This document shows, one piece after another, positions 1 through 64,000 of a stretch of 64,000 bases of DNA. How positions within the stretch are numbered: position 1 is the stretch's first letter; each line of letters starts with the position of its first letter. Source of the DNA: Spirochaetales bacterium (GTDB lineage Bacteria; Spirochaetota; Spirochaetia; SZUA-6; JAFGRV01); contig JAFGWI010000056.1 in assembly GCA_016937215.1 (NCBI GenBank), forward strand, positions 15,118 through 79,117. The letters run 5' to 3'. The notes beneath the pieces were generated by a model. It made no database searches and was not told the DNA's origin. It saw only the letters and a list, made by a program, of their open reading frames with translations. The position numbers and the translations under genes are program-made.

Positions 1-1143
1 TTATGGAGATTTATGATTTCGTTACAGATAGAAAGTCCGAGTCCGGTACCTTTTGATTTTCTTGTAAAGAAAGGTTCAATAACTTTAGAAAAATCGGATT
101 TTTTTATTCCACATCCATTATCAATAAAACTTAATTCCATCTCCTTTTCATTTGTTTTTAAATTTATGATTACGAGGCCTTTTTTTCGTTTAATAGCCTG
201 AAATGAATTAAGTAATATGTTATTGAAAACTTTTTTGAATTGTATTGGATCAACTTCTATGACGCGTATAAAAGTATTGTCAAATTTTTTTTTGACTTTT
301 ATATTTTCATTTGAAAAAAAAAGAGTAACCATTTCAATCGTTTCATCCAGGAGTGTTAAGATATTCACTTTCTGCCGATTCGGTAATTGAATTTTTGTGT
401 AGGTTAATAGATTTGAAATAATTTGATCACCTTCCGCGATCTTTGTTTCAATGGTCTGCAATTGAGGTTGAATGGGCGCGGTTCCCATCTTTTGTCCTAT
501 ATTATAAAGAGCTGCTTGAATTACGCTGAGTGGATTTCTTAATTCGTGGGCCACTGTGGCTGCTAAGAGTCCAAGATCGGACATTCTTTTTGCCTGTGCC
601 AATTTGTCTTTTGTTTGCTCTAATTCCATCTGGGCTTTTACTCTTTCGGTTACATCCAAGAGTGTTAAGATCAGCCCCTCGACTTTCTTGTTGTTAGATT
701 TAACCGGATGAAGGCTCCAATCCCAATACCTGTCCTTTGTTTTTTCATCTGGTTTATTATAGGGAAATCTTTTTCCGAAAACGATGTGAGGCTGACAGGT
801 TTTTACTACTCGATTAAAAATTTTTTTATATTCCAAGCCAGGATTAAGGGCGAAATAATTTTTCCCTATGAAGAAACTTGTTTTTTCTTTAAAATTGTCA
901 GCATAGGTTTTATTGACCTGGATGATGTCAAATTTTTTGTTTAAATATACAATTGAAATATGAGTATTAGAGAATATCCGATACAATAAATTATTTTTTT
1001 CCTTTATTTCTTTGTTTTTTCCACAAATTTCTTTCTGTAATTTGTTTGCATTTTTTTCTAATCTGTTTTCTGTTCTTTTTAATTGTTCGATTTGGTTTTG
1101 AAAAATCTTTTTTTTTTAAATTCGAATCAATATCTTTCACCAT
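1..1143 (-). CDS. PAS-domain sensor histidine kinase (HisKA + HATPase_c). The 3' end runs off the window. The only plausible start (ATG 1143) is out of frame with the kinase body at an A10 tract.
   Basis: My own minus-strand translation gives a coiled coil (IFQNQIEQLKRTENRLEKNANKLQKEI), a PAS-like segment (ISIVYLNKKFDIIQVNKTYADNF...WDWSLHPV), H-box AATVAHELRNPLSVI (about 520-565), FIDNGCGI, and GTGLGLSICNEIINLHN at bases 1-50. It is absent from the ORF track because no stop lies in the window. The ATG is 4 nt after the response-regulator stop. Confidence 0.8.
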
Positions 1144-1147
1144 CTTT

Positions 1148-1870
1148 TTACTCATTATTCTTTCTGATTTGATTACGATATTCTGTGGGAGTCATATTGG
1201 AGTAATTTTTAAATACTTTGATAAATGATTCTGATTTTTTATAACCTAATTTGTAGGCAATCTGATCAATATGATAATCAGTTGTTGTTAATAATTCTTC
1301 AGCATATTTTATTTTAACATTTATTCGATATTTATTAAAACCTATTCCTGTTTGCTGTTTGAAAATTTTACTTAAATATTTGGGTGATAAAAAGATTATT
1401 TCAGCAATATCATTCAGGTTGAACACCTTAGTATAGTTTTTTTCTACATATAATTTGACTTTTTCAATTTTTTCTTTATTACTATCAGCATCAATATTTT
1501 CTTGATATTTTAAATCTATCATTAAATTATCGATTGTGGCTTTGAGTTTGATAAAATTAACCGGTTTAATTAAATAATCATCCGCATGGGCCTGCAGAGC
1601 CTCGATAGCCCTGTCCTCAGAACTAAAACCAGTAAGTATGATTGTGTACAATTTAGAATTTATTTTTTTTATCTCAGAAAGAACCTTGGTTCCCTGTAAT
1701 CCCGGCATTTTAATATCCAAAATCACAAGATCAATGATGTTTATTTTATTTAATATTTGTATAGCTTTCCGACCATCTTCAGCTTCAACTACGTTATAGT
1801 CACTAAAATATTCTTTGAATTCATTCCGAAAATATCTATCATCATCCACTAAAAGTATATTATATGGCAT
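1148..1870 (-). CDS. two-component response regulator, REC domain + AraC-type HTH output
   Basis: 240-aa ORF. The N-terminus MPYNILLVDDD...DLVILDIKMPGLQG is a receiver domain. The C-terminal ~100 aa (SPKYLSKIFKQQTGIGFNKY...SESFIKVFKNYSNMTPTEYR) is an AraC/XylS HTH. Confidence 0.9.
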   Translation of the reverse strand: MPYNILLVDDDRYFRNEFKEYFSDYNVVEAEDGRKAIQILNKINIIDLVILDIKMPGLQGTKVLSEIKKINSKLYTIILTGFSSEDRAIEALQAHADDYLIKPVNFIKLKATIDNLMIDLKYQENIDADSNKEKIEKVKLYVEKNYTKVFNLNDIAEIIFLSPKYLSKIFKQQTGIGFNKYRINVKIKYAEELLTTTDYHIDQIAYKLGYKKSESFIKVFKNYSNMTPTEYRNQIRKNNE

Positions 1871-2022
1871 AAATTACCCTATTTTTATAATACTACAATT
1901 GAAATATTAATTATAGTACATTTCGTAAATTCTTATTGAATTTTAATTATTTATCAAGTTTATTTCATTTCTTTACCAAAAAAATCGTAACTATTAAGAG
2001 GTTATGAAAAAATGCAAAAGAT

Positions 2023-2167
2023 GTTATTCTGAGGAGGAACGATGAAGAATCTTTCCAGTCTCATATTCTCAAGCTTTTGTTATGCATCCAAAGACTTTTT
2101 AAGCAAAGTGATTTATTTTATTCCAGCTGAGATCCTTCACTCCGCTACGCTTTGTTCAGGATTACAG
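2023..2167 (+). repeat. palindromic intergenic element of the GTCATTCTGAG...CTCAGAATGAC type (copy 1)
   Basis: 5' arm GTTATTCTGAGGAGGAACGATGAAGAATCT (from 2023). 3' arm GAGATCCTTCACTCCGCTACGCTTTGTTCAGGATTACAG (2129-2167). Same nested-arm layout as 43228-43381. Arm mismatches are G-U compatible on the + strand. Confidence 0.5.
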
Positions 2168-2475
2168 GGATGAACTTACTGAATAGTTCCAAAAAATCAA
2201 TCTATCCTGGGGGTCATTATTTTAATGGTTATATTGGTTCTATACAGATGCTTATACGGGATTTATTAGAATCTATTGATTTAAGCTGCCCTTTGTGGAT
2301 AGCAGGCTTTTTTGTATTAAGTTAAGCTTAAGAGCCATCTTGGTGGCTGATTCGCGTCGCAGGACTAAAATGACAAGATTTTTTTTGCTCCAATTCAGCG
2401 ACTCCCTCTTTTTAAGGGTCTCCGCTTAAGGTGTTTTTGGCAACAGTCCTCTGCTGAAGATTCAATATGTATCAA

Positions 2476-2586
2476 TCAGGTTGTTGATTTTTAAGAAATT
2501 AATGAAATTCAACAATTATAATTGAATATAATAAAGCAAATTAAAAATTTGTCTCTTTTTCAAAAAGGTAAAAATCAACAACCTGA
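2476..2586. repeat. 18-bp perfect inverted repeat enclosing a 75-nt AT-rich loop
   Basis: TCAGGTTGTTGATTTTTA at 2476-2493 is the exact reverse complement of 2569-2586. Confidence 0.85.
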
Positions 2587-2822
2587 ACACTATTTTTTAC
2601 CCGAAGTTTTTTTTGCCAAGGTCGATCCTATTGCTCATTGATTTGCAACCCTTGACATTTTAAAAAACCAAATCGCAATTGTGATGCTGTTTTACTTGCA
2701 AAAAGGCTTTATTACATAAAATATTAATCTGGTAAAAACCCCCTCAAAAGATAAAAAAGAGCAGGGGAGCCTACAGCCCCTAAGGTGAGGAAAAACATTA
2801 ATGAATAGAATTAATTGCAAAG

Positions 2823-3041
2823 GTCCTGACATTAGAGGCTGTCGTGCTAGTGAAAGCTTTTCTGTATCAATGACTATATATGGGGTTATAGTGGTTAAGT
2901 TGTGCCATATTTATCGCGACAGCCTCGTGTTTCGAGGTTGTGAAACAATCTTATTTGCAATTAGTAGGCGAAATGTAAATTAATAAATTATTATCCGGTT
3001 ATAAGATAACGTATTCGCAATTTTTATGATTCATGCAAAAC
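2823..3041 (+). repeat. conserved non-coding block, family 2, copy with a 127-nt stem-closed insertion
   Basis: GTCCTGAC (2823-2830) plus CAATTAGTAGGCGAAATGTAAATTAATAAATTATTATCCGGTTATAAGATAACGTATTCGCAATTTTTATGATTCATGCAAAAC (2958-3041) match the reverse complement of 34758-34853. The intervening insert is closed by GAGGCTGTCG (2835-2844) / CGACAGCCTC (2917-2926). Confidence 0.6.
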
Positions 3042-3121
3042 TTTGTTTTCAAGAGCCTCAATAGATCAAATATAAATTGATTTTTTGTAGTGAAGCTGAG
3101 TATATATAAACCGTACTAAAT

Positions 3122-3148
3122 AAACCGGCAACGTTGAGCTGCCGGTTT
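3122..3148 (-). terminator. hairpin downstream of the GH5 gene (weak T-tract)
   Basis: AAACCGGCA (3122-3130) pairs with TGCCGGTTT (3140-3148) around a 9-nt loop, 23 nt past the stop at 3171. The trailing T-run is poor. Confidence 0.4.
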
Positions 3149-3170
3149 ATAAAATTCAAATTCTACAGAA

Positions 3171-5366
3171 TCAGGGTTTCCAGATACCGTTGTAATATTC
3201 CCAGGTAAACTGCCATCCGTCATTTCTGTAACTGTTAGGCTCTTTAAAAACCGGGCCGCCCCAGTTGCCGATGATCCAAGTGTAGGAGCCAATGCCTTTT
3301 TCTTCAAGGTAACGGATGATGGCCTCGCCATAGCCCTCCCGGTCGGCATTGTCCTGGTTGAAGCTGTATTCGGTGACGATTACCGGAGCGTAGCCCTCGT
3401 TAACAATGTAGCCGAATCCATTGTCCCAGGCTGATGCGTTCCATAGTTTGTTGTAAACATGGGGGTAGGGGTGAACCGAATATATAACATTAGGACGATT
3501 AACCTGGAGAGACCGGACATTAAAATCCTGAGCCCAGGTGACTCCGGCAACCGCGAATATGTCTACCACTGGTTCATAACTCATGATGATATCGATCAGT
3601 TCCTCTGCCTTTGGGACCCAGTTCTCCCAGGATATTTCATAGGGTTCATTGTATACTTCCCAGATGATATGGGTCTGGTCTTTTAGGCGGGGCATCAGAA
3701 TATGCCAACCATCTTTGGCGTTTTCAAAATGAAAATCCACATTGCCCGTATCACCGCCTTCGTGCCAGCCGTCGAGAAGAACATAGATGCCCAATTCATA
3801 GGTCCAGTCAAGGTAATTGTCAAAGGCCTTGAGGTAGGCTTCCCGGTCGGTATCCTTGTTCTCATTATAATACCATCTTGATGTGATATAGGGCAGTCTG
3901 ACAGCATCTATCTTCCACTCTTTTTTTAGATATTTAAAATCATCTATTGTATAGTTAAGGGAATCAACCACAGCCACCGACTTGGGAACAAAGGGGATGC
4001 CATTGGAATCAAGGATTTGTGTGCCTTGAACCCTCAAAGGCGGCGCGAATGGCGGAAGATTCTGGCCGACCCAGACCACACGGGTGAGGCTGGAAATTAA
4101 ACCATCGTTATCAGTCACGGTCAGGGTTACAGGATATTTACCTGCCTGGCTGTAGCTGTGAGAGACCTTGGTTCCAGAGGCAGTGAGGCTGTCGCCGAAA
4201 TCCCAGGTGTAACTGCTAATGCTGCCGTCGGTGTCGCTGGATGTGAACCCGGGAAATAAAGAATCCACAGCATCAAAAACAACCGTGCTGTTGATCTCTG
4301 GTTTGTCGGGGGTGTAATCAAAAGCAGCGACAGGGGGTTTGGCGGTATTGGGCCAGTCTATAGAATCAAAATAAAGTGTAAAATTACCGGCGCTGCTTGT
4401 CTTTAGCTGAAAACCGATTTGCTGATTCCAGCTAGGATCGCTTGTTTCGGGAAGAATCAAATCAAGTTCAAGCCAGATTCCCTTTTGAACCCATTGGTAA
4501 CCCTGCCAATTAGCGTTCCACTGGTAATCGGACCAGTCGGCGGTATGGGGCATAACATAGGCCTGGACATTATCAATAGGCGCGTTTTCGGGTAACCAGA
4601 GCCTAAAAATTGTTTTGGACCCGGGCGAAACAAAATTAGTCCCGTCGATTTTGGCTTCTACCATCTCGGCCTCAGTTGCCTGGATTTCCCATTTAATGGC
4701 ATGGCTACCAGAAAAGGATTTTTCCGTAGTGTTCGTAATGGTGGAGTGGGTGTTATTGGTTGTAAACCCCTGAAGGCTTCCATCTTCAAAATTAAAGACG
4801 CTATTGTCACTTGAACTTTGACCTGATGAAATTGAAACCGAAACAGTTTTGGCTTTAGAAACCATTTTGCCGGAATTATCTGTGACACTTAAAACAGCAA
4901 TGTAATTCCCTGTTTTACTGTATTGATGTTTCACATTGGCACCGCTTGCGCTTTGGCTGTCTCCAAAGTCCCATGAATATTCAACAATAGTGCCGCCCTT
5001 GCTGTAGGATGCCAGACCGTAAAAGTAGACATCATCAGAAGTGGAAATAGCTTGGGGCCAGAATGTGTAATTGGCTAGAGGTGAAGAGTTTTCAGGTGTG
5101 CAAGGGAATCCGTTAATGATACCAACATAGACTTTGGCGATAAAAAGTGCATCCACAATATCAACCCTTAAGCTGCAATCCACATCAGCCAAGGCTTTGT
5201 CGAAATTGTCGGGATTGAGCCCCACATAGTATTGAGCCACCAAAAGGGCATCAACAACATTGACCTTGCCGCTATGGTCCACATCACCTAGGCTTTGCGC
5301 GCTCAGTGAAACCGAAAGTAAGGAAAGCGCCAGAAAAATAAAAGCGCTAAACAATTTTTTTTTCAT
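3171..5366 (-). CDS. secreted multidomain glycoside hydrolase: signal peptide, N-terminal dockerin, two PKD-like domains, unassigned beta-rich middle region, C-terminal GH5 catalytic domain
   Basis: 731 aa. Dockerin repeats GDVDHSGKVNVVDALLVAQYYVG and ADVDCSLRVDIVDALFIAKVYVG. WDFGDS PKD motifs occur twice. GH5 signatures IIWEVYNEP (acid/base), SVHPYP and VIVTEYS (nucleophile). SD AAGGAG lies upstream of the ATG. Confidence 0.8.
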   Translation of the reverse strand: MKKKLFSAFIFLALSLLSVSLSAQSLGDVDHSGKVNVVDALLVAQYYVGLNPDNFDKALADVDCSLRVDIVDALFIAKVYVGIINGFPCTPENSSPLANYTFWPQAISTSDDVYFYGLASYSKGGTIVEYSWDFGDSQSASGANVKHQYSKTGNYIAVLSVTDNSGKMVSKAKTVSVSISSGQSSSDNSVFNFEDGSLQGFTTNNTHSTITNTTEKSFSGSHAIKWEIQATEAEMVEAKIDGTNFVSPGSKTIFRLWLPENAPIDNVQAYVMPHTADWSDYQWNANWQGYQWVQKGIWLELDLILPETSDPSWNQQIGFQLKTSSAGNFTLYFDSIDWPNTAKPPVAAFDYTPDKPEINSTVVFDAVDSLFPGFTSSDTDGSISSYTWDFGDSLTASGTKVSHSYSQAGKYPVTLTVTDNDGLISSLTRVVWVGQNLPPFAPPLRVQGTQILDSNGIPFVPKSVAVVDSLNYTIDDFKYLKKEWKIDAVRLPYITSRWYYNENKDTDREAYLKAFDNYLDWTYELGIYVLLDGWHEGGDTGNVDFHFENAKDGWHILMPRLKDQTHIIWEVYNEPYEISWENWVPKAEELIDIIMSYEPVVDIFAVAGVTWAQDFNVRSLQVNRPNVIYSVHPYPHVYNKLWNASAWDNGFGYIVNEGYAPVIVTEYSFNQDNADREGYGEAIIRYLEEKGIGSYTWIIGNWGGPVFKEPNSYRNDGWQFTWEYYNGIWKP

Positions 5367-5438
5367 CTTTTTTAATCTCCTTTGATGATTTATGTTTTAA
5401 TTTGTATTTGTTTGGCCTAAGCCGCAATTACAATCTTT

Positions 5439-5593
5439 GGCGTTAAGGATTGTAATAACAGCAAACCATTTTTTCAAAAATGGTTTGCTGAAACCCGCAG
5501 GCACGGTAATTCCGTGCTGAGGATTTCGAAGCGAAGCGGAGTTATGGAAAGCCTGGCCTGCTGTAATGAAATGAAAGCAGGAAACGCCCAAAT
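5439..5593 (-). repeat. GC-rich structured intergenic element, family 1, copy H
   Basis: Reverse complement reads TTTATTTGGGCGTTTCCTGC...GCAGGCCAGGCT...CTCCGCTTCGCTTCGAA, then hairpin GCACGG-AATTA-CCGTGC, hairpin CAGCAAACCATTTTTGAAAAAATGGTTTGCTG, then ATCCTTAACGCC. It lies 68 nt downstream of the co-oriented GH27 gene. Confidence 0.7.
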
Positions 5594-5660
5594 AAACTCT
5601 GCTAATCAAAAACAGTATTTAGATTTTTTATTCCTTCTGAAAATTATTTCCTTTCAGCTA

Positions 5661-7076
5661 TCAGCAAAGCTCTGGAATGAGTCCCACATAATATTGGGCA
5701 ATGACTAAAGCATCCACGATGTTAATACCACCCGAACAGTCAACATCCCCATAGGCGGCCATAAAGCCTTGAGGGTTCAAACCCACATAATACTGGGCGA
5801 TCAACAGGGCGTCGACGATGTTTACACTGTTGTCTTTATTCACATCGCCCTGTTTGCCGACAGGAGGTGTAGGGGTGGGTTCAGGCGGGTTTGTCACCGT
5901 GCCGCCGGCTGAGATTCGTAATACCTTTACTCCATGAGCTGGTACGCTAGACGAGAAGGAGCTGTTGTAGCTTCCCAGTTCTGAATGAGCCCAGAGATCC
6001 CTTACTGATGCGGAACCGGAAAGCCCAATGTCGACCCACCTTGCCGTGATTGTCGCGCTCGATCCGCTTCTGTTAAACAAAACCACTGCTTTTTCACTGC
6101 CCTTTTCAGAACCAAGGGGCTTTACCCAGACCTCCAGGTCACCCTTATCATCAACAATACGCCCCTGAATACCAGCAGGGTCCTGATCAATAGCGATCAT
6201 CTCGGTGTTCAACAGGATCGACAGGGTCTCATCACTCATGTTTCTTACATCATTTCCCGCGATAAGGGGAGCAGCCATGATGCACCAGAGACTGAAGTGG
6301 GATTTGTATTCTTCATAGCTGCAAGCCCCATTGCCCACTTCCAGCATATCAGGGTCATTCCAGTGCCCTGGACCGGCGTGAGGCCAAAGTGCTTCGTTTT
6401 TGTCAATAATCCCAAGAACTGAATGAAAATTATCTTCGATATCACCGGTGGTGCGCCAGAGATTCCCCTGGTCCTGCATCCAGTCGCCGGCGTAATACCA
6501 GGCGCAGATGCTAAACACAATTGGTCGCCCTGTTTGTAAAAGAGCTTGGCTCATAAGGGTGTAGCTTGTCTGAAGGTCCACCTTGGCATTACAGCTGTCA
6601 TACTTCAGATAGTCAACACCCCAGGAGGCGAAGGTGTTGGCATCTAGTGTTTCATGCCCCTGGCTGCCGCTTTCCGGAACATTACAGCAAGTTGCTGTTC
6701 CCCGATCGCCATATAATCCGAGTTTGAGCCCAAGGCTGTGACAATAATCGGCCAGGGCCTTGATTCCGCTTGGGAATCGGTCCTGGTCCCCTCTAAGGTT
6801 ACCATTCTCATCACGCCCCTGGTCATCCATCCACATATCATCAATGTTCAGATAGATGTAACCAGCGTCCCTCATGCCTGAGCTCACCATGGCATCGGCG
6901 ATTTCCATTATTTTTGTCTCGTTAATATCGCCCCCGAAAATATTCCAGCTGTTCCAGCCCATTGGTGGGGTAAGGGCAAGACCATTCTCCAGGGAGACAA
7001 GAATCGAGGGAGAAATTAACAGGAGAAGAATCAGCCATCCCCCATGGTTTATGAAGTCTTGTTTTTTCTTATTCAT
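5661..7076 (-). CDS. GH27 alpha-galactosidase with C-terminal dockerin
   Basis: 471 aa. Signal/TM segment, then PPMGWNSWN, YLNIDDMW and YLKYDSC (GH27 hallmarks). C-terminal GDVNKDNSVNIVDALLIAQYYVG and GDVDCSGGINIVDALVIAQYYVG. Confidence 0.9.
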   Translation of the reverse strand: MNKKKQDFINHGGWLILLLLISPSILVSLENGLALTPPMGWNSWNIFGGDINETKIMEIADAMVSSGMRDAGYIYLNIDDMWMDDQGRDENGNLRGDQDRFPSGIKALADYCHSLGLKLGLYGDRGTATCCNVPESGSQGHETLDANTFASWGVDYLKYDSCNAKVDLQTSYTLMSQALLQTGRPIVFSICAWYYAGDWMQDQGNLWRTTGDIEDNFHSVLGIIDKNEALWPHAGPGHWNDPDMLEVGNGACSYEEYKSHFSLWCIMAAPLIAGNDVRNMSDETLSILLNTEMIAIDQDPAGIQGRIVDDKGDLEVWVKPLGSEKGSEKAVVLFNRSGSSATITARWVDIGLSGSASVRDLWAHSELGSYNSSFSSSVPAHGVKVLRISAGGTVTNPPEPTPTPPVGKQGDVNKDNSVNIVDALLIAQYYVGLNPQGFMAAYGDVDCSGGINIVDALVIAQYYVGLIPELC

Positions 7077-7333
7077 AAGTCCTTCCTTTTGTTTGATTGT
7101 AAAAATTCAGCCGTCCCTTTACTGTCATTCTGGCTCAATGCCAGGATTTTTCTTTCCACTTTCCTTGAAAATGACAGAACGCGACTGTGTCTGATAATTG
7201 AAGCATGACTGAATTGTTACCAGCACTTTATGTTGAAACCATTTCAGGGTGACATATATCCATATAAAATGCTTTGCAGGAGATAACAAAAGATGGGCAT
7301 TTGATAGTCTTATGAGTATATTAAGGTGGGAAG

Positions 7334-8461
7334 CTATTTATTCCTGTAATCAGTGGGGGGCAGACCTTCCTGTTTTTTAAAATAGCGGTTAAAGGTGGAA
7401 ATGTCCTTGAAGCCTATGCTCAAGGCAATTTCAATAACCCGCCGGTCGGTGGCTTTTAAAAGGCGTTTAGCTTCGTTTATTCTGATTTGATTAATTAATT
7501 CTCTGCAAGTGCAGTTATATTGTGTTTTGACCAAATCCCTGATATGGGCCTGGGAAATGACGGTTTCTTTCGATATGATGCCTATTGACAGCTGGGGTTC
7601 AAAATAATGTTCTTCGAGGTACTTCATAAAACGTGTAAGTTCCTGGGTTTTGAAATTTTCTAGTTCAAGGGGTTTTTGCCTGATCTCTTCAATGGAAGCT
7701 GTTTCTGGAGCTGTGGACAAGGCAAGCAGGCTTTTTTTTCTGATAAACAGTCGCTGAACAATGAACAACAAGCAGAGCCCGGTGATCACATTAAAAATGA
7801 TGAGAATTCCGGGATAATTCTTGTAAAAGGCGATTTTTTTTAGAACAAAGATTTGTTCAGTCCCTGGAAGGGGGCCGGCTTCCCGATGAATAAACTGAAA
7901 ATCCAGAGCAGCTGATTTTGTGAATGTTTTTTTGGCATTCGATGTTTTGGGAATGCCAATGGAATCAAACCACCAATCAGGAGCAATAAAATCTTTTATA
8001 TTAATTTTATACATGCTCCTTCCTGGGTTCAGTATCAGCGAATATTCGTTATGCCTTAAAAAATAGGCTGCTTCTTTTTCCGGCTTTGAAACACCCTCTT
8101 CAAAGGTTTTTAAAAACAAAACAACATTTTTAGCGCTGGTATTTTCAATTTCCAGGCTAAGATAATCAAAATTAGAAAGATTCATAAAGCTTTTTTCTTT
8201 TTTTAACCAGCAAACGATACCACTGTAGGGGTTGCCGCCACCCTTTCCCCGTGGCTGTAACTGATAAGTAAGTGAAAGGGTTTTGCTGTCGGGATATGAG
8301 ATTTCAGCTTTACTGTTTTGGCTTGCGGTTGCTTCAATGCGGCTTGTGTATTCTGAATTGGGAAACAGGACAATAGGTTTATCAAAAAAAAATAAAAAAG
8401 TTGGTATGAGCAACAAAATGGGCACTATGATGATAAAAGCTGATAAGCATTTTTTACTCAT
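7334..8461 (-). CDS. membrane-anchored AraC-family regulator: TM - ~200-aa extracytoplasmic domain - TM - AraC HTH
   Basis: The ORF-track start at 8476 is TTG. ATG 8461 (MSKKCLSAFIIIVPILLLIP) has GAGGA 9 nt upstream. Second TM is GILIIFNVITGLCLLFIV. C-terminal HTH ISQAHIRDLVKTQYNCTCRELINQIRINEAKRLL...GFKDISTFNRYFKKQEGLPPTDYR. Paralog of 25993-27126. Confidence 0.8.
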   Translation of the reverse strand: MSKKCLSAFIIIVPILLLIPTFLFFFDKPIVLFPNSEYTSRIEATASQNSKAEISYPDSKTLSLTYQLQPRGKGGGNPYSGIVCWLKKEKSFMNLSNFDYLSLEIENTSAKNVVLFLKTFEEGVSKPEKEAAYFLRHNEYSLILNPGRSMYKINIKDFIAPDWWFDSIGIPKTSNAKKTFTKSAALDFQFIHREAGPLPGTEQIFVLKKIAFYKNYPGILIIFNVITGLCLLFIVQRLFIRKKSLLALSTAPETASIEEIRQKPLELENFKTQELTRFMKYLEEHYFEPQLSIGIISKETVISQAHIRDLVKTQYNCTCRELINQIRINEAKRLLKATDRRVIEIALSIGFKDISTFNRYFKKQEGLPPTDYRNK

Positions 8462-8651
8462 GAGATAATTCCTCAATTTTTTTTCAGGGACAAGCTTTCG
8501 CTGTTTCTGTTGTTGTATTTATTCAAGGCAGTTCTAAAACCTCTAATACGCATCACTTTCATAGATTATAAATGGGCTATGCTTAGTAATCAAGCAAAAA
8601 AATAAGTATTTGGAAAGGCCCTTTGGTAAATAAGATATCTCCTTGCCCCCC

Positions 8652-8806
8652 CGCGTTAGGGATCGAAGTGGAAACTCCAGAGCAGCCTCTGGAACCCGGC
8701 CTATGACAACAGGAAGAGGAAATAAGGACGTCTAACAAAGACCGCGAGGAGTTGAAACGGAGAGCCCGACCGCCTGAAGCGGAGCGGAAGGCGGGAACGC
8801 CCAAAA
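8652..8806 (-). repeat. structured intergenic element, family 1, divergent copy E
   Basis: Reverse complement starts TTTTGGGCGTTCCCGCC...GGCGGTCGGGCTCTCCGTTTCAACTCCTCGCGG and ends TTCGATCCCTAACGCG. Its closest relative is copy F (37251-37390). It lies downstream of the co-oriented radical SAM gene. Confidence 0.6.
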
Positions 8807-8962
8807 CTAAATCATCTAAACACATAGCATTATCCTGTTACCGAAGCGATTTTGTGGCTAAGCCCTGTTATACCTTGGATTGTGAGATTCTTTTAAAGAC
8901 CCGAGGTTCTCGGAATAACTGTAAAGCGAATCGCGGCTGATTCCAAAATTTTTTCGAGCTTT

Positions 8963-10732
8963 TTATTTTTCCGCAATGATCCCTGCCTTAAGGAATTTTC
9001 TGATCACTTTATCGTGGTTGTTAATCATTGGAATTTCCTGTTCTTTACGACCATGGCCCTGGATAGCGCGGCTGATGAAAGAATACTCTTCTTCGGAACA
9101 AATATAGTGTTCGATGGAATAATCAAAGGCATAAATAAGCATTCGGGTTTTCTGCTTTTTGATCATTTGGGTAATTTGTGAAAAATCATTTATACCCTCC
9201 TGGATCAGCTGAATGATGGCCAATGGATTGTAGTCAAATATGGCCATTTGTAAATCAGGATTCAGAATATAACCATTGGCGATTTCGATTTCCATTGATT
9301 CTTCGGAAAAGACCGAGTTACTGTGCCAGAAATAGGTGATCAGGCACTTGACCGTCATCATTGTTGAAGTAAGGCCTTTGTTGGTAAAAATATAATCAAT
9401 GGCTCTTTGCTGATATTCAAGGGGCGAACTAATATTCTGTGAAAGTGTTTGTTGAGTCGCGAGAAGGCTGAAAAATTCCGAGGCGCTTAAATTTAAATAG
9501 GGCAATATAAGATCAAACCAGGATACGGCTTTACCCTGGTTATAAAATAGATCAGCCAGGTCAGCGATGTTTTCCGCTTTTTCCAAATCCTTTGGGCTGA
9601 ATGATTTATTTCCGGAAACTTTGTATTCCTTTTCTATTTGATAGTTAAGATCAAGGTTTTTGGCTTGTTCAAATAATTCCGTACCTGGTAAAACAGTCAA
9701 AGGAAATATATCAACATGATTCGGACTGAGAGAAAATGCGTAATCAAGGCTTTCCAGAAATCCTGTTAAATTATCACCAGGTAATCCGAAAATCAGATCA
9801 AAACCATAGGTTAAATCAGCTTCATGGAGGAGAAATACTTTTTCCGTGAATTCTTGTTTGGAAAAGGAGCGGTTGATTTTTTTCAAAACCTTGGGATGAA
9901 TGCTCTGTAAACCTATTTGTATGCTGCAATTTATCCTGGAAAACAGATTTGTCATTTCCTGATCCAGGAACTCCGCCCTGACTTCAAAACTAAAATGGAT
10001 TTCCGGCGCCACTTCGGCTATGGCTTTCAGGATTTCTTTTGCCTCAGCTTTATTGTAGTTAAAGGTTGGATCCAATACAAAAACCTCTTGAATTTTCTTG
10101 GTCTGAAACAGTTGGAGTTCTTTTTTTATCCTGTTGATTGGAAAACGGCGAATACCGCGGTTTTGCCGTGACTCATAACAAAAAGCGCAATTAAAAGGAC
10201 AACCCCTTGAAAGCTCCCATAGAGCGGCTTTGTATTTATCCAGATCAAGGATTTCGGTGAGATAAGGAGATGGCAAATACTGTAAATCAGGCATTTTGTT
10301 TTGTCTTGTTATACGGGGGATATCCTGTTTTTTATCCATAAGTGCCTGAAAAAGCGGGATAATGCTTTCTTCAGCTTCGCCAGTGACGATGTAGTTGATC
10401 GCTGGAATATCGGCAAATACATCAGGTAATACGCTTGCCTGGGGGCCGCCGACAATTATAATCATTTCCGGAAATTCTTTCTTTAGCTGGTCTATCAATG
10501 CCAGGCTTTGGGTTACATTCCAGAGGTAAAGTGAAAAACAAACACATTCCGGTTTATTGGCTGTTATTTTTTTACAATTCTCCGCTAAAACTGAGGGCAG
10601 GGCACAATCGATAATCTGAATTGAAAGGGCTTGTTCAAAATGTTTTTTGGCGTTTGCGGCTATCATGGCTGCGCCAAGCGGGATTGACCGAGTTGATTCC
10701 TGAACATGTAGACAAACAAAATTTATTTTCAT
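8963..10732 (-). CDS. B12-binding-domain radical SAM protein with a long C-terminal extension (DUF4080-like architecture)
   Basis: 589 aa. N-terminal Rossmann-like B12-binding region (MIIIVGGPQAS). Radical SAM cluster motif SRGCPFNCAFCY. ~200-aa C-terminal domain of unknown function. Confidence 0.8.
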   Translation of the reverse strand: MKINFVCLHVQESTRSIPLGAAMIAANAKKHFEQALSIQIIDCALPSVLAENCKKITANKPECVCFSLYLWNVTQSLALIDQLKKEFPEMIIIVGGPQASVLPDVFADIPAINYIVTGEAEESIIPLFQALMDKKQDIPRITRQNKMPDLQYLPSPYLTEILDLDKYKAALWELSRGCPFNCAFCYESRQNRGIRRFPINRIKKELQLFQTKKIQEVFVLDPTFNYNKAEAKEILKAIAEVAPEIHFSFEVRAEFLDQEMTNLFSRINCSIQIGLQSIHPKVLKKINRSFSKQEFTEKVFLLHEADLTYGFDLIFGLPGDNLTGFLESLDYAFSLSPNHVDIFPLTVLPGTELFEQAKNLDLNYQIEKEYKVSGNKSFSPKDLEKAENIADLADLFYNQGKAVSWFDLILPYLNLSASEFFSLLATQQTLSQNISSPLEYQQRAIDYIFTNKGLTSTMMTVKCLITYFWHSNSVFSEESMEIEIANGYILNPDLQMAIFDYNPLAIIQLIQEGINDFSQITQMIKKQKTRMLIYAFDYSIEHYICSEEEYSFISRAIQGHGRKEQEIPMINNHDKVIRKFLKAGIIAEK

Positions 10733-10737
10733 TTAAT

Positions 10738-11031
10738 TTACCAATTTTTCGGAAAAGCAATAAATCGCCTGGCTGTTATATATCTGTTAGGATTATCCTT
10801 TGCTTCTCTCTCTGATTGAATTTTTTGTTGGCAGCTTGTTTTTACTCGAATGCTGTGCTTTTTCCTTTTTGTTTGGTCAACTTGGCCAAGGCTTCTGTTT
10901 TTTTGTGTTAACACATTAACCTTTAATTCAGAGGATTTGCTTTGATTATTCGGATTGCAAAAAAAGGTTATTAGTGTTTTTACGTAGAAATCTGATTGCC
11001 CATAATCGGGTTTGGTTTTACTGATATTCAT
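10738..11031 (-). CDS. hypothetical small basic protein (97 aa), possibly translationally coupled to the radical SAM gene
   Basis: ATG 11031 with AAGGA about 8 nt upstream. Its stop is 5 nt before the radical SAM ATG, which has no good SD of its own. The sequence is low complexity (K/Q/N/S rich) with no recognisable domain. Confidence 0.3.
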   Translation of the reverse strand: MNISKTKPDYGQSDFYVKTLITFFCNPNNQSKSSELKVNVLTQKNRSLGQVDQTKRKKHSIRVKTSCQQKIQSEREAKDNPNRYITARRFIAFPKNW

Positions 11032-11095
11032 CGATGAATCCTTTGATTATGAGGCATCATATGCAAAGTTAATTGCTCTGTCAATAAGCCTTAAT

Positions 11096-11147
11096 CCCAC
11101 ATTCCGCAGTGAATTTAGGTAATTTATTAAAGAATTTAGAGTTGAGG
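11096..11147 (+). mobile_element. half-copy (left end) of the MITE seen at 17735-17861
   Basis: CCCACATTCCGCAGTGAATTTAGGTAATTT...AGAGTTGAGG aligns with the first ~50 nt of the 17735 element. Confidence 0.55.
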
Positions 11148-11340
11148 CTCTTTCAAAACAAATACTATTAACGAAAGCAATGGTTTTTGTTGTTACAATT
11201 CATTTTTTAACCCACAGTGGCGATGAAATCAGGTAATGTCTAATATTGTTAGGAGTCACTATTTCGGGGGGAAACCTATAATAGCCCTTTGTATTTGTCT
11301 CTTATCCAGGGAAACACTATCTTGGTGCGGTAAGCTGGAT

Positions 11341-13626
11341 TTAATGTTTTTTTCGATTTTTTTTATTGTTGTACAACATGGCATCAGCAGTCTGAAGCAT
11401 TAGGTTTATATCGCTCTTATCATGGTTGTTGCTTACTGACCACCCATAACTCATGAATATTTTGAAAGCTTTGTTTATCTCTTTATTGACAAGCACGGTT
11501 TTTTTCTGAAATCGTTCAATTACAGCGTTTATATATCTTGAATCAACAGTTGGAGAAAAAACAACAAATTCATCACCCCCAAGCCTTCCTATAATATCGG
11601 AACTTCGAAAAGAACTGCGAAGAATAGATGCCGCTGTTTTTAAAGCGTAATCACCTTCTTCGTGGCCATAATTGTCGTTGATCTCTTTTAAACCATCAAG
11701 ATCAAAGAAAAACAAAATGCATGATTTACTTTCTTTTTCAGCCAGTTCCAGAGCACTGGCGGCTAATGTTAAAAAACCCCTTCGGTTATATAAAGCAGTT
11801 AATTCGTCCATCTCGGATATATGCTGTAAATGATGTGTGTAAGACTGAAGTTCGTCCAGAGCTCTTCGGAGTTTCTGTTCGCTGTTGCTGATTTCTTGCA
11901 TCATTAATAAGCGTTTGTAGGTGGTGCTGATCTGAGTTGCCAGAATTTCATATATTTCATAGGATATTTTTTTGTATTCCATCAAGATGTAGCCGTATTG
12001 CTCTTCTCTGAAAAACAAAGCTGTCGCGATATAGATAATACCAGAATCATTTTTCATAAATTCGGGAGGAACCATCATGGGGTAGTCAAACACAATATTA
12101 GCCGACGGCTTCGTATCGCTAAAATGTGAAGAAAGAATTTCCATTTTTACGGGATGCTTCATTTTTGTTTCATCTTTATGAAAAATTGGTTCATTAAAAA
12201 GAATAATCAAAAAGCGATCGATGCCGATAGAAGCAACTGCAGAGAAAAAAGTATCAAGAAATTGGTCAAAACTGAGAAAAGCAGAGCTATCCCTTATGAG
12301 AAAACGAAGCCTGTAAAGAATCTGTTCATTTTGCAGCATTTGATTTGCCTGTTTCGCGTCTCTGTATTCTATTAGAAGTTTGTGAGCCCCTTGAAGAGCA
12401 TAGTGTATTTGAGAGGAATCGCTGTCGGATATGAAAAGGTCTTTAAGTGCTGTTTCAATGGAAGATAGGAATAATTCAATGATTTCCATGCCCCTGTCAA
12501 TGGCAAAAAAATCCATGCAAAGGCGATTAAAATCCTTGAGAAAAGCTAATGTGTTTTTAAGCCCGCTTTTAATGTGTGTGTCAAATAATGCGCAACAGGA
12601 TCTGGTTAATAATTCCGACTCCCTGTTATTACCTATGGCTGTTGCTCTCGCTTGGAAAGCTTTGCAGTTTAGCTTGCGAGTTTGATGTTTGTTTACTAAA
12701 AAAACACTTTCATTGGATTTTTTCTCGGGTTCTCCATTATTTTCAAAGCCCATGCAGCCGCAGGATTTTCGGATAACCATATGGGTTTCAAACATCATGC
12801 TCTGATTCATCGCCTCGCCTTTGATCAGTGAAACCAGGGTTTTTACTGCCTGGTGTGCTTGTTCGCGAAGGGGTTGAGCGACAGTGGTGAGTGAGGGAAT
12901 GCTTGTGAACCCCTCATTCAGATTATCAAAACCCGTAACTGCCATATCCTCGGGCACTTTAATCCCGCGTCGAGATAATTCCTCTATGGCTCCCAAGGCC
13001 ATGGAATCATTAGAAGCAATTACCACATCGCAATCAGAGCCGCGACGATTATCAAGCAGTTCCTTTACAGCAGAAACACCCGATTCAAAGGTGAAATTTC
13101 CGAAAACCCTTAAGTCTTCAAGATATGGAATGGAGCGTTCCTCCAGGCTTTTCCTGAATACGTTGAACCGCTGTTGTGCCTCACTATTTTCCATGGGTCC
13201 ATTGATGAAGGCCGGTTTTCGGAAAGCATGAACATCAAAAAGATGAGCCATCAATTCACGAAATCCGCTTTGATTGTTGATGCCGATCATCGTGCTTTCG
13301 GGAAGCCCTATATTCAAACAAAGCAGTGGCAAATCCTTGATTCCTCCATAAAAATCCATTGTTTTCTGAAAACCGATCAAATCTATCATGCTGCCGGGCG
13401 TAACAATCAAACCATCGAGATTTTCCTTGGTCATAAAATTATAAATCAGTGTATTTTGATATTCGTAGCGGGCAAGATAAGGAGAACAACGCCCGGGAAA
13501 TAAAATAAGATTAATCTTCTGTTGCCTTGCTTCTTCGCACAATCCCTGGAGCAGTGAATTGTAGTAAGAACCATAGAGGCTTAAGGATTGGAATCCGATT
13601 GTGAGATCTCGCTCAACTTTTGCCAT
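11341..13626 (-). CDS. cytoplasmic LacI-type (PBP1) sugar-binding-like domain + ~300-aa middle region + GGDEF diguanylate cyclase
   Basis: 761 aa with no signal peptide or HTH. N-terminal TIGFQSLSLYGSYYNSLLQG...VIASNDSMALGAIEELSRRGIKVPEDMAVTGFDN is the LacI/RbsB ligand-binding fold. C-terminal DELTALYNRRGF...RSSDIIGRLGGDEF carries an RxxD I-site. Paralog of 37490-39754. Confidence 0.8.
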   Translation of the reverse strand: MAKVERDLTIGFQSLSLYGSYYNSLLQGLCEEARQQKINLILFPGRCSPYLARYEYQNTLIYNFMTKENLDGLIVTPGSMIDLIGFQKTMDFYGGIKDLPLLCLNIGLPESTMIGINNQSGFRELMAHLFDVHAFRKPAFINGPMENSEAQQRFNVFRKSLEERSIPYLEDLRVFGNFTFESGVSAVKELLDNRRGSDCDVVIASNDSMALGAIEELSRRGIKVPEDMAVTGFDNLNEGFTSIPSLTTVAQPLREQAHQAVKTLVSLIKGEAMNQSMMFETHMVIRKSCGCMGFENNGEPEKKSNESVFLVNKHQTRKLNCKAFQARATAIGNNRESELLTRSCCALFDTHIKSGLKNTLAFLKDFNRLCMDFFAIDRGMEIIELFLSSIETALKDLFISDSDSSQIHYALQGAHKLLIEYRDAKQANQMLQNEQILYRLRFLIRDSSAFLSFDQFLDTFFSAVASIGIDRFLIILFNEPIFHKDETKMKHPVKMEILSSHFSDTKPSANIVFDYPMMVPPEFMKNDSGIIYIATALFFREEQYGYILMEYKKISYEIYEILATQISTTYKRLLMMQEISNSEQKLRRALDELQSYTHHLQHISEMDELTALYNRRGFLTLAASALELAEKESKSCILFFFDLDGLKEINDNYGHEEGDYALKTAASILRSSFRSSDIIGRLGGDEFVVFSPTVDSRYINAVIERFQKKTVLVNKEINKAFKIFMSYGWSVSNNHDKSDINLMLQTADAMLYNNKKNRKKH

Positions 13627-13681
13627 ATATTGATTATAATTATAGGATCTGCCATCTGGATTTTCAAGAAATTACTCATAA

Positions 13682-13975
13682 TTATCTATAAAAGCAGAAA
13701 GTGTTATAATTTGAAAGACCAAGTTCAGCTTGGTTTCCGTGGCCACTTGGAGAATCATTATTATCACAGGTAAATTGCCCTGCATAGGTTCCAGCTCTCA
13801 CAGGATTTGATACTTGTGTGAAGGCATTCGCGGTTAGTGAAAAATCAGTCCAACCATATTCTTGAATGGGATTTTCAAAATCACAGGAAAAACTAATAAC
13901 TTCAGGAGAAACAGGATGGGTAGCTATCTGTCCGCAGGAAGAACAAATTAAAACAATAAAGCAGGGGCTGTCCAA
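13682..13975 (-). pseudogene. possible N-terminal remnant of a secreted polysaccharide-lyase / concanavalin-like protein
   Basis: The 97-aa ORF has only a TTG start. DFENPIQEYGWTDFS...VSNPVRAGTYAGQFTCDNNDSPSGHGNQAEL resembles the N-terminal FE.G...W...R.G.Y....RAEL pattern of that fold and then stops. Domain assignment is from memory only. Confidence 0.3.
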
Positions 13976-14087
13976 AAAGTCTAAAATGCCTTAAAAATAG
14001 CGTCTTTTTCTAAAAATTTGTAAAAACACACTAAATTTGGATTCAAAATATTAAAAAACGACTTTTTGAACAACCCCAAATGGTCAT

Positions 14088-15737
14088 TTATTCCAGAGTC
14101 AGAACACCCCACTGCGAGGGGTTTGAATAAAAACTTGAATCACCGTTCCAGATGGTCTGGCTTTCCCTGTCGCCTGAATCATCGCTGTCATCAAAGGCAA
14201 AATCAAAGCCCAGTTTCATGCCACTGGACGGGTTAAAATCAGATGACAAGGATTTCCAGGGGATTTTTCCCGCAAATATATATCCCTTGTCGATTGGTGT
14301 AACTTTTAGCTCAACCAATTCAAGGGCCTTGTTCTGCTTTCCCCATGACCAAGCTGATGGCGCTATATTATCCTTTTGTGAACCAGGGCTGAAGCCTAAT
14401 TGAAAATCCAGTGGTGAAAAATATTCCCGTTTTACATCGGCTTTTTCATCCAGGCCAATACAAATCTCGATACAATCGCCGTTCCAGATATTGACACCCG
14501 ATTTATTGTTGAATACCGGTACATCATCGCTGATAACGGCCTGAAAATAAAAATAATCCACAGACCACATAAAGCCCATGTCCGCGGACAAGTCCTCTTT
14601 TCCGCTTTCCGATTCAAGGCCTATGGATTTTTCAGATTTCAAGGAGGTTGATGGGGCCATATCCTCCTTCAGGAAAAGGGCCGAAGCCTCTCGTCGTGTT
14701 ACCGGAGGAATCAGGCTGTCCAGTCGGGCAATATAGTCAGATCGTCGGGATGGAAAAGCCTCGGCGATGGGAGCAAAAAGTCTTGAATCCGATAGAAAAT
14801 AGTTAGAGCCAAAAAGCGATTTCGCGGTTTCTGTTGTTTTTTCATCCACCAAAAGTCGCCAATCCAGTTCTTTATTTATATCAAACCAGGTTATGGCCCG
14901 GATCGCTGGAAAGTGAAGCTCCAAATCCTCTGCCATTTGTTTTAGCCAGTCGGCCTTTGTGCTGCCATTCCCGCCAGTGGCGAATTCAGCGATCATGATA
15001 GGCTTGTTGGTTTTTAACACAATCTTGGAATAGATTTTACCAAAGATGTCCTTGAAAGAATCAGAGCCGGAAAAGTTGTATCCGTCGATGCCTATCCAGT
15101 CAACATAAGAGCCACCGGGAAAGGCTTTTAGTGGATCATTCCATGGTTCGTTGGGAACACTGTTGGCATTGATACACCATATCCACTCCACATTGTCCGC
15201 GCCAACGAGATCAAAAATTCCGTGGATCTTTTTAAAGGCAGCTGAATAGCGTGCCGCGTTATTTCCATTTTGCGCGAGGCTCCAGGGATACCAGTTGCCG
15301 TTAAACTCGTGGCCCCATCGCAAAAGCATGGGCTTGCCAAAGGCCGCGGCTGCCGATGCCCAGGCGCTTATATAGGCATCCCATTTGCCCTGAAGAATAT
15401 CATCGAGGTTTATTTTCTCAGTGCCATCAAAAAACCAGGGTTCCCAGGTTAAGTGTGGCATATAACCGGCATTATAAACTCGCTGAACATCCTCAGTCGG
15501 AAAGTCTGTACTCCAGTCAAGATACCACATGATTGAGGCCATTTCCTTGTTGATTTGTTTTTCAATCGATTTGACAGGAGCCAGATCCAGCTGCGAGCCT
15601 TCGTGAAAAACCCCTAATAAAACACCTTTGTTAATCGCCTCAGGTGAAGATGTTTGCAGCCCCTGGCAGCTGATAAAGACCATGGTTGCTGTTATAACCA
15701 TAAGCATGTTTAAAAAATCTTTTTTTGCACTATGCAT
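14088..15737 (-). CDS. GH26-like glycoside hydrolase (mannanase-type) with C-terminal CBM9-like domain
   Basis: 549 aa. Lipoprotein-like N-terminus (MVFISCQG). LLRWGHEFNGNWYPW, YVDWIGIDGYN and PIMIAEFATG match GH26 catalytic motifs. C-terminal FYFQAVISDDVPVF...WNGDCIEICIG resembles CBM9. GGAGG lies 9 nt upstream of the ATG. Confidence 0.7.
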   Translation of the reverse strand: MHSAKKDFLNMLMVITATMVFISCQGLQTSSPEAINKGVLLGVFHEGSQLDLAPVKSIEKQINKEMASIMWYLDWSTDFPTEDVQRVYNAGYMPHLTWEPWFFDGTEKINLDDILQGKWDAYISAWASAAAAFGKPMLLRWGHEFNGNWYPWSLAQNGNNAARYSAAFKKIHGIFDLVGADNVEWIWCINANSVPNEPWNDPLKAFPGGSYVDWIGIDGYNFSGSDSFKDIFGKIYSKIVLKTNKPIMIAEFATGGNGSTKADWLKQMAEDLELHFPAIRAITWFDINKELDWRLLVDEKTTETAKSLFGSNYFLSDSRLFAPIAEAFPSRRSDYIARLDSLIPPVTRREASALFLKEDMAPSTSLKSEKSIGLESESGKEDLSADMGFMWSVDYFYFQAVISDDVPVFNNKSGVNIWNGDCIEICIGLDEKADVKREYFSPLDFQLGFSPGSQKDNIAPSAWSWGKQNKALELVELKVTPIDKGYIFAGKIPWKSLSSDFNPSSGMKLGFDFAFDDSDDSGDRESQTIWNGDSSFYSNPSQWGVLTLE

Positions 15738-15771
15738 TATTTCATACCTCCTAAATAATCTGCTTTTCTTT

Positions 15772-15785
15772 TGTAAACGTTTACA
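15772..15785. promoter_or_regulatory. perfect LacI/CcpA-family operator palindrome TGTAAACGTTTACA
   Basis: 14-bp perfect palindrome matching the LacI-family half-site TGTAAAC, 35-48 nt upstream of the GH26 start in the divergent GH26/GH5 intergenic region. Confidence 0.6.
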
Positions 15786-16103
15786 AATATTTTCAATTTT
15801 GATCCATCATAAATAATGTCTTTGATTTTTGCAATGCTTCTTTTCTATACTTATTATATTCGAATCAACTTAAAAATAAAGAAAAAAAACAAGAGCTCTT
15901 CAATAATTTCATGCAGGACTTTTGATTGATGAGTATTCAGATGAATATCCCTACAATTTTAATCAGAACAACTTATTGAATACTGAAATGATCTATGTTA
16001 ATTAATAGATAGAGTGGTGCATCGATTTACTAAAATGCATTCGCCCATAATTTGAAGTCAATAATTATCTGTTTTCATGAAAATATTGACTCATGGAGGA
16101 AAA

Positions 16104-17648
16104 ATGAAGTATCAAAATAAAATTTCGTTATTATTTACTCTTATTTTAATTGGATTGATAAGCACTGGAAATTTGTTTTCACAGATGCGGAATATCACAG
16201 GTTATGAACTGGTTGATGACATGAAAATTGGCTGGAACCTGGGAAATTCCTTTGATTCCTTGGGCGGAGATGAAACCGCCTGGGGAAATCCGGTGACAAC
16301 CAAAGCCATCATCGACATGATCGCCTCAAAGGGTTTTAAAACAGTGCGTATACCTGTTTCCTGGGGTGAGCATGTGGGGCCAGGGCCAAGCTATACCATC
16401 GACCCTCAAAGGCTATCCCGCGTAAAAACCGTGGTTGATTATTGCATGGCCAACAGCATGTACGCCATTGTGAATATGCATCATGAAAATGAGTGGCTGG
16501 TTCCAACCTATGCCAAGGAAGCTGAGTCAACCAAGGAATTGCTTGCCATCTGGAAGCAAATTGCCGAATATTTCAGGAATTATGATGATTATCTTTTGTT
16601 TGAGACCATGAACGAACCCCGTGTGGAAGGATCTGCCATGGAGTGGAACGGCGGAACCGAGGAAAACAGGGATGTGATAAATCATTTTAACCAGGTGGCA
16701 CTGGATACCATTCGTTCCACTGGTGGTAATAATTCAAAGCGCTGGGTTTTGATTACACCCCATGCGGCAACCTCCATGGACATCGTGATCAGAAATCTGG
16801 CCATTCCCAATGATCCCTATATCCTGGTTTCCCAGCACACCTATTATCCCTATTTCTTCTGCCTGGATACTGGCGGAACAGCAGCCTGGGGCACAGAAAA
16901 GGATAAAATCGATATGGATCTGGAACTTGACCGCGTTGCTGATTTCTGGAAAGCCAAAGGAATACCCGTGGTTGTGGGTGAATGGGCTTCCATAGAAAAA
17001 AATAACACAGCAGCTCGTGTTGCCCATGCCGAATATTATGCCGGGGGCCTTCGAAACCGGGGTATGCTGGGTATCTGGTGGGATAATGGCTGGACCGGCG
17101 ATGGGGGATTGGCCATTCTGGACCGCAAAACCCTCACATGGCATCGTCCTGAAATTGCCGATGCTTTGATCAAGGGCGTTAACCAGCCCCAGTCTTCGCC
17201 ATTTCCAGGTTATGATTGCTCGGCTTTACCGGAGTGGAGCGCGTCTACGGTTTATTCGGCAGCCGGTGCTCAGGTACGTTATAATGGAAAAATGTATGAG
17301 AACAGATGGTATACTTCTGGTGAAAATCCTGAGGAAAATTCCGGTTCCAACGAAGTCTGGATCTATATCGGACCTTGCGCCGGCGGTCTGACTCCTGATA
17401 CGCCAAGTCCAACCCCGGTTCCTGACATAACACCCACACCTGTTGATAGGATTATGGGTGATGTTGACCGAAGCGGAGCAGTCAATGTGGTGGACAGTCT
17501 GTTAATTGCCCAATATTATGTAAATCAAATTCCAGCTGTGTTTTATCCTGAGGCAGCTGATGTGAATTGTGACAATAGCATTAATATTGTGGACGCCCTT
17601 TTGGTGGCCCAGTATTATGTGAGTTTGATAAGCAAATTCCCCTGTTAA
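16104..17648 (+). CDS. GH5 endoglucanase + CBM5/12-like domain + C-terminal dockerin
   Basis: GGAGG lies 4 nt before ATG 16104 (the track start 16077 is less likely). GWNLGNSFDS, FETMNEP and VVGEWAS are GH5 motifs. WSASTVYSAAGAQVRYNGKMYENRWYT is a CBM5/12-type motif. GDVDRSGAVNVVDSLLIAQYYV and ADVNCDNSINIVDALLVAQYYV form the dockerin. Confidence 0.9.
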   Translation: MKYQNKISLLFTLILIGLISTGNLFSQMRNITGYELVDDMKIGWNLGNSFDSLGGDETAWGNPVTTKAIIDMIASKGFKTVRIPVSWGEHVGPGPSYTIDPQRLSRVKTVVDYCMANSMYAIVNMHHENEWLVPTYAKEAESTKELLAIWKQIAEYFRNYDDYLLFETMNEPRVEGSAMEWNGGTEENRDVINHFNQVALDTIRSTGGNNSKRWVLITPHAATSMDIVIRNLAIPNDPYILVSQHTYYPYFFCLDTGGTAAWGTEKDKIDMDLELDRVADFWKAKGIPVVVGEWASIEKNNTAARVAHAEYYAGGLRNRGMLGIWWDNGWTGDGGLAILDRKTLTWHRPEIADALIKGVNQPQSSPFPGYDCSALPEWSASTVYSAAGAQVRYNGKMYENRWYTSGENPEENSGSNEVWIYIGPCAGGLTPDTPSPTPVPDITPTPVDRIMGDVDRSGAVNVVDSLLIAQYYVNQIPAVFYPEAADVNCDNSINIVDALLVAQYYVSLISKFPC

Positions 17649-17695
17649 TACTGCTTAAAGAATACAGGTAGAGTTTTATAAATAAGGGAGAAAGA

Positions 17696-17724
17696 GAAAT
17701 TGCGATTTTTAAAATCGCAATTTC
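17696..17724 (+). terminator. perfect palindrome downstream of the GH5 gene
   Basis: GAAATTGCGATTTT/AAAATCGCAATTTC, followed by TTG. It resembles the internal hairpin of the adjacent MITE. Confidence 0.4.
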
Positions 17725-17734
17725 TTGACTCTTG

Positions 17735-17861
17735 ACCCACATTCCACAGTGAATTTGGTAATTTCTTATATTATTTGGAGTTAAGAATTTGCGATTTGCA
17801 AAATCGCCTTTTCTATTTATCAATAATATAAGAAATTACTATTTTAATGCGGAAAGTGGGT
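17735..17861 (+). mobile_element. MITE-like element (~127 nt) with ~40-nt imperfect terminal inverted repeats
   Basis: Left end ACCCACATTCCACAGTGAATTTGGTAATTTCTTATATTAT. Right end ATAATATAAGAAATTACTATTTTAATGCGGAAAGTGGGT. About 90% identical to the reverse complement of 48710-48839. Confidence 0.75.
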
Positions 17862-17889
17862 CTTGATATTTCTTTTAAAGATTTTCTAT

Positions 17890-19053
17890 CTATTTTTTGT
17901 TCTTGTTTTTCATAAGATTTGCAAAAGGATTATAGGTATCTGATTCCTGGTCCATATATTGCTGATAGTCTGTGTTGTCTTCATTTGGGGCAACGCTTTT
18001 CAGTGAAATCCTCTTGTTTGCCTTGTCGATATCGCTGATCAAAACAGTCAGTGTTTCTCCTTTTTTTATCAAATTCTGAGGATTAGTGGTTTTTGAATTT
18101 CCCTGAAGTTCGGAAACATGGAGAAGGCCATCCAGGCCCGGCTCCAGAGAGATAAAGGCCCCGTAATTAGTGACCTTGACCACTGTTCCTTTATACATGG
18201 AACCGATTTTATAATTCATTTGAACATGATCCCAGGGATCATCCAATAGGGCTTTCATGCTGAGGGTGATTCGATTTGTTTTCCAATCGATTTTAATTAT
18301 TTTTACTTCAATTGCTTCGCCGATAGATAAAATCGCGGTGATATCATTTATTCGGTCCCGGCTGATTTCTGAAATAGGCAGGAGGCCCTGAATACCTCCC
18401 AAATCAATAAATGCGCCAAAATCCTGAATGGAGGTAACAGTTCCCTTGATGTCCATATTTTCCTTCAAGATTTTTTTCAGGCTATCGATTTGTTTGTTTC
18501 TTTCTTCCTCCATTATGGCTTTATTGGAAACAAGAATGTTGCGGCCCCTTTCTTTGTATTCGATTATCCTGAAAACCAGATTTTGTCCAATATAGGATTC
18601 CGGATTATCAATACGCCTTGATCCCATTAGAGAAAAGGGGCAGAAAGCCTGTGAATTACCGATTTTAATTGAAAAACCGCCTTTGATCTCCTTTTCGACC
18701 ATGCCTTCCACAGGAATCTGGTTTTCAAAGGCCATTTCCAGATCGGATTTTCCGGCTTTATCACCGCTTAATTTGGTGGTAAAACGCATTTCTCCATTTT
18801 TGGAATGCTGAAAAAAGGCTTGTATAATATCACCTTCTTTCACAGTGAGTTTTCCTTCTTTGTTTATCAGTTCTTCTTTATCAAGTACACCTTCACTTTT
18901 ACCGCTTAATTGAAGGAAAATATATTCGTTTGATATTGAAACAATTTCTGCCTTAATCGCTTGTCCGGGTTCAAATTTTTTAATATCTGTGAAGCTTTTT
19001 TCCAAAAGTTGTTCAAAATTTTCATTATTGTCTTCTGTGCTCATTATTTGCAT
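17890..19053 (-). CDS. S1 RNA-binding domain protein (four S1 repeats; ribosomal protein S1-like)
   Basis: 387 aa with repeated S1 motifs (GQAIKAEIVSISNEYIFLQL, VEGMVEKEIKGGFSIKI, IKGTVTSIQDFGAFIDLGG, YKGTVVKVTNYGAFISLEPGLDGLLHVSEL). Confidence 0.85.
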   Translation of the reverse strand: MQIMSTEDNNENFEQLLEKSFTDIKKFEPGQAIKAEIVSISNEYIFLQLSGKSEGVLDKEELINKEGKLTVKEGDIIQAFFQHSKNGEMRFTTKLSGDKAGKSDLEMAFENQIPVEGMVEKEIKGGFSIKIGNSQAFCPFSLMGSRRIDNPESYIGQNLVFRIIEYKERGRNILVSNKAIMEEERNKQIDSLKKILKENMDIKGTVTSIQDFGAFIDLGGIQGLLPISEISRDRINDITAILSIGEAIEVKIIKIDWKTNRITLSMKALLDDPWDHVQMNYKIGSMYKGTVVKVTNYGAFISLEPGLDGLLHVSELQGNSKTTNPQNLIKKGETLTVLISDIDKANKRISLKSVAPNEDNTDYQQYMDQESDTYNPFANLMKNKNKK

Positions 19054-19197
19054 TCTCCCATTGTATATGTTACCATGTAAACTGCTTCATAATATAGAAG
19101 AAAGAAAAAAGAATAAACAGTTTTTTTACATTTTTATTCGCGGGATCTATTGTATTCACCAACTAAAAGTGTTAGAACCATTCTTGGGGATAGGGCT

Positions 19198-20703
19198 ATG
19201 GATAAAACACAAATTGAGCAATGCATCAAGGTTCTCGCTTATTTACTGGACAATAATGAAGCCTTTATGGCTTTACCAAAAGAACAGCAAATTGAATTGA
19301 TGAAATTATCAGGGCAATTATCAAAGCCCGATTATTTACAATTAAAGCAGCGCAGAAAAGCTGCCCGAAAAATGAACCGACAGCAAATTGTGGCCAAGGA
19401 AAAAAAAGCCAGAGCAGCTACAGGAATACGACTCGCTCGCGAGGAATCTGTATTTGAAGCTCCCTTAAAACTTGAAAATAAAAGTGAATCCATTTCTCTT
19501 CATCTGAAGCTTGAGTCGCCGCGAAATTGTTATGTGTGTAAAAAGGAGTTTTTAACGCTCCATTTTTTTTATGATACCATGTGTCCTGAATGTGCTGAGT
19601 TGAATTATGAAAAACGCTTTCAGACCGCGGATCTCACGGGTCAGGTGGCGTTGATTACAGGTTCCCGTTTGAAAATCGGCTATCAAGCAACCTTGCTTTT
19701 GCTTCGTTCAGGCGCGGCAGTTATTGCCACAACCCGCTTTCCTGTGGATTCGGCTTTGCGTTACGCCAAAGAAAAGGACTATGAAACCTGGAAACACCGG
19801 CTTCATATTTATGGCCTGGATCTCCGCCATATTCCAAGTGTGGAATTATTCTGCCGTTATATTCAACAAAGCTTTCCCCGGTTGGATATCCTTATCAATA
19901 ATGCCGCCCAGACCGTGAGGCGGCCCCCAGGTTTTTATGCCCATTTGATGGAAAATGAAGCTTTGTCATTGTCCGGGCTGCCGGAAAATGCCCGACTGTT
20001 GCTGATGCAATATGAATCCTGTCTCGGCCACTTGAATATCTCCATGAAAATTGATTCCTCTCTTCCGGTTTCGTGGAATGAAAAATTACCAGCCATTGGT
20101 TTACGGGAGCCGGCCAGGCTTTCACAAATCCCCTATGCCCATGATAATTCACAGCCCGACAAGGTCTTTCCAAAGGGCAAACTCGATGTGGATTTGCAGC
20201 AGATTGACTTAAGAACAAGCAATAGCTGGCGGCTCAAGCTTGGCGAAATCCAGACAAGCGAGATGCTCGAGATTCAGCTGGTGAATGTTGTGGCTCCCTT
20301 TGTGCTGTGCAATGATTTGACCCCCATGATGAAAAGGGAAAACACAGGTTGCAAGCATATTGTTAATGTGTCTGCCATGGAAGGCAAATTCTTCCGTTTT
20401 AAAAAGGGTGAACGCCATCCTCACACCAACATGGCCAAGGCTGCTCTTAACATGCTGACTCATACCTCCGCGAGTGAACTGGCCAAGCATGGTATTTATA
20501 TGAATGCCGTTGATACGGGCTGGGTGACCGATGAGGATCCGGCTCAGCTTTCGCAGTTAAAAAAGGACTTGCACGATTTTCAACCGCCTCTGGATATTGT
20601 TGATGGAGCCGCTCGGGTTTGCGATCCGATTTTTCATGGAATCAATACCGGCCAACATTGGTGCGGGAAATTTTTAAAGGATTATTTTCCGATAGATTGG
20701 TGA
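19198..20703 (+). CDS. SDR-family oxidoreductase with N-terminal extension containing a CxxC...CxxC zinc ribbon
   Basis: The track start 19150 is TTG; ATG 19198 (MDKTQIEQ) is preferred. CYVCKKEF...CPECAEL, then [30 protein letters not shown] (NAD(P)-binding) and NNAAQT. Confidence 0.7.
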
Positions 20704-20856
20704 AGCGACTTTCCCGGAATAACCCCATGAGGGATGGTAATGGTGAAGCCCGGCAATTCCCGGTGATATACTTATTTTATTAAAACTTATTTCGGGAAAA
20801 AGAAGATTTAATTACTTGTGGTACCAGGAATTGACATTGCCAATACTGCAGGCGCC

Positions 20857-20947
20857 GCAATTTCCGGTAACTTTTAATTTTTTATGCGAAATTCAAAAAA
20901 TATAATTATCTTTATTATAATTAGATAAGGTTGTTACCGGAAATTGC
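20857..20947. repeat. 15-bp perfect inverted repeat enclosing a 61-nt AT-rich loop
   Basis: GCAATTTCCGGTAAC (20857-20871) is the exact reverse complement of 20933-20947. It abuts the 3' end of family-1 copy G. Confidence 0.85.
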
Positions 20948-20952
20948 TGGGG

Positions 20953-21135
20953 TGAAGCCGGTTTTTTTTAAAAACCGGCTGAAAACCTTTTTTGGTCGAT
21001 GATTTCGCCCAAAAAGGGGTCGAAGCGATAGCAGAGCCATGGACAGCCCGACTCTGCAGGGCTACTCGTGATGAGGTTTGACCCTATTGCTTTTCGGCCC
21101 TGCAGGGGCATGGCCAGAACTCTAAAAATCCTTTT
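20953..21135 (-). repeat. structured intergenic element, family 1, degenerate copy G
   Basis: Reverse complement gives stem CCCTGCAGGG...CCCTGCAGAG, then GTCGGGCTGTCCATGGCTCTGCTATCGCTTCGACC, hairpin CCTTTTTGGGCG-AAATCAT-CGACCAAAAAAGG, and hairpin AGCCGGTTTTTAAAAAAAACCGGCT. Both terminal blocks are degenerate. Confidence 0.45.
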
Positions 21136-21248
21136 TGTTAATTTTTTAACTCACCGAATCCTGTGTCTGTTGCTTGACTCTTGAGCCCTGCTATTTTAAA
21201 CTTTAAGCGAGGTACATAAGGGGACTGGCCGAATTTCGCGGCCGGGTC

Positions 21249-22229
21249 ATGGAAGGATGTATGGAAGATAAAATTGCCCTATTGAGGAAAGCCGAGCTTT
21301 TTTCACAACTCGGGGATGATGAACTCAGGACAATAGCGGAATACAGTGAATTTCGCGATTTTAAGGACAGCGAGGCGATTTTCAGAAAGGGGACCTTTGG
21401 TGAATCCCTTTTTATCGTGGATAAGGGCGAGGTGCGAATTATGTCGGCCGATGACAAGAACCGCGAAATTGCCCATTTTATTTCAGGTGAATTGATAGGC
21501 GATCTTGATTTGTTTGAAAACGCGCCGCGGCCTAACACTGCTTTGGCTGAAATGGATACGAGGCTGCTGGCTTTTCCGGCTCAGGGCGAAAACCTTTTGG
21601 AAATTCTGGAAAAGCACCCCACAATCAGCGCCCGGATTTTGCATAAATTAATCGCCACCCTTGCTGGTCGGATCCGGCTAACCAACAAATTGGTTTCGGA
21701 AAAAACCGAATGGGTCGAAAGTATCAGAAAGCAAATGCTTTATGACAAACTCACCGGCTTATTGAACCGAAATTACATTGAAGAGGATTTCCCACTTCAG
21801 CTCACGCGGCTGGGGCAGCAGACTTCGATTATTGTTGCCAAGCCAGACCAGTTCAAATACATCAACGATACCTATGGTCACAGCGCGGGGGATAAGTCTC
21901 TTCGCGCGATGGCTGACAATTTTAAATTCCATTTACCCGACAGTGCCATCGCCGTGCGTTACAGGGGGGACGAGTTTGTGGCTATTCTTCCGGACACGGA
22001 TCAGGAAAAAGCCGAGGCTCTTTGCGCCGAATTGCTGGAAGTGTTAAATGCTTTGGATTATTCCGCCTATATTCAAGGCGATAGCTTTAAAACAAGCTGG
22101 AGCCTGGGCCTGGCTGTTTTTCCGGTTCACGGTGACGGCGCTTTTGAAGTGGTAAAACTGGCTTTTGATGCCATGCTAAACATGAGGGGCCAGGGAGGGG
22201 GCGGTTTTCTACCGGCTGATAAATTATGA
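21249..22229 (+). CDS. cyclic-nucleotide-binding domain + GGDEF-family domain with variant active-site motif RGDEF
   Basis: 326 aa. cNMP-binding-like N-terminus (LFSQLGDDELRTIAEYSEFRDFKDSEAIFRKG...GELIGDLDLFENAPR). GGDEF fold (LTGLLNRNY...YGHSAGD) but the motif reads YRGDEF (AGG GGG GAC GAG TTT at 21963-21977). No RxxD I-site. Confidence 0.8.
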   Translation: MEGCMEDKIALLRKAELFSQLGDDELRTIAEYSEFRDFKDSEAIFRKGTFGESLFIVDKGEVRIMSADDKNREIAHFISGELIGDLDLFENAPRPNTALAEMDTRLLAFPAQGENLLEILEKHPTISARILHKLIATLAGRIRLTNKLVSEKTEWVESIRKQMLYDKLTGLLNRNYIEEDFPLQLTRLGQQTSIIVAKPDQFKYINDTYGHSAGDKSLRAMADNFKFHLPDSAIAVRYRGDEFVAILPDTDQEKAEALCAELLEVLNALDYSAYIQGDSFKTSWSLGLAVFPVHGDGAFEVVKLAFDAMLNMRGQGGGGFLPADKL

Positions 22230-23200
22230 ATAAATTGATTCCTTTTTTACGTAATATCAATGCTTTGGCATCTCTTAAAGATAATGAGCTGGAAATTTTT
22301 CTTGAGAAATTGGTCAGGGAGGATTTTGCTCAGGGAACCGATGTTTTTCATCAAGGCGATGAGGGTAAGGAATTATTTTTGATCATGAGTGGAAAAATCG
22401 GAAGCTATATTGATTTGCCGAATAAAAAACAGAAGGAGATTTGCGCCTTTACCTCGGGTAATTTTTTTGGCGAAATGGCTATTTTTGACAAAGCGCCCCG
22501 CTCAGCCACCTGCAAGGCTCTTGAGGATTCTTCGCTTTTGAAAATGAACGAGGATGATTTTTTCAGCCTCATGGAAGCCCATCCAGATATTTCCATCAAA
22601 ACCATGTATAAAATGCTCAATACCATCAGCCAAAGGTTGAGAAACACGGGCCAGTTTTTATCTGATATGGTGAGGTGGGGTAATGAAGCCAGTAAACGAG
22701 CGGTGACCGACGAGTTTACCGGTGTTTATAACCGTCGTTTTCTGGACACAGCCTTACAGAATTATTTTGAAGAGGCCGTAAATATAGAAAAACCCCTGAC
22801 TCTGGTGATGAGCGACCTTGATTTTTTCAGGGAAATAAACGAAGCCTATGGCCATGAAATGGGTGACCGTGTTCTTCTGGAAGCGGTCAAAGCCTACAAG
22901 CGTCACATACGAAAAAGCGACGTGATCGCCCGCTACGGTGGCGACGAGTTTGCCTTGATTTTTCCTGAAACCCCGGCAGAAGAGGCTGCTCTTATATCGG
23001 AACGCATTCGGGCCGATCTGGAAAAGCTCGATTTGTTTGATGGCCAAAAGGGGCCGGTCGCGAAGCTCACCACCAGTATGGGCTGCGCGGCTTATCCGCT
23101 TCACGCGGTTACCTTGGAGGACCTTCGTCATCGCGCGGATGAGGCTTTGTATCAGGCAAAAGAGGGGGGCAAAAATCGAGTGGCCATACTAAAAGTATAG
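22226..23200 (+). CDS. cyclic-nucleotide-binding domain + canonical GGDEF diguanylate cyclase
   Basis: 324 aa. FGEMAIFDKAPRSAT (cNMP-binding), FTGVYNRRF, and RKSDVIARYGGDEF (I-site plus A-site). The start overlaps the upstream stop (ATGA). Confidence 0.85.
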   Translation: MNKLIPFLRNINALASLKDNELEIFLEKLVREDFAQGTDVFHQGDEGKELFLIMSGKIGSYIDLPNKKQKEICAFTSGNFFGEMAIFDKAPRSATCKALEDSSLLKMNEDDFFSLMEAHPDISIKTMYKMLNTISQRLRNTGQFLSDMVRWGNEASKRAVTDEFTGVYNRRFLDTALQNYFEEAVNIEKPLTLVMSDLDFFREINEAYGHEMGDRVLLEAVKAYKRHIRKSDVIARYGGDEFALIFPETPAEEAALISERIRADLEKLDLFDGQKGPVAKLTTSMGCAAYPLHAVTLEDLRHRADEALYQAKEGGKNRVAILKV

Positions 23201-23234
23201 ACCGGGCTTTGGTTTTTGACTTTTTCAATGTACT

Positions 23235-23352
23235 CTGTTCCGCAACCCTAAACAGGCTTTAAGTTGCTCAAAACAAGCTTTTTACTCAAAATTAGGTGGG
23301 AATCAACTCTATTTTTGATAATTAAATGCTATTAACCTAGGTTGCGGGACAG
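23235..23352. repeat. imperfect ~17-bp inverted repeat enclosing an ~83-nt loop
   Basis: CTGTTCCGCAACCCTAA (from 23235) versus CCTAGGTTGCGGGACAG (23336-23352). The single stem mismatch is G-U compatible on the + strand. Confidence 0.6.
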
Positions 23353-23828
23353 TCTGAATTACATTAAACCATGGGAAATGAACATGAATAAAAATGATAA
23401 AGCTCTTACGGATAAAATCACTCAAACCCAGTTTTTCTTTGGCGATGCATCTTGATACAGACGAGGGCAATGCTTCAAAAAAAAACCGGCGATAAAGGTC
23501 TTATTATAGGCATTCAGGATCATGAATGATCTTTTTCTGTAAATCGTGTTATTTTGAATATTTGCTGGGCTTACTAAAAAATAATTTTGTAAACTCAGTG
23601 AATCGGTAAAAATGGATTTACAAAACCCCCACAACCAGAGCCTAAATAAGGCTAGGGCGAAAAATCATCAGAAGAAGTACAGCAAGGTCGATAAATTGTA
23701 CTGTTGCCTTATATTTGCGAGCATCAGTACCTTCAGCAAATAGCTCTATTTACTATTCTTATTCAGAACCATAAGCTGTCTCTGGATTATTATTGGGGGT
23801 ATGATATAAAGTTTTTGTTTAGATATCT

Positions 23829-23862
23829 AAAAAAAAGATGCAGAGGTTCTTTCCTCTGCATC
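23829..23862 (-). terminator. orphan rho-independent terminator on the minus strand inside a 1.2-kb ORF-poor region
   Basis: 10-bp stem GATGCAGAGG (23837-23846) / CCTCTGCATC (23853-23862) with a 6-nt loop. On the minus strand it is followed by T8 (A8 at 23829-23836). No credible minus-strand CDS lies upstream of it. Confidence 0.6.
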
Positions 23863-24389
23863 CCCAAAAATAAAGGAGGTCTTCAGGTTTGGGTAAAACC
23901 CTTACCGCAAAGATTACAAATTATAGGGCAGAAACACAATCTGCCTTGTAAAGCCGATAATAACTTACTAGTAGAAATCGGAAAAAGCAAGTTAAATATT
24001 CAATAAAATTTAAAATTCCTATAAATCGATTCCGCAAATTCAAGCTTGAAAAAGAAGGCATTATTTTCCATAAGTGGGGATTGCAAATTAAAATTCCCTG
24101 ATAAATTCATGGTTTTTTCAGTGTAAAGAGTCAATTTTTAAACTATAATTCCCACTTTCTGCCCCCGAATTCAAGCACTAAAAGCAAAACGCTGGATCAA
24201 GCGAATCATTTGCTGCTTTGGCCTCAAATTAGAAGAAATGCCCCATAAATTGCAAGTGACTATTGAAAATTCAGCTAGTATATTTAAACTAGACAAGATG
24301 GGCAGATGTTTTCTTGCGGGCAAAACCCTTTTAAGGAATCTGCATTTTTCTGGCGTGTTTAAAAAAACGCCGCAAAGCCGGAGGTAAGA

Positions 24390-25382
24390 ATGAACCGTTT
24401 TTTACTTTATTTGATTATTTTATCGGGAATAGGGGCACTTTTGTCATGTGACTCAAGCTGGAACGAACCCATTAGCATCAAGGGTAATCTTTTTTTTGAA
24501 ACAAACACAAGTTCAAGCGGACCCCTTAGTGTGGGTGTTGTTGATGAAGATATTTTCAAGGCCACGAGTCAGGATTATAGCTGGACCCAAGCCTTTTCCG
24601 GATCTTATCAACAGATAGATCCTGAAGAAGAATTTTACGAATTCAATAAAGTTCCTCCCGGCGACTACATGATCATCGCTTTTATTGATTCCAATGATAA
24701 TGGCCGTCTGGACTTTGATATGGCTTCCAACACCTTTGAGGCCTTTGGCTGTTATCCTGAAAATCTGGAGCTATATCATTTTGATTTTCCTGTTTATAGC
24801 GCTTCGATCATTATCAGTGACAATGGCTTAGGTTTTGAGTATTTTGATGACCCATATGATGACGCATCTAGCTATTATGGTTCTCAACCTGTAAACGAAA
24901 TCAAAGGTATTTATTATAACAGTGACCAGAGCCTTTTGACACTGATCATAGTTTTTGAAAATTATCTCAAAGCCCCCACTGGCGGCTATGGTGACGAAGA
25001 CTTTCGAGGCTATTTGCATTTGAATACCTATACCTCGCCATCCTATCCCTATCCTTTTGATTATTATGATCCCCCCCGAATCTCATACTACATGAATTAT
25101 GATCATTTAATCGATTTCAGCACCTATTATGATGCCAATAAATCAGTGAATCTGGAAAATAATTCCGGCTCTCCCGCCACCCTGGTTTATTGCGAATTCA
25201 AAGACAATAGAATTACTTTGATTATTCCGCTGATTAATCTGGGAAATCCTGGCTCTTATATTGAAATGGGTGTGATTGTCAGCAATGTTTTTGATTTGAA
25301 TTACAACGGTGATCCGCCTATTCCTCATTATCAGGATGCCGCGGGACAATGGTCCATTAACCTGAATAGCGCTTACCCATAA
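24390..25382 (+). CDS. hypothetical lipoprotein (N-terminal region DUF2141-like)
   Basis: 330 aa. Lipobox GALLSCDS. PPGDYMIIAFIDSNDNGRLDFD resembles DUF2141. The remainder is unassigned. Confidence 0.6.
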   Translation: MNRFLLYLIILSGIGALLSCDSSWNEPISIKGNLFFETNTSSSGPLSVGVVDEDIFKATSQDYSWTQAFSGSYQQIDPEEEFYEFNKVPPGDYMIIAFIDSNDNGRLDFDMASNTFEAFGCYPENLELYHFDFPVYSASIIISDNGLGFEYFDDPYDDASSYYGSQPVNEIKGIYYNSDQSLLTLIIVFENYLKAPTGGYGDEDFRGYLHLNTYTSPSYPYPFDYYDPPRISYYMNYDHLIDFSTYYDANKSVNLENNSGSPATLVYCEFKDNRITLIIPLINLGNPGSYIEMGVIVSNVFDLNYNGDPPIPHYQDAAGQWSINLNSAYP

Positions 25383-25408
25383 TACTTGATAACTTGTATC
25401 TGTTGAGC

Positions 25409-25433
25409 CCTGCCTGTTTTGGCAGGTTTTTTT
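25409..25433 (+). terminator. rho-independent terminator of the lipoprotein gene
   Basis: CCTGCC-TGTTTT-GGCAGG followed by T7. The T-run is shared with the 5' end of family-1 copy D. Confidence 0.65.
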
Positions 25434-25631
25434 GGGCGTTGCCCGGGGGAGAGTATCAATGGCAGCGCAGCTTTTAAAACGTAACCTTGGCCGCAAATCC
25501 AGCTTCCCCGGGCCGGGCCCGTCAGGGCTCCGCTTTGCTTCGACCCCAGGGCCGGCGGAAAAATCGCCGGCCCTGGGTTGGCAGCACCAATTTTGAAAAA
25601 TTGGTGCTGCCCCCTTGTGGTCCCTAACGCG
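25427..25631 (+). repeat. structured intergenic element, family 1, copy D
   Basis: TTTTTTTGGGCGTTGCCCGGGGGA...~70 nt...TTCCCCGGGCCGGGCCCGTCAGGGCTCCGCTTTGCTTCGACC, hairpin CAGGGCCGGCGG-AAAAAT-CGCCGGCCCTG, hairpin CAGCACCAATTTTGAAAAATTGGTGCTG, then GGTCCCTAACGCG. Confidence 0.75.
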
Positions 25632-25992
25632 ATGATCAACCTCTTGTTTTTTTTCCAGAGCAAGAAAGGCATTTTTAAAATCAGCAAGAATCCTAACATC
25701 ATTAAAAATCAAGGAAGCTTTTTTTCCCGGGCAAGAATATAAAGACACAAACCCAATTTTTTTGTCAAATTTTGACCATCAAGGGCCATATATTCAAAAG
25801 GATTGCCTTTATAGGGCTTTTGTACTAAGAGAGATATACCATTAGCCTTCGGATGATTCAATAAAACCTTCAGCTTTGTTAGTTTTTCCTAAAAAAGACA
25901 GTGCTCAAGAAAAATCGATTTTAATCTTTACAAGTTTAAAGAAGCAGGCCATAATATATATAAATCCAATAAATTTTTAGAGTGAGTAATTG

Positions 25993-27126
25993 ATGTCTTG
26001 GCAAAAAAAAATCATGGCCTTTTTACCTCTGGGCTTATTATTCATCCCTTTATTTTTATTGATTCCTTTGTTTCAGGATATAAATCACTTGGAATTCTTT
26101 ATTTTTCCCACTGGGCAGCAGGTTGCTGATATTGATCCTGTAACCGATGCCGATGTTTGGAAGGGGAATTCGACCATCGATGAATATAGAGTCACAGGCA
26201 ATCAAATAAAGATGGTTTATACCCTGCGCGAAAGCGAATATGAATTTCCCAATGTTTTTTTAATATTCTGGCTCGATAACATTAGCGAGTATTGTGATTT
26301 ATCAAGCTATCAGTATCTGGATTTGAAATTAAGTGAAATGCCTGTTAATCAACGAATGAATATTTTTATCAAATGTTTTCAGCAAGGAATATCCAGTCCT
26401 GGGCGGGAAAACGCTGAATCCCTTCGCCATCTGGAAAAATCCTTTGTGTTGTCTCATTTAAATACAAGCTACCGTTTCAGAATAGATGAATTTGAAACAC
26501 CTGAATGGTGGTATACGCGATATTCCGGCGCTCTTCCCTATGTCGGAAGAGAGAGCCTAAAAATGGTAAAATCCATAGATATGGTCATGATCCACACCTC
26601 CTCCAATGCTCTGGTCGAAGAACCTCGCTCCATAATTTTTGATGAAATCAAACTTAGCCGGTCAATAAAAGTAGAAAGCTATATCATTATTGTCTTTCTG
26701 GTCCTTTTTTACGGTTTTTCTCTTCCGCTTTATGTTTTGTATTTAAGAAAAAAAAGTGTGAAGAAACTTAAACCGCAGCATGTTGATTATGTAAACCACA
26801 GGGACGCGGAAATGAACCGTATTAAGCAGTACATTCAGGCCAACTATCACGATTCCAATATTTCAACCAAAAAAATGCAGGATTTTCTCGGAATCCCCTC
26901 TTCACGGATTTTCAATTTGATCAAGGAAAAATATGATTGTTCCTTTAAGCAATTAATACATGATATCAGAATTGAAGAATCCAAGCGTTTGATTCTGGAA
27001 TCGGATCTGAGGATTACTGAAATCAGCTATAAAGTCGGCTTTAATGATACATCCTATTTTAACAAGGTATTTAAAAAATCAGTAGGGCTTTCCCCCAGCG
27101 AATACCGCGATAAAAAGTCTTCATAA
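25993..27126 (+). CDS. membrane-anchored AraC-family regulator (paralog of 7334-8461)
   Basis: Same layout: TM (IMAFLPLGLLFIPLFLLIPLF), ~200-aa outside domain, TM (YIIIVFLVLFYGFSLPLYVLYL), AraC HTH (ISTKKMQDFLGIPSSRIFNLIKEKYDCSFKQLIHDIRIEESKRLI...GFNDTSYFNKVFKKSVGLSPSEYR). Confidence 0.8.
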   Translation: MSWQKKIMAFLPLGLLFIPLFLLIPLFQDINHLEFFIFPTGQQVADIDPVTDADVWKGNSTIDEYRVTGNQIKMVYTLRESEYEFPNVFLIFWLDNISEYCDLSSYQYLDLKLSEMPVNQRMNIFIKCFQQGISSPGRENAESLRHLEKSFVLSHLNTSYRFRIDEFETPEWWYTRYSGALPYVGRESLKMVKSIDMVMIHTSSNALVEEPRSIIFDEIKLSRSIKVESYIIIVFLVLFYGFSLPLYVLYLRKKSVKKLKPQHVDYVNHRDAEMNRIKQYIQANYHDSNISTKKMQDFLGIPSSRIFNLIKEKYDCSFKQLIHDIRIEESKRLILESDLRITEISYKVGFNDTSYFNKVFKKSVGLSPSEYRDKKSS

Positions 27127-27310
27127 GGGTTTTAGGGCTTAATCATTCTTAAAAGCTCATGGATTAACAACTCGTCAATGAGAGGAATAGACCTTTTGTT
27201 TCGATTTCGACTTGGGAACCAGAGGAAGGCGCGCTTTGTATCTGAAAGCGCGCTCTGCTCTGGAAGCAGGGTATCTTCATTGCTTTCTCGGGAATAGAAA
27301 TAGAATCTTT

Positions 27311-28777
27311 TTATTCAGTAATATCAACGGAACAATCAAAACTGATGCCCTGTTCTTCTCCAATTGTCCTTAGGTTTTCATCCACCAGGAGGACGCTATT
27401 TAAAGTGATTTTCGTATTGCCTTTCTTGAGAGCCATGATTTTTATTTTAACCATGGGCAAACCCGGATCCGCGTTAAATCCCAATATATTAAAACCATTT
27501 ATGATTATTCTTCCCTTTTCTTGTTGAACGTTTTTATTATTCCATTCAAAAGTAAAATTCTCACCATTTTTTATTACATCAGACCAATTAATCAAGAGGC
27601 TCTGGGGATCATAGTCGATGACCCATTTGAAGGCGCCCACGTTCTGATCACCATGGTCCAGATAAAGATCAAGATTAATGATTTCATTTTTTTTCGCGGA
27701 AGTCTTATCAGTAACCAGACTAATTGTTCCTGTGTGAGCATTCAGCGGAGTGCCCTTTGTAACCGGATTGTCGCCAAAGGATTTAAGATAACCGCTGTTA
27801 TATTGTTGTATTACAAGCGCGTCGATAATATCAACATTAAAATCACCGTTAATATTGGCTGCGGCAAAATCGTCGAGAGGAGACAACCCGGCATCGTATC
27901 TTGCTATGCTCTTTACATCCTCACTGTTGATAATCAAGTCGGCGTTTATATCACCCAGTCTGGCCAGGTTTTCATAGATTGGCTGGTAAAGGGAGATATT
28001 TCCTTTCTGGTCTTTGACCAGGACGTTAATGTAATAATGTTGAAAGGCCTGGATATTGGTTATTTTCAGTGATGTCTTGCCCGGTGTCCAATCCTGGCAT
28101 AGCACAAATCCTTCTTCATTGGGTAAAATGCTTTCAAGTTTCCTTAAATCATTAAAGGGCGATGCAATGACCATGTAGGATAGTTCTTCGGCTGTGTTAA
28201 GGTCGTCTTCGGCGGCATCCCATTTTATTGAAAGGAAATCATTATCCTTTTGATAAGCCATGAACTTGCCATAGGAACCTGGAACAGGGCCATTGTCATA
28301 GCTTGTATTTGTTTGAAGGATTGTATAAGAGGCAATGTTTTCAGCCTGGTCACTAACCAGTAAAAGAAAAAAGTAGTAAATGCCTGATGAAAGGTCGGTG
28401 ACAAGAAAATGTTCTATTTGTTTCTGTCCTTTGAATAAAATGACCCAATCGTCGGTATCTATCGAATTTTTGTCGAATCCATCGGCATTGGGAAGATTAT
28501 CGGTGAAATAGAGACTGTAGAGCAGATTTTCTTTTGATGTTGAATTGTCAGTGGCAGGCTGCCAGTTTAATTCCAAAGAACAGACGCCTTTGGACTGAAT
28601 ATTAATGGTCCCGTTATTGCCGGGAATCGGCGGTTTAGTATCAGGAACACTTTGTTCCTGAGGGTTAGAGGTTTTGTTGGGTGAATTTTGAAAAATAGAA
28701 TTGAACACATCACAACCGGATAACAGACTTGTTATGGTAAAAATCCATAAGCTGACCAAGAGCTTTCCCTTTGCCAT
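27311..28777 (-). CDS. surface lipoprotein: two FN3-like modules, a dockerin-like module and a C-terminal cohesin-like domain
   Basis: 488 aa. Lipobox SLLSGCDV. FN3-like segments (CSLELNWQPATD..., LSIKWDAAEDD...). GDINADLIINSEDVKSIARYDAG...ANINGDFNVDIIDALVIQQYNSG is dockerin-like. The last ~140 aa (GTISLVTDKTSAKKNEIINLDLYLDHGDQNVGAFKWVIDYDPQSLL...MVKIKIMALKKGNTKITL) fit the cohesin beta-sandwich pattern. Confidence 0.6.
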   Translation of the reverse strand: MAKGKLLVSLWIFTITSLLSGCDVFNSIFQNSPNKTSNPQEQSVPDTKPPIPGNNGTINIQSKGVCSLELNWQPATDNSTSKENLLYSLYFTDNLPNADGFDKNSIDTDDWVILFKGQKQIEHFLVTDLSSGIYYFFLLLVSDQAENIASYTILQTNTSYDNGPVPGSYGKFMAYQKDNDFLSIKWDAAEDDLNTAEELSYMVIASPFNDLRKLESILPNEEGFVLCQDWTPGKTSLKITNIQAFQHYYINVLVKDQKGNISLYQPIYENLARLGDINADLIINSEDVKSIARYDAGLSPLDDFAAANINGDFNVDIIDALVIQQYNSGYLKSFGDNPVTKGTPLNAHTGTISLVTDKTSAKKNEIINLDLYLDHGDQNVGAFKWVIDYDPQSLLINWSDVIKNGENFTFEWNNKNVQQEKGRIIINGFNILGFNADPGLPMVKIKIMALKKGNTKITLNSVLLVDENLRTIGEEQGISFDCSVDITE

Positions 28778-29242
28778 ATCCTTCTCCTGACTTTTTTTAA
28801 ATTACATTTTACATTTAATTATTACCATCTGTTTTTTGTGTTGTGAAACTCGATTTATTTTTTTTTATAAGGAGATGAAAAAAAATATTTTAAAACCTAA
28901 CTCCTGCCATAATTCGATCATATCCCAGCTTTTGTGAGAAAGCAAGGATTTTTTTATTTTTTTATAGCGGTCGGAAATTAGGCAAAATTTTATATAAAAG
29001 CTGTACTTTGTTTGTTTTTTATTTGCTTCATTTCCTGGAATTATTATCTTTTGGAGCTTTATTTTAAAACGTCGTTTATATTTTTTTATGTCTTTTGGCA
29101 AATACCCGGTTTTCGCCAAAGTATCAGCATTTATGGCACCCCGGATAAGGCGATACTGGGCATTAAAGCTTCAATGGCTATATGCAAGCACCTTTAATTG
29201 AAAATGCTTTCTTTGAAAAAGGTGTGAAATATACTCATTCAT

Positions 29243-29959
29243 TCAAGGTTTCTGTGTGTAAAATGGGCTGTTGGAGGAAGCCGGTAAATTGTCAATAAAC
29301 TCATATAAGTCGGTGGGGTTGGTGACAATAAAATCGGGGTTTTCGGCGATTAATACTTCATGCTTTCGGTAGCCCCAGCTTACAGCCAGCGATTTTGTCC
29401 CTGAATGGCGGGCACAGAGTATATCCGCCTGGGAATCCCCAATCATAAGAAGATGGTGGACCTTGATATTCAGGGAATCACTTATATGATAAATACCATA
29501 AGGTTCTGGCTTTTTCGGGAAACCATTATCAGCGCCTAATATAATATCAAAATTCCATTTGGATAACAATTTATCAGCTAAAATCAAACAAAGCGGGTGG
29601 GGTTTGTTGGAAAAAAGGCCCAATTTCAGCCCCTTTTTACGAGATAAACTTAATACCTCGGGAATACCTGGGTAAAATGCGGTTTTATTAATTAAATTGG
29701 CTTTATAAACCTGATTAAGCCTGTTGATCAGCGGAGTTATTCTTTCGGGAATCCGAAGATCAAGGGGCAGGGCAGCTTCAACCAGCTTAGCTATTCCGCT
29801 TCCCAGCATTTGGCGATATTCCTCTTCGCTGTGAAGAGCAAGCCCTTCTGCTTTAAGAACATGGTTCATGGAAGAGGCTATATCCGGCAATGTATTGAGC
29901 AAGGTCCCATCAAGGTCAAATATGATACCATCTATCATCTCAAGGAATTTATCATTCAT
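29243..29959 (-). CDS. HAD-superfamily hydrolase (phosphoglycolate phosphatase-like)
   Basis: 238 aa. IIFDLDGTLLNT motif I, SNK motif and GDSQADI motif. Confidence 0.8.
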   Translation of the reverse strand: MNDKFLEMIDGIIFDLDGTLLNTLPDIASSMNHVLKAEGLALHSEEEYRQMLGSGIAKLVEAALPLDLRIPERITPLINRLNQVYKANLINKTAFYPGIPEVLSLSRKKGLKLGLFSNKPHPLCLILADKLLSKWNFDIILGADNGFPKKPEPYGIYHISDSLNIKVHHLLMIGDSQADILCARHSGTKSLAVSWGYRKHEVLIAENPDFIVTNPTDLYEFIDNLPASSNSPFYTQKP

Positions 29960-30137
29960 TACTTATTTGATCAAGAGAGCCCATGGGTGTTGTTATTTTT
30001 TTAGCCTGTTTCCTGGTTTTTGTTATATCGAAGAAGAAAAAAATCAATTATAATAATGACAAGCGAGTGAGTTTTTAAAAAATTCCCTGGCTAGAATATA
30101 AAAATGCGAAAATAAATTGAATCCAAGGAGGAAAGCC

Positions 30138-31112
30138 ATGAAAATTCTCTATATAGGCGGAACAGGAAATATCAGTCGCCATTCTTCACTTCTGGCCATC
30201 AGTCAGGGGCACCAGCTGACACACATTAACCGGGGTATGGGTGAGCCAGTCGCGGGTACTGAAAGCCTGAAGGCAGATGTTAACGATGTGGCTGCCATGA
30301 AAAAGATCATTCAAGGCCGAAACTGGGATGTGGTTGTCAACTGGATTCTTTTTACACCCGGACAAGCCAAGGCCAACATCGAGTTGTTTACAGGGAAATG
30401 CGGCCAGTTTATTTTTATCAGCTCAGCCTCGGTTTATGAAAAACCACCTCGATTACCAATTATCACGGAATCAACCCCTTTGTTAAATCCCTTTTGGGAT
30501 TATTCCAGGGACAAAATTGCCTGTGAAGAACTCTTTAACCGGGCTTATGTGGAAAAGGGGTTTCCGGTTACCATCCTAAGGCCCTCGCTGACCTATGATA
30601 GGGTTATACCTGCGGCCATCGCTTGCTGGAAAGATTATACCCTTATTGACCGTATCAAGCAAAACAAAGAGATTGTTGTCCACGGTGATGGCAACTCCCT
30701 TTGGACCATCACCCATGCGCGGGATTTTGCCAAGGGTTTTAACGGCCTGTTGGGACATCCCTTGGCAATAGGACAAAGCTTTCACATTACTTCCCATGAA
30801 ATCCTCACCTGGAACCAGATTTACGATGCCATGGCCGCGGCTGTTGGTAAAAGAGCCCGAAAGGTTTACATTCCTTCTGTTAAAATAGCCGAAGCTGAAG
30901 CATCGACCCGGGGGACTTTGTTGGGTGACAAATCCTATTCCGCGATTTTCGACAATAGCAAAATCAGGCAGCTGGTGCCGGATTTTTACGCGACCACGCC
31001 CTTTTGGAAGGGTATCGAAGAAACCATTTCCTGGTATGAAGCAGATCCCAAACGCCAGGTGATTCTTCCTGAAAACAATGCCCTGCTGGATCGCCTCATC
31101 AAATTGGCTTAG
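30138..31112 (+). CDS. NAD-dependent epimerase/dehydratase family (atypical SDR)
   Basis: AAGGAGG lies 7 nt before ATG 30138 (the track start 30117 is TTG). MKILYIGGTGNIS is a Rossmann motif. Confidence 0.75.
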   Translation: MKILYIGGTGNISRHSSLLAISQGHQLTHINRGMGEPVAGTESLKADVNDVAAMKKIIQGRNWDVVVNWILFTPGQAKANIELFTGKCGQFIFISSASVYEKPPRLPIITESTPLLNPFWDYSRDKIACEELFNRAYVEKGFPVTILRPSLTYDRVIPAAIACWKDYTLIDRIKQNKEIVVHGDGNSLWTITHARDFAKGFNGLLGHPLAIGQSFHITSHEILTWNQIYDAMAAAVGKRARKVYIPSVKIAEAEASTRGTLLGDKSYSAIFDNSKIRQLVPDFYATTPFWKGIEETISWYEADPKRQVILPENNALLDRLIKLA

Positions 31113-31320
31113 AAGCCCTGCTTAACAGAATATTGCCCGGACATTGCCCCTTGAGTTTTCGCCATGTGAAGCCAGGCTTTCCAGGGTTTTGCTGCCTCTT
31201 TTAAGAGAGCGTCTGGGCAAAATGGCTCGCCTTTAAGCCGACTATCTCAAAAAAACAGGCATTTCCTTGAAACAGCCAGATAGGTTCATGTTTAATTTGT
31301 TATCTCCTTTATCACAGCCA

Positions 31321-31349
31321 TTGACAGGTGTTTCTTTTTTGGGTATATT
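31321..31349 (+). promoter_or_regulatory. sigma70-type promoter TTGACA-17 nt-TATATT
   Basis: -35 TTGACA at 31321-31326, an exact 17-nt spacer, -10 TATATT at 31344-31349. It lies about 140 nt upstream of the 31491 ORF. Confidence 0.5.
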
Positions 31350-31490
31350 AGCCCGCTTCCGAAAGATTTTTGTCCTTGTTTGTCGCAAAAAGTACACAGG
31401 AGCCTTGATCGTGAATCAAGACAGCTGATTTAATCAGCCAGGCGGCTTGGCCAATCTTTTTAAGGCCATTCTTCAAGTGAGGATTTATAG

Positions 31491-32144
31491 ATGCATAGTG
31501 TACCCTGGTTTATTAATCCCTGGCTGGCCATGTTTCCTGTTTTAGGAACACTTCACGAAATTTATTGTGAACTGGATAATGAAATCAGCCAATGGGCTTT
31601 GAAAAGCCAATTCAATTGCCCCGAAGGCTGCGGCCTTTGCTGCACCAATTTCGAACCCAGGGTTGGTCAGGCTGAGGCCTTGTATCTGGCTTGTTATTAT
31701 ATATCCCAGTCCTCACAGTGCCTTGAGTCGCTAAAATCCTTAAAAGAAGTGCCGCCCTGTTTTTTTTATGATCCGGAACCTGGTCCTGCCAAAGGTCATT
31801 GCTCGGTATATCCCGGTCGCCCCTTGATCTGCCGCCTTTTCGGCTTTTCCGCTAGCCGGAACAAGCAGCAACAACTGGTTTTCCGCTTATGCAAGATCAT
31901 GCACCAAAATGAAGAAAGGCAATTTACCGAAGAAATTCTAAAAGAGCGTTTTAAGATACTTCCGCCTGAAATGGGACGCTATAGTTCCCAGGTGAATACT
32001 CTTTCACCAGATTTGAATTGGGAGAGCATGCCACTGAAACAAGCGGTGGAAAAAGCCATTGCCCATTTGTATTTAAAGCAAAAATATCTTGGTTTGGAAG
32101 GGTCACCCCATATTGAAAGCAGCAAAGAGGATTTTATTGCCTGA
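31491..32144 (+). CDS. YkgJ/UPF0153-family cysteine-cluster (Fe-S/zinc-binding) protein
   Basis: 217 aa. CPEGCGLCCTNFEP plus CSVYPGRPLICRLF is the CxxCxxCC-family pattern. Confidence 0.65.
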   Translation: MHSVPWFINPWLAMFPVLGTLHEIYCELDNEISQWALKSQFNCPEGCGLCCTNFEPRVGQAEALYLACYYISQSSQCLESLKSLKEVPPCFFYDPEPGPAKGHCSVYPGRPLICRLFGFSASRNKQQQLVFRLCKIMHQNEERQFTEEILKERFKILPPEMGRYSSQVNTLSPDLNWESMPLKQAVEKAIAHLYLKQKYLGLEGSPHIESSKEDFIA

Positions 32145-32146
32145 TA

Positions 32147-32722
32147 TCACTCTCTGATCCATTTTTCATCCAAAGGCGGCGTAAATACCTTTATTTTTTT
32201 GAATAGAGTTTCCGGTGAATCAGCTTCCAGCAAGCTGTTCCGGTGAATATCCTTGATAAACCCCTGATTCACCGAGTGGTCCAGAAAATCGAAAAGAGCG
32301 TCATAGTAGTGGTTAATATTAAAAAAAGCACAGGGCTTTTGGTGAAAGCCCAGTTGAAGCCAGGTAAGGCTCTCGAATATTTCCTCCAGTGTTCCTAATC
32401 CACCGGGCATGGCGATGAAGCAGTCCGACATGTTCTGCATCATCATTTTTCGTTCATGCATGTTTTCCACAATAAAGGTTTTGGTAATGGAATGGTGTCC
32501 TACCTTGTCATAAAGGCTTTGGGGAATAACACCATATACCTCAGCCCCCTTGTCCAAAGCAGCTTTCGCGAGGATTCCCATTAGTCCTATACTTGAGCCG
32601 CCGTATACCAAATTCCAGCTTTGTTCAGCGATGTAATTCCCCAGGCTTCTGGCAGCCTCCTGATATATTGGGTTACTTCCCATGCTTGAGCCCAGGAATA
32701 CACAGACATTTTTTATTTTCAT
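32147..32722 (-). CDS. LOG-family nucleotide 5'-monophosphate nucleosidase (TIGR00730)
   Basis: 191 aa. VYGGSSIGLMG and PGGLGTLEE signature motifs. Confidence 0.85.
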   Translation of the reverse strand: MKIKNVCVFLGSSMGSNPIYQEAARSLGNYIAEQSWNLVYGGSSIGLMGILAKAALDKGAEVYGVIPQSLYDKVGHHSITKTFIVENMHERKMMMQNMSDCFIAMPGGLGTLEEIFESLTWLQLGFHQKPCAFFNINHYYDALFDFLDHSVNQGFIKDIHRNSLLEADSPETLFKKIKVFTPPLDEKWIRE

Positions 32723-33131
32723 TTTTATGGCTATAGCATAATTTTGAAATATATACCAGTGATGGTTACACTCGTTTTAACAAAGCCATTTGTTGAAAAA
32801 AAACAGACCCATCTTTCAAATCAACTTGTTTTGGTTTTTTCTATGATGTTAAGGGTTTTTTTAATGTTTTTTTGATGAGCCCTATCATGAACCTTCTTTA
32901 TTTTTTTGATTTCGGGGATGTAAGCTAATTGCCTAAAGTGTTCAGGCTAAAGTCGTTTATTGCTGAGTCTGACTTAGAGAACAAATAGTCCTGGTCACAA
33001 CCTGGTTTTTCTTCTTTCCACTCCGAAAATAATTTTCTTTACATTACATCAAAGAAGAATTAAAATTGTTCTACTTTAATATAAAAGGATGTTTTTCCTT
33101 AAGCAAAAATTCCCTTAAAGGAGTGGATGTT

Positions 33132-34637
33132 ATGCCAGAAATGCCAACACAGAAGATTCATGACGAGGAGCATAATCGGAGAATCCGCTTTTTGGAGGAG
33201 GAATTGGCCAAAGCGAAAAAAACAATCCAGTCGCAGCAAGCTGAAATCTCGCGGCTATCGGAGGATGAAGAAAAATTCAGGAAAATCTTTGATATGTCCA
33301 CAGGGTTGATTTGCCTGGCTGATCTTAATACCGCCCGTTTCATTGAAGTTAATCCAGCCTTTGAAAAAACCCTTGGTTACAGCCGTGAGGAACTTTTGAA
33401 GGGGTCTTTTCTGAAATTTATTCACCCAGATGATGTTTTGAAAACCGTGGAGATGTTGAATAATGAACTGGAAAAAGAGATTCCATCGGTCAATTTTGAA
33501 AACCGCTATCTTCACAAAGAAGGCCATTATCGCTGGCTGAGCTGGAGTTCCCGTCCTATGAAGAAAAAGGGATTATCCTATGCCTGGGCCATTGATATTA
33601 CCAGGCGAAAAGAATATGAAGCGGCCTTAATGCAGAAAAATCAATTTACACAAATAATTCAGGATAATTTACCCATTGGAATTGCTTTGAACGCCTTTGA
33701 CACAGGTGAAGTTATTTACACAAACAGGAAATTCGATGAGATCTATGGCTGGCCTTCGAAATTCCTTCAAAATGTGGAAAATTTTTTTTTATGTGTTTAT
33801 CCTGATGAAGCTTACCGGTCCAAAATTAAATCGCGGGTTATGGAAGATATTTTAAGCGGTGATATTAACCGGATGTGCTGGGAGGATGTGGAAATTACCA
33901 CACAGAAAGGCGAAAAAAAATATATTATTGCCAATAACATTCCCTTAAGCGAGCAAAACACCATGGTGTCAACGGTTCAGGATATGACTGGCCGAAAAAA
34001 AGCGGAACTGGATCTGGTTTCGCTTTTAAAGGAAAAGGAAGTATTAATCAAAGAGATTCACCATCGGGTAAAAAATAATTTGCAAATAATTTCCAGTTTG
34101 CTCACGCTTCAAGCGAGCCATTCAAATGATGGCTATATAAAAGAAATCCTGGATGAATGCAAAAACAGGGTCCAATCCATAGCCATTATTCACAAGAACT
34201 TATATGAATCCAATGATTTCAGCCGGGTCAGCATCAAGCGTTTTGGTCATGATTTTTTGGTCAGTATCGCCCACTTATACCAGATGCAAAATATCAAATT
34301 TGATATGAAAATGGCTGATATCAACCTTCCCATCGATCTTGCCATTCCCTGCGCGATTATCATCAATGAACTTGTTTCCAATGCCATCAAGCATGCTTTT
34401 TCAGAAAAACAACAAGGATTAGTGAAGGTATCTTTGGAACAAAACAAGCAAAATGATTATGTTCTCGCTGTTTCTGATAATGGCTGCGGTCTTCCGAAGG
34501 GCTTTGATTTTGAAAACTGGGATTCTTTGGGAATTTCCTTGATAAGGGATTTAAGCAAGCAGATAAACGGACAGGTGTCCATTGAAACAAAAAAAGGCAC
34601 CCAATTCACTCTTGTTTTTAAAGCTTTTGATGATTGA
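33132..34637 (+). CDS. cytoplasmic PAS-PAS sensor histidine kinase of the HisKA_2 type
   Basis: AAAGGAG lies 8 nt before ATG 33132. Coiled coil, two PAS-like regions (FIEVNPAFEKTLGYSREELLKGSFLKFIHPDD; IYTNRKFDEIYGWP), H-box EIHHRVKNNLQIISSLL, and an ATPase domain (INELVSNAIKHAF...DNGCGLP). Confidence 0.85.
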   Translation: MPEMPTQKIHDEEHNRRIRFLEEELAKAKKTIQSQQAEISRLSEDEEKFRKIFDMSTGLICLADLNTARFIEVNPAFEKTLGYSREELLKGSFLKFIHPDDVLKTVEMLNNELEKEIPSVNFENRYLHKEGHYRWLSWSSRPMKKKGLSYAWAIDITRRKEYEAALMQKNQFTQIIQDNLPIGIALNAFDTGEVIYTNRKFDEIYGWPSKFLQNVENFFLCVYPDEAYRSKIKSRVMEDILSGDINRMCWEDVEITTQKGEKKYIIANNIPLSEQNTMVSTVQDMTGRKKAELDLVSLLKEKEVLIKEIHHRVKNNLQIISSLLTLQASHSNDGYIKEILDECKNRVQSIAIIHKNLYESNDFSRVSIKRFGHDFLVSIAHLYQMQNIKFDMKMADINLPIDLAIPCAIIINELVSNAIKHAFSEKQQGLVKVSLEQNKQNDYVLAVSDNGCGLPKGFDFENWDSLGISLIRDLSKQINGQVSIETKKGTQFTLVFKAFDD

Positions 34638-34757
34638 TTTTGTATTTGCCTTTAACGGCCAAAAGAATTGTTTTTGTCAAAATCAATACATCTTCTTGTA
34701 CAACTTAAATTATAAAAGAATAATACAAATTACTTATGAGGCTTTTGCATAACTGAG

Positions 34758-34853
34758 GTTTTGCGAGAATTATAAAAATTGCGAATAATTTATCTTATTA
34801 CCGGATAATAAGATATTAATTTACAATTGCCGGCTAATTGTTAAAGTCAGGAC
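34758..34853 (-). repeat. conserved non-coding block, family 2, compact copy
   Basis: The reverse complement (GTCCTGACTTTAACAATTAGCCGGCAATTGTAAATTAATATCTTATTATCCGGTAATAAGATAAATTATTCGCAATTTTTATAATTCTCGCAAAAC) aligns with 2823-2830 plus 2958-3041. It contains the perfect hairpin ATCTTATTA-TCCGG-TAATAAGAT. Confidence 0.6.
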
Positions 34854-35022
34854 TTTTCTAATTAACTCTTATAATTTAATTTATGACTGAATGGTAAGTT
34901 ATTATTCTCAGAACATTTACAATAATAGCTGAGTATATTTTATTCTTTATTTGAATAAAATATACTCAATTGTCATGATTCCCGCAAAACCATAGCTCTG
35001 CAGGAACCGCAGTATTTAAAAA

Positions 35023-35187
35023 TTATGGCCAGAATGGTTTTGGATTGGCATTACCTGGAAAATTCGGGTCTGTAAAAGGTAGAATATTGATATTACCAGC
35101 ATTTCCTGGTTTTTTACCATAATTACCAAAAACTCCAGCTTCGATTTTTTTACTGCTCACAACTGGTTTGTTATATATTTTTTTCAT
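35023..35187 (-). CDS. 54-aa Pro/Gly/Asn-rich small protein with strong RBS
   Basis: GGAGG lies 8 nt upstream of ATG 35187 (the track start 35247 has no RBS). Product MKKIYNKPVVSSKKIEAGVFGNYGKKPGNAGNINILPFTDPNFPGNANPKPFWP. No signal peptide and no Cys. Confidence 0.5.
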   Translation of the reverse strand: MKKIYNKPVVSSKKIEAGVFGNYGKKPGNAGNINILPFTDPNFPGNANPKPFWP

Positions 35188-35476
35188 ATCAATTGCCTCC
35201 TGACTTAATATAATCCTCAATATATATCTTTCCTGATTTTTTTTCAATAGGAATTCACATTAATATGCAATAATTTTTTACTTTGCCGAGACTTTGTTTA
35301 TCGATCTTTTTGTCTGAAACACACAGCATTGGTTCTTTTTTGATCGAGTGTAAAACCTGGTTTATAGGCTTGTGTTCTGTCTTGTCTAATTCTGATTATT
35401 TAAGTAAGATTAGTAATCATAGATACAAATAGTCTGAATTGCCCGATAAATTATCGTATAAGGCGAGGAGAAAACC

Positions 35477-36643
35477 ATGCGGATAGAAGCCAAAATCAGA
35501 AACAATATTTGCCTTACTGCCCATCCTCTAGGCTGCGAAGAGCAAGTAAAAAAACAGATAAACTATGTTAAAAACAAAGGCCTCCTTGAGGGATGTAAAA
35601 ATGCCTTGATTATAGGCTCATCCAATGGCTATGGTCTGGCCAGCCGCATATTAGCGAGCTTTGGCTGTAAAGCAAAAAGCATTGGTATCTCCTTTGAAAG
35701 AGAAGGCTCATCAAAACATACAGCTACAGCCGGCTGGTATAATGAAAAGGCCATAGAGAAGTTAGCCGCTGAAGAGGGGCTTGATTCCTGGTGGATCAAC
35801 GGCGATGCCTTTTCCCGTGAAATAAAGGCTGAGACAGCCAGGATGATAGGTGAAAAGCTGGGCAAGATTGATTTGCTGGTCTACAGCATCGCTGCTCCCC
35901 GGCGAAAGGACCCGGAAACAGGAGAGCTTTTTTCTTCGGTATTAAAACCCATTGGAGAAGCCTATACATCAAAACTTATGGATTTTGAACAAGGCTTAAT
36001 AAGCGAGACCACTCTGGAACCAGCCAGTGAAGAGGAAATTGCTCATACCGTGAAAGTCATGGGCGGCGAGGACTGGATGCTATGGGTGGATTTTCTTCTG
36101 AAACAGGACCTTCTTTCCGCAGGCTTTAAAACCATCGCCTATTCCTATATCGGCCCCCAGCTCACCGCGGCGATTTACCGTCATGGCTCCATCGGAGAAG
36201 CCAAAAAGGATCTGGAACAAAAGGCCCTTGAAATTGATCAAAAACTTAAAGCGGTTCGAGGAAAAGCCCTTATTTCCGTAAACAAAGCCCTGGTAACCCG
36301 TGCCAGCGCGGTGATTCCCGGTGTATCCCTTTATATCTCCCTTTTATACAAGGTCATGAAACAAAAGGGAATACACGAGGTTTGCATCGAACAGATAGAC
36401 CGTCTTTTCCGCCATTGCCTCTATGGCCAGGGTCCCTGCGTGATCGATGAAAAGGGTCTGCTTCGTCTTGATGATCTTGAAATGCGCGAGGATGTTCAGG
36501 CTGAGGTGGCCCGGCTTTGGGAACAGATCAGCAGCCAGAATATTGAAGCCATAGCCGATATCCAGGGCTTTCGCGAGGAGTTTCTGGCTCATCATGGCTT
36601 TGGCCTTGAGGGAATCGATTATCAGGCTGATATTGAGCCATAG
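35477..36643 (+). CDS. fabV: enoyl-ACP reductase FabV (trans-2-enoyl-CoA reductase family)
   Basis: 388 aa. N-terminus MRIEAKIRNNICLTAHPLGCEEQVKKQINYV and GSSNGYGLASR are characteristic of FabV. Confidence 0.9.
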   Translation: MRIEAKIRNNICLTAHPLGCEEQVKKQINYVKNKGLLEGCKNALIIGSSNGYGLASRILASFGCKAKSIGISFEREGSSKHTATAGWYNEKAIEKLAAEEGLDSWWINGDAFSREIKAETARMIGEKLGKIDLLVYSIAAPRRKDPETGELFSSVLKPIGEAYTSKLMDFEQGLISETTLEPASEEEIAHTVKVMGGEDWMLWVDFLLKQDLLSAGFKTIAYSYIGPQLTAAIYRHGSIGEAKKDLEQKALEIDQKLKAVRGKALISVNKALVTRASAVIPGVSLYISLLYKVMKQKGIHEVCIEQIDRLFRHCLYGQGPCVIDEKGLLRLDDLEMREDVQAEVARLWEQISSQNIEAIADIQGFREEFLAHHGFGLEGIDYQADIEP

Positions 36644-36659
36644 TGTGTGACTCAGGCAC

Positions 36660-36814
36660 TTTTGGGCGTTGCCTGCCGCCCGGGGGCCTGGCAGGCCGGG
36701 CTTTACGCAGCTCCGCTTTGCTACGAAAGCCGGAAGCGCGAAATTATCGCGCTTCCGGCTTTCAAAGTGCGGGTTTTGAAAAACCCGCACTTTGCAGCTT
36801 CAATCCCTAACGCG
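36660..36814 (+). repeat. structured intergenic element, family 1, copy A (reference copy)
   Basis: TTTTGGGCGTT. P2 GCCTGCC(36671-77)/GGCAGGC(36690-96). CGGGCTTTACGCAGCTCCGCTTTGCTACGAA. P3 36728-36760 (loop AAATTAT). P4 36767-36790 (GTGCGGGTTTTGAAAAACCCGCAC). ATCCCTAACGCG. It starts 17 nt after the fabV stop. Confidence 0.8.
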
Positions 36815-36825
36815 TTTCAGGCGAA

Positions 36826-37210
36826 TTGCCTTTGAACAGGATCGTGAGCAATCAGGGGGGGGGCGAAAGAACCACCCACAGCTTCAGAAAGCCTGTATTA
36901 AAAAGAGCCCTGATCGATTTTAATCAGCTCTATCGAAAGAGCCGTTTATTTCTTGAGTATGTGCTTTTGCCTGGTATCAACGATAGTGAAAAGGATGCCA
37001 GAGAGGCGGCCGGCTTTGGCCGCGGCCTTAAAACCACGGTCAACTTGATTGCCTATAATCCGGGAAGCCGCCCTCTTGACTTTGCGGCCCGATGACAAGG
37101 CTATGGGCTGTTTTTTTGATCTGCTCTGGTCTCATGGCCAGGCCTGCCGCATGGGCGATTCCAAGGGTCGTGAGATCATGGCTGGCTGCGGGCAACTGGT
37201 TTATCATTGA
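36826..37210 (+). pseudogene. rlmN: C-terminal remnant of an RlmN/Cfr-family radical SAM methyltransferase, 5'-truncated and frameshifted
   Basis: RLFLEYVLLPGINDSEKDAREAAGFGRGLKTTVNLIAYNPGS... stops at 37093-37095. The next frame continues PDDKAMGCFFDLLWSHGQACRMGDSKGREIMAGCGQLVYH* (stop 37208-37210). Together these match the last ~120 aa of RlmN (...EYVML..VND...NLIP.NP...G.DI.AACGQL). The radical SAM core is absent, and a G9 run lies at 36855-36863. Confidence 0.7.
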
Positions 37211-37250
37211 TGCTCCTTGTAATCAACAAAAAGCCGGCTGCCTCTTTACC

Positions 37251-37390
37251 GCGCGAGGGATTGAAGCGGAAACCCCGCAGCAGCCCGCCAGAGCCGGCCT
37301 TTGACTGGAAGGAAAAGGCTAAGGTTCTGGCTAAAAGGGGCTGCGAGGAGTTGCAGCGGAAAGCCCGACCCTCCGGGGCGCGCCCAAAAA
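37251..37390 (-). repeat. structured intergenic element, family 1, copy F (E/F subfamily)
   Basis: Reverse complement reads TTTTTGGGCGCGCCCCGGAGGGTCGGGCTTTCCGCTGCAACTCCTCGCAGCC...GGGGTTTCCGCTTCAATCCCTCGCGC. Confidence 0.6.
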
Positions 37391-37489
37391 GATAAAAAAA
37401 TGATGTTCCCATGCTTTTTCCCTGGTTCTTTTTGATTCTAAAACTTGAAGAATTGAATTCCATGGCCTACAATTAATGCAATCGCGATT

Positions 37490-39754
37490 ATGATAAACAA
37501 GAAACGGCCCTTGATTGGCCTCATTATTAATGAACTGGATACAAGCTATCAGAGTTTTATCTGGCAGGCCATAAAATCCCATGCCGGGGACTATGATATT
37601 GATCTCTTTGTGTTTCCCGGCAAGCCCCTTCAGTCGCCCTATTTGTATGAACAGGAGCACAATATCATTTTTTCCTGGGCAAAAACAGTGCCTCTTGATG
37701 GAATTTTGCTGGCTTCAGGTCCTATTTCTCAATTCGTTGGGGTAGAGGGGTTGAAGGAATTCATCACACACTTTGGGGACATTCCCATGGTGAGTATTTC
37801 CGTGCCGATTGAAGGGGTGCCGTCAATATTAATTGACAATCAGTCAGCTGTTCTGGATGCGGTGGAGCATCTTGTTACTGAACATGGAATCAAACGCCTG
37901 GCCTATATTTCAGGCCCCAAAAAACATCTGGAGGCTGAGCAGCGCTATCTGGGTTATTTAAAGGCCTTAAAGGAATTCAAGCTGGAGGCTGATAATGAAT
38001 TGGTTGTGTGGGGTGATTTTACCCAGGAATCGGGGGAAAGGTCCATTCAGGAGCTTCTGGACAGGCGTAATGTAAAATTTGATGCTATTCTGGCAGCCAA
38101 TGATCCTTTGGCCATGGGGGCGATCAAGGCTCTGGAACAACGGGGTATAATCGTGCCTCAAAATATGGCGGTGGTGGGTTTTGATGATATCGAGGAGGCT
38201 GAGTATTTTACGCCTTCATTAACAACCATAGCCCAGCCCATCAATTATGCCGGTAAAATCGGTCTGGATTTGCTCATGGCCCAGCTTTTGGGTCAGCATG
38301 TGGATAATAACTATTATCTGCCGACTGAGTTGAAAATACGCCATTCCTGCGGTTGTTATTTTAAAAATATCAAGCCCGCTAAAGTTCCGAACATGCAGAT
38401 TTTTATTGTGGATGTGACCTTTGAAAAGGCTGTCATACAGAACCAGAAACAAATTCTTAATGATATTTCCAAGTTTATTACCTTGAGTGAAAAGGATTGT
38501 CTGTCACTTCTGGAGGCCTTTCATCATAACTGGAAATCCAAGGATTATATCCGAAACATGATGGACAGTTTTTACAAGATTCTGGAACCCAATACCCGAG
38601 GAGAGGAACAGCTCAGTATGTGGTGGGTGGCTTTGCAGCATCTTCAACCTTTATTGATGAATTACTGTTCTTCTCAGGATGATATTTACCGGCTTTACAT
38701 TTTTTTTGAACGGGCCGCCATTTTGATCAAGGAGCTCAGCGAGAACCTGAAAGTAAACCGGCGGTTAAGGTTGCAGCAGAAAACCATGTATTTGCAGACA
38801 GTGAATCAGCTTTTATTTTCACAGCTAAACCGCTTTGACCGCCACGTGGCTTTGAAGCAAAGCCTTGTTCAGCTGGGGGTGGAGGAATGCTCCATTTATA
38901 ATTTTATCCAGGAACTTAATTCCGCCCATGACGGTTTTTGGGTGCTTCCCCATCGTTTTAATCTGTTCTGGGCTACTGAGAATCCATCGGAGCAGGGGAA
39001 AATTCTTTCTCACGATGAGTTTTTAATGCCTTTGCTTAAGCGTGACAAGGGCCATATTTATGTGTTTCAGCCCCTTTTTCTGGGCTCCCGGCATTTTGGT
39101 TTACTGATTTTAGGCGAGGTTGATGATGCGATTATCTATGAATCCCTTCGTGTTGTAATTTCTAGCTTTTTTCTGGGGCGGGAGCTTTTTGATAAACAAA
39201 AAGAAACTGAATTGCAACTTCAGAAAACCCTTAGGGAATTGAAAAACGCCAACCGCGAATTGCAGGTTATGTCCGTAAGGGACAAATTAACCGGTTTATT
39301 GAACCGCCGGGGCTTTGATTCCTTAAGTGAAAAATTCGCCAGCTTGGCTGAGAATATGAAAAGCGATATCTGCTTTTTTTTCGCTGATCTTGATTATCTG
39401 AAGATGATCAATGATACCTATGGCCACCAGGAAGGGGATTTTGTGATTCAGGAGGTAGCTGATATTTTGCGCCGGGTTTTTGACAAAAACGATGTGGTGG
39501 CCCGAATCGGCGGTGATGAATTTGTGATTTTGGCCCATGCCCGATGCGAGGACGACCTGATGGTCTATAAAAAGCGGATTATCGAGGAAGTCGCTGTTTC
39601 CAACCGCCGCTTGAAAAAACCCTTTGAAATATCCATTAGCCTGGGAACAGCCTATTCACCTGCCACAAAACCAGTGCCCCTGGTAACCCTCACAGCCATG
39701 GCAGATGAAGAGCTGTACCGCGAAAAAAAAGGCCGCGGCCGGGACCGGGACTAA
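37490..39754 (+). CDS. LacI-type (PBP1) sugar-binding-like domain + middle region + GGDEF diguanylate cyclase (paralog of 11341-13626)
   Basis: 754 aa. LIGLIINELDTSYQSFIWQAI...ILAANDPLAMGAIKALEQRGIIVPQNMAVVGFDD (PBP1). LTGLLNRRGF...YGHQEGD...RIGGDEF. No HTH and no signal peptide. Confidence 0.8.
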   Translation: MINKKRPLIGLIINELDTSYQSFIWQAIKSHAGDYDIDLFVFPGKPLQSPYLYEQEHNIIFSWAKTVPLDGILLASGPISQFVGVEGLKEFITHFGDIPMVSISVPIEGVPSILIDNQSAVLDAVEHLVTEHGIKRLAYISGPKKHLEAEQRYLGYLKALKEFKLEADNELVVWGDFTQESGERSIQELLDRRNVKFDAILAANDPLAMGAIKALEQRGIIVPQNMAVVGFDDIEEAEYFTPSLTTIAQPINYAGKIGLDLLMAQLLGQHVDNNYYLPTELKIRHSCGCYFKNIKPAKVPNMQIFIVDVTFEKAVIQNQKQILNDISKFITLSEKDCLSLLEAFHHNWKSKDYIRNMMDSFYKILEPNTRGEEQLSMWWVALQHLQPLLMNYCSSQDDIYRLYIFFERAAILIKELSENLKVNRRLRLQQKTMYLQTVNQLLFSQLNRFDRHVALKQSLVQLGVEECSIYNFIQELNSAHDGFWVLPHRFNLFWATENPSEQGKILSHDEFLMPLLKRDKGHIYVFQPLFLGSRHFGLLILGEVDDAIIYESLRVVISSFFLGRELFDKQKETELQLQKTLRELKNANRELQVMSVRDKLTGLLNRRGFDSLSEKFASLAENMKSDICFFFADLDYLKMINDTYGHQEGDFVIQEVADILRRVFDKNDVVARIGGDEFVILAHARCEDDLMVYKKRIIEEVAVSNRRLKKPFEISISLGTAYSPATKPVPLVTLTAMADEELYREKKGRGRDRD

Positions 39755-39788
39755 GAGGCTCCCGAAAGGAGTGTTTGGTCCAGGAGTT

Positions 39789-40427
39789 TTATAAAGCTGT
39801 TTTTTCCAGCTCTTGCTTAAAATAAACCGCCAGATTTCTTAGCACACGATGGTAGGGGCTATCTTTTCCCCGGCTCAGATAGGAACGGGCATCGTGAATA
39901 TAGGACAAACAAATCCTTGCCTGAGCTTTGATCTGGCTGAGCTCAAAGTCGAGAAACTGCAAAAAAGCCTTTTCAAAATGCTTCTGGCCTATGATAAAAT
40001 AGCGGTCCTCCACCTTGGCTTCTGTTGAAAAAAGCCGGTGATATTCTTCCAGATGATTTTTGAAAACCGGATCATACCAAGCTGCCCAAAACTGAATTTC
40101 CTGCCATATTTTTTCAAAACGGGGGTCCTGACGTTTAACCATGACAAATGGCAGATCAAGAATTTTGTAATGATGGAGGTACTGAAACAAAGCTTCCCTG
40201 GCCTTGGCTCGGTATAACGCGGTCGAATCAAGGGGGGCTTCAGCGGAAAAATCGGTTTTGAGAAAAAAGTCACGGGCTTCCTGATATTGCTCCTGAAGCT
40301 TGATAAAGGCCCTGTTACTGCCGCCCAGATCAGGATGCTCTTTTTTGCTGAGCTTTCGAAAGCGGGCTTTCAGATCCTCAGGTGTGACTTTTTGTTTATG
40401 ATTAAATTCCTCGATAAAAGGATTCAT
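39789..40427 (-). CDS. J-domain (DnaJ-like) protein
   Basis: 212 aa. DLKARFRKLSKKEHPDLGG contains the HPD motif. The remainder is unassigned. Confidence 0.7.
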   Translation of the reverse strand: MNPFIEEFNHKQKVTPEDLKARFRKLSKKEHPDLGGSNRAFIKLQEQYQEARDFFLKTDFSAEAPLDSTALYRAKAREALFQYLHHYKILDLPFVMVKRQDPRFEKIWQEIQFWAAWYDPVFKNHLEEYHRLFSTEAKVEDRYFIIGQKHFEKAFLQFLDFELSQIKAQARICLSYIHDARSYLSRGKDSPYHRVLRNLAVYFKQELEKTAL

Positions 40428-40807
40428 TCCAGGATTATAACCCTAAAAACAGGCTAGGACAATGGCTTTATGAGCAAAGTAATTTGTTCTATTGAAACCT
40501 GTATCCTTCACACCTCTTTGCTTTGTTCAGGGTAACAGCCATGATGCCGCTGAACCCTTGCCCATTCCTGAAAAATCCCTGTTTTTCGGGAATTTCATTA
40601 AAAAACCAATAAAAACTGAAATATTTCTTGCTTTTTTAGAAAAAAAACTTTTATTTTAAGGGCAAAATGATTTATAATTCAGTAAAACCTTTGAAAATTT
40701 TAAATTAATTGTAACAAAAGGTTAACAGGATTTAAGAAAGAAACCATCCTTTCTTTATCGCAAAATGATCTAATGATTTATGATCAACATGACAAAAAGG
40801 GAGTATC

Positions 40808-41224
40808 ATGGAGGATAAACCTATATTAATTGTCGAGGATGAAATTATCTTTTCTCTGTTTCTGAAAATGGAATTGATGGATTTTGGCTTTAAAAAAGTG
40901 GAAACCGCCTCTTCGATACCCAGAGCTTTGAATTTAATCGAAATCTTTGAACCGGAATTACTGATTATGGATGTGAATTTGCGCGACAACGCCGACGGCA
41001 TTGACCTTTCCAAGGAAATACGCAAACGCCTAAACCGGGAAATTCCCGTGATTTTCATATCCGGGGAACATCAGAACAACATCAACCAACGACTGGAAGC
41101 GGAAATGGCCGATAGTCACTATTTGTTTTTATCAAAGCCCATTCGCGAAAAAGAGCTGATTCAGACAATCGAATCCTTTATACGTGAAGTGATCGAGCCC
41201 CGTTTTGTCTCCGAGGCTGTATAG
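40808..41224 (+). CDS. single-domain response regulator (CheY-like receiver)
   Basis: 138 aa. ILIVEDE...LLIMDVNL...LSKP pattern. Confidence 0.85.
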   Translation: MEDKPILIVEDEIIFSLFLKMELMDFGFKKVETASSIPRALNLIEIFEPELLIMDVNLRDNADGIDLSKEIRKRLNREIPVIFISGEHQNNINQRLEAEMADSHYLFLSKPIREKELIQTIESFIREVIEPRFVSEAV

Positions 41225-41253
41225 TTCCCTCTGAGTTCTATCAGCTAAGATAG

Positions 41254-41409
41254 TTTTTGGGCGTTGCCTGCTCCCGCTGTGCTCCGCAGGCCGGGCTTTG
41301 CGGGGCTCCGGCTATTGCCTCCGAAGCTTTTTGCGTGAAATTATCACGCAAAAAGGCTTTTCAGGCTTTTTTTGAAAAAAAAGCCTTCACCCCTTTAATC
41401 CCTAACGCG
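41254..41409 (+). repeat. structured intergenic element, family 1, copy B
   Basis: TTTTTGGGCGTTGCCTGC...GCAGGCCGGGCTTTGCGGGGCTCCGGCTATTGCCTCCGAA, hairpin GCTTTTTGCGTG-AAATTAT-CACGCAAAAAGGC, hairpin AGGCTTTTTTTGAAAAAAAAGCCT, then AATCCCTAACGCG. It starts 30 nt after the receiver gene stop. Confidence 0.8.
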
Positions 41410-41443
41410 GGAAAGTGCTAAACGGGAAGCAATGATCACCAGA

Positions 41444-42490
41444 TTAGGGCAAACAAATAAACCGGGTGTTCTTTTTTTCCAGGCATTTTTCGAGCTCACC
41501 CACTATTTTTCTATAAACCGAAGCCATGGGAAAATCTCCGATTTTATCCAAAGGAATCCAGCAACCCTTTTCTTCGTTCAAGCTTATGGTGCTTTCAAGT
41601 CTGAATACCAGGGGCAGGAGCTGGTCCTTGTATTTGGTGTAAAGATGGTTTTGTATTTTCAAAACCAGGGGGCCTTTAAAATCAGCATCATGTTTTTTCA
41701 GCCATTCAAGAACAGGGGATAGCTCATGGCCTTGGAGCGCGGGAAAAACCCATAGGCCCTTTAAAAGGCCCTGTTTTTTTTCTGTCATAAGAATGTGATT
41801 GTGGTGAACACAGATAATAAGGCAAGTTTTTTTAATGATCTGCCTGGAGCTAGTGGCCTCGGGTATTTCATTTTGACGATTTTCCTTATGTGCCAGGCAA
41901 AGGCTATTAAAAGGGCATTGGCCGCATTGGGGTGAGCTTTTTGTACAGATTTTCTGGCCCAGCTCCATCATGGCTTCATTAAAATCACCAGCCGGGCCCG
42001 GCTTTATCCACTTATCCAGGCAGGCGCTTGCCTGGGTTTCCCTTTCCTTGTTCCACTTTGGCCATAAAAAAATACGGCATAGGATACGCTTGATATTGCC
42101 GTCAATAACAGGGTGGGGAAGTCCGAAGGCAATGCTGCTGATAGCAGCGGCTGTGTAGGGGCCTATGCCCGGAAGTTTTAAAAGCTCTTTGTAATCTTTG
42201 GGCAGCTCTGTTCCAGCCGCGTCGAGAACCTGGGCACTTTTGTGAATATTACGGGCCCGGGAATAATAACCCAGGCCTTCCCACTGCCGAAGAACCTCCT
42301 GCTCCGATGCCTGGGCAAGGCTATTGATTGTGGGAAAGCGTTTCATCCAGGCAGTGTAATAATCTCTAACAGCGGCAATAGTGGTCTGCTGAAGCATGAT
42401 TTCTGAAATCCATATTCCATAGGCCTCTTTACTAGACCTCCAGGGATGGTTTTCCCTGTTCTTGCCAAACCAGTAAAGCAGTTTTTTCAC
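41444..42490 (-). CDS. mutY: A/G-specific adenine DNA glycosylase MutY
   Basis: WISEIMLQQTTIAAV, HhH-GPD region LPGIGPYTAAAI, Fe-S cluster CTKSSPQCGQCPFNSLC, and a NUDIX-like C-terminus. The track ORF extends to 42658 but overlaps the upstream ORF. I prefer GTG 42490 (VKKLLYWF...), which has a weak RBS, so the start is uncertain. Confidence 0.8.
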   Translation of the reverse strand: MKKLLYWFGKNRENHPWRSSKEAYGIWISEIMLQQTTIAAVRDYYTAWMKRFPTINSLAQASEQEVLRQWEGLGYYSRARNIHKSAQVLDAAGTELPKDYKELLKLPGIGPYTAAAISSIAFGLPHPVIDGNIKRILCRIFLWPKWNKERETQASACLDKWIKPGPAGDFNEAMMELGQKICTKSSPQCGQCPFNSLCLAHKENRQNEIPEATSSRQIIKKTCLIICVHHNHILMTEKKQGLLKGLWVFPALQGHELSPVLEWLKKHDADFKGPLVLKIQNHLYTKYKDQLLPLVFRLESTISLNEEKGCWIPLDKIGDFPMASVYRKIVGELEKCLEKKNTRFICLP

Positions 42491-42539
42491 ACACTTTTCA
42501 TAAACAAGGGGTGAAATGGATAATTCCTTGTGTGTTTTT

Positions 42540-42812
42540 TTATTTCTTGAAATGGGAAAGAACCTTTTGTTTGCCTGTTGTGGTGAGTTTGCTGAAAAGT
42601 TTTTCTCTGTTTTCAGAAAAGCTTCTGTACCAGTTGGTATTATCAGGAAAAATGGCAATGAGCTTTTGCTTGTCCAGTTGCAGCACCATGTCTATAAACA
42701 TGGAGTCAGACATCATGACATCGTCCTGTATTTGAGTGATGGGAATTGAATCGCTTTTCAATGTTGTTGTTCTTTTGTGAATTGCCAAAAGAATGTCAAT
42801 TTTGGAAATCAT
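42540..42812 (-). CDS. hypothetical 90-aa protein
   Basis: AAGGA lies 6 nt before ATG 42812 (MISKIDILLAIHKR...). No recognisable domain. Confidence 0.4.
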   Translation of the reverse strand: MISKIDILLAIHKRTTTLKSDSIPITQIQDDVMMSDSMFIDMVLQLDKQKLIAIFPDNTNWYRSFSENREKLFSKLTTTGKQKVLSHFKK

Positions 42813-43044
42813 GGCTTTTCCTTTGTTTGTAATGTAATTATCCTGTTTGTTCCACGACTGGAATAAATCCTGACCATTAACAGGTTTTACAAATTTTATT
42901 AAGTTCGGTGAAAAAAGCAAGGGGTATTTGTTTATTCTGTCATGAATTTACTTATGATTATCAGTTTTTGTTTGCTTGAATTAGGCGGGACAGGAAGGAT
43001 GAATAAACTCAGGGCAATCGCATTATAATTTTTATAGTTGTTTT

Positions 43045-43227
43045 GTCACTCAGAGCTACCAACCACCGTCACTCTGTGCTATCACCCCCCGTCATTCAGA
43101 GCTACCACCCCCGTCATTCTGAGCTATCACCCCCTGTCATTCAGAGCTACCACCCTCCGTCATTCTGAGCTACCACCCTCCGTCATTCAGAGCTACCACT
43201 CCCCGTCATTCAGAGCTACCACCCCCC
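43045..43227 (+). repeat. tandem direct repeat, 8 units of 22-23 nt (consensus GTCATTCWGAGCTACCACCCYCC)
   Basis: Unit starts at 43045, 43068, 43091, 43113, 43136, 43159, 43182 and 43205. There are no spacers. The ORF-track entry 43038..43265 is just this array translated. Confidence 0.95.
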
Positions 43228-43381
43228 GTCATTCTGAGCAAAGCGAAGAATCTCATTTGGCATAGACCAATTGTATTCACTAACAAAAGCCCCAAACCAG
43301 GCGAGATTCTTTTAGGACGCATAGCCGAGCAATAAACGCGGAGTGTTTATGACCAGGCCCGTCCTTCCTTCTCAGAATGAC
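43228..43381 (+). repeat. palindromic intergenic element of the GTCATTCTGAG...CTCAGAATGAC type (copy 2)
   Basis: GTCATTCTGAGCAAAGCGAAGAATCTC...GAGATTCTTTTAGGACG...CGTCCTTCCTTCTCAGAATGAC. Its 5' arm is the sequence that is tandemly amplified immediately upstream. Confidence 0.7.
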
Positions 43382-43511
43382 AAGTGGTTGAAACATTATT
43401 CTTTTAATGCGATTGCCCGGTTAATAAACTATGAAAAACTTGATTTTTTTTCTATTATATGAGATAATGAACCATTAATTTCAGTGAGTGATTTAAAACT
43501 TAGGAGGATTT

Positions 43512-44981
43512 ATGAAAAAAAAGTTTTTGCTTTTCTGTTTGTTGTCTTTGTTTTTGGCTATGGGTGCAAGCGCACTGACCAAGGGTGATGTGAACGATGA
43601 CGGGGTGATCAATATTGTTGATGCCATGATTGTTGCTCAGGTTTATGCCACGACTCAACGATTGGTTGATCCTGCTGTCGGGGATGTGTCGGGTGACGGT
43701 GTCTCAAACATCGTGGATGCGCTACTGATAGCTCAATATTATGTGGGAGTGATTGATGTTTTTCCCATCGACAAGCTGACACTTGAGGTGGAGGTTTTGT
43801 CCTCAGCCCTTGAACGGGACATCGCGCCGCAGGTTTCAGCTGATGAGTATTCGGCTGTAGTTAATGGAATAAATCAGTTTGCCTACGATTTTTATGGCCG
43901 CATCAAGGGCGGTGATGACAACATCTTTTTCTCGCCAGTGAGTTTGTCATTTGCCTTTGCCATGGCTTCTGCCGGCGCAAAAGGTGAGACAAGGTCTGAA
44001 ATCCTTGAAACCATGCATTTACCTGGTGATATCAATTATCATGGAGCTTTTAACAAGCTTGAGAATCAAATCTCAACAGCAGCAGCCAATCCCAATGACT
44101 ATATGGGAGATGATCTGATTGTGCGTATTGCCAATTCCACCTGGGGGCAGAAAAATTACCATTTCATGGCTGATTTTCTTGATACCCTGGCTGTTAATTA
44201 CGGCGCAGCCATGAATCTTCTGGATTTTATGACAGCTCCGGAGCCTGCCCGCTTAACCATTAACAAATGGGTGTCTGATCAGACAGAGGAGATGATCAAG
44301 GATTTGATCCCTAATGGCGCGATAACACCTGATACCCGTCTGGTTTTGACCAATGCCATTTATTTTTTCGGTAACTGGAAGAATCAGTTTGATGTCAAAA
44401 ACACCAAGAATGAGAATTTCTATAATCTCGACGAATCCGTTTCTTCGGTTCCCATGATGAAAATGAATGAGAAGACTCAATATTATGACGGCCCGAATTA
44501 TGAGATGCTGATCAAGACCTATCAGGGAACCAAGAGAAATGCCATGTATATTTTTATGGCTGATAAGGGTGAACTGGAAATGCTTGAAGCTGCAATAAAT
44601 GAAGATTTTGTGGCCAGCGCTAAAATGAATGCCAGGAGTTATATAGTAGATCTATCTATGCCCAAGTTTGATTACAGCTGGAAAAAATCTGTTGTAAAGG
44701 ATTTAAAAGCATTGGGAATGATGTCTGCATTCTCACCCAGCGCGGCTGATTTTTCAGGTATAAATGGCATGAGAAATCTTTTTATCAGTGATGTTTTTCA
44801 TGAAGCCGCGATTTCTGTTGATGAAAAAGGAACCGAGGCCTCGGCGGCTACAGCCATAATCTGGGCTGAAACCTCAATACCCGATTACGCAACCATGAAT
44901 ATAAACCGGCCCTTTATTTATCTGATACGAAATGAAGATACCGGAGCTATCCTTTTTATGGGTAAGGTGATTAAGCTGTAA
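43512..44981 (+). CDS. secreted serpin (serine protease inhibitor) with N-terminal dockerin
   Basis: 489 aa. Signal peptide. GDVNDDGVINIVDAMIVAQVYA and GDVSGDGVSNIVDALLIAQYYVG. Serpin body NIFFSPVSLSFAFAMASAGAKGETRSEI with reactive-centre-loop hinge GTEASAATAII. Confidence 0.9.
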   Translation: MKKKFLLFCLLSLFLAMGASALTKGDVNDDGVINIVDAMIVAQVYATTQRLVDPAVGDVSGDGVSNIVDALLIAQYYVGVIDVFPIDKLTLEVEVLSSALERDIAPQVSADEYSAVVNGINQFAYDFYGRIKGGDDNIFFSPVSLSFAFAMASAGAKGETRSEILETMHLPGDINYHGAFNKLENQISTAAANPNDYMGDDLIVRIANSTWGQKNYHFMADFLDTLAVNYGAAMNLLDFMTAPEPARLTINKWVSDQTEEMIKDLIPNGAITPDTRLVLTNAIYFFGNWKNQFDVKNTKNENFYNLDESVSSVPMMKMNEKTQYYDGPNYEMLIKTYQGTKRNAMYIFMADKGELEMLEAAINEDFVASAKMNARSYIVDLSMPKFDYSWKKSVVKDLKALGMMSAFSPSAADFSGINGMRNLFISDVFHEAAISVDEKGTEASAATAIIWAETSIPDYATMNINRPFIYLIRNEDTGAILFMGKVIKL

Positions 44982-45004
44982 TAATTCTTTTACTATAATA
45001 TAGC

Positions 45005-45042
45005 GGCCGTCCGACATAATCCTGTTGTGACGGCCTTTTTTT
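45005..45042 (+). terminator. rho-independent terminator of the serpin gene
   Basis: GGCCGTC (45005-45011) pairs with GACGGCC (45029-45035), followed by T7. Confidence 0.75.
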
Positions 45043-45379
45043 ATATAACAACAATTGGGTGACATTTTTCCAATAAATAATTTTGTGCTGAATCAGAATT
45101 CCAAGAAAAATTAACGAAATTCCAATTTTTTTAAAAAAATTAAAAAAGATATTTTAATTAAAAAAATATTGTATTATAATCGACCTTGATGAAATCAGTG
45201 ATTTGATTACAAATTACCAATTAACCTACTGGTGTAGGTGTTTTTTGCGATCAAGAATAGGGGATTCTTTTTTTGATCAGCCTATTGCATGATTTTGTCT
45301 TTCGATTCACAATTTAGCAAAATTTTCAGTTTAATTTAACTGATATAGGCCTTACGGCAAAAAAATTTAGGAGGAAACT

Positions 45380-46669
45380 ATGCATAAAAAATCTTCTTTA
45401 ATTTTTGCTTTGTCCATACTTTTTTCAGTTTTACTTATTTTTTCTTGTGGACAGGGAGCAAAAACAAAGGGCGATGAAAAAGTCACCATCGAATTCTGGC
45501 ACCTTGATATCGATGATACCATGGCACCTGTATGGGAAGGGTTAGCTGCTGATTTCATGAAAGCAAATCCAAATGTGACAATCAATATCACAGTACTCGA
45601 GAATGAAGCATTCAAGAGCAAGTTAACTACAGTCATGCAGTCCGGAGATCCACCAGATATCTTCAGAAGCTGGGGCGGTGGAGTGATGAATGATTTTGCC
45701 AAATCCGGTTTATTACGCGATATTACCGATGAAGTAAAAAATAACTGGAGCAGCAAAATCGGTGCCGGTCCTATCGGCGTTTATAGCTACAAGGACAAGA
45801 TATATGGTCTTCCTTATGATATGGGCGGCGTTGGCATGTGGTATAACAAAGAACTTATTGCCAAGGTTGGTTATAATGAACCTCCAAAAACATGGTCAGA
45901 GTTTATTGACTGCGTTAAAAAACTGAAAGCAGCTGGTGTAACTCCCATTGCTTTGGGTGAAGGCGATAAATGGCCTGGCCACTTCTGGTGGGTATACCTT
46001 GCTGTTCGACTCGGCGGAAAAGAAGCCTTTGATGCAGCTGTTGAACGAACTGGCTCTTTCAAATCTGAAAGTTTTGTTAAAGCAGGTCAGCTCTTAAAAG
46101 AACTGATTGATCTGAAGCCCTTCCAGGAAGGTTTCTTGTCAGCCAACTATGGTGGCGATCAAGCCGGAGCCATGGGTAATGGTAAAGCTGCTTTTGAACT
46201 CATGGGCCAATGGGCTCCTGCTGTTGAAACTGCGGCTTCTGAAGATGGCAAAGGAATTGGTGATAAACTTGGTTTTATGCCTTTCCCTGCTGTTGAAGGC
46301 GGAGCTGGTAAAATTACAGATGTTATGGGTGGCGGAAATGGTCTTGTACTTGGCAAAAATGCCCCCGATGCAACTATCGACTTCCTGAAATTCCTGACTT
46401 CTGTTGAAAGCCAGAAAAAAATCATAACAAGCCCAATCGGCGGTATTCCAACTGCGCTTGGTGCTGAAGAAGCCATGACAGATCCTAATTTGATCGCTGT
46501 GAATAAAGCTGTTAGCCAAGCCGGATATTTCCAGCTTTACTATGATCAGTATTTGCCACCAGCTGTGGCGGCTGTTGTACTTGATTCTACTCAGGCATTG
46601 TTTGCCGGTACTATGACTCCAGAAGCCGTAGCTGCTGCTGTTGACAAAGCTTACGAAGACGAAATGTAA
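45380..46669 (+). CDS. ABC transporter sugar-binding lipoprotein (family 1 solute-binding protein)
   Basis: 429 aa. Lipobox LLIFSCGQG. VTIEFWH...WGGG...GLPYDMGGVGMWYNK is typical of CUT1 solute-binding proteins. AGGAGG RBS. Confidence 0.85.
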   Translation: MHKKSSLIFALSILFSVLLIFSCGQGAKTKGDEKVTIEFWHLDIDDTMAPVWEGLAADFMKANPNVTINITVLENEAFKSKLTTVMQSGDPPDIFRSWGGGVMNDFAKSGLLRDITDEVKNNWSSKIGAGPIGVYSYKDKIYGLPYDMGGVGMWYNKELIAKVGYNEPPKTWSEFIDCVKKLKAAGVTPIALGEGDKWPGHFWWVYLAVRLGGKEAFDAAVERTGSFKSESFVKAGQLLKELIDLKPFQEGFLSANYGGDQAGAMGNGKAAFELMGQWAPAVETAASEDGKGIGDKLGFMPFPAVEGGAGKITDVMGGGNGLVLGKNAPDATIDFLKFLTSVESQKKIITSPIGGIPTALGAEEAMTDPNLIAVNKAVSQAGYFQLYYDQYLPPAVAAVVLDSTQALFAGTMTPEAVAAAVDKAYEDEM

Positions 46670-46682
46670 TTTATTAAATACT

Positions 46683-46722
46683 AAGAATAGGTTCCTGGTT
46701 TTCAGGAACCTATTCTTCTTTT
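46683..46722 (+). terminator. strong intercistronic hairpin between the binding-protein and permease genes (attenuator/partial terminator)
   Basis: 15-bp perfect stem AAGAATAGGTTCCTG / CAGGAACCTATTCTT with a 5-nt loop, followed by CTTTT. Confidence 0.6.
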
Positions 46723-46783
46723 ATATAGTTAGAGAAAAGTGTATGAATTGAAGTATATAGCTGAAATTTTATGAAAAATCGGA

Positions 46784-47731
46784 GTGATATTTGTTTTGAA
46801 CTTAGAAAATCGTTTAAAATCTGTTTACAATAAGAAAATAATAAATACAAGTTTTTTTAAGGGAAACCAACTACCTGTATTTTGGCTGTTAATCGCCCCT
46901 TCAGTTATTTTAATAACTGCCTTTATTCTTTATCCTGTTTTTAATACCCTTTTTTATTCGGTATATAAATGGAATGGATTTGGGCCATTAGTGGATTTCC
47001 AGGGGTTTAGAAATTTTGAAAGAATTTTTTCTGATCAAAGATTCTGGAATGCCTTAAAAAACAGTGGAATTATAGTTATTTTTTCTATTGTTTTTCAATT
47101 ACCCATTGCCTTTATGCTCGCCCTTATAATCAGCCGGAATAATAGCAAGGGAATTATCGTGTTTAGGACAATATTCTTTTTGCCCTTTATATTTTCCGAG
47201 ATTATAACCGGTACAATCTGGACATTTATTTATCATCCAACCAACGGTGTTTTAAACTATTTTTTTGAGGTTTTTTTTCCGAATGCAAATTACACAGGTT
47301 TATTATCCAGTCCTGATACGGTTTTTGGCGCGATATTATTTGTCGTTTTCTGGAAGTATTTTGGGTTTCACCTTATTATTTATGTTGCCGGGATGCAGGG
47401 AATTCCAAAGGAATATTATGAAGCTGCCCGCATCGACGGAGCAAAAGCCCATCATATTTTACGACATATAACCTTGCCGCTGATGAAACCTGCACTACAG
47501 ATGTCACTTTTCTTCAGTATTATTGGTTCTATACAAATATTTGATATGGTGTGGGCCATGGGTCAGGGAGATCCGGTTCATGCGGGAGAGACAGCCGTTG
47601 TTTATTTATTTAAATTTGCTATTAAACAACAAAAATTAGGTTTGGGAAGCGCGATAGCGATTATTATCTTCCTGATTTGTTTGGTATTTAATATTTTCTA
47701 CCAAAAAGTGATAAATGAAGAAAAGGCATAG
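46784..47731 (+). CDS. ABC sugar transporter permease (MalF/UgpA-like)
   Basis: 315 aa with multiple TM segments. EAA loop EYYEAARIDGAKAHHILRHITLPL. GTG start as in the track; the exact start is uncertain. Confidence 0.85.
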   Translation: MIFVLNLENRLKSVYNKKIINTSFFKGNQLPVFWLLIAPSVILITAFILYPVFNTLFYSVYKWNGFGPLVDFQGFRNFERIFSDQRFWNALKNSGIIVIFSIVFQLPIAFMLALIISRNNSKGIIVFRTIFFLPFIFSEIITGTIWTFIYHPTNGVLNYFFEVFFPNANYTGLLSSPDTVFGAILFVVFWKYFGFHLIIYVAGMQGIPKEYYEAARIDGAKAHHILRHITLPLMKPALQMSLFFSIIGSIQIFDMVWAMGQGDPVHAGETAVVYLFKFAIKQQKLGLGSAIAIIIFLICLVFNIFYQKVINEEKA

Positions 47732-47742
47732 GCGGTTTGAAT

Positions 47743-48585
47743 ATGATACAGAATTATAAGACAAAACAACGTTTAATTAACCTTGTTCAATATGCAATCT
47801 GTGTAATTTTTGGTTCCATTATTGTAGTTCCAGTAGTACTGACTGCTTTGGGCGGTTTTAAAACCCTTGGGCAGTTAAATGTTGATCCGGTTGGCTGGCC
47901 GAATCCTTTTTTGTGGGAAAATTATATCAAGATTTTTACAGAAAGCCGGTTTTTTATTTATTTCTACAATTCAATGTTTATAATGGTTTTCACGGTTATT
48001 CTAGATGTCTTGGTCGCCGGGTTTGCCGGGTTTGCTTTGAGCCGTTTTAAACTTAAAGGAAAAGAGATTATTTATAATTACATCTTGTTGGGTCTTCTTT
48101 TTCCCCTTACTTTGGCTATTTTACCAATTTATATACAGCTGCGAGATTTAAGCCTGCTAGATAAATACTGGGGAATCATTCTTCCTCAAACAGCCTTTCT
48201 TTTGCCCTTTCATGTAATGATTTTCCGAGGCTTTATTAGACAGATTCCTGGCGAATTGGAAGATGCCTGTTTAATTGACGGCCATGGTAAATTGGGCTTT
48301 TTATTTAAAATTGTTTTTCCCCTTTCACGGCCAGCCATTGCGACAGTATCTGTTCTTGCTATGGTTAACAGCTGGAATAATTACTTTTTACCGTTAATTG
48401 TATTGAATAGCAGGGATAAATTCACACTGCCCATGGGAAGTATGGATTTTATCGGACAATATTTGGCGGACTGGAACAAGATTTTGGCCTTTTTTACCAT
48501 TACCATGATCCCGGCAATTCTGTTTTATATTTACTCACAAAAACATATTATTTCCGGGCTTACAGCTGGTGCGGTAAAGGGATAA
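47743..48585 (+). CDS. ABC sugar transporter permease (MalG/UgpE-like)
   Basis: ATG 47743 (the track start 47737 is TTG). EAA-type loop ELEDACLIDGHGKLGFLFKIVFPLSRP. Confidence 0.85.
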   Translation: MIQNYKTKQRLINLVQYAICVIFGSIIVVPVVLTALGGFKTLGQLNVDPVGWPNPFLWENYIKIFTESRFFIYFYNSMFIMVFTVILDVLVAGFAGFALSRFKLKGKEIIYNYILLGLLFPLTLAILPIYIQLRDLSLLDKYWGIILPQTAFLLPFHVMIFRGFIRQIPGELEDACLIDGHGKLGFLFKIVFPLSRPAIATVSVLAMVNSWNNYFLPLIVLNSRDKFTLPMGSMDFIGQYLADWNKILAFFTITMIPAILFYIYSQKHIISGLTAGAVKG

Positions 48586-48649
48586 AAAACTTTATTATTC
48601 TTCATCGCTGATAGAGGCTTTTAGACAAATTTTTTATTAAAGAACATCA

Positions 48650-48682
48650 CAGCTGGTTCATTTTGAATCAGCTGTTTTTTTT
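48650..48682 (+). terminator. rho-independent terminator of the ABC operon
   Basis: CAGCTG...CAGCTG stem followed by T8 (48675-48682). Confidence 0.6.
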
Positions 48683-48709
48683 GTAGAAAAGTGCATTTTA
48701 AAATATAGA

Positions 48710-48839
48710 ACCCACTTTCCGCACTAAAATAGTCATTTCTTATATTATAGCGAAATAGAAAAGGCGATTTTGCAAATCGCAAATTCTTAACTCTTAATAA
48801 TATAAGAAATTACCTAAATTCACCGAAGAATGTGAAGTG
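48710..48839 (-). mobile_element. second full copy of the MITE (inverted relative to 17735-17861)
   Basis: The reverse complement aligns end to end with 17735-17861, including the internal GCGATTTTGCAAATCGC hairpin. The right terminal repeat is more degenerate. Confidence 0.75.
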
Positions 48840-48907
48840 AATTGCAGAAGCTGAGATTTTAAAAACCTGCCCTGTTTTAGAGTAGAGCTTAGTGTACAAT
48901 AGGCGTC

Positions 48908-50752
48908 TTAACGGTTACTTTCAACACCTTTGTATTTATCATTGATTTTGCGTTTATTGGCTGTAAGCTCGGTCTTTCGTAAGCGGATGGATTTTGGAGT
49001 AATCTCAACCATTTCATCTTCACCAATAAACTGAATGGCTTTTTCAAGAGTCAGAGGCAGAATCGGTGATAACACAACAGCATCATCTTTACCCGATGCC
49101 CTCATGTTGGTTAGCTTCTTGGTTTTACATGGATTTACGTTTAAATCGTTTTCACGATTATGTTCACCCACAATCATTCCTTCATAAACAGGATCACCGG
49201 GAATAACAAATAAGCAACCCCGCGGTTCAAGATTGAAAAGCGCGTATGGAACAGCTGTTCCTTGACGATCCGATACCAGGGAGCCTGTAAAACGCATGGC
49301 GAAATCACCCTTGTAGGGTTCGTAACCCGCCAAATAGGAATTTAGTATGCCAGTCCCTTTGGTATCGGTCAAAAATTCATCCCGATAACCAATTAGAGCG
49401 CGTGAAGGCAGATTAAATTCCATGCGTATTCGTCCATTTTCATGATTGGACATGTTGAGCATTCGTCCCTTGCGGCGTGATAGTTTTTCAGTAACAATAC
49501 CCATAAAATCTGAAGCGCAATCAACAAAGAGATGCTCTATTGGTTCGAGAACCTGGCCGTCCTTTTTTTGAAAGATAACCTGAGGGCGGCCTACGCAGAA
49601 TTCAAAACCTTCCCGTCGCATGGTTTCAATAAGAATGACAAGTTGAAATTCACCACGGCCCTTTACAATAAAGCCGCTCTTGTCTGAAGATTCTTCTACT
49701 TTCATGGAAACATTCAACATGGTTTCCTTAAGAAGGCGATCGTATAGCTTGGATGATTGGACATATTTACCCTCCTGACCTGCAAAAGGCGAGGAATTGT
49801 TTGTAAATTTCATGGACACTGTGGGTTCATCAACAGTGATTCTCTTTAAAGCCTTGGGTTGTTCCTTGGAACAAATTGTGTCGCCGATGTGTACATCTTC
49901 GATGCCGGCAAGAATAATGATATCGCCGGTCTCTGCCTGTGTCACATCCTTTGTGGTTATTCCGTTATACACCTGTAGTTTTGAAATCTTTAAATTGCGG
50001 CATTTGTTGTCAGAAGCAAGACAGACCATGGGTTCATTAGCCTTGGCTTTTCCGTTATATACACGGCCTATGGCAAGTCGTCCCAGGAAATCAGAATATC
50101 CCAGGTCTGAAACCAGCATTTGAAAGGGGCCATTGCAATCGCCTTTGGGCGGCGGCACGAATTTGACAATATCATCCATTAGCCCGAAGAGGTTTTCTCC
50201 AGGTATTTTCAGATCGCGGCTGGCAATACCATCCCGGCCGATTGAATAAAAAAGCGGAAAATCCAGCTGGTCCTCGTGGGCATCGAGGTCAATGAGAAGA
50301 TCGTGTATTTCATCAAGAACTTCCAAGGGCCGGGCGTCCTGGCGGTCAATCTTATTGATAACAACCATCAAAGCCAAACCAGCTTGCAAAGCCTTGGACA
50401 AGACAAACCGGGTTTGTGGCAGGGGACCTTCACTGGCGTCTACCAGAAGAATGGCACCATCAGCCATGGAAAGGGCACGTTCTACCTCGCCTCCGAAATC
50501 GGCGTGACCGGGAGTGTCAATAATATTGATCTTCACACCTTTCCAGTCAACCGCGCAGTTTTTTGCGGCAATAGTAATTCCCCGTTCCCGCTCAAGATCC
50601 ATGCTATCCATGACACGTTCTTCGATATGCTGGTTGTCCCTGAATACTCCACTTTGCCTGAACATAGCATCAACTAAAGTCGTTTTGCCATGGTCAACGT
50701 GGGCGATGATGGCAATATTTCTGATATTTAAATTTTGATTGTTTGTTTCCAT
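48908..50752 (-). CDS. typA: translational GTPase TypA/BipA
   Basis: NIAIIAHVDHGKTTL, DTPGHADFGGEV and NKID G-motifs, with EF-G-like domains. GAGGA lies 6 nt before ATG 50752 (the track start 50788 is less likely). Confidence 0.9.
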   Translation of the reverse strand: METNNQNLNIRNIAIIAHVDHGKTTLVDAMFRQSGVFRDNQHIEERVMDSMDLERERGITIAAKNCAVDWKGVKINIIDTPGHADFGGEVERALSMADGAILLVDASEGPLPQTRFVLSKALQAGLALMVVINKIDRQDARPLEVLDEIHDLLIDLDAHEDQLDFPLFYSIGRDGIASRDLKIPGENLFGLMDDIVKFVPPPKGDCNGPFQMLVSDLGYSDFLGRLAIGRVYNGKAKANEPMVCLASDNKCRNLKISKLQVYNGITTKDVTQAETGDIIILAGIEDVHIGDTICSKEQPKALKRITVDEPTVSMKFTNNSSPFAGQEGKYVQSSKLYDRLLKETMLNVSMKVEESSDKSGFIVKGRGEFQLVILIETMRREGFEFCVGRPQVIFQKKDGQVLEPIEHLFVDCASDFMGIVTEKLSRRKGRMLNMSNHENGRIRMEFNLPSRALIGYRDEFLTDTKGTGILNSYLAGYEPYKGDFAMRFTGSLVSDRQGTAVPYALFNLEPRGCLFVIPGDPVYEGMIVGEHNRENDLNVNPCKTKKLTNMRASGKDDAVVLSPILPLTLEKAIQFIGEDEMVEITPKSIRLRKTELTANKRKINDKYKGVESNR

Positions 50753-51060
50753 TGAAATCCTCATAATAAGTAACTGATCAGCGATCATATCCTATTCTAA
50801 ACTCTTGGTCTACTGATGCGCGAGTGAAATCGGAATAATTCTATTTGATTACACAAGAGGGCTGGCCCGAAGTAATTTAGATTCGCCCTGCTTGATCCAG
50901 GGAATTCCCTTTGGTTTTTACCCACCTCTTCACTGCATACTGAATTTTGTATCGGACTGATAGATATTTCGGAAGATTTTATTTTTATTAAGGCCATTAA
51001 GTTGAAATATCCGGGAAATGGAAAGCTCTGTTTATGCGATTTTTTTTAGGGAAGACAATA

Positions 51061-51100
51061 CTATCAAATTTGATGGACAGAAGCTATCAAATTTGATAGC
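51061..51100. promoter_or_regulatory. pair of palindromic sites (putative enhancer-binding-protein UAS)
   Basis: CTATCAAATTTGATGG (51061-51076) and the perfect 18-bp palindrome GCTATCAAATTTGATAGC (51083-51100), 150-190 nt upstream of the sigma54 promoter. Confidence 0.5.
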
Positions 51101-51249
51101 TTTAAGACTAAATAAGGAAGTCTTTTTAATTTTGTAAAAAGGTTTTTCTATAACATAAAATATTTTTAGTGATTTAATTTCTTATTATATAAATGATTAT
51201 CTTTTTTGTTCCCGAATGTGCACTTGGACCAATATATTTTATATCAAAA

Positions 51250-51265
51250 TGGCATGAGATTTGCA
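51250..51265 (+). promoter_or_regulatory. sigma54 (-24/-12) promoter TGGCAT-N5-TTGCA
   Basis: TGGCATGAGATTTGCA matches TGGCAC-N5-TTGCW at 10 of 11 defined positions with exact spacing. It lies 35 nt upstream of ATG 51300, and AGGAGG is at 51289-51294. Confidence 0.65.
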
Positions 51266-51299
51266 ATATATAAGAAGCTATTCTATTTAGGAGGTTAGT

Positions 51300-51962
51300 A
51301 TGAAAAAAATCGTTTTTATGATAGTTATGCTATTTTTATTCTGTCAGGGGATATTTGCTGGTGAAGAACCCCAAATTGCCTATCGAATGCTCGATGCTTA
51401 TGTTCAAAATAAAAATCTGGAGGCCAAAGATAAAACCGCCTGGTGGGTGGTAACAGGTGTGGGAAGCGCTTTGGCGCTTGGAGGCATAACCACCTATGTG
51501 GTAAAGGATCAATTTACCCAGGATCCTGAGAAGATAAAAATTGCCAACATTGTTTCCTATTCTCTAATGGGTACTGGCGTGAGTCTCTCTGTTGTTGGTT
51601 TAATTGGATTATTCTCGGAACCGCCCGATTACTCAAAAAAATATCAGGATGTTTATTCTGAAAATGATCCAAAGGTCAGGGAAGCCCTTGCCGCGGCTAA
51701 TTTGCGAGATCTGGCTATTCAGGGAAAAAATAAACGAGTCAGTTCTGCTTTTAGTTATTTTTTGGTTCCTATTATAAGCGGAGTCATTACCATAACCTTT
51801 AATCTTGTGGACCACCGTGAGTGGAGTACGGGGTTAACTGGTACCCTTTCCGGCACCAGTTATAATATTATTTTTGGAATAATTGAATTGATGACACCTT
51901 CAAAAGAAGAAATGCTCTATGACAAATACAAAGCCGCCCATAGCGCCTATTATGGGTCATAA
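51300..51962 (+). CDS. hypothetical membrane protein
   Basis: 220 aa. Signal peptide plus about 4 hydrophobic segments. First gene behind the sigma54 promoter. Confidence 0.6.
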   Translation: MKKIVFMIVMLFLFCQGIFAGEEPQIAYRMLDAYVQNKNLEAKDKTAWWVVTGVGSALALGGITTYVVKDQFTQDPEKIKIANIVSYSLMGTGVSLSVVGLIGLFSEPPDYSKKYQDVYSENDPKVREALAAANLRDLAIQGKNKRVSSAFSYFLVPIISGVITITFNLVDHREWSTGLTGTLSGTSYNIIFGIIELMTPSKEEMLYDKYKAAHSAYYGS

Positions 51963-51980
51963 GAGCGGTTACTCTGTCAA

Positions 51981-52493
51981 ATGAAAGAAATCCTGTTTAG
52001 TCTGGGTGTTTTTTTCGGCTTGATCGCTGGTTTTGATGACCCATCAATAAATGCCTTGATTATCCGAGATAACACCCATCTCATTTTATCAGCCTCCATC
52101 GAAAATAGCGACCATGAAAAAATCCGGGAAATGGTCGATAGTGGTAATTTATTAAAGCTGACTCTTGAGATAATTTTAAAAAAGCACGGGACAATTCGTT
52201 ATGTTCATGAAATTGCTTATGACCCGATTTTGAAGGAATATAAGATTAAGCAATCCGAGACCGCCTCAAGCTATTTGACGAAAAACCCTGGCGCTGCTTT
52301 TCTGTTATGGACCCAATTTGACCGTTTGGGGCTGTGGCCCGAGGCCGAAGTTTTAATGGGGCCGCTGATTTTTGTTATTATAGCTGAACTGGATTTGTCT
52401 GAGCCAAGCGATGCTGACCCGCGGGTGCTCTGGAATTATGTTTCACCTCAAAAAATTATCCGTTATAATTCCTTGAAAGAGGTGTCCTATTGA
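51981..52493 (+). CDS. hypothetical exported protein (possibly DUF4390-like)
   Basis: 170 aa with an N-terminal hydrophobic segment. Placement just upstream of a kinase/NtrC pair is typical of DUF4390. The assignment is from memory only. Confidence 0.5.
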   Translation: MKEILFSLGVFFGLIAGFDDPSINALIIRDNTHLILSASIENSDHEKIREMVDSGNLLKLTLEIILKKHGTIRYVHEIAYDPILKEYKIKQSETASSYLTKNPGAAFLLWTQFDRLGLWPEAEVLMGPLIFVIIAELDLSEPSDADPRVLWNYVSPQKIIRYNSLKEVSY

Positions 52494-53650
52494 GGCTATA
52501 TCTGAAATTTCTGATTCTATTTATAGGTGTTTTTCTGATTTCTATGTTTCTTTTCTTTATCTATTCTGTGCCCCAGGCACAATCACAGATCCGAAAGATG
52601 GAAAATCCCCTTTTGGAAACGGCTTTAGAGGAATCTCTTACAATTTTATCTCAAAGGGATAAGTCGAGTGATGAAAAAATTGAGCTGCTAAGCTCTGAAG
52701 TACTGGTTATCAACCGTGAATACAATAAACGAATCCTTCTTCAAGAGGATTTTCTTGTCATAGCTAGTCAGAATCTTTTGTATTATCTCTTGCTGCAGTT
52801 TATTTTGTTGTTTATCACGCTGTTTTTTCTGGTTCGGACAATGCTTGGGCATTTAAAACAAATGATGAAAGAGATCAGCACCCTTGAAAAAAATCAGGCC
52901 AATTTTCGTTTTTCTGTGCCAAAGGGCTATGAGTTTCGCAAATTGGCATTGAATCTTAATCAATTATTGCAAACCATTGAAGAGCGTGAAGCATTCATAA
53001 AGGAACAGGCAAAATTTGTTGGCTGGAAGGAGGTTAGTTCTTTTTTAACTCATCAATTCAAAAATCCCCTCAGTTCCATAATGGTGGCTAACAAAAACAT
53101 CATGCTTCAGGCTGAAAGCAGCACTGAAGTCATTTCTGAAAGCACCGAGATTATTCTGAATGAAGTCCAACGTTTAAGTGATTTGGTTAATCGCTTGAAA
53201 GGTTTGTGCGATTTCCCTGATTTGATCTTGACCAGGGTGAATATTTTTACCTGGCTCAAGGAAATCATCAGTGATTACAAAAGAATGGCCATTCAAATTC
53301 AGGGAGAAGAAGCCCTGGAGCTATATATTGATAAACAGCTGTTTCATGAGGTCTTTGGAAATCTCATCAATAATTCGCTTGATGCTGGCGCGAAAAATAT
53401 GCAAATTTCTTTGGAGTCTGATGAAAATTGTAATAAAATGATTATTTCAGATGACGTGAAAGGATTAAATCCAGAGGTTCTGGATAAAATCTTTTTACCG
53501 AAATTCTCAACAAAAAAACAGGGTTCTGGTCTGGGCCTTATTTTTGTGAAGCGAGTGGTTCATCTGCATAAGGCTAAGCTTGTAACCAGACTTTCCCCTC
53601 ACGGGGGGCTTGTTTTTTCATTTATATGGAAAAAGGAGGAAAGTCTGTGA
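52490..53650 (+). CDS. membrane sensor histidine kinase
   Basis: 386 aa with two TM segments. H-box FLTHQFKNPLSSI. ATPase motifs NLINNSLDAG and GSGLGLIFVKRVV. The TTG start overlaps the upstream stop. Confidence 0.85.
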   Translation: MRLYLKFLILFIGVFLISMFLFFIYSVPQAQSQIRKMENPLLETALEESLTILSQRDKSSDEKIELLSSEVLVINREYNKRILLQEDFLVIASQNLLYYLLLQFILLFITLFFLVRTMLGHLKQMMKEISTLEKNQANFRFSVPKGYEFRKLALNLNQLLQTIEEREAFIKEQAKFVGWKEVSSFLTHQFKNPLSSIMVANKNIMLQAESSTEVISESTEIILNEVQRLSDLVNRLKGLCDFPDLILTRVNIFTWLKEIISDYKRMAIQIQGEEALELYIDKQLFHEVFGNLINNSLDAGAKNMQISLESDENCNKMIISDDVKGLNPEVLDKIFLPKFSTKKQGSGLGLIFVKRVVHLHKAKLVTRLSPHGGLVFSFIWKKEESL

Positions 53651-54993
53651 GAATTCTGATTATTGACGATGAAATCAATATTCTGAAAAGCCTGAGAACG
53701 TTTTTAGAGATAAAAAAGCATAAGGTTGATATTGCCGAAACAGAAGCGCAAGGCTTAAAAATTTTGGAAACTGATCATTTTGATGTGCTTTTGCTCGATC
53801 TTTTTCTTGAATATGAAAATCAGGGTTTTGATATATTATCGCAACTTAGAAAATCTCAGCCCCAATTGTCGGTGATCATTATTACAGGGCAAGGCTCTGT
53901 TCAAAAGGCTGTTAAGGCTATTCATCTGGGGGCCTTTGATTTTATAGAAAAACCGGTGAATACCGATAGGCTGGAAATTTTACTTCGAAATATCGAAGAG
54001 CTGAAAAAGCTGGCCCATGAAAACCAACAATTAAAAACCCGCTGGTTAGAGGAAAATTTCATCCTGGGCACTTCTGAAAAAATGCGGAAACTCATTCAGA
54101 GTGCGGACAGAGTTGCGAAGGTGAATCATGGCGTCCTTATTCAGGGTGAAAATGGTTCAGGAAAGGAACTTCTGAGCCGTTATATTTATCAAAATAGCCA
54201 AAGATCGGACAAAAGCTTTGTTGCCGTAAACTGCGCGGCCATTCCCCAGGATCTTTTTGAAAGCCAGCTTTTTGGTCATACCAGGGGCTCCTTCACAGGA
54301 GCGCACAAAGACTTTCGCGGTTTTTTTGAGCGGGCACATGGGGGGACCTTGTTTCTCGATGAAGTAGCTGAAATTCCTTTTTCATTGCAAGCGAAATTGC
54401 TCAGGGCGCTTGAAAGCGGGGAAATCCAGAAGCTGGGGGGTGATGAAATCATCAAGGTTGATGTCAGACTGATTAGTGCCAGCAACCGAAATTTACGCGA
54501 AGAAATCCGGCAGGGCCGTTTTCGTGAAGACTTGTTTTATCGTATCACCCAACTGGAGTTGACCGTTCCTTCGCTTAAAGACAGGCAGGAAGATATTCCT
54601 GCTTTGATCGATCACTTTATTCGTTTGGAGCAAGGTAATATTCACAGGGATTTTCACAGTTCCGCCTATGACTACTTAATACAAAGGTCATACCCGGGAA
54701 ATATCAGGGAATTGAAGAACCTGATTCTGCGTGTAATGGTTTTGATTCCTGACAATCCTGTAACCGGAAAACATATTGAATCAATTGATCACCTAGAAAA
54801 AAGCGAAGGGCATTCAGATATTTTCAAGAAAACCATGCCTTTGAGGAATGCCAAAAACCTCTTGGAGCAAATCTATCTAAAAAAACAGATGGAAATCCAT
54901 CATGGATCAGTCAAGGAAACTGCCTTGGCCCTTGGTATCCTTCCGAATAATTTGTCAAGAAGGCTAAAGGAACTGTGCGAATCAGGGGACTGA
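53647..54993 (+). CDS. sigma54-dependent response regulator (NtrC family: REC + AAA+ + Fis-type HTH)
   Basis: AAGGAGG lies 7 nt before GTG 53647, which overlaps the kinase stop (GTGA). ILIIDDE...LLLDLFL, GENGSGKE (Walker A), GSFTGA (GAFTGA variant) and a C-terminal HTH. Confidence 0.9.
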   Translation: MRILIIDDEINILKSLRTFLEIKKHKVDIAETEAQGLKILETDHFDVLLLDLFLEYENQGFDILSQLRKSQPQLSVIIITGQGSVQKAVKAIHLGAFDFIEKPVNTDRLEILLRNIEELKKLAHENQQLKTRWLEENFILGTSEKMRKLIQSADRVAKVNHGVLIQGENGSGKELLSRYIYQNSQRSDKSFVAVNCAAIPQDLFESQLFGHTRGSFTGAHKDFRGFFERAHGGTLFLDEVAEIPFSLQAKLLRALESGEIQKLGGDEIIKVDVRLISASNRNLREEIRQGRFREDLFYRITQLELTVPSLKDRQEDIPALIDHFIRLEQGNIHRDFHSSAYDYLIQRSYPGNIRELKNLILRVMVLIPDNPVTGKHIESIDHLEKSEGHSDIFKKTMPLRNAKNLLEQIYLKKQMEIHHGSVKETALALGILPNNLSRRLKELCESGD

Positions 54994-54994
54994 A

Positions 54995-56197
54995 TCAATA
55001 GGCTGTTTTTTTCTTTCTAATTAAATAACCCTCTTTTACCGGCTGGCTGGTTTCTATAATATAGTCCTTCATGTGGTCTGCCTGGGTGACAGGCTCTCCC
55101 TTTTCGTTGAAAATGGCAAAAACATCATCACACAAAAAAAGCACATCGTAGCCAATATATTCCAGCTTGTCAGTGGTCCTGATCTGGTTTTTTACATGCA
55201 ATTTGAAGCGACCTGGTTCAAGTTCTTCACCTATGGTGCCAAGGAATTCATATTCCCGTAAATAGGATTTCTGTGTGGTTTTATCCATATCCTTTTTATC
55301 AAAGAAAAAGCCGGTTGAGAATTCCCGATGGCTCACTTTATCGATTTCATCCTTGTAAGCCTGCAAGTCGGGGACCTCTATGCCGTAAAAAGCATCAAGG
55401 GCTTTTCTGTAGGCTCGCGTTACAATTGCCGTATAATAAACAGACTTCATTCGCCCCTCAATTTTGAGTGAATCCACACCCGCGTCGGAAAGCTCCTTGA
55501 GGTAATCTATCATCATCATGTCCTTGGACGAGAGAATTGATGTGAAACCCTCGCCTTGAATCACCGGAAAAAATTGACCAGGCCTTTCTTCCTCTTCAAG
55601 CACCCGGAATTTCCATCGGCAGGAATGGGCGCAATCCCCCTGATTTGCTGAGCGATCTGCCATGTATTTACTGAGAAAACATCGGCCTGCGTAAGCCAGA
55701 CACATGGCCCCATGAACAAAAACCTCTATTTCGAGGCCTGTTCGTTTTTTGACTCTCTCGATTTGCTTTAAGGACATTTCCCTGCCCAGGATAATTCTGC
55801 TGAATCCCAGGTCCGCGTAGGCCATGGCCGCGTCGCTGTTTATACAATTGGCCTGGGTGCTTAAATGCAGTTCTTTAAGAGGAAAACGCTTTTGGAGCAG
55901 TTTTACAATACCAATATCACTGATGATAAAGGCATCGATAGGGTAATCCTGAATGTAATCAAGTTCCATTAGAAGACGGTCAATATCTTCATCATGAAAA
56001 TAGATATTCAGAGCGCAATAAAGCTTTTTATCGGGTCCCTTGATTCTCTTGACGATTTGGTGGTCATCTTCATAAAAATTATCAGCCTTTGCGCGCAGGG
56101 AAAAATTTTTAATCCCAATATAAGCCGCATCAGCTCCGTAGAGATAAGCTGTTTTTAATTTTTCCCAATTGCCTGCCGGCGCCAATAGTTCCATCAT
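54995..56197 (-). CDS. peptidase U32 family protein (PrtC/YegQ-like)
   Basis: 400 aa. MELLAPAGNWEKLKTAYLYGADAAYIG and EIEVFVHGAMCLAYAGRCFLS are U32 hallmarks. Confidence 0.85.
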   Translation of the reverse strand: MMELLAPAGNWEKLKTAYLYGADAAYIGIKNFSLRAKADNFYEDDHQIVKRIKGPDKKLYCALNIYFHDEDIDRLLMELDYIQDYPIDAFIISDIGIVKLLQKRFPLKELHLSTQANCINSDAAMAYADLGFSRIILGREMSLKQIERVKKRTGLEIEVFVHGAMCLAYAGRCFLSKYMADRSANQGDCAHSCRWKFRVLEEEERPGQFFPVIQGEGFTSILSSKDMMMIDYLKELSDAGVDSLKIEGRMKSVYYTAIVTRAYRKALDAFYGIEVPDLQAYKDEIDKVSHREFSTGFFFDKKDMDKTTQKSYLREYEFLGTIGEELEPGRFKLHVKNQIRTTDKLEYIGYDVLFLCDDVFAIFNEKGEPVTQADHMKDYIIETSQPVKEGYLIRKKKTAY

Positions 56198-56497
56198 GTT
56201 GCGAAATATACATGAAAAATAAAAAAAGTAAAAGACCTGCCTGCCTGCCAGGCTGATTGATTATATGATAACTTATTTTTTTATGTGTTGCCCTTTTTTC
56301 ATCTCAAAAATCCAGGATTTTCCTTTACGGATTTTTTGCTTACCTGTTGGAGCTCTTTTCATGTGATTCGGCCAGGCAGCTAATTTTTTGGGCCAATGTC
56401 TTTTGCTGAAAAGTTAATTTTACATTTGATTCCTCAATGCTATATCCATTTTGCTTAAGCGTGCCTTACCACAGGGAGAATAAGAAATGGAGTCACG

Positions 56498-57337
56498 CTA
56501 TGTAATTGACATTTGCGAAATCCAATGATAAAAAGCCTGGGTGAGGGGATTGTCATTGTGGCTGCCAACAAGCTGAAAGCCCTGTTTTAACGCCTCCGGC
56601 GCGTTTTCAACAATATAGGAGTAGGGTGCCCATTCAAGAAGGTCCCTGTCATTGAAATCATTGCCTAAAGCCAGCACCTTTGTGGGTTCTATTCCGAGAA
56701 ATTGGCATAAGGCCATACTGGCCCTGGCTTTGGAAGCCTGGGCAGGCAATATTTCCAGCCAGATTGAGCCATCCTGTAAAGGTGAACTGGAATACACGAT
56801 AGTATATTGGCTAAAAACTGATTGAATTAAATCAAAGCATGATCCAAAGGAATCTGCCTCACAAATGATCACAATCTGGCTGATTTCTGGAAATAAAGGC
56901 TTTGATCGGTTGAAAACCCTGGCATAGTCCTGGTATATATCCAGACGATGCTGAAAAGCTTGGGTGATTTTACCAAAATTACAGTATTCAAAATAGTGAT
57001 TATCCGGCAGCGGAGCGTGAGCCATGAAATCGATTTTCATTTTGTGCAAATTATCGTAAATGCTGTGAGTTTCTTTTTGTGAAAAGCAAAGAGATCTGAT
57101 CCACTGTTTTTCGGCAAAGGAATAAATACCATTACCGCAAGACAGAACCGCGTAATCAAAGGGCGGATTATCTCCAAAAGTCTTGGTAATAGAAAAAAGA
57201 TGCCTGCCTGTAGCCATGACTCTTATAATATTCATGTTTTTTGCCTGTTCAAGGGTCTCTCTATCCCTTTGACCAATTTCTTTTTGGCTGTTTAACAGTG
57301 TTCCGTCCAAATCGCTTATGATCATTCCACTTTGCAT
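56498..57337 (-). CDS. Cof-type HAD-IIB phosphatase
   Basis: 279 aa. IISDLDGTLLNS, ATGR and GNDFNDRDLLE motifs. Confidence 0.8.
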   Translation of the reverse strand: MQSGMIISDLDGTLLNSQKEIGQRDRETLEQAKNMNIIRVMATGRHLFSITKTFGDNPPFDYAVLSCGNGIYSFAEKQWIRSLCFSQKETHSIYDNLHKMKIDFMAHAPLPDNHYFEYCNFGKITQAFQHRLDIYQDYARVFNRSKPLFPEISQIVIICEADSFGSCFDLIQSVFSQYTIVYSSSPLQDGSIWLEILPAQASKARASMALCQFLGIEPTKVLALGNDFNDRDLLEWAPYSYIVENAPEALKQGFQLVGSHNDNPLTQAFYHWISQMSIT

Positions 57338-57385
57338 GAACTGAATTTACATTGATTTATGCAGGAACTCAAGCCCTGTTTTTAA

Positions 57386-57919
57386 TCATAGCAAACCCAT
57401 TTTTTTTAATTTAGGAGTAATCACAAACTGACAATACCCATAATTACGATTATTAACATAAAAATTCTGGTGATAATCTTCAGCTTTATAAAAGTGCTCA
57501 AAAGCCTTTACTTCGGTTACAATGGGCAATTTATAAAGAGCAGACAAGTCATCGATCATTTTTTCAGCAATCACTTTTTGATTGTCTGTATGGTATAAAA
57601 TAATGGAGCGGTATTGAGGTCCGATATCCGCTCCCTGCTGATTTTTGGTGGTCGGATCATGGGCTTTGAAAAAAATATGAAGAATTTCCTTAAAGCTGAT
57701 TTTGGCTGAATCAAAGTGAATATGAATCACCTCCGCGTGGCCTGTTTTTTTACTTGATACTTCTTCGTAACTCGGATTTTTTTGGTGCCCACCGGAATAT
57801 CCGCTTTCCACCTTTAAAATTCCGTCAATGTTGTTGAAAACCGCCTCGATACACCAGAAACAGCCTCCACCTAAAGTCGCGGTTTCTGACTGGCTATCGA
57901 TTTTATTTGGCCTATCCAT
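57386..57919 (-). CDS. msrA: peptide methionine-S-sulfoxide reductase MsrA
   Basis: 177 aa. [10 protein letters not shown] active site, GHAEV and DPTT motifs. Confidence 0.9.
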
Positions 57920-58100
57920 ATCCGGCTCCTTTCAATCTACTGCATTAAAAAATAAGCTATGCTTTAAGGTAAGTAAATTGCGAATAAAGGGCTATGGTCT
58001 GAATAAAATCTTGCCTGGTCACACACAGACTATAATGAAACTGGATTTTCCGTTTTCTTTGGAAAATGTAAAAAGCCTTGTATTTGTTGAGCTAGTTTTC

Positions 58101-58417
58101 TTTTTTGGCGTTGCCTGCCGCCCATAAACAGCAATTCTATATTTGAGTACAAATATTACGAATTGTGCTTAATTTCAATTCGTTGCAGTTACAATTCCAA
58201 ATATAAACTATTATTAACGCAGTTTCATAGCATCGGTTAATTTTTATTTTTAACAAAAGGTTTATATTTGGAATTGTTGTACCGGGGGCATGGCAGGCCG
58301 GGCTATTCGGTACTTCGCTGTTGCTCCGAAGGTTTTTTGCCTGAAATTATCAGGCAAAAAACGCTTTGGCTTGCCATTTTTGAAAAAATGGCAAGCCATA
58401 CCTTCTATCCCTAACGC
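58101..58417 (+). repeat. structured intergenic element, family 1, copy C, carrying a 159-nt AT-rich insertion in the P2 loop
   Basis: TTTTTTGGCGTTGCCTGCCGCCC | insertion 58124-58282 | CGGGGGCATGGCAGGCCGGGCTATTCGGTACTTCGCTGTTGCTCCGAA, hairpin GTTTTTTGCCTG-AAATTAT-CAGGCAAAAAAC, hairpin CTTGCCATTTTTGAAAAAATGGCAAG, then TATCCCTAACGC. The insertion contains an 18-bp perfect inverted repeat (58191-58208 / 58260-58277). Confidence 0.75.
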
Positions 58418-58551
58418 ATTGATAGTCCGATTGTGATTTAGCTAAACAAGTAGAGGGCTTTAAATAACAATAGCATTAAAAAATAATGTTTCGGCGGGCA
58501 TGGTTTTGTGAAAACCGACAGATTGGATAGAAAAAAAGATGTAAGGTTGTC

Positions 58552-58588
58552 TTGACATCTTTACAATTAAATTGTATGGTATAACCAT
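58552..58588 (+). promoter_or_regulatory. sigma70-type promoter (TTGACA-17-TATGGT) overlapped by a HutC/GntR-type palindromic operator ATGGTATAACCAT
   Basis: -35 at 58552-58557, a 17-nt spacer, -10-like TATGGT at 58575-58580. The 13-bp perfect palindrome at 58576-58588 resembles the TGGTATAGACCA-type HutC-subfamily operator and overlaps ATG 58587. Confidence 0.45.
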
Positions 58589-59315
58589 GATGCTTGATCC
58601 CCATTCTCCGGTACCCCTTTATTCTCAACTCGCGGATGCGATACTTGTCCAAATCAAGACAGGACAATTAAGGCCTGGAACAAAGATCCCTTCTGAACAT
58701 GATCTTGCTAAAAGATATAGCTTGGGGCGGCCGACGGTGCGTCAAGCAACCGACTTGCTTGTGCGAAGGCGAATCCTTGAACGGCGTAAAGGTTCCGGAA
58801 CCTATGTCCTGAATCAGGACGAGGAAATCAATTTATTTTCACTTGCCGGTAGTGTAAGCGCCTTCAAGGACAAGGGCCTGTTGATCAAAAGGCGTATCAC
58901 CCATAAAATAACACGCCGCGATGATGTGACTGATTTTGATAACCCCTTTTTTATGAAATGGACCCTTTTTTTTCAACGAATCAGTTTGTATGAAAATAAG
59001 CCTTTTTTGCTTGAAAATATTTTTTTACATCCAACTATGTTTCCCGACATAGAGAATTATGATTTTTCAAGCGAATCCCTTTCGAGGGTTATTCAGGAAG
59101 TTTATCAGCGCAAAATCGGACATGGCAAACAGAGCTTTTCTGTTGCCCTGGCTGAAGAAAAAATTAGTCAATTGCTGGAGCTTGAAAAAAAAATATCCCT
59201 GCTGGTCGTGAAACGCCATCTTTATTTTTATCACCATGAGCCAGGGTTGTATGCTGAAATGTATTGCACACCCAAGCCATTTGCTTTTACCCAGATTTTT
59301 GGAGGTAACCTATGA
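58587..59315 (+). CDS. GntR-family transcriptional regulator, HutC subfamily (wHTH + UTRA domain)
   Basis: PLYSQLADAILVQIKTGQLRPGTKIPSEHDLAKRYSLGRPTVRQATDLLVRRRILERRKGSGTYV, then a UTRA-like C-terminal domain. ATG 58587 is preferred over the TTG at 58572. Confidence 0.8.
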   Translation: MMLDPHSPVPLYSQLADAILVQIKTGQLRPGTKIPSEHDLAKRYSLGRPTVRQATDLLVRRRILERRKGSGTYVLNQDEEINLFSLAGSVSAFKDKGLLIKRRITHKITRRDDVTDFDNPFFMKWTLFFQRISLYENKPFLLENIFLHPTMFPDIENYDFSSESLSRVIQEVYQRKIGHGKQSFSVALAEEKISQLLELEKKISLLVVKRHLYFYHHEPGLYAEMYCTPKPFAFTQIFGGNL

Positions 59316-60598
59316 AAAACAATGAAAACAATGAAAACAATCAATGGGGAGAACCTATCTCTTCAGGGACTCAAGTGGTTGGTCCTTATTTTGGCGCCTA
59401 TGGAGGGGCCTTTATTCCGGAAATTCTTTATTCCACTATCGAAGAGCTTAAGGAAGAATTCCACAAGGCAAAAAATGATCCTGCTTTCTGGGAAGAATAC
59501 AAGGCCTTGATGTCCAATTATTCCTGTCGGCCAACACCCCTAACCTATGCCGAAAGGCTAACCGAGCATTTTAAGGGTGCGAAAATTTTTATTAAACGTG
59601 AAGATTTGAACCATACCGGAGCGCATAAAGCCAATAATGTTATGGGCCAAGGGCTTTTGGTAAAGCGTATGGGGAAGACCCGTGTGATTGCTGAAACAGG
59701 AGCCGGCCAGCATGGGGTTGCCACAGCCACCATGGCAGCGCGTTTCGGATTCGACTGCACCATTTATATGGGTGAAGTTGATGTTAAGCGCCAACGCCCC
59801 AATGTTTTCTGGATGGAACGTCTTGGAGCCACAGTCGTTGCTGTGAAAGAGGGTACGCGTATTCTTAAGGATGCGATAAATGAAGCCATGCGTGATTGGG
59901 TGTCCAACATGGATAGTACCCATTATGTTCTGGGAACTGCCTGCGGGCCTCATCCTTTTCCTGAAATGGTGAGCTATTTCCAGTCCATTATCGGCATAGA
60001 GGCACGAAAACAGATCCTCCAACAGCATGGAGCATTACCAGCGCGTGTCTATGCCTGCGTTGGAGGCGGTTCCAATGCCATGGGAATTTTTTCCGGTTTT
60101 TTTGATGATCCTGTTGAACTGGTAGGCGTGGAAGCAGGAGGGTATGGCCTTTCAACCGGGCAGCATGCTTCCCGGTTATCTTCTAACGATTCAAGCATCG
60201 GTGTAGCCCAGGGATATAAAACCTATTTTCTTCAAAACCATGAAGGCCAGATGAAGGAAACCCATAGTGTTTCAGCTGGTCTTGATTATGTGGGTGTGTC
60301 ACCGATTTTAGCCAATTTTAAGGAAACTGGACGTGTTCGTTTTGAGGCAGCGACTGATAAGGAAGTGATAGAGGCCCTGACGCTGAGCATTAAGAAAGAA
60401 GGTTTGATTCCTGCGCTTGAATCTGCTCATGCCTTTGTTCAAGCCTTTAAGGAAGCTCCCGAACTTTCGGCAGACAAAGCAATCATTATCAACCAATCGG
60501 GCAGGGGAGATAAGGACATATTCACAGTGGCAGATGCCTATGCTGATCCAGCCTGGAGAGAATTTATTATAGCCAAAGCGGAGGAATATCATGAATAA
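59312..60598 (+). CDS. trpB: tryptophan synthase beta chain
   Basis: 428 aa. LNHTGAHKANNVMGQGLLVKRMGKTRVIAETGAGQHGVATA and GGGSNAMG PLP-binding motifs. The start overlaps the gntR stop (ATGA). Confidence 0.9.
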   Translation: MKNNENNENNQWGEPISSGTQVVGPYFGAYGGAFIPEILYSTIEELKEEFHKAKNDPAFWEEYKALMSNYSCRPTPLTYAERLTEHFKGAKIFIKREDLNHTGAHKANNVMGQGLLVKRMGKTRVIAETGAGQHGVATATMAARFGFDCTIYMGEVDVKRQRPNVFWMERLGATVVAVKEGTRILKDAINEAMRDWVSNMDSTHYVLGTACGPHPFPEMVSYFQSIIGIEARKQILQQHGALPARVYACVGGGSNAMGIFSGFFDDPVELVGVEAGGYGLSTGQHASRLSSNDSSIGVAQGYKTYFLQNHEGQMKETHSVSAGLDYVGVSPILANFKETGRVRFEAATDKEVIEALTLSIKKEGLIPALESAHAFVQAFKEAPELSADKAIIINQSGRGDKDIFTVADAYADPAWREFIIAKAEEYHE

Positions 60599-61367
60599 AA
60601 CCAAGGTTACCGAATATATTGAAAACCAGTTGAAGAAGAAAAAAATTCTGCTTATGACCCATATTGTTTGCGGTTATCCGGATTTTGAAACTTCCTACCG
60701 TATAGTTGAGGAAATGGTTAAAGCCGGAGTTGACATGATGGAACTTCAAATTCCCTTTTCCGAACCTATCGCTGACGGCCCTGTTATTTTACACGCGAAC
60801 CAGAAATCCCTGGAGTCCGGCACGACAGTTAAGGACTGCCTTGATTTTGCCCGAAAAGTAACCAGTGATTTTGAAATTCCTTTTTTATTCATGAGCTATT
60901 ATAATATTCTTTTTAAAGCCGGTGTTGACACTTTTGTCAAGGAAATGGCAAGCAGAGGGCTTCAGGGGGCCATTGTTCCCGATCTTCCGCCAGAGGAAGG
61001 TTCAAAATATCTTTCCTGTATGGATGAAAAGGGGTTATCCCCTGTTTTTATCTTTACACCTAACACGTCTTTTGAACGCATGAAGTATATCGCCAACTTG
61101 GCAAGGGGTTTTGTCTATTGTGTCGCGCGAAAGGGTGTAACCGGTCTGGATACCAGTTTTTCGGACAAGCTTGAAACTTATTTACAACAATGTCGTGAAG
61201 CCGTACAGCTCCCTATTGCTCTTGGTTTTGGCGTTAAAGATAAATCGGATGTGAATTTTTTAATTGGCAAAGCTGATATTGCCATTGTTGGTACCCAAAG
61301 CATACGTGTTGTGGAACAGCAAGGTTTAAAGGCTCTCGGGCCCTTTATCGCGGGTTTACGTGATTGA
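60591..61367 (+). CDS. trpA: tryptophan synthase alpha chain
   Basis: 258 aa. MELQIPFSEPIADGPVI and GFGV motifs. Overlaps the trpB end by 8 nt. Confidence 0.9.
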   Translation: MNKTKVTEYIENQLKKKKILLMTHIVCGYPDFETSYRIVEEMVKAGVDMMELQIPFSEPIADGPVILHANQKSLESGTTVKDCLDFARKVTSDFEIPFLFMSYYNILFKAGVDTFVKEMASRGLQGAIVPDLPPEEGSKYLSCMDEKGLSPVFIFTPNTSFERMKYIANLARGFVYCVARKGVTGLDTSFSDKLETYLQQCREAVQLPIALGFGVKDKSDVNFLIGKADIAIVGTQSIRVVEQQGLKALGPFIAGLRD

Positions 61368-61489
61368 TCAGTGTCATTGATGCTAAGACCCGTAAATCAG
61401 GAACAGGGCAGGGGTTGATATTTAATAATCTGGCATTTCATCATGGCCTGAAAAGCTGGGTGAAGAAAATTTTTTAGAAAACAGCGAGC

Positions 61490-61526
61490 AGCGGTAGTAT
61501 CGAAGATATTACCGCTCTTTTTATTT
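61490..61526 (+). terminator. rho-independent terminator after trpA
   Basis: AGCGGTA (61490-61496) pairs with TACCGCT (61510-61516), followed by CTTTTTATTT. Confidence 0.6.
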
Positions 61527-61540
61527 GTGCAAAAACAATA

Positions 61541-63082
61541 TTATTCCGCATACTCAACAAGGGGAACGGCCTTTTTAAAGGCCAGGGCATAATTGGGCTG
61601 TACTTTGCCGGTTACTAAACCCTGAAAGGAATCGGAATCCCTTAATAAACCCCAGCGGTCTGTTCCCTGGTGTGGAAGTGTCATGGCTTTTTCGCTTTTT
61701 GTCATGGCATAGGCAACAAAGACACCTTCGGTTGGTAAATCCTCGGAGCAGGTGATGATAACACGATTGCCGGAAATCTCAACCGATTGAATGGTTTCCT
61801 TACCTCGCGGTGAGGTTATTTCAAAACCTTTTCCATTCATCCATTGAGTTTCATTTTGGTGAGGAATTTGAAAGTTTTCATCCCATACCAAAGGGGGAGA
61901 AGGAACATGAAAATCGATGGAAATAATATGATTGTTGCGAAGGATATTTAATGGCTGAAGTGGTTGCCAATCATTCTTTAGAATAACCCGCTGGTAATAG
62001 ATTTCAGCATACTTTTCTCCCAATTCTTGATAGCCCTCTGCTTTAAAATGAATTTCATCAATATCATAAGGATATTGGTACTTTGGGCCGGAACACACAA
62101 TGCTGGCAGGATTGTCCATGGCTATTTGCCATGCCGCAAGAGTTGATAGGGAGTTGTCACCCCAGGAATTCTGTTGTGAGACAATCATCAAAACATCTTC
62201 GTTTTGTCCTGTAATGGCTTTTATATCTGAATTATAATCCTGCCATAACTGAAGAAGCTCTGACCCATAGTTTGGGTTATCTGTATCGCTTTCTCCATGG
62301 GTCATAATAATAGCGCCGATACCGTAGCTCTTTCCCTGTTCACGGGCAAGACGGGTGATTGCTTCCACTTCTATCATCGAAGCGGCATAGGCGCGACCAT
62401 TGACGCCGTTTATAGTAGCCTCTTTTTTAAGGTAAACCAAGGCTTTACCATCTTCACCGACATTTGTGTGAACGCTGACGTAGTCGCGATCATGGTTGTT
62501 CTTTAAAAGTGCAGATATTTGATTGGCCATGGATGAATGGGGTGTTTCGCCTAAAATGTTTGCCGGCCAGGCGCTCGGGTATTGGGGCGCGTAGCGGTTG
62601 ATGGGCTCAGTTAATGGAACCAATTCCAAAAGAGGATCGGTAGAAGAAATCGGCCATTCCAAATCGGCTTTGGATAATTTCAAATTGGCAAATGGCTGGG
62701 TAATCGATTCAACAGGTTTGGCTTTCACTCCCACAGCGAGGCTTTGTCCTGTTCCTATAATACCAGCCCAATCCCATGGAATATTCAGCTGCGCTGATTC
62801 ACCGGGGAAATGATCTATGATTTTAATATAATATTGAGCGATGAAAAGCGCATCAACAACATTTATAATGTCATTGGCATCAACATCGGCCGCGATCCTA
62901 TTAAAGGGATGTGGTTCCATTTCCACATAGTATTGCGCTGTAAAAAGGGCATCAACAATATTGATAATATTATCTTCATTCACATCGCCGAGAGTAGAGC
63001 TTTGGCCAAAAACCGAAATTGTGATTATTGATAATACAACTAAAAAGAACAAATATTTTTTATGTTTTTCGAAAAATACCAT
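61541..63082 (-). CDS. secreted carbohydrate esterase-like protein (sialate O-acetylesterase/DUF303-type SGNH fold) with N-terminal dockerin
   Basis: AAAGGA lies 6 nt before ATG 63082. Signal peptide. GDVNEDNIINIVDALFTAQYYV and ADVDANDIINVVDALFIAQYYI. IIGTGQSLAVG (GQS nucleophile motif) and IIMTHGESD. Confidence 0.6.
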   Translation of the reverse strand: MVFFEKHKKYLFFLVVLSIITISVFGQSSTLGDVNEDNIINIVDALFTAQYYVEMEPHPFNRIAADVDANDIINVVDALFIAQYYIKIIDHFPGESAQLNIPWDWAGIIGTGQSLAVGVKAKPVESITQPFANLKLSKADLEWPISSTDPLLELVPLTEPINRYAPQYPSAWPANILGETPHSSMANQISALLKNNHDRDYVSVHTNVGEDGKALVYLKKEATINGVNGRAYAASMIEVEAITRLAREQGKSYGIGAIIMTHGESDTDNPNYGSELLQLWQDYNSDIKAITGQNEDVLMIVSQQNSWGDNSLSTLAAWQIAMDNPASIVCSGPKYQYPYDIDEIHFKAEGYQELGEKYAEIYYQRVILKNDWQPLQPLNILRNNHIISIDFHVPSPPLVWDENFQIPHQNETQWMNGKGFEITSPRGKETIQSVEISGNRVIITCSEDLPTEGVFVAYAMTKSEKAMTLPHQGTDRWGLLRDSDSFQGLVTGKVQPNYALAFKKAVPLVEYAE

Positions 63083-63328
63083 GTGTTTTCCTTTCGTTGT
63101 CAATTATTTTATTTTAAATGACTACATAATAATATTGATAGGGATTGTTGTCAATGTCCGTGAATTAGCTCAGAAAGCCATAGTTCAAATGCTTTATATC
63201 TATTAAAGACATAATTTCATAGCGTTATAGTGAGTAATTAGTGTTTATGATTGGCAGCTTTAAAAACCCTTGAGAGGGGAATGGCTTTCCACTTGCAGTT
63301 TATTAAGTGAATAAGTTATAATAAAGGA

Positions 63329-63709
63329 ATGAAACAATGCCCTATATGTAAAACCACTCTTAGCGAAATTGACTATCACAAGGAACGTGTGGATTTTTGT
63401 CCTGATTGTGGTGGTTCTTTTTATGATAAAGGCGAATTGGATAAAATCATAGGAATGTTTGAGCTTTATGAAGCCATTACTCTTAATGAAGCCGAGATTG
63501 ATACCCTGCCAATAATCGAAAAACAAAGGGAAGTACTCTGTCCCAAGGATCAGCAGCCAATGGAGCCGCTTGAAATTGCGGGACAGATAATTGATCGCTG
63601 TCCTCAGTGTCAGGGAATCTGGCTTGACAAAGGGGAAATTGTCGCACTGAAAATAGCTGAAAATCATATCCGCGAAAACATGAATCTATATATCAGGCTG
63701 GGTCATTGA
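63329..63709 (+). CDS. tandem zinc-ribbon protein (two zf-TFIIB/PF13453-like CxxC...CxxCxG modules)
   Basis: 126 aa. CPICKTTL...VDFCPDCGGSFYDKGELDKI and CPKDQQPM...IDRCPQCQGIWLDKGEIVAL. The stop overlaps the start of the downstream Doc gene (TGATG). Confidence 0.7.
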   Translation: MKQCPICKTTLSEIDYHKERVDFCPDCGGSFYDKGELDKIIGMFELYEAITLNEAEIDTLPIIEKQREVLCPKDQQPMEPLEIAGQIIDRCPQCQGIWLDKGEIVALKIAENHIRENMNLYIRLGH

Positions 63710-64000
63710 TGAAATATGTTAACAAAAAAATGATTATCGTGATAAACCGTTTGGTGACTCAGATAACCGGAGGCACTGCTGCTTCGGGCACGAATATCAG
63801 GCAAGGGCAATCCCTGGGGTTTGTGGAAAGAATTTTCAACAACGAAGTATTTGCAAAGGTTTTGTATCCTGATATTTATCATCAAGCTGCTGCCTACATG
63901 TTTTATGTTATTAAGAATCATGTTTTTTTGGACGGAAATAAACGAACAGGTTTGGCAGCAGCTGTGACTTTCTTGAAATGGAATAATATCCTGTTTGCTC
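63709..64000 (+). CDS. doc: Fic/Doc-family toxin (death-on-curing type), 3' end outside the window
   Basis: My own translation: MKYVNKKMIIVINRLVTQITGG...GFVERIFNNEVFAKVLYPDIYHQAAAYMFYVIKNHVFLDGNKRTGLAAAVTFLKWNNILFA. HVFLDGNKRTG is the Doc variant of the Fic motif. It is not in the ORF track because no stop lies in the window. Confidence 0.8.
   Translation, partial: MKYVNKKMIIVINRLVTQITGGTAASGTNIRQGQSLGFVERIFNNEVFAKVLYPDIYHQAAAYMFYVIKNHVFLDGNKRTGLAAAVTFLKWNNILFA

Follow-up and report, generated by a model that had tools for sequence, protein, structure and literature searches.

A GC-rich intergenic repeat of a spirochaete genome, probably a variant of the Flavo-1 motif with an exchangeable interior

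The question raised by this locus is whether a GC-rich element of ~150 nt, repeated eight times within 64 kb of spirochaete DNA, is an RNA gene or a piece of mobile DNA. A preliminary description of the window (the whole stretch of 64,000 nucleotides analysed here) had listed eight copies, A to H, and all were found at the coordinates it gave, with no further ones in the window. They are real repeats that conserve base pairing, and they fall into two types: a main type, for which the label "type IV" was coined in this analysis (A, B, C, D, G and H), and a divergent type II (E and F). Our own covariance model R1, which was built on the main type with the six main copies in its training set and was run with filters off, scored these six at 72–128 bits and E and F at 20–22 bits, and matched nothing else in the window (Table 1). 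Short conserved words tell the same story: ATCCCTAACGC, at ≤1 mismatch, has 7 matches in the window where 0.75 would be expected, a number reached by none of 100 shuffles, and just one of the seven falls outside the eight copies (31045–31055, ATCCCAAACGC); TTGGGCGTT occurs 5 times against an expectation of 0.55.

Table 1. Copies of the element in the window and structural parts of copy A. For the copies, the strand is that of the inferred folding (Flavo-1), the complement of the orientation used in the preliminary description.
Feature	Coordinates	Strand	Remarks
Copy A	36660–36814	−	main type; R1 127.9 bits on −; preliminarily read on +
Copy B	41254–41409	−	main type; R1 100.9 bits; between response-regulator gene and convergent MutY-like gene
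Copy C	58101–58417	−	main type; R1 115.8 bits; divergent intergenic region between msrA and GntR-family gene
Copy D	25427–25631	−	main type, long P2; R1 118.9 bits
Copy E	8652–8806	+	Flavo-1-like (type II); Rfam Flavo-1 30.9 bits
Copy F	37251–37390	+	Flavo-1-like (type II); Rfam Flavo-1 35.7 bits; P0 GCGCG/CGCGC
Copy G	20939–21135	+	degenerate main type; R1 72.3 bits over 20939–21050
Copy H	5439–5593	+	main type; R1 110.6 bits on +; downstream of GH27-dockerin gene
P0 arm GCGTT (A)	36666–36670	−	pairs with AACGC 36809–36813; closes the whole element
P2 variable hairpin GCCTGCC…GGCAGGC (A)	36671–36696	−	copy A sequence
5′ arms of P1a and P1b, as preliminarily read (A)	36698–36711	−	both predicted by RNAalifold; partners 36794–36807
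Conserved junction block TCCGCTTTGCTACG (A)	36712–36725	−	part of 'GCTCCGCTTTGCT.CGAA' of the preliminary description
P3 hairpin, 15-bp stem (A)	36726–36762	−	loop AAATTAT 36741–36747
P4 near-perfect palindrome, apex TTTTGAAAA (A)	36764–36793	−	predicted by RNAalifold
3′ arms of P1b and P1a, as preliminarily read, plus terminal block TCAATCCCTAACGC (A)	36794–36813	−	from sequence and alignment

Pairwise identity among the window copies is only 56–72%, and modules are shared between them, P2 being common to A and C and P3 to B and C. Copy C carries a 160-nt AT-rich insertion in the P2 loop (58124–58283; 25.6% G+C) that is unique in the window, and copy G lacks both terminal blocks and has the most unpaired alignment cells of all window copies. 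Base composition, given earlier as about 60% GC, proved not to be uniform, ranging from 45–64% G+C, with C at 38% when its insertion is included; the window has 40.8%. The gene neighbours named before (fabV, the CheY-like receiver, the lipoprotein, the radical SAM gene and GH27) are correct, and copy A starts 17 nt past the fabV stop codon.

Hairpins P2, P3 and P4 and the pairing GCGTT/AACGC had been described previously and are all present, but two helices had been overlooked, a basal stem P1a (GGG·TT/AA·CCC, from GGGCT…/…ATCCC) and a covarying P1b of 4–5 bp (GCAGC/GCAGC in A, GGGG/CCCC in B, GGTA/TACC in C, AGGG/CCCT in D, ATAA/TTAT in H). When the six main copies were aligned with three copies from other genomes, 87.3% of the alignment cells were paired as against 65.1% in shuffles, and 28 of 37 pairs were altered on both sides, which none of 500 shuffles reached; sliding the 3′ partners by one column reduced pairing to about 54%. 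The main helices were recovered independently by RNAalifold, so that a structured multi-copy intergenic family with covarying stems is upheld by both approaches.

P1a and P1b are 93% and 91% paired, respectively, with changes on both sides in 7 of their 10 pairs; in copy A the P1a arm consists of GGG, a mismatched C and TT, followed by a 3-nt loop and the P1b arm GCAGC, and P1a is compensated in D (CC/GG for TT/AA) and in H (AGG/CCT for GGG/CCC). In P3, 12 of 15 pairs have changed on both sides. P4 is 93% paired, with such changes in 9 of 12 pairs and with three invariant apical U-A pairs. P2 is present, with an unrelated sequence, in nearly all of the ~150 elements collected, and the closing helix P0 has a compensated variant in copy F (Table 1) as well as in published Flavo-1 flanks (GCGUG/CACGC, GCGCU/AGCGC). 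The junction block is conserved in A, D and H and altered in B, C and G; it was also found at four loci elsewhere (L122, L015, L104 and L084), the first of which was the single match in a metagenome scan for the main-type block.

The preliminary description had recognised no named family, and at its curated thresholds Rfam does not report a match anywhere in the window. However, E and F are matches to Flavo-1 (RF01705) below its gathering threshold of 42 bits, at 8640–8775 (+), with a 72-nt insertion in the apical loop, and at 37243–37374 (+), and both align over model positions 1–76, i.e. the whole model. The other six copies had no Flavo-1 match at E≤1 over the window, and copy A had none at E≤10 in an 851-nt scan. 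The Flavo-1 basal helix GGG·A·UU/AA·G·CCC with its conserved internal loops (GAUUGNAGCGG … AGCGGAAAGCCCG) was found, and the main type retains this helix up to the first 3×3 loop (compensated as AGG/CCU in H and as CC/GG in D), the second loop being absent. Published Flavo-1 members agree in their flanks, which have GCGUUA directly on the 5′ side and a hairpin plus AACGCCCAAA directly on the 3′ side, the same blocks as in 7 of the 8 window copies. In the alignment of Weinberg et al. (2010), taken with flanks, a small hairpin and AACGCCCAA follow the motif at least 27 times, for example in Gramella (NC_008571) and on a B. thetaiotaomicron plasmid (NC_004703). Conversely, a search with the frame pattern TTGGGCGTT…TCCCTAACGC yields at least 117 loci, and some of the elements obtained in this way exceed the Flavo-1 threshold (L018, 65.2 bits; L035, 52 bits; L029, 46.8 bits); further copies in L041 and L081 score 75–76 bits. 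The eight elements thus very probably belong to the Flavo-1 superfamily of ~150-nt repeats, as a spirochaete variant of this widespread motif. A literature text search by sequence found the 3′-end words GCGTTAGGGAT and ATCCCTAACGC nowhere; only TTTGGGCGTT or AACGCCCAAA gave matches, and none of those listed concerned this element. Keyword searches on REP and MITE families of Bacteroidetes did not turn up any description of the element.

On the folding strand the unit reads 5′ GCGUU-A-GGGAU…(long imperfect stem)…AGCCCG-(variable hairpin P2)-AACGC-CCAAA 3′, which is predicted to fold into a three-way junction that the 5-bp helix P0 closes. P0, P2 and the CCAAA tail all fall outside the Rfam model. 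In E and F the interior is standard Flavo-1; in A–D, G and H everything above the first 3×3 internal loop has given way to P1b, a junction strand of 14–16 nt that is conserved, and the hairpins P3 and P4. What has been published as the motif is only the central part of a larger three-way-junction unit, in which the closing helix covaries. The interior of this unit can be swapped wholesale, and the main type is a variant missed by the Rfam model, so that genome annotation finds too few members of the family, at least among spirochaetes.

The strand had originally been assigned the other way. As folding signs, G·U and G·A pairs as well as GNRA loops point to the complement of that orientation, the Flavo-1 strand, which has the more stable fold in 115 of 135 elements (p = 6e-17), although the signal is weaker when grouped by genome (8 genomes vs 2, p = 0.11). 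In P2 there are 23 G·U pairs on the Flavo-1 strand vs 2 on the reverse and 13 GNRA tetraloops vs 0; the main type has 19 G·U pairs vs 7, in favour of the same strand, and no UNCG tetraloops were counted on the strand first assumed. It had also been suggested that the elements are transcribed as 3′ UTRs. This is not supported, as orientation towards neighbouring genes is random over 90 informative loci (27 co-directional, 26 antisense, 22 divergent and 15 convergent). The window copies are likewise split 4+/4− within one GC-skew domain, the skew being mostly positive and the cumulative skew rising throughout.

The frame occurs in Bacteroidota, Spirochaetota and Fibrobacterota (the loci come from Flavobacteriales, Bacteroidales, Treponema, Leptospiraceae and Fibrobacter) and is patchy among relatives. 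The published range of Flavo-1 is the Bacteroidetes and a few Spirochaetes (Weinberg et al. 2010, Genome Biol 11:R31), which fits the observation that the best named BipA homologues of the window (70–76% identity) are nearly all from Spirochaetota. Density is high in places, with 8 copies in the 64-kb window and at least 3 in a contig of 7.3 kb (L119), both ends of which are elements, and zero copies in three related spirochaete loci (60 kb). The frame is present on 11 IMG/VR viral contigs; a typical element, used as a BLAST query, had no match in curated collections of phages and plasmids at this query length. There is one case of nested insertion, copy C. A clean pair of filled and empty sites was not observed; the closest homologue of the window's FabV is 66% identical and synteny is lost there, as it is between L017 and L096.

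Exchange at the DNA level is indicated by an orthologous site in two related genomes (L082 and L101), where the flanks are ~90% identical. The P2 differences are confined to one contiguous tract of ~40 nt (CCT…AGG to GAA…TTC, plus the loop), the type of interior module has changed, and an extra unit of ~165 nt is found at the GCGTTAGGGAT end. Replacement of a whole hairpin would yield compensation for free. The earlier argument that compensating stems indicate selection on structure is weakened by this tract, even though pairing is indeed kept. The blocks are identical across phyla, and elements persist at the same site in species with flanks 68–78% identical. This has the look of resident copies being under purifying selection, as would be expected of an RNA gene or of a function for the host more than of an element that is purely selfish.

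Of the explanations considered we lean, at somewhat less than an even chance, towards a non-autonomous REP-like repeat that would be copied via a single-stranded intermediate by an enzyme acting in trans. New copies would be made when this enzyme recognises the invariant junction core on one strand, the intermediate being single-stranded DNA or RNA. Only mismatches tolerated on that strand (G·U/T, G·A) and stable GNRA-type loops would then be inherited, which would explain a strand bias that is independent of gene and replication direction. The variable hairpins would be passenger or stabilising modules, diversified as copies swap whole hairpins and modules, and resident copies would mostly lie just past gene ends, tolerated or retained there for long. 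We count for mobility the high density next to relatives that have no copies, the random orientation, the lack of a conserved promoter or terminator in the flanks, the nested insertion, the viral contigs, the L082/L101 exchange and the P2 and P3 modules shared among window copies. Elements of the IS200/IS605 type are biased with replication, and the lack of such a bias here counts against the mobile reading, as do the lack of near-identical copies and of a clean pair of filled and empty sites, the constancy of blocks and sites, and the drop in strand signal on grouping by genome. Among the 40 annotated ORFs of the window there is no transposase, HUH endonuclease, recombinase or reverse transcriptase; no recurring neighbour protein family lies beside the element in 117 loci, and no longer, gene-carrying version with the same ends was seen. 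A more far-reaching form of the idea, which we consider speculative and rather unlikely, would treat the full ~150-nt unit (P0, P2, Flavo-1 stem and the invariant CCAAA tail) as a cross-phylum non-autonomous element, a new kind of bacterial mobile repeat recognised by its three-way junction, and not by a GTAG hairpin or inverted-repeat ends, and copied single-stranded, as DNA or RNA; under it, the main type would represent an interior remodelled specifically in the spirochaete lineage.

The main rival is a true structured non-coding RNA family, Flavo-1 being filed by Rfam as an sRNA (RF01705). Each copy would give a transcript of the Flavo-1 strand, whose invariant internal loops and junction would serve to bind a conserved partner, either a protein or an RNA, and the variable stems would be mere scaffolds. 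We regard this as possible rather than probable. In its favour, the helices covary, G·U and G·A pairs and GNRA loops all belong to a single strand, the blocks are invariant over three phyla, and elements are retained at orthologous sites; moreover, Weinberg et al. (2010) graded Flavo-1 a likely RNA. Published expression data are equivocal: transcripts overlapping Flavo-1 matches have been reported for Leptospira, but in F. psychrophilum the matches are sense or antisense to transcribed regions and many are untranscribed (PMC9723704). A further difficulty is that the flanks of 134 elements contain no conserved promoter or terminator, and with random orientation to the neighbours, read-through would give the wrong strand half the time. 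The very high density in the window (8 in 64 kb), with none in three related contigs, also argues against an RNA gene, as does the near absence of other than Watson-Crick pairs from the long stems of the window copies (in A, 36 of 37 pairs are Watson-Crick).

Alternatively, the element might be kept by the host at gene ends and act wherever it is transcribed, as a stabiliser of mRNA 3′ ends, a terminator or a transcriptional insulator, roles that have been proposed for REP/BIME elements. This explanation, which is close to the 3′ UTR idea of the preliminary description, seems improbable to us. It would account for the short distance (median 20 nt) from the upstream stop codon to the element start in co-directional settings and for the 5 of 8 window copies that lie behind a co-oriented gene, and the Flavobacterium P2 often resembles a two-way terminator (AAAAAAGAGGCTA…TAGCCTCTTTTTT), just as copy D adjoins a terminator-like hairpin (25409–25426). 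Yet 22 of 90 elements, copy C included, are in divergent (promoter) regions, no U-run follows the hairpins of the window copies, and the invariant blocks and the strand bias are left unexplained. An ordinary MITE, moved as double-stranded DNA by cut-and-paste through a DDE transposase that recognises terminal inverted repeats, is disfavoured, in agreement with the preliminary description, and highly improbable: the elements are small, intergenic and in many copies, but their ends share just 5 complementary bases (GCGTT/AACGC) with no terminal inverted repeats of ≥10 bp, the proposed target duplications (CAGGC at A, GCTAA at B) do flank the copies but at inconsistent distances and 134 elements show no such signal, and near-identical copies are not seen (best pair 93% in one MAG and 72% in the window, where a true young MITE-like repeat has two copies that are 93% identical).

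To our knowledge, Flavo-1 has no known function fifteen years after its description. It is nevertheless one of the most numerous entries that Rfam files as sRNA (PMC9029176). The family combines strand-specific folding signs with the absence of an orientation rule, a patchy distribution and the exchange of whole hairpins at an orthologous site. Taken together with the larger unit and its swappable interior, this makes the choice between RNA gene and mobile DNA directly testable. If the element is mobile, an unrecognised transposition system awaits discovery in Bacteroidota and Spirochaetota; an RNA would instead mean a ribonucleoprotein component of very great abundance whose role is unknown.

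Several known systems resemble the element in part. Like REP/BIME sequences, it is an abundant GC-rich hairpin repeat found just past gene ends in both orientations and long-lived at a site, and REP/BIME sequences are thought to be handled as single strands, as in the mode proposed here. It differs from REP in having no GT[AG]G foot, in being a three-way junction of ~150 nt rather than a hairpin of 20–40 nt, and in having blocks that are identical across phyla where REP sequences are genome-specific. A RAYT/Y1 transposase is absent from the ORFs of the window, and none recurs as a neighbour in the 117 loci. A link to RAYT subclass 2.6, a Bacteroidetes group with 'atypical' structures, was rejected, as the published REP sequences are without the blocks (Quentin et al. 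2018, PMC6006769).

With derivatives of IS200/IS605 the family shares the lack of inverted-repeat ends and of target duplications, imperfect hairpins that are strand-specific, and a short flank (TTT) that may be fixed. In contrast to these, the P2 hairpin sequence is not conserved, orientation is unbiased within one replichore (4+/4−) and no TnpA/TnpB gene was seen. This origin was discarded, as conserved subterminal hairpins, replication-tied orientation and TnpA/TnpB partners were all lacking. Integron attC sites consist of RYYYAAC … GTTRRRY boxes in co-oriented cassette arrays beside an integrase. They resemble the element in being recognised by their fold on one strand and in having short conserved boxes, a length-variable centre and conserved unpaired bases, but the order of the boxes is GCGTT…AACGC here, on both strands, the reverse of that in attC, and the copies lie dispersed among housekeeping genes, in either orientation, without cassette arrays. 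As judged from the sequence, the attC reading, and with it tRNA-like and group II intron-remnant readings, is rejected on box order, strand continuity and missing defining motifs. Termite-leu (RF01730) likewise has two adjacent hairpins, and P3 plus P4 of copy A match it with 30.4 bits (gathering threshold 51 bits) and with similar linkers (ACGAAAG…CUUUCA…UCAAUC). This match lies on the strand opposite to Flavo-1, the flanks of published members differ, and neither the other window copies nor six Treponema-type loci show it, so that it is taken as a hairpin resemblance.

The closest relative is Flavo-1 itself (RF01705; Weinberg et al. 2010, Genome Biol 11:R31). No window copy reaches its curated threshold, the main type is invisible to the model, and the actual unit is larger than the model by the closing helix P0, the hairpin P2 and the CCAAA tail. 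The two nevertheless share the terminal blocks GCGUUAGGGAU… and …AGCCCGNC, the basal stem with its A·G mismatch and 3×3 internal loop, the strand, the taxa (Bacteroidota and some Spirochaetes) and the habit of occurring between genes in many copies.

All eight copies listed in the preliminary description were located where it had placed them (see table), but its statement that they match no named family no longer holds, as E and F match the Flavo-1 motif (RF01705) when Rfam is scanned permissively. Their scores of 30.9 and 35.7 bits, respectively, are below the threshold of 42, yet both matches span the entire model, on the strand opposite to that originally read, and in each copy the Flavo-1 apical loop is enlarged by an insertion of 70–72 nt. 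The blocks common to the window copies are the conserved ends of Flavo-1 (ATCCCTAACGC is complementary to GCGUUAGGGAU, and GGNCGGGCT to AGCCCGNCC). In the supplementary alignment with flanks of Weinberg et al. (2010), the motif is followed at least 27 times by a small hairpin and AACGCCCAA, for example in Gramella forsetii and on a Bacteroides thetaiotaomicron plasmid; so what was published as the motif forms the core of a ~150-nt unit shared with the window copies. The Rfam model does not include the closing helix P0, the variable hairpin P2 or a CCAAA tail; this extended architecture is also absent from the text of Weinberg et al. (2010) as far as that source was available, and may be described elsewhere. 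The main type (A–D, G and H) retains P0, P2 and the basal stem while its interior differs, and the Rfam model detects none of these six copies. These data establish membership of a Flavo-1 superfamily: E and F belong to the known motif, though scoring below its threshold, and the main type represents a variant with a new interior.

Both end blocks are strongly enriched in the window: ATCCCTAACGC, with at most one mismatch, has 7 matches against 0.75 expected, one of them outside all eight copies, and TTGGGCGTT has 5 against 0.55; no shuffle equals either count. A covariance model of the main type, searched against the entire window with filters off, scores 72–128 bits for A, B, C, D, H and the degenerate G (all six being among its nine training sequences) and 20–22 bits for E and F, with no further match. 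The reported contrast between copies of ~60% G+C and a genome of ~40% applies in part: the window has 40.8%, but the copies range from 45 to 64%, and C has only 38% because of an AT-rich insertion. The latter (160 nt, 25.6% G+C, in the P2 loop) has an internal 18-nt inverted repeat (ACAATTCCAAATATAAAC / GTTTATATTTGGAATTGT), with no second occurrence in the window or the compared loci and no clear target duplication. Copy D is placed exactly where a terminator-like hairpin (CCTGCC…GGCAGG) ends, the T-run of the latter being the TTTTTTT with which D starts.

Hairpins P2, P3 and P4 had been drawn correctly, and the proposed GCGTT/AACGC pairing holds as P0, but two helices, P1a and P1b, had been overlooked. 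P0 shows a double compensated change in copy F (GCGCG/CGCGC) and also covaries in the published Flavo-1 flanks (GCGUG/CACGC and GCGCU/AGCGC). In the basal stem P1a, GGGCT… is paired with …ATCCC (GGG/CCC, a conserved mismatch and TT/AA), followed by a 3×3 internal loop. Immediately above this loop is the covarying P1b of 4–5 bp, closing a junction that consists of the conserved strand TCCGCTTYGCTNCG, P3 and P4. Unaided, RNAalifold recovers P1a, P1b, P4 and part of P3. In an alignment of nine sequences (the six main-type copies and loci L049, L066 and L122 from other genomes), 87.3% of cells are paired compared to 65.1% in shuffles, changes on both sides occur in 28 of 37 pairs, which none of 500 shuffles equals, and shifting the 3′ partners by one column reduces pairing to ~54%. 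The three-way-junction fold is thus demonstrated.

The differing stems had been attributed to selection on structure. Pairing is indeed kept, but exchange of whole hairpins yields "compensated" stems without selection on each pair. Elements are retained at the same site across Flavobacterium species with flanks 68–78% identical, their internal blocks intact and P2 compensated (CCCTTT…AAAGGG vs CCGTTT…AAACGG). At an orthologous site in two Flavobacteriales MAGs (L082/L101; flanks ~90% identical), the sole difference in P2 is a contiguous tract of ~40 nt (CCT…AGG to GAA…TTC plus loop), and the interior module has changed from type III to type I, so that whole hairpins and modules appear to have been exchanged between copies there. 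L101 has an extra ~165-nt unit at the GCGTTAGGGAT end, missing from the L082 site and terminating in the palindrome GCGTTAGGGATTGTATCCCTAACAC. Such a second conserved unit often follows the element in two related Flavobacteriales MAGs (L004, L018, L058, L082, L088, L101, L111, L112), its terminal perfect palindrome being built from the end block of the element itself (GCGTTAGGGAT-nnn-ATCCCTAACGC). Copies in the window are mosaics of the same kind, with P2 common to A and C and P3 common to B and C. Module exchange at the DNA level is thereby shown. Window copies share a median of 57% identity, and 93% is the highest value for any pair within a MAG; the copies are old or fast-diverging.

When species-representative genomes were scanned for TTGGGCGTT-N(115–145)-TCCCTAACGC, at least 117 loci matched; conservation of their end blocks is partly due to the pattern itself, which fixes both. 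Among the matches listed, Flavobacteriales contribute the majority, the others including Bacteroidales, Sphingobacteriales, Chitinophaga, Treponema, Treponemataceae, Leptospiraceae and Fibrobacter. The interiors listed, among which copies from one genome are not independent, comprise 66 of type I (…ATCTTTTG, hairpin, CAAAAGGAT…), 8 of type II (AAGTCCTCG…, as in E and F), 23 of type III (GAGYTCAAAC), 15 of type IV (the main type) and 37 others. Some genome-locus elements exceed the Flavo-1 threshold, and 11 IMG/VR viral contigs carry the frame. Type IV is also found in Treponemataceae MAGs, Pedobacter, Chitinophaga and a few others; among the Treponemataceae loci, L049 has the P3 loop TAAAATAT and the P4 apex TTTTTGAAAAAA, and L016 has three copies within 8 kb.

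The window probably comes from a spirochaete, as named BipA homologues (70–76% identity) are almost all from Spirochaetota. This organism has no close sequenced relative, the best homologue of its FabV being only 66% identical. The 7.3 kb contig with that FabV homologue (L119) has at least three element fragments, and it starts and finishes inside Flavo-1-type elements, as expected if repeats break short-read assemblies. Three spirochaete contigs with ~75% BipA identity have none in 60 kb; the family is therefore patchy, and dense where present.

Other structured repeats are found nearby. A TD-2 RNA match in L049 (RF03162, 51.6 bits, threshold 48.7) abuts a Flavo-1-type element, and sub-threshold TD-1/TD-2 matches occur elsewhere in contigs of the Treponema type; several families of structured repeats thus adjoin one another. 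Common Bacteroidota hairpin modules, including GTCATTGCGAGG…GCAATC, GTCATTCTGAGCGGAGTCGAA and ACCTNNNAGGTTTTGAAAACCTNNNAGGT (the last similar to the P4 apex of the window copies), are nested in interiors at L031, L037, L087, L091 and L094, and lie in the variable part of, or beside, elements at L078, L090, L042 and L058.

Several folding signs favour the complement of the strand originally chosen. This Flavo-1 strand is the more stable in 115 of 135 elements (mean 6 kcal/mol, p = 6e-17). Single mismatches in P2 are A·C on the original strand, and so G·U on the Flavo-1 strand, in 23 cases vs 2 of G·T, and GNRA tetraloops in P2 number 13 on the Flavo-1 strand vs 0 on the other, a signal weaker per genome (8 genomes vs 2; GNRA loops in 6). 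In the main type, G·U counts are 19 vs 7, the window copies themselves being near-perfectly Watson-Crick. A strand bias in mismatches and loops is shown.

Such a bias might indicate a true RNA family, and the invariance across phyla and retention at orthologous sites agree with this, but we consider it the less probable reading: the flanks of 134 elements lack a promoter signal, orientation to neighbouring ORFs is random and transcriptomes are equivocal. By crude ORF calling, 90 informative loci comprise 27 co-directional, 26 antisense, 22 divergent and 15 convergent cases, which does not support the 3′ UTRs suggested from co-oriented upstream genes. In the window, GC skew is mostly positive and cumulative skew climbs from end to end, so it represents one replichore, and four copies lie on each strand; orientation is thus independent of both. 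Those 134 flanks are T-rich on one side and have a purine on the other, with no conserved terminator and no sign of the target duplications once considered. An element kept by the host at gene ends would account for the location just beyond stop codons, but is improbable, as a quarter of the copies lie in divergent promoter regions.

We tentatively favour non-autonomous repeats whose copying in trans would involve the Flavo-1 strand as a single-stranded intermediate, propagation being limited to copies whose intermediate folds. Such selection would explain a strand bias independent of local transcription and replication. Among the genes of the 64-kb window there is none for a transposase, recombinase, HUH enzyme or reverse transcriptase, and no such gene recurs beside the element at other loci among the matches listed.

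Features of the window and of compared contigs
Feature	Contig	Position	Detail
Copy A	window	36660-36814	P1b GCAGC/GCAGC
Copy B	window	41254-41409	P1b GGGG/CCCC
Copy C	window	58101-58417	P1b GGTA/TACC
Copy D	window	25427-25631	P1b AGGG/CCCT
Copy E	window	8652-8806	
Copy F	window	37251-37390	
Copy G	window	20939-21135	
Copy H	window	5439-5593	P1b ATAA/TTAT
ATCCCTAACGC match outside copies	window	31045–31055	
Insertion in copy C	window	58124-58283	
Terminator-like hairpin	window	25409-25426	
Tandem units with palindromic element	window	43044-43381	
Palindromic element	window	43228-43381	GTCATTCTGAGCAAAGCGAAGAATC … CTTCTCAGAATGAC
GTCATTCTGAG-type palindrome arms	window	2023-2167; 40460-40544	2089-2173 vs 40460-40544, 74% identical
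CTCCGCTNNGCT in palindrome arms	window	2140-2151; 43237-43248	≤1 mismatch
~110-nt AT-rich repeat	window	17754-17861; 48710-48817	partial third, 11098-11146
71-nt AT-rich repeat	window	2971-3041; 34758-34828	87% identical
Dockerin-bearing genes	window	3171-5366; 5661-7076; 16077-17648; 43512-44981; 61541-63103	
Elements at contig ends	L119	1-29; 7161-7352	
TD-2 match	L049	156-257	
Flavo-1-type element	L049	255-389	
Further TD-1/TD-2 matches	L049	4856-4970; 5669-5788	
Further TD-1/TD-2 match	L010	590-682	

In the window, about nine tandem 23-nt units (CGTCATTC[A/T]GAGCTACCACCCCC) lead straight into a palindromic element, unit and palindrome arm both beginning with GTCATTCTGAGC. The core block reported from such arms is present there, but the link is weak, as this 12-mer has only 7 matches in the window, one in coding sequence. 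The 71-nt AT-rich repeat, in opposite orientation close to gene starts, may be a common regulatory region. Type I dockerins occur on two GH5 enzymes, a GH27 alpha-galactosidase, a serpin and a SASA-type esterase, which is unusual in an organism whose BipA is nearest Spirochaetota.

Among known systems, Termite-leu matches copy A alone (30.4 bits), and attC has the reverse box order. Documented REPs are rejected, as the elements lack a GT[AG]G foot and their blocks are absent from the RAYT-associated sequences published for Bacteroidetes. An ordinary MITE had rightly been doubted: the inverted-repeat ends are only 5 bp, with no duplications and no near-identical copies. The separate ~110-nt AT-rich repeat, in opposite orientation and folding as one long hairpin, does behave like a young MITE, its two copies being 93% identical in contrast to the diverged Flavo-1-type copies.
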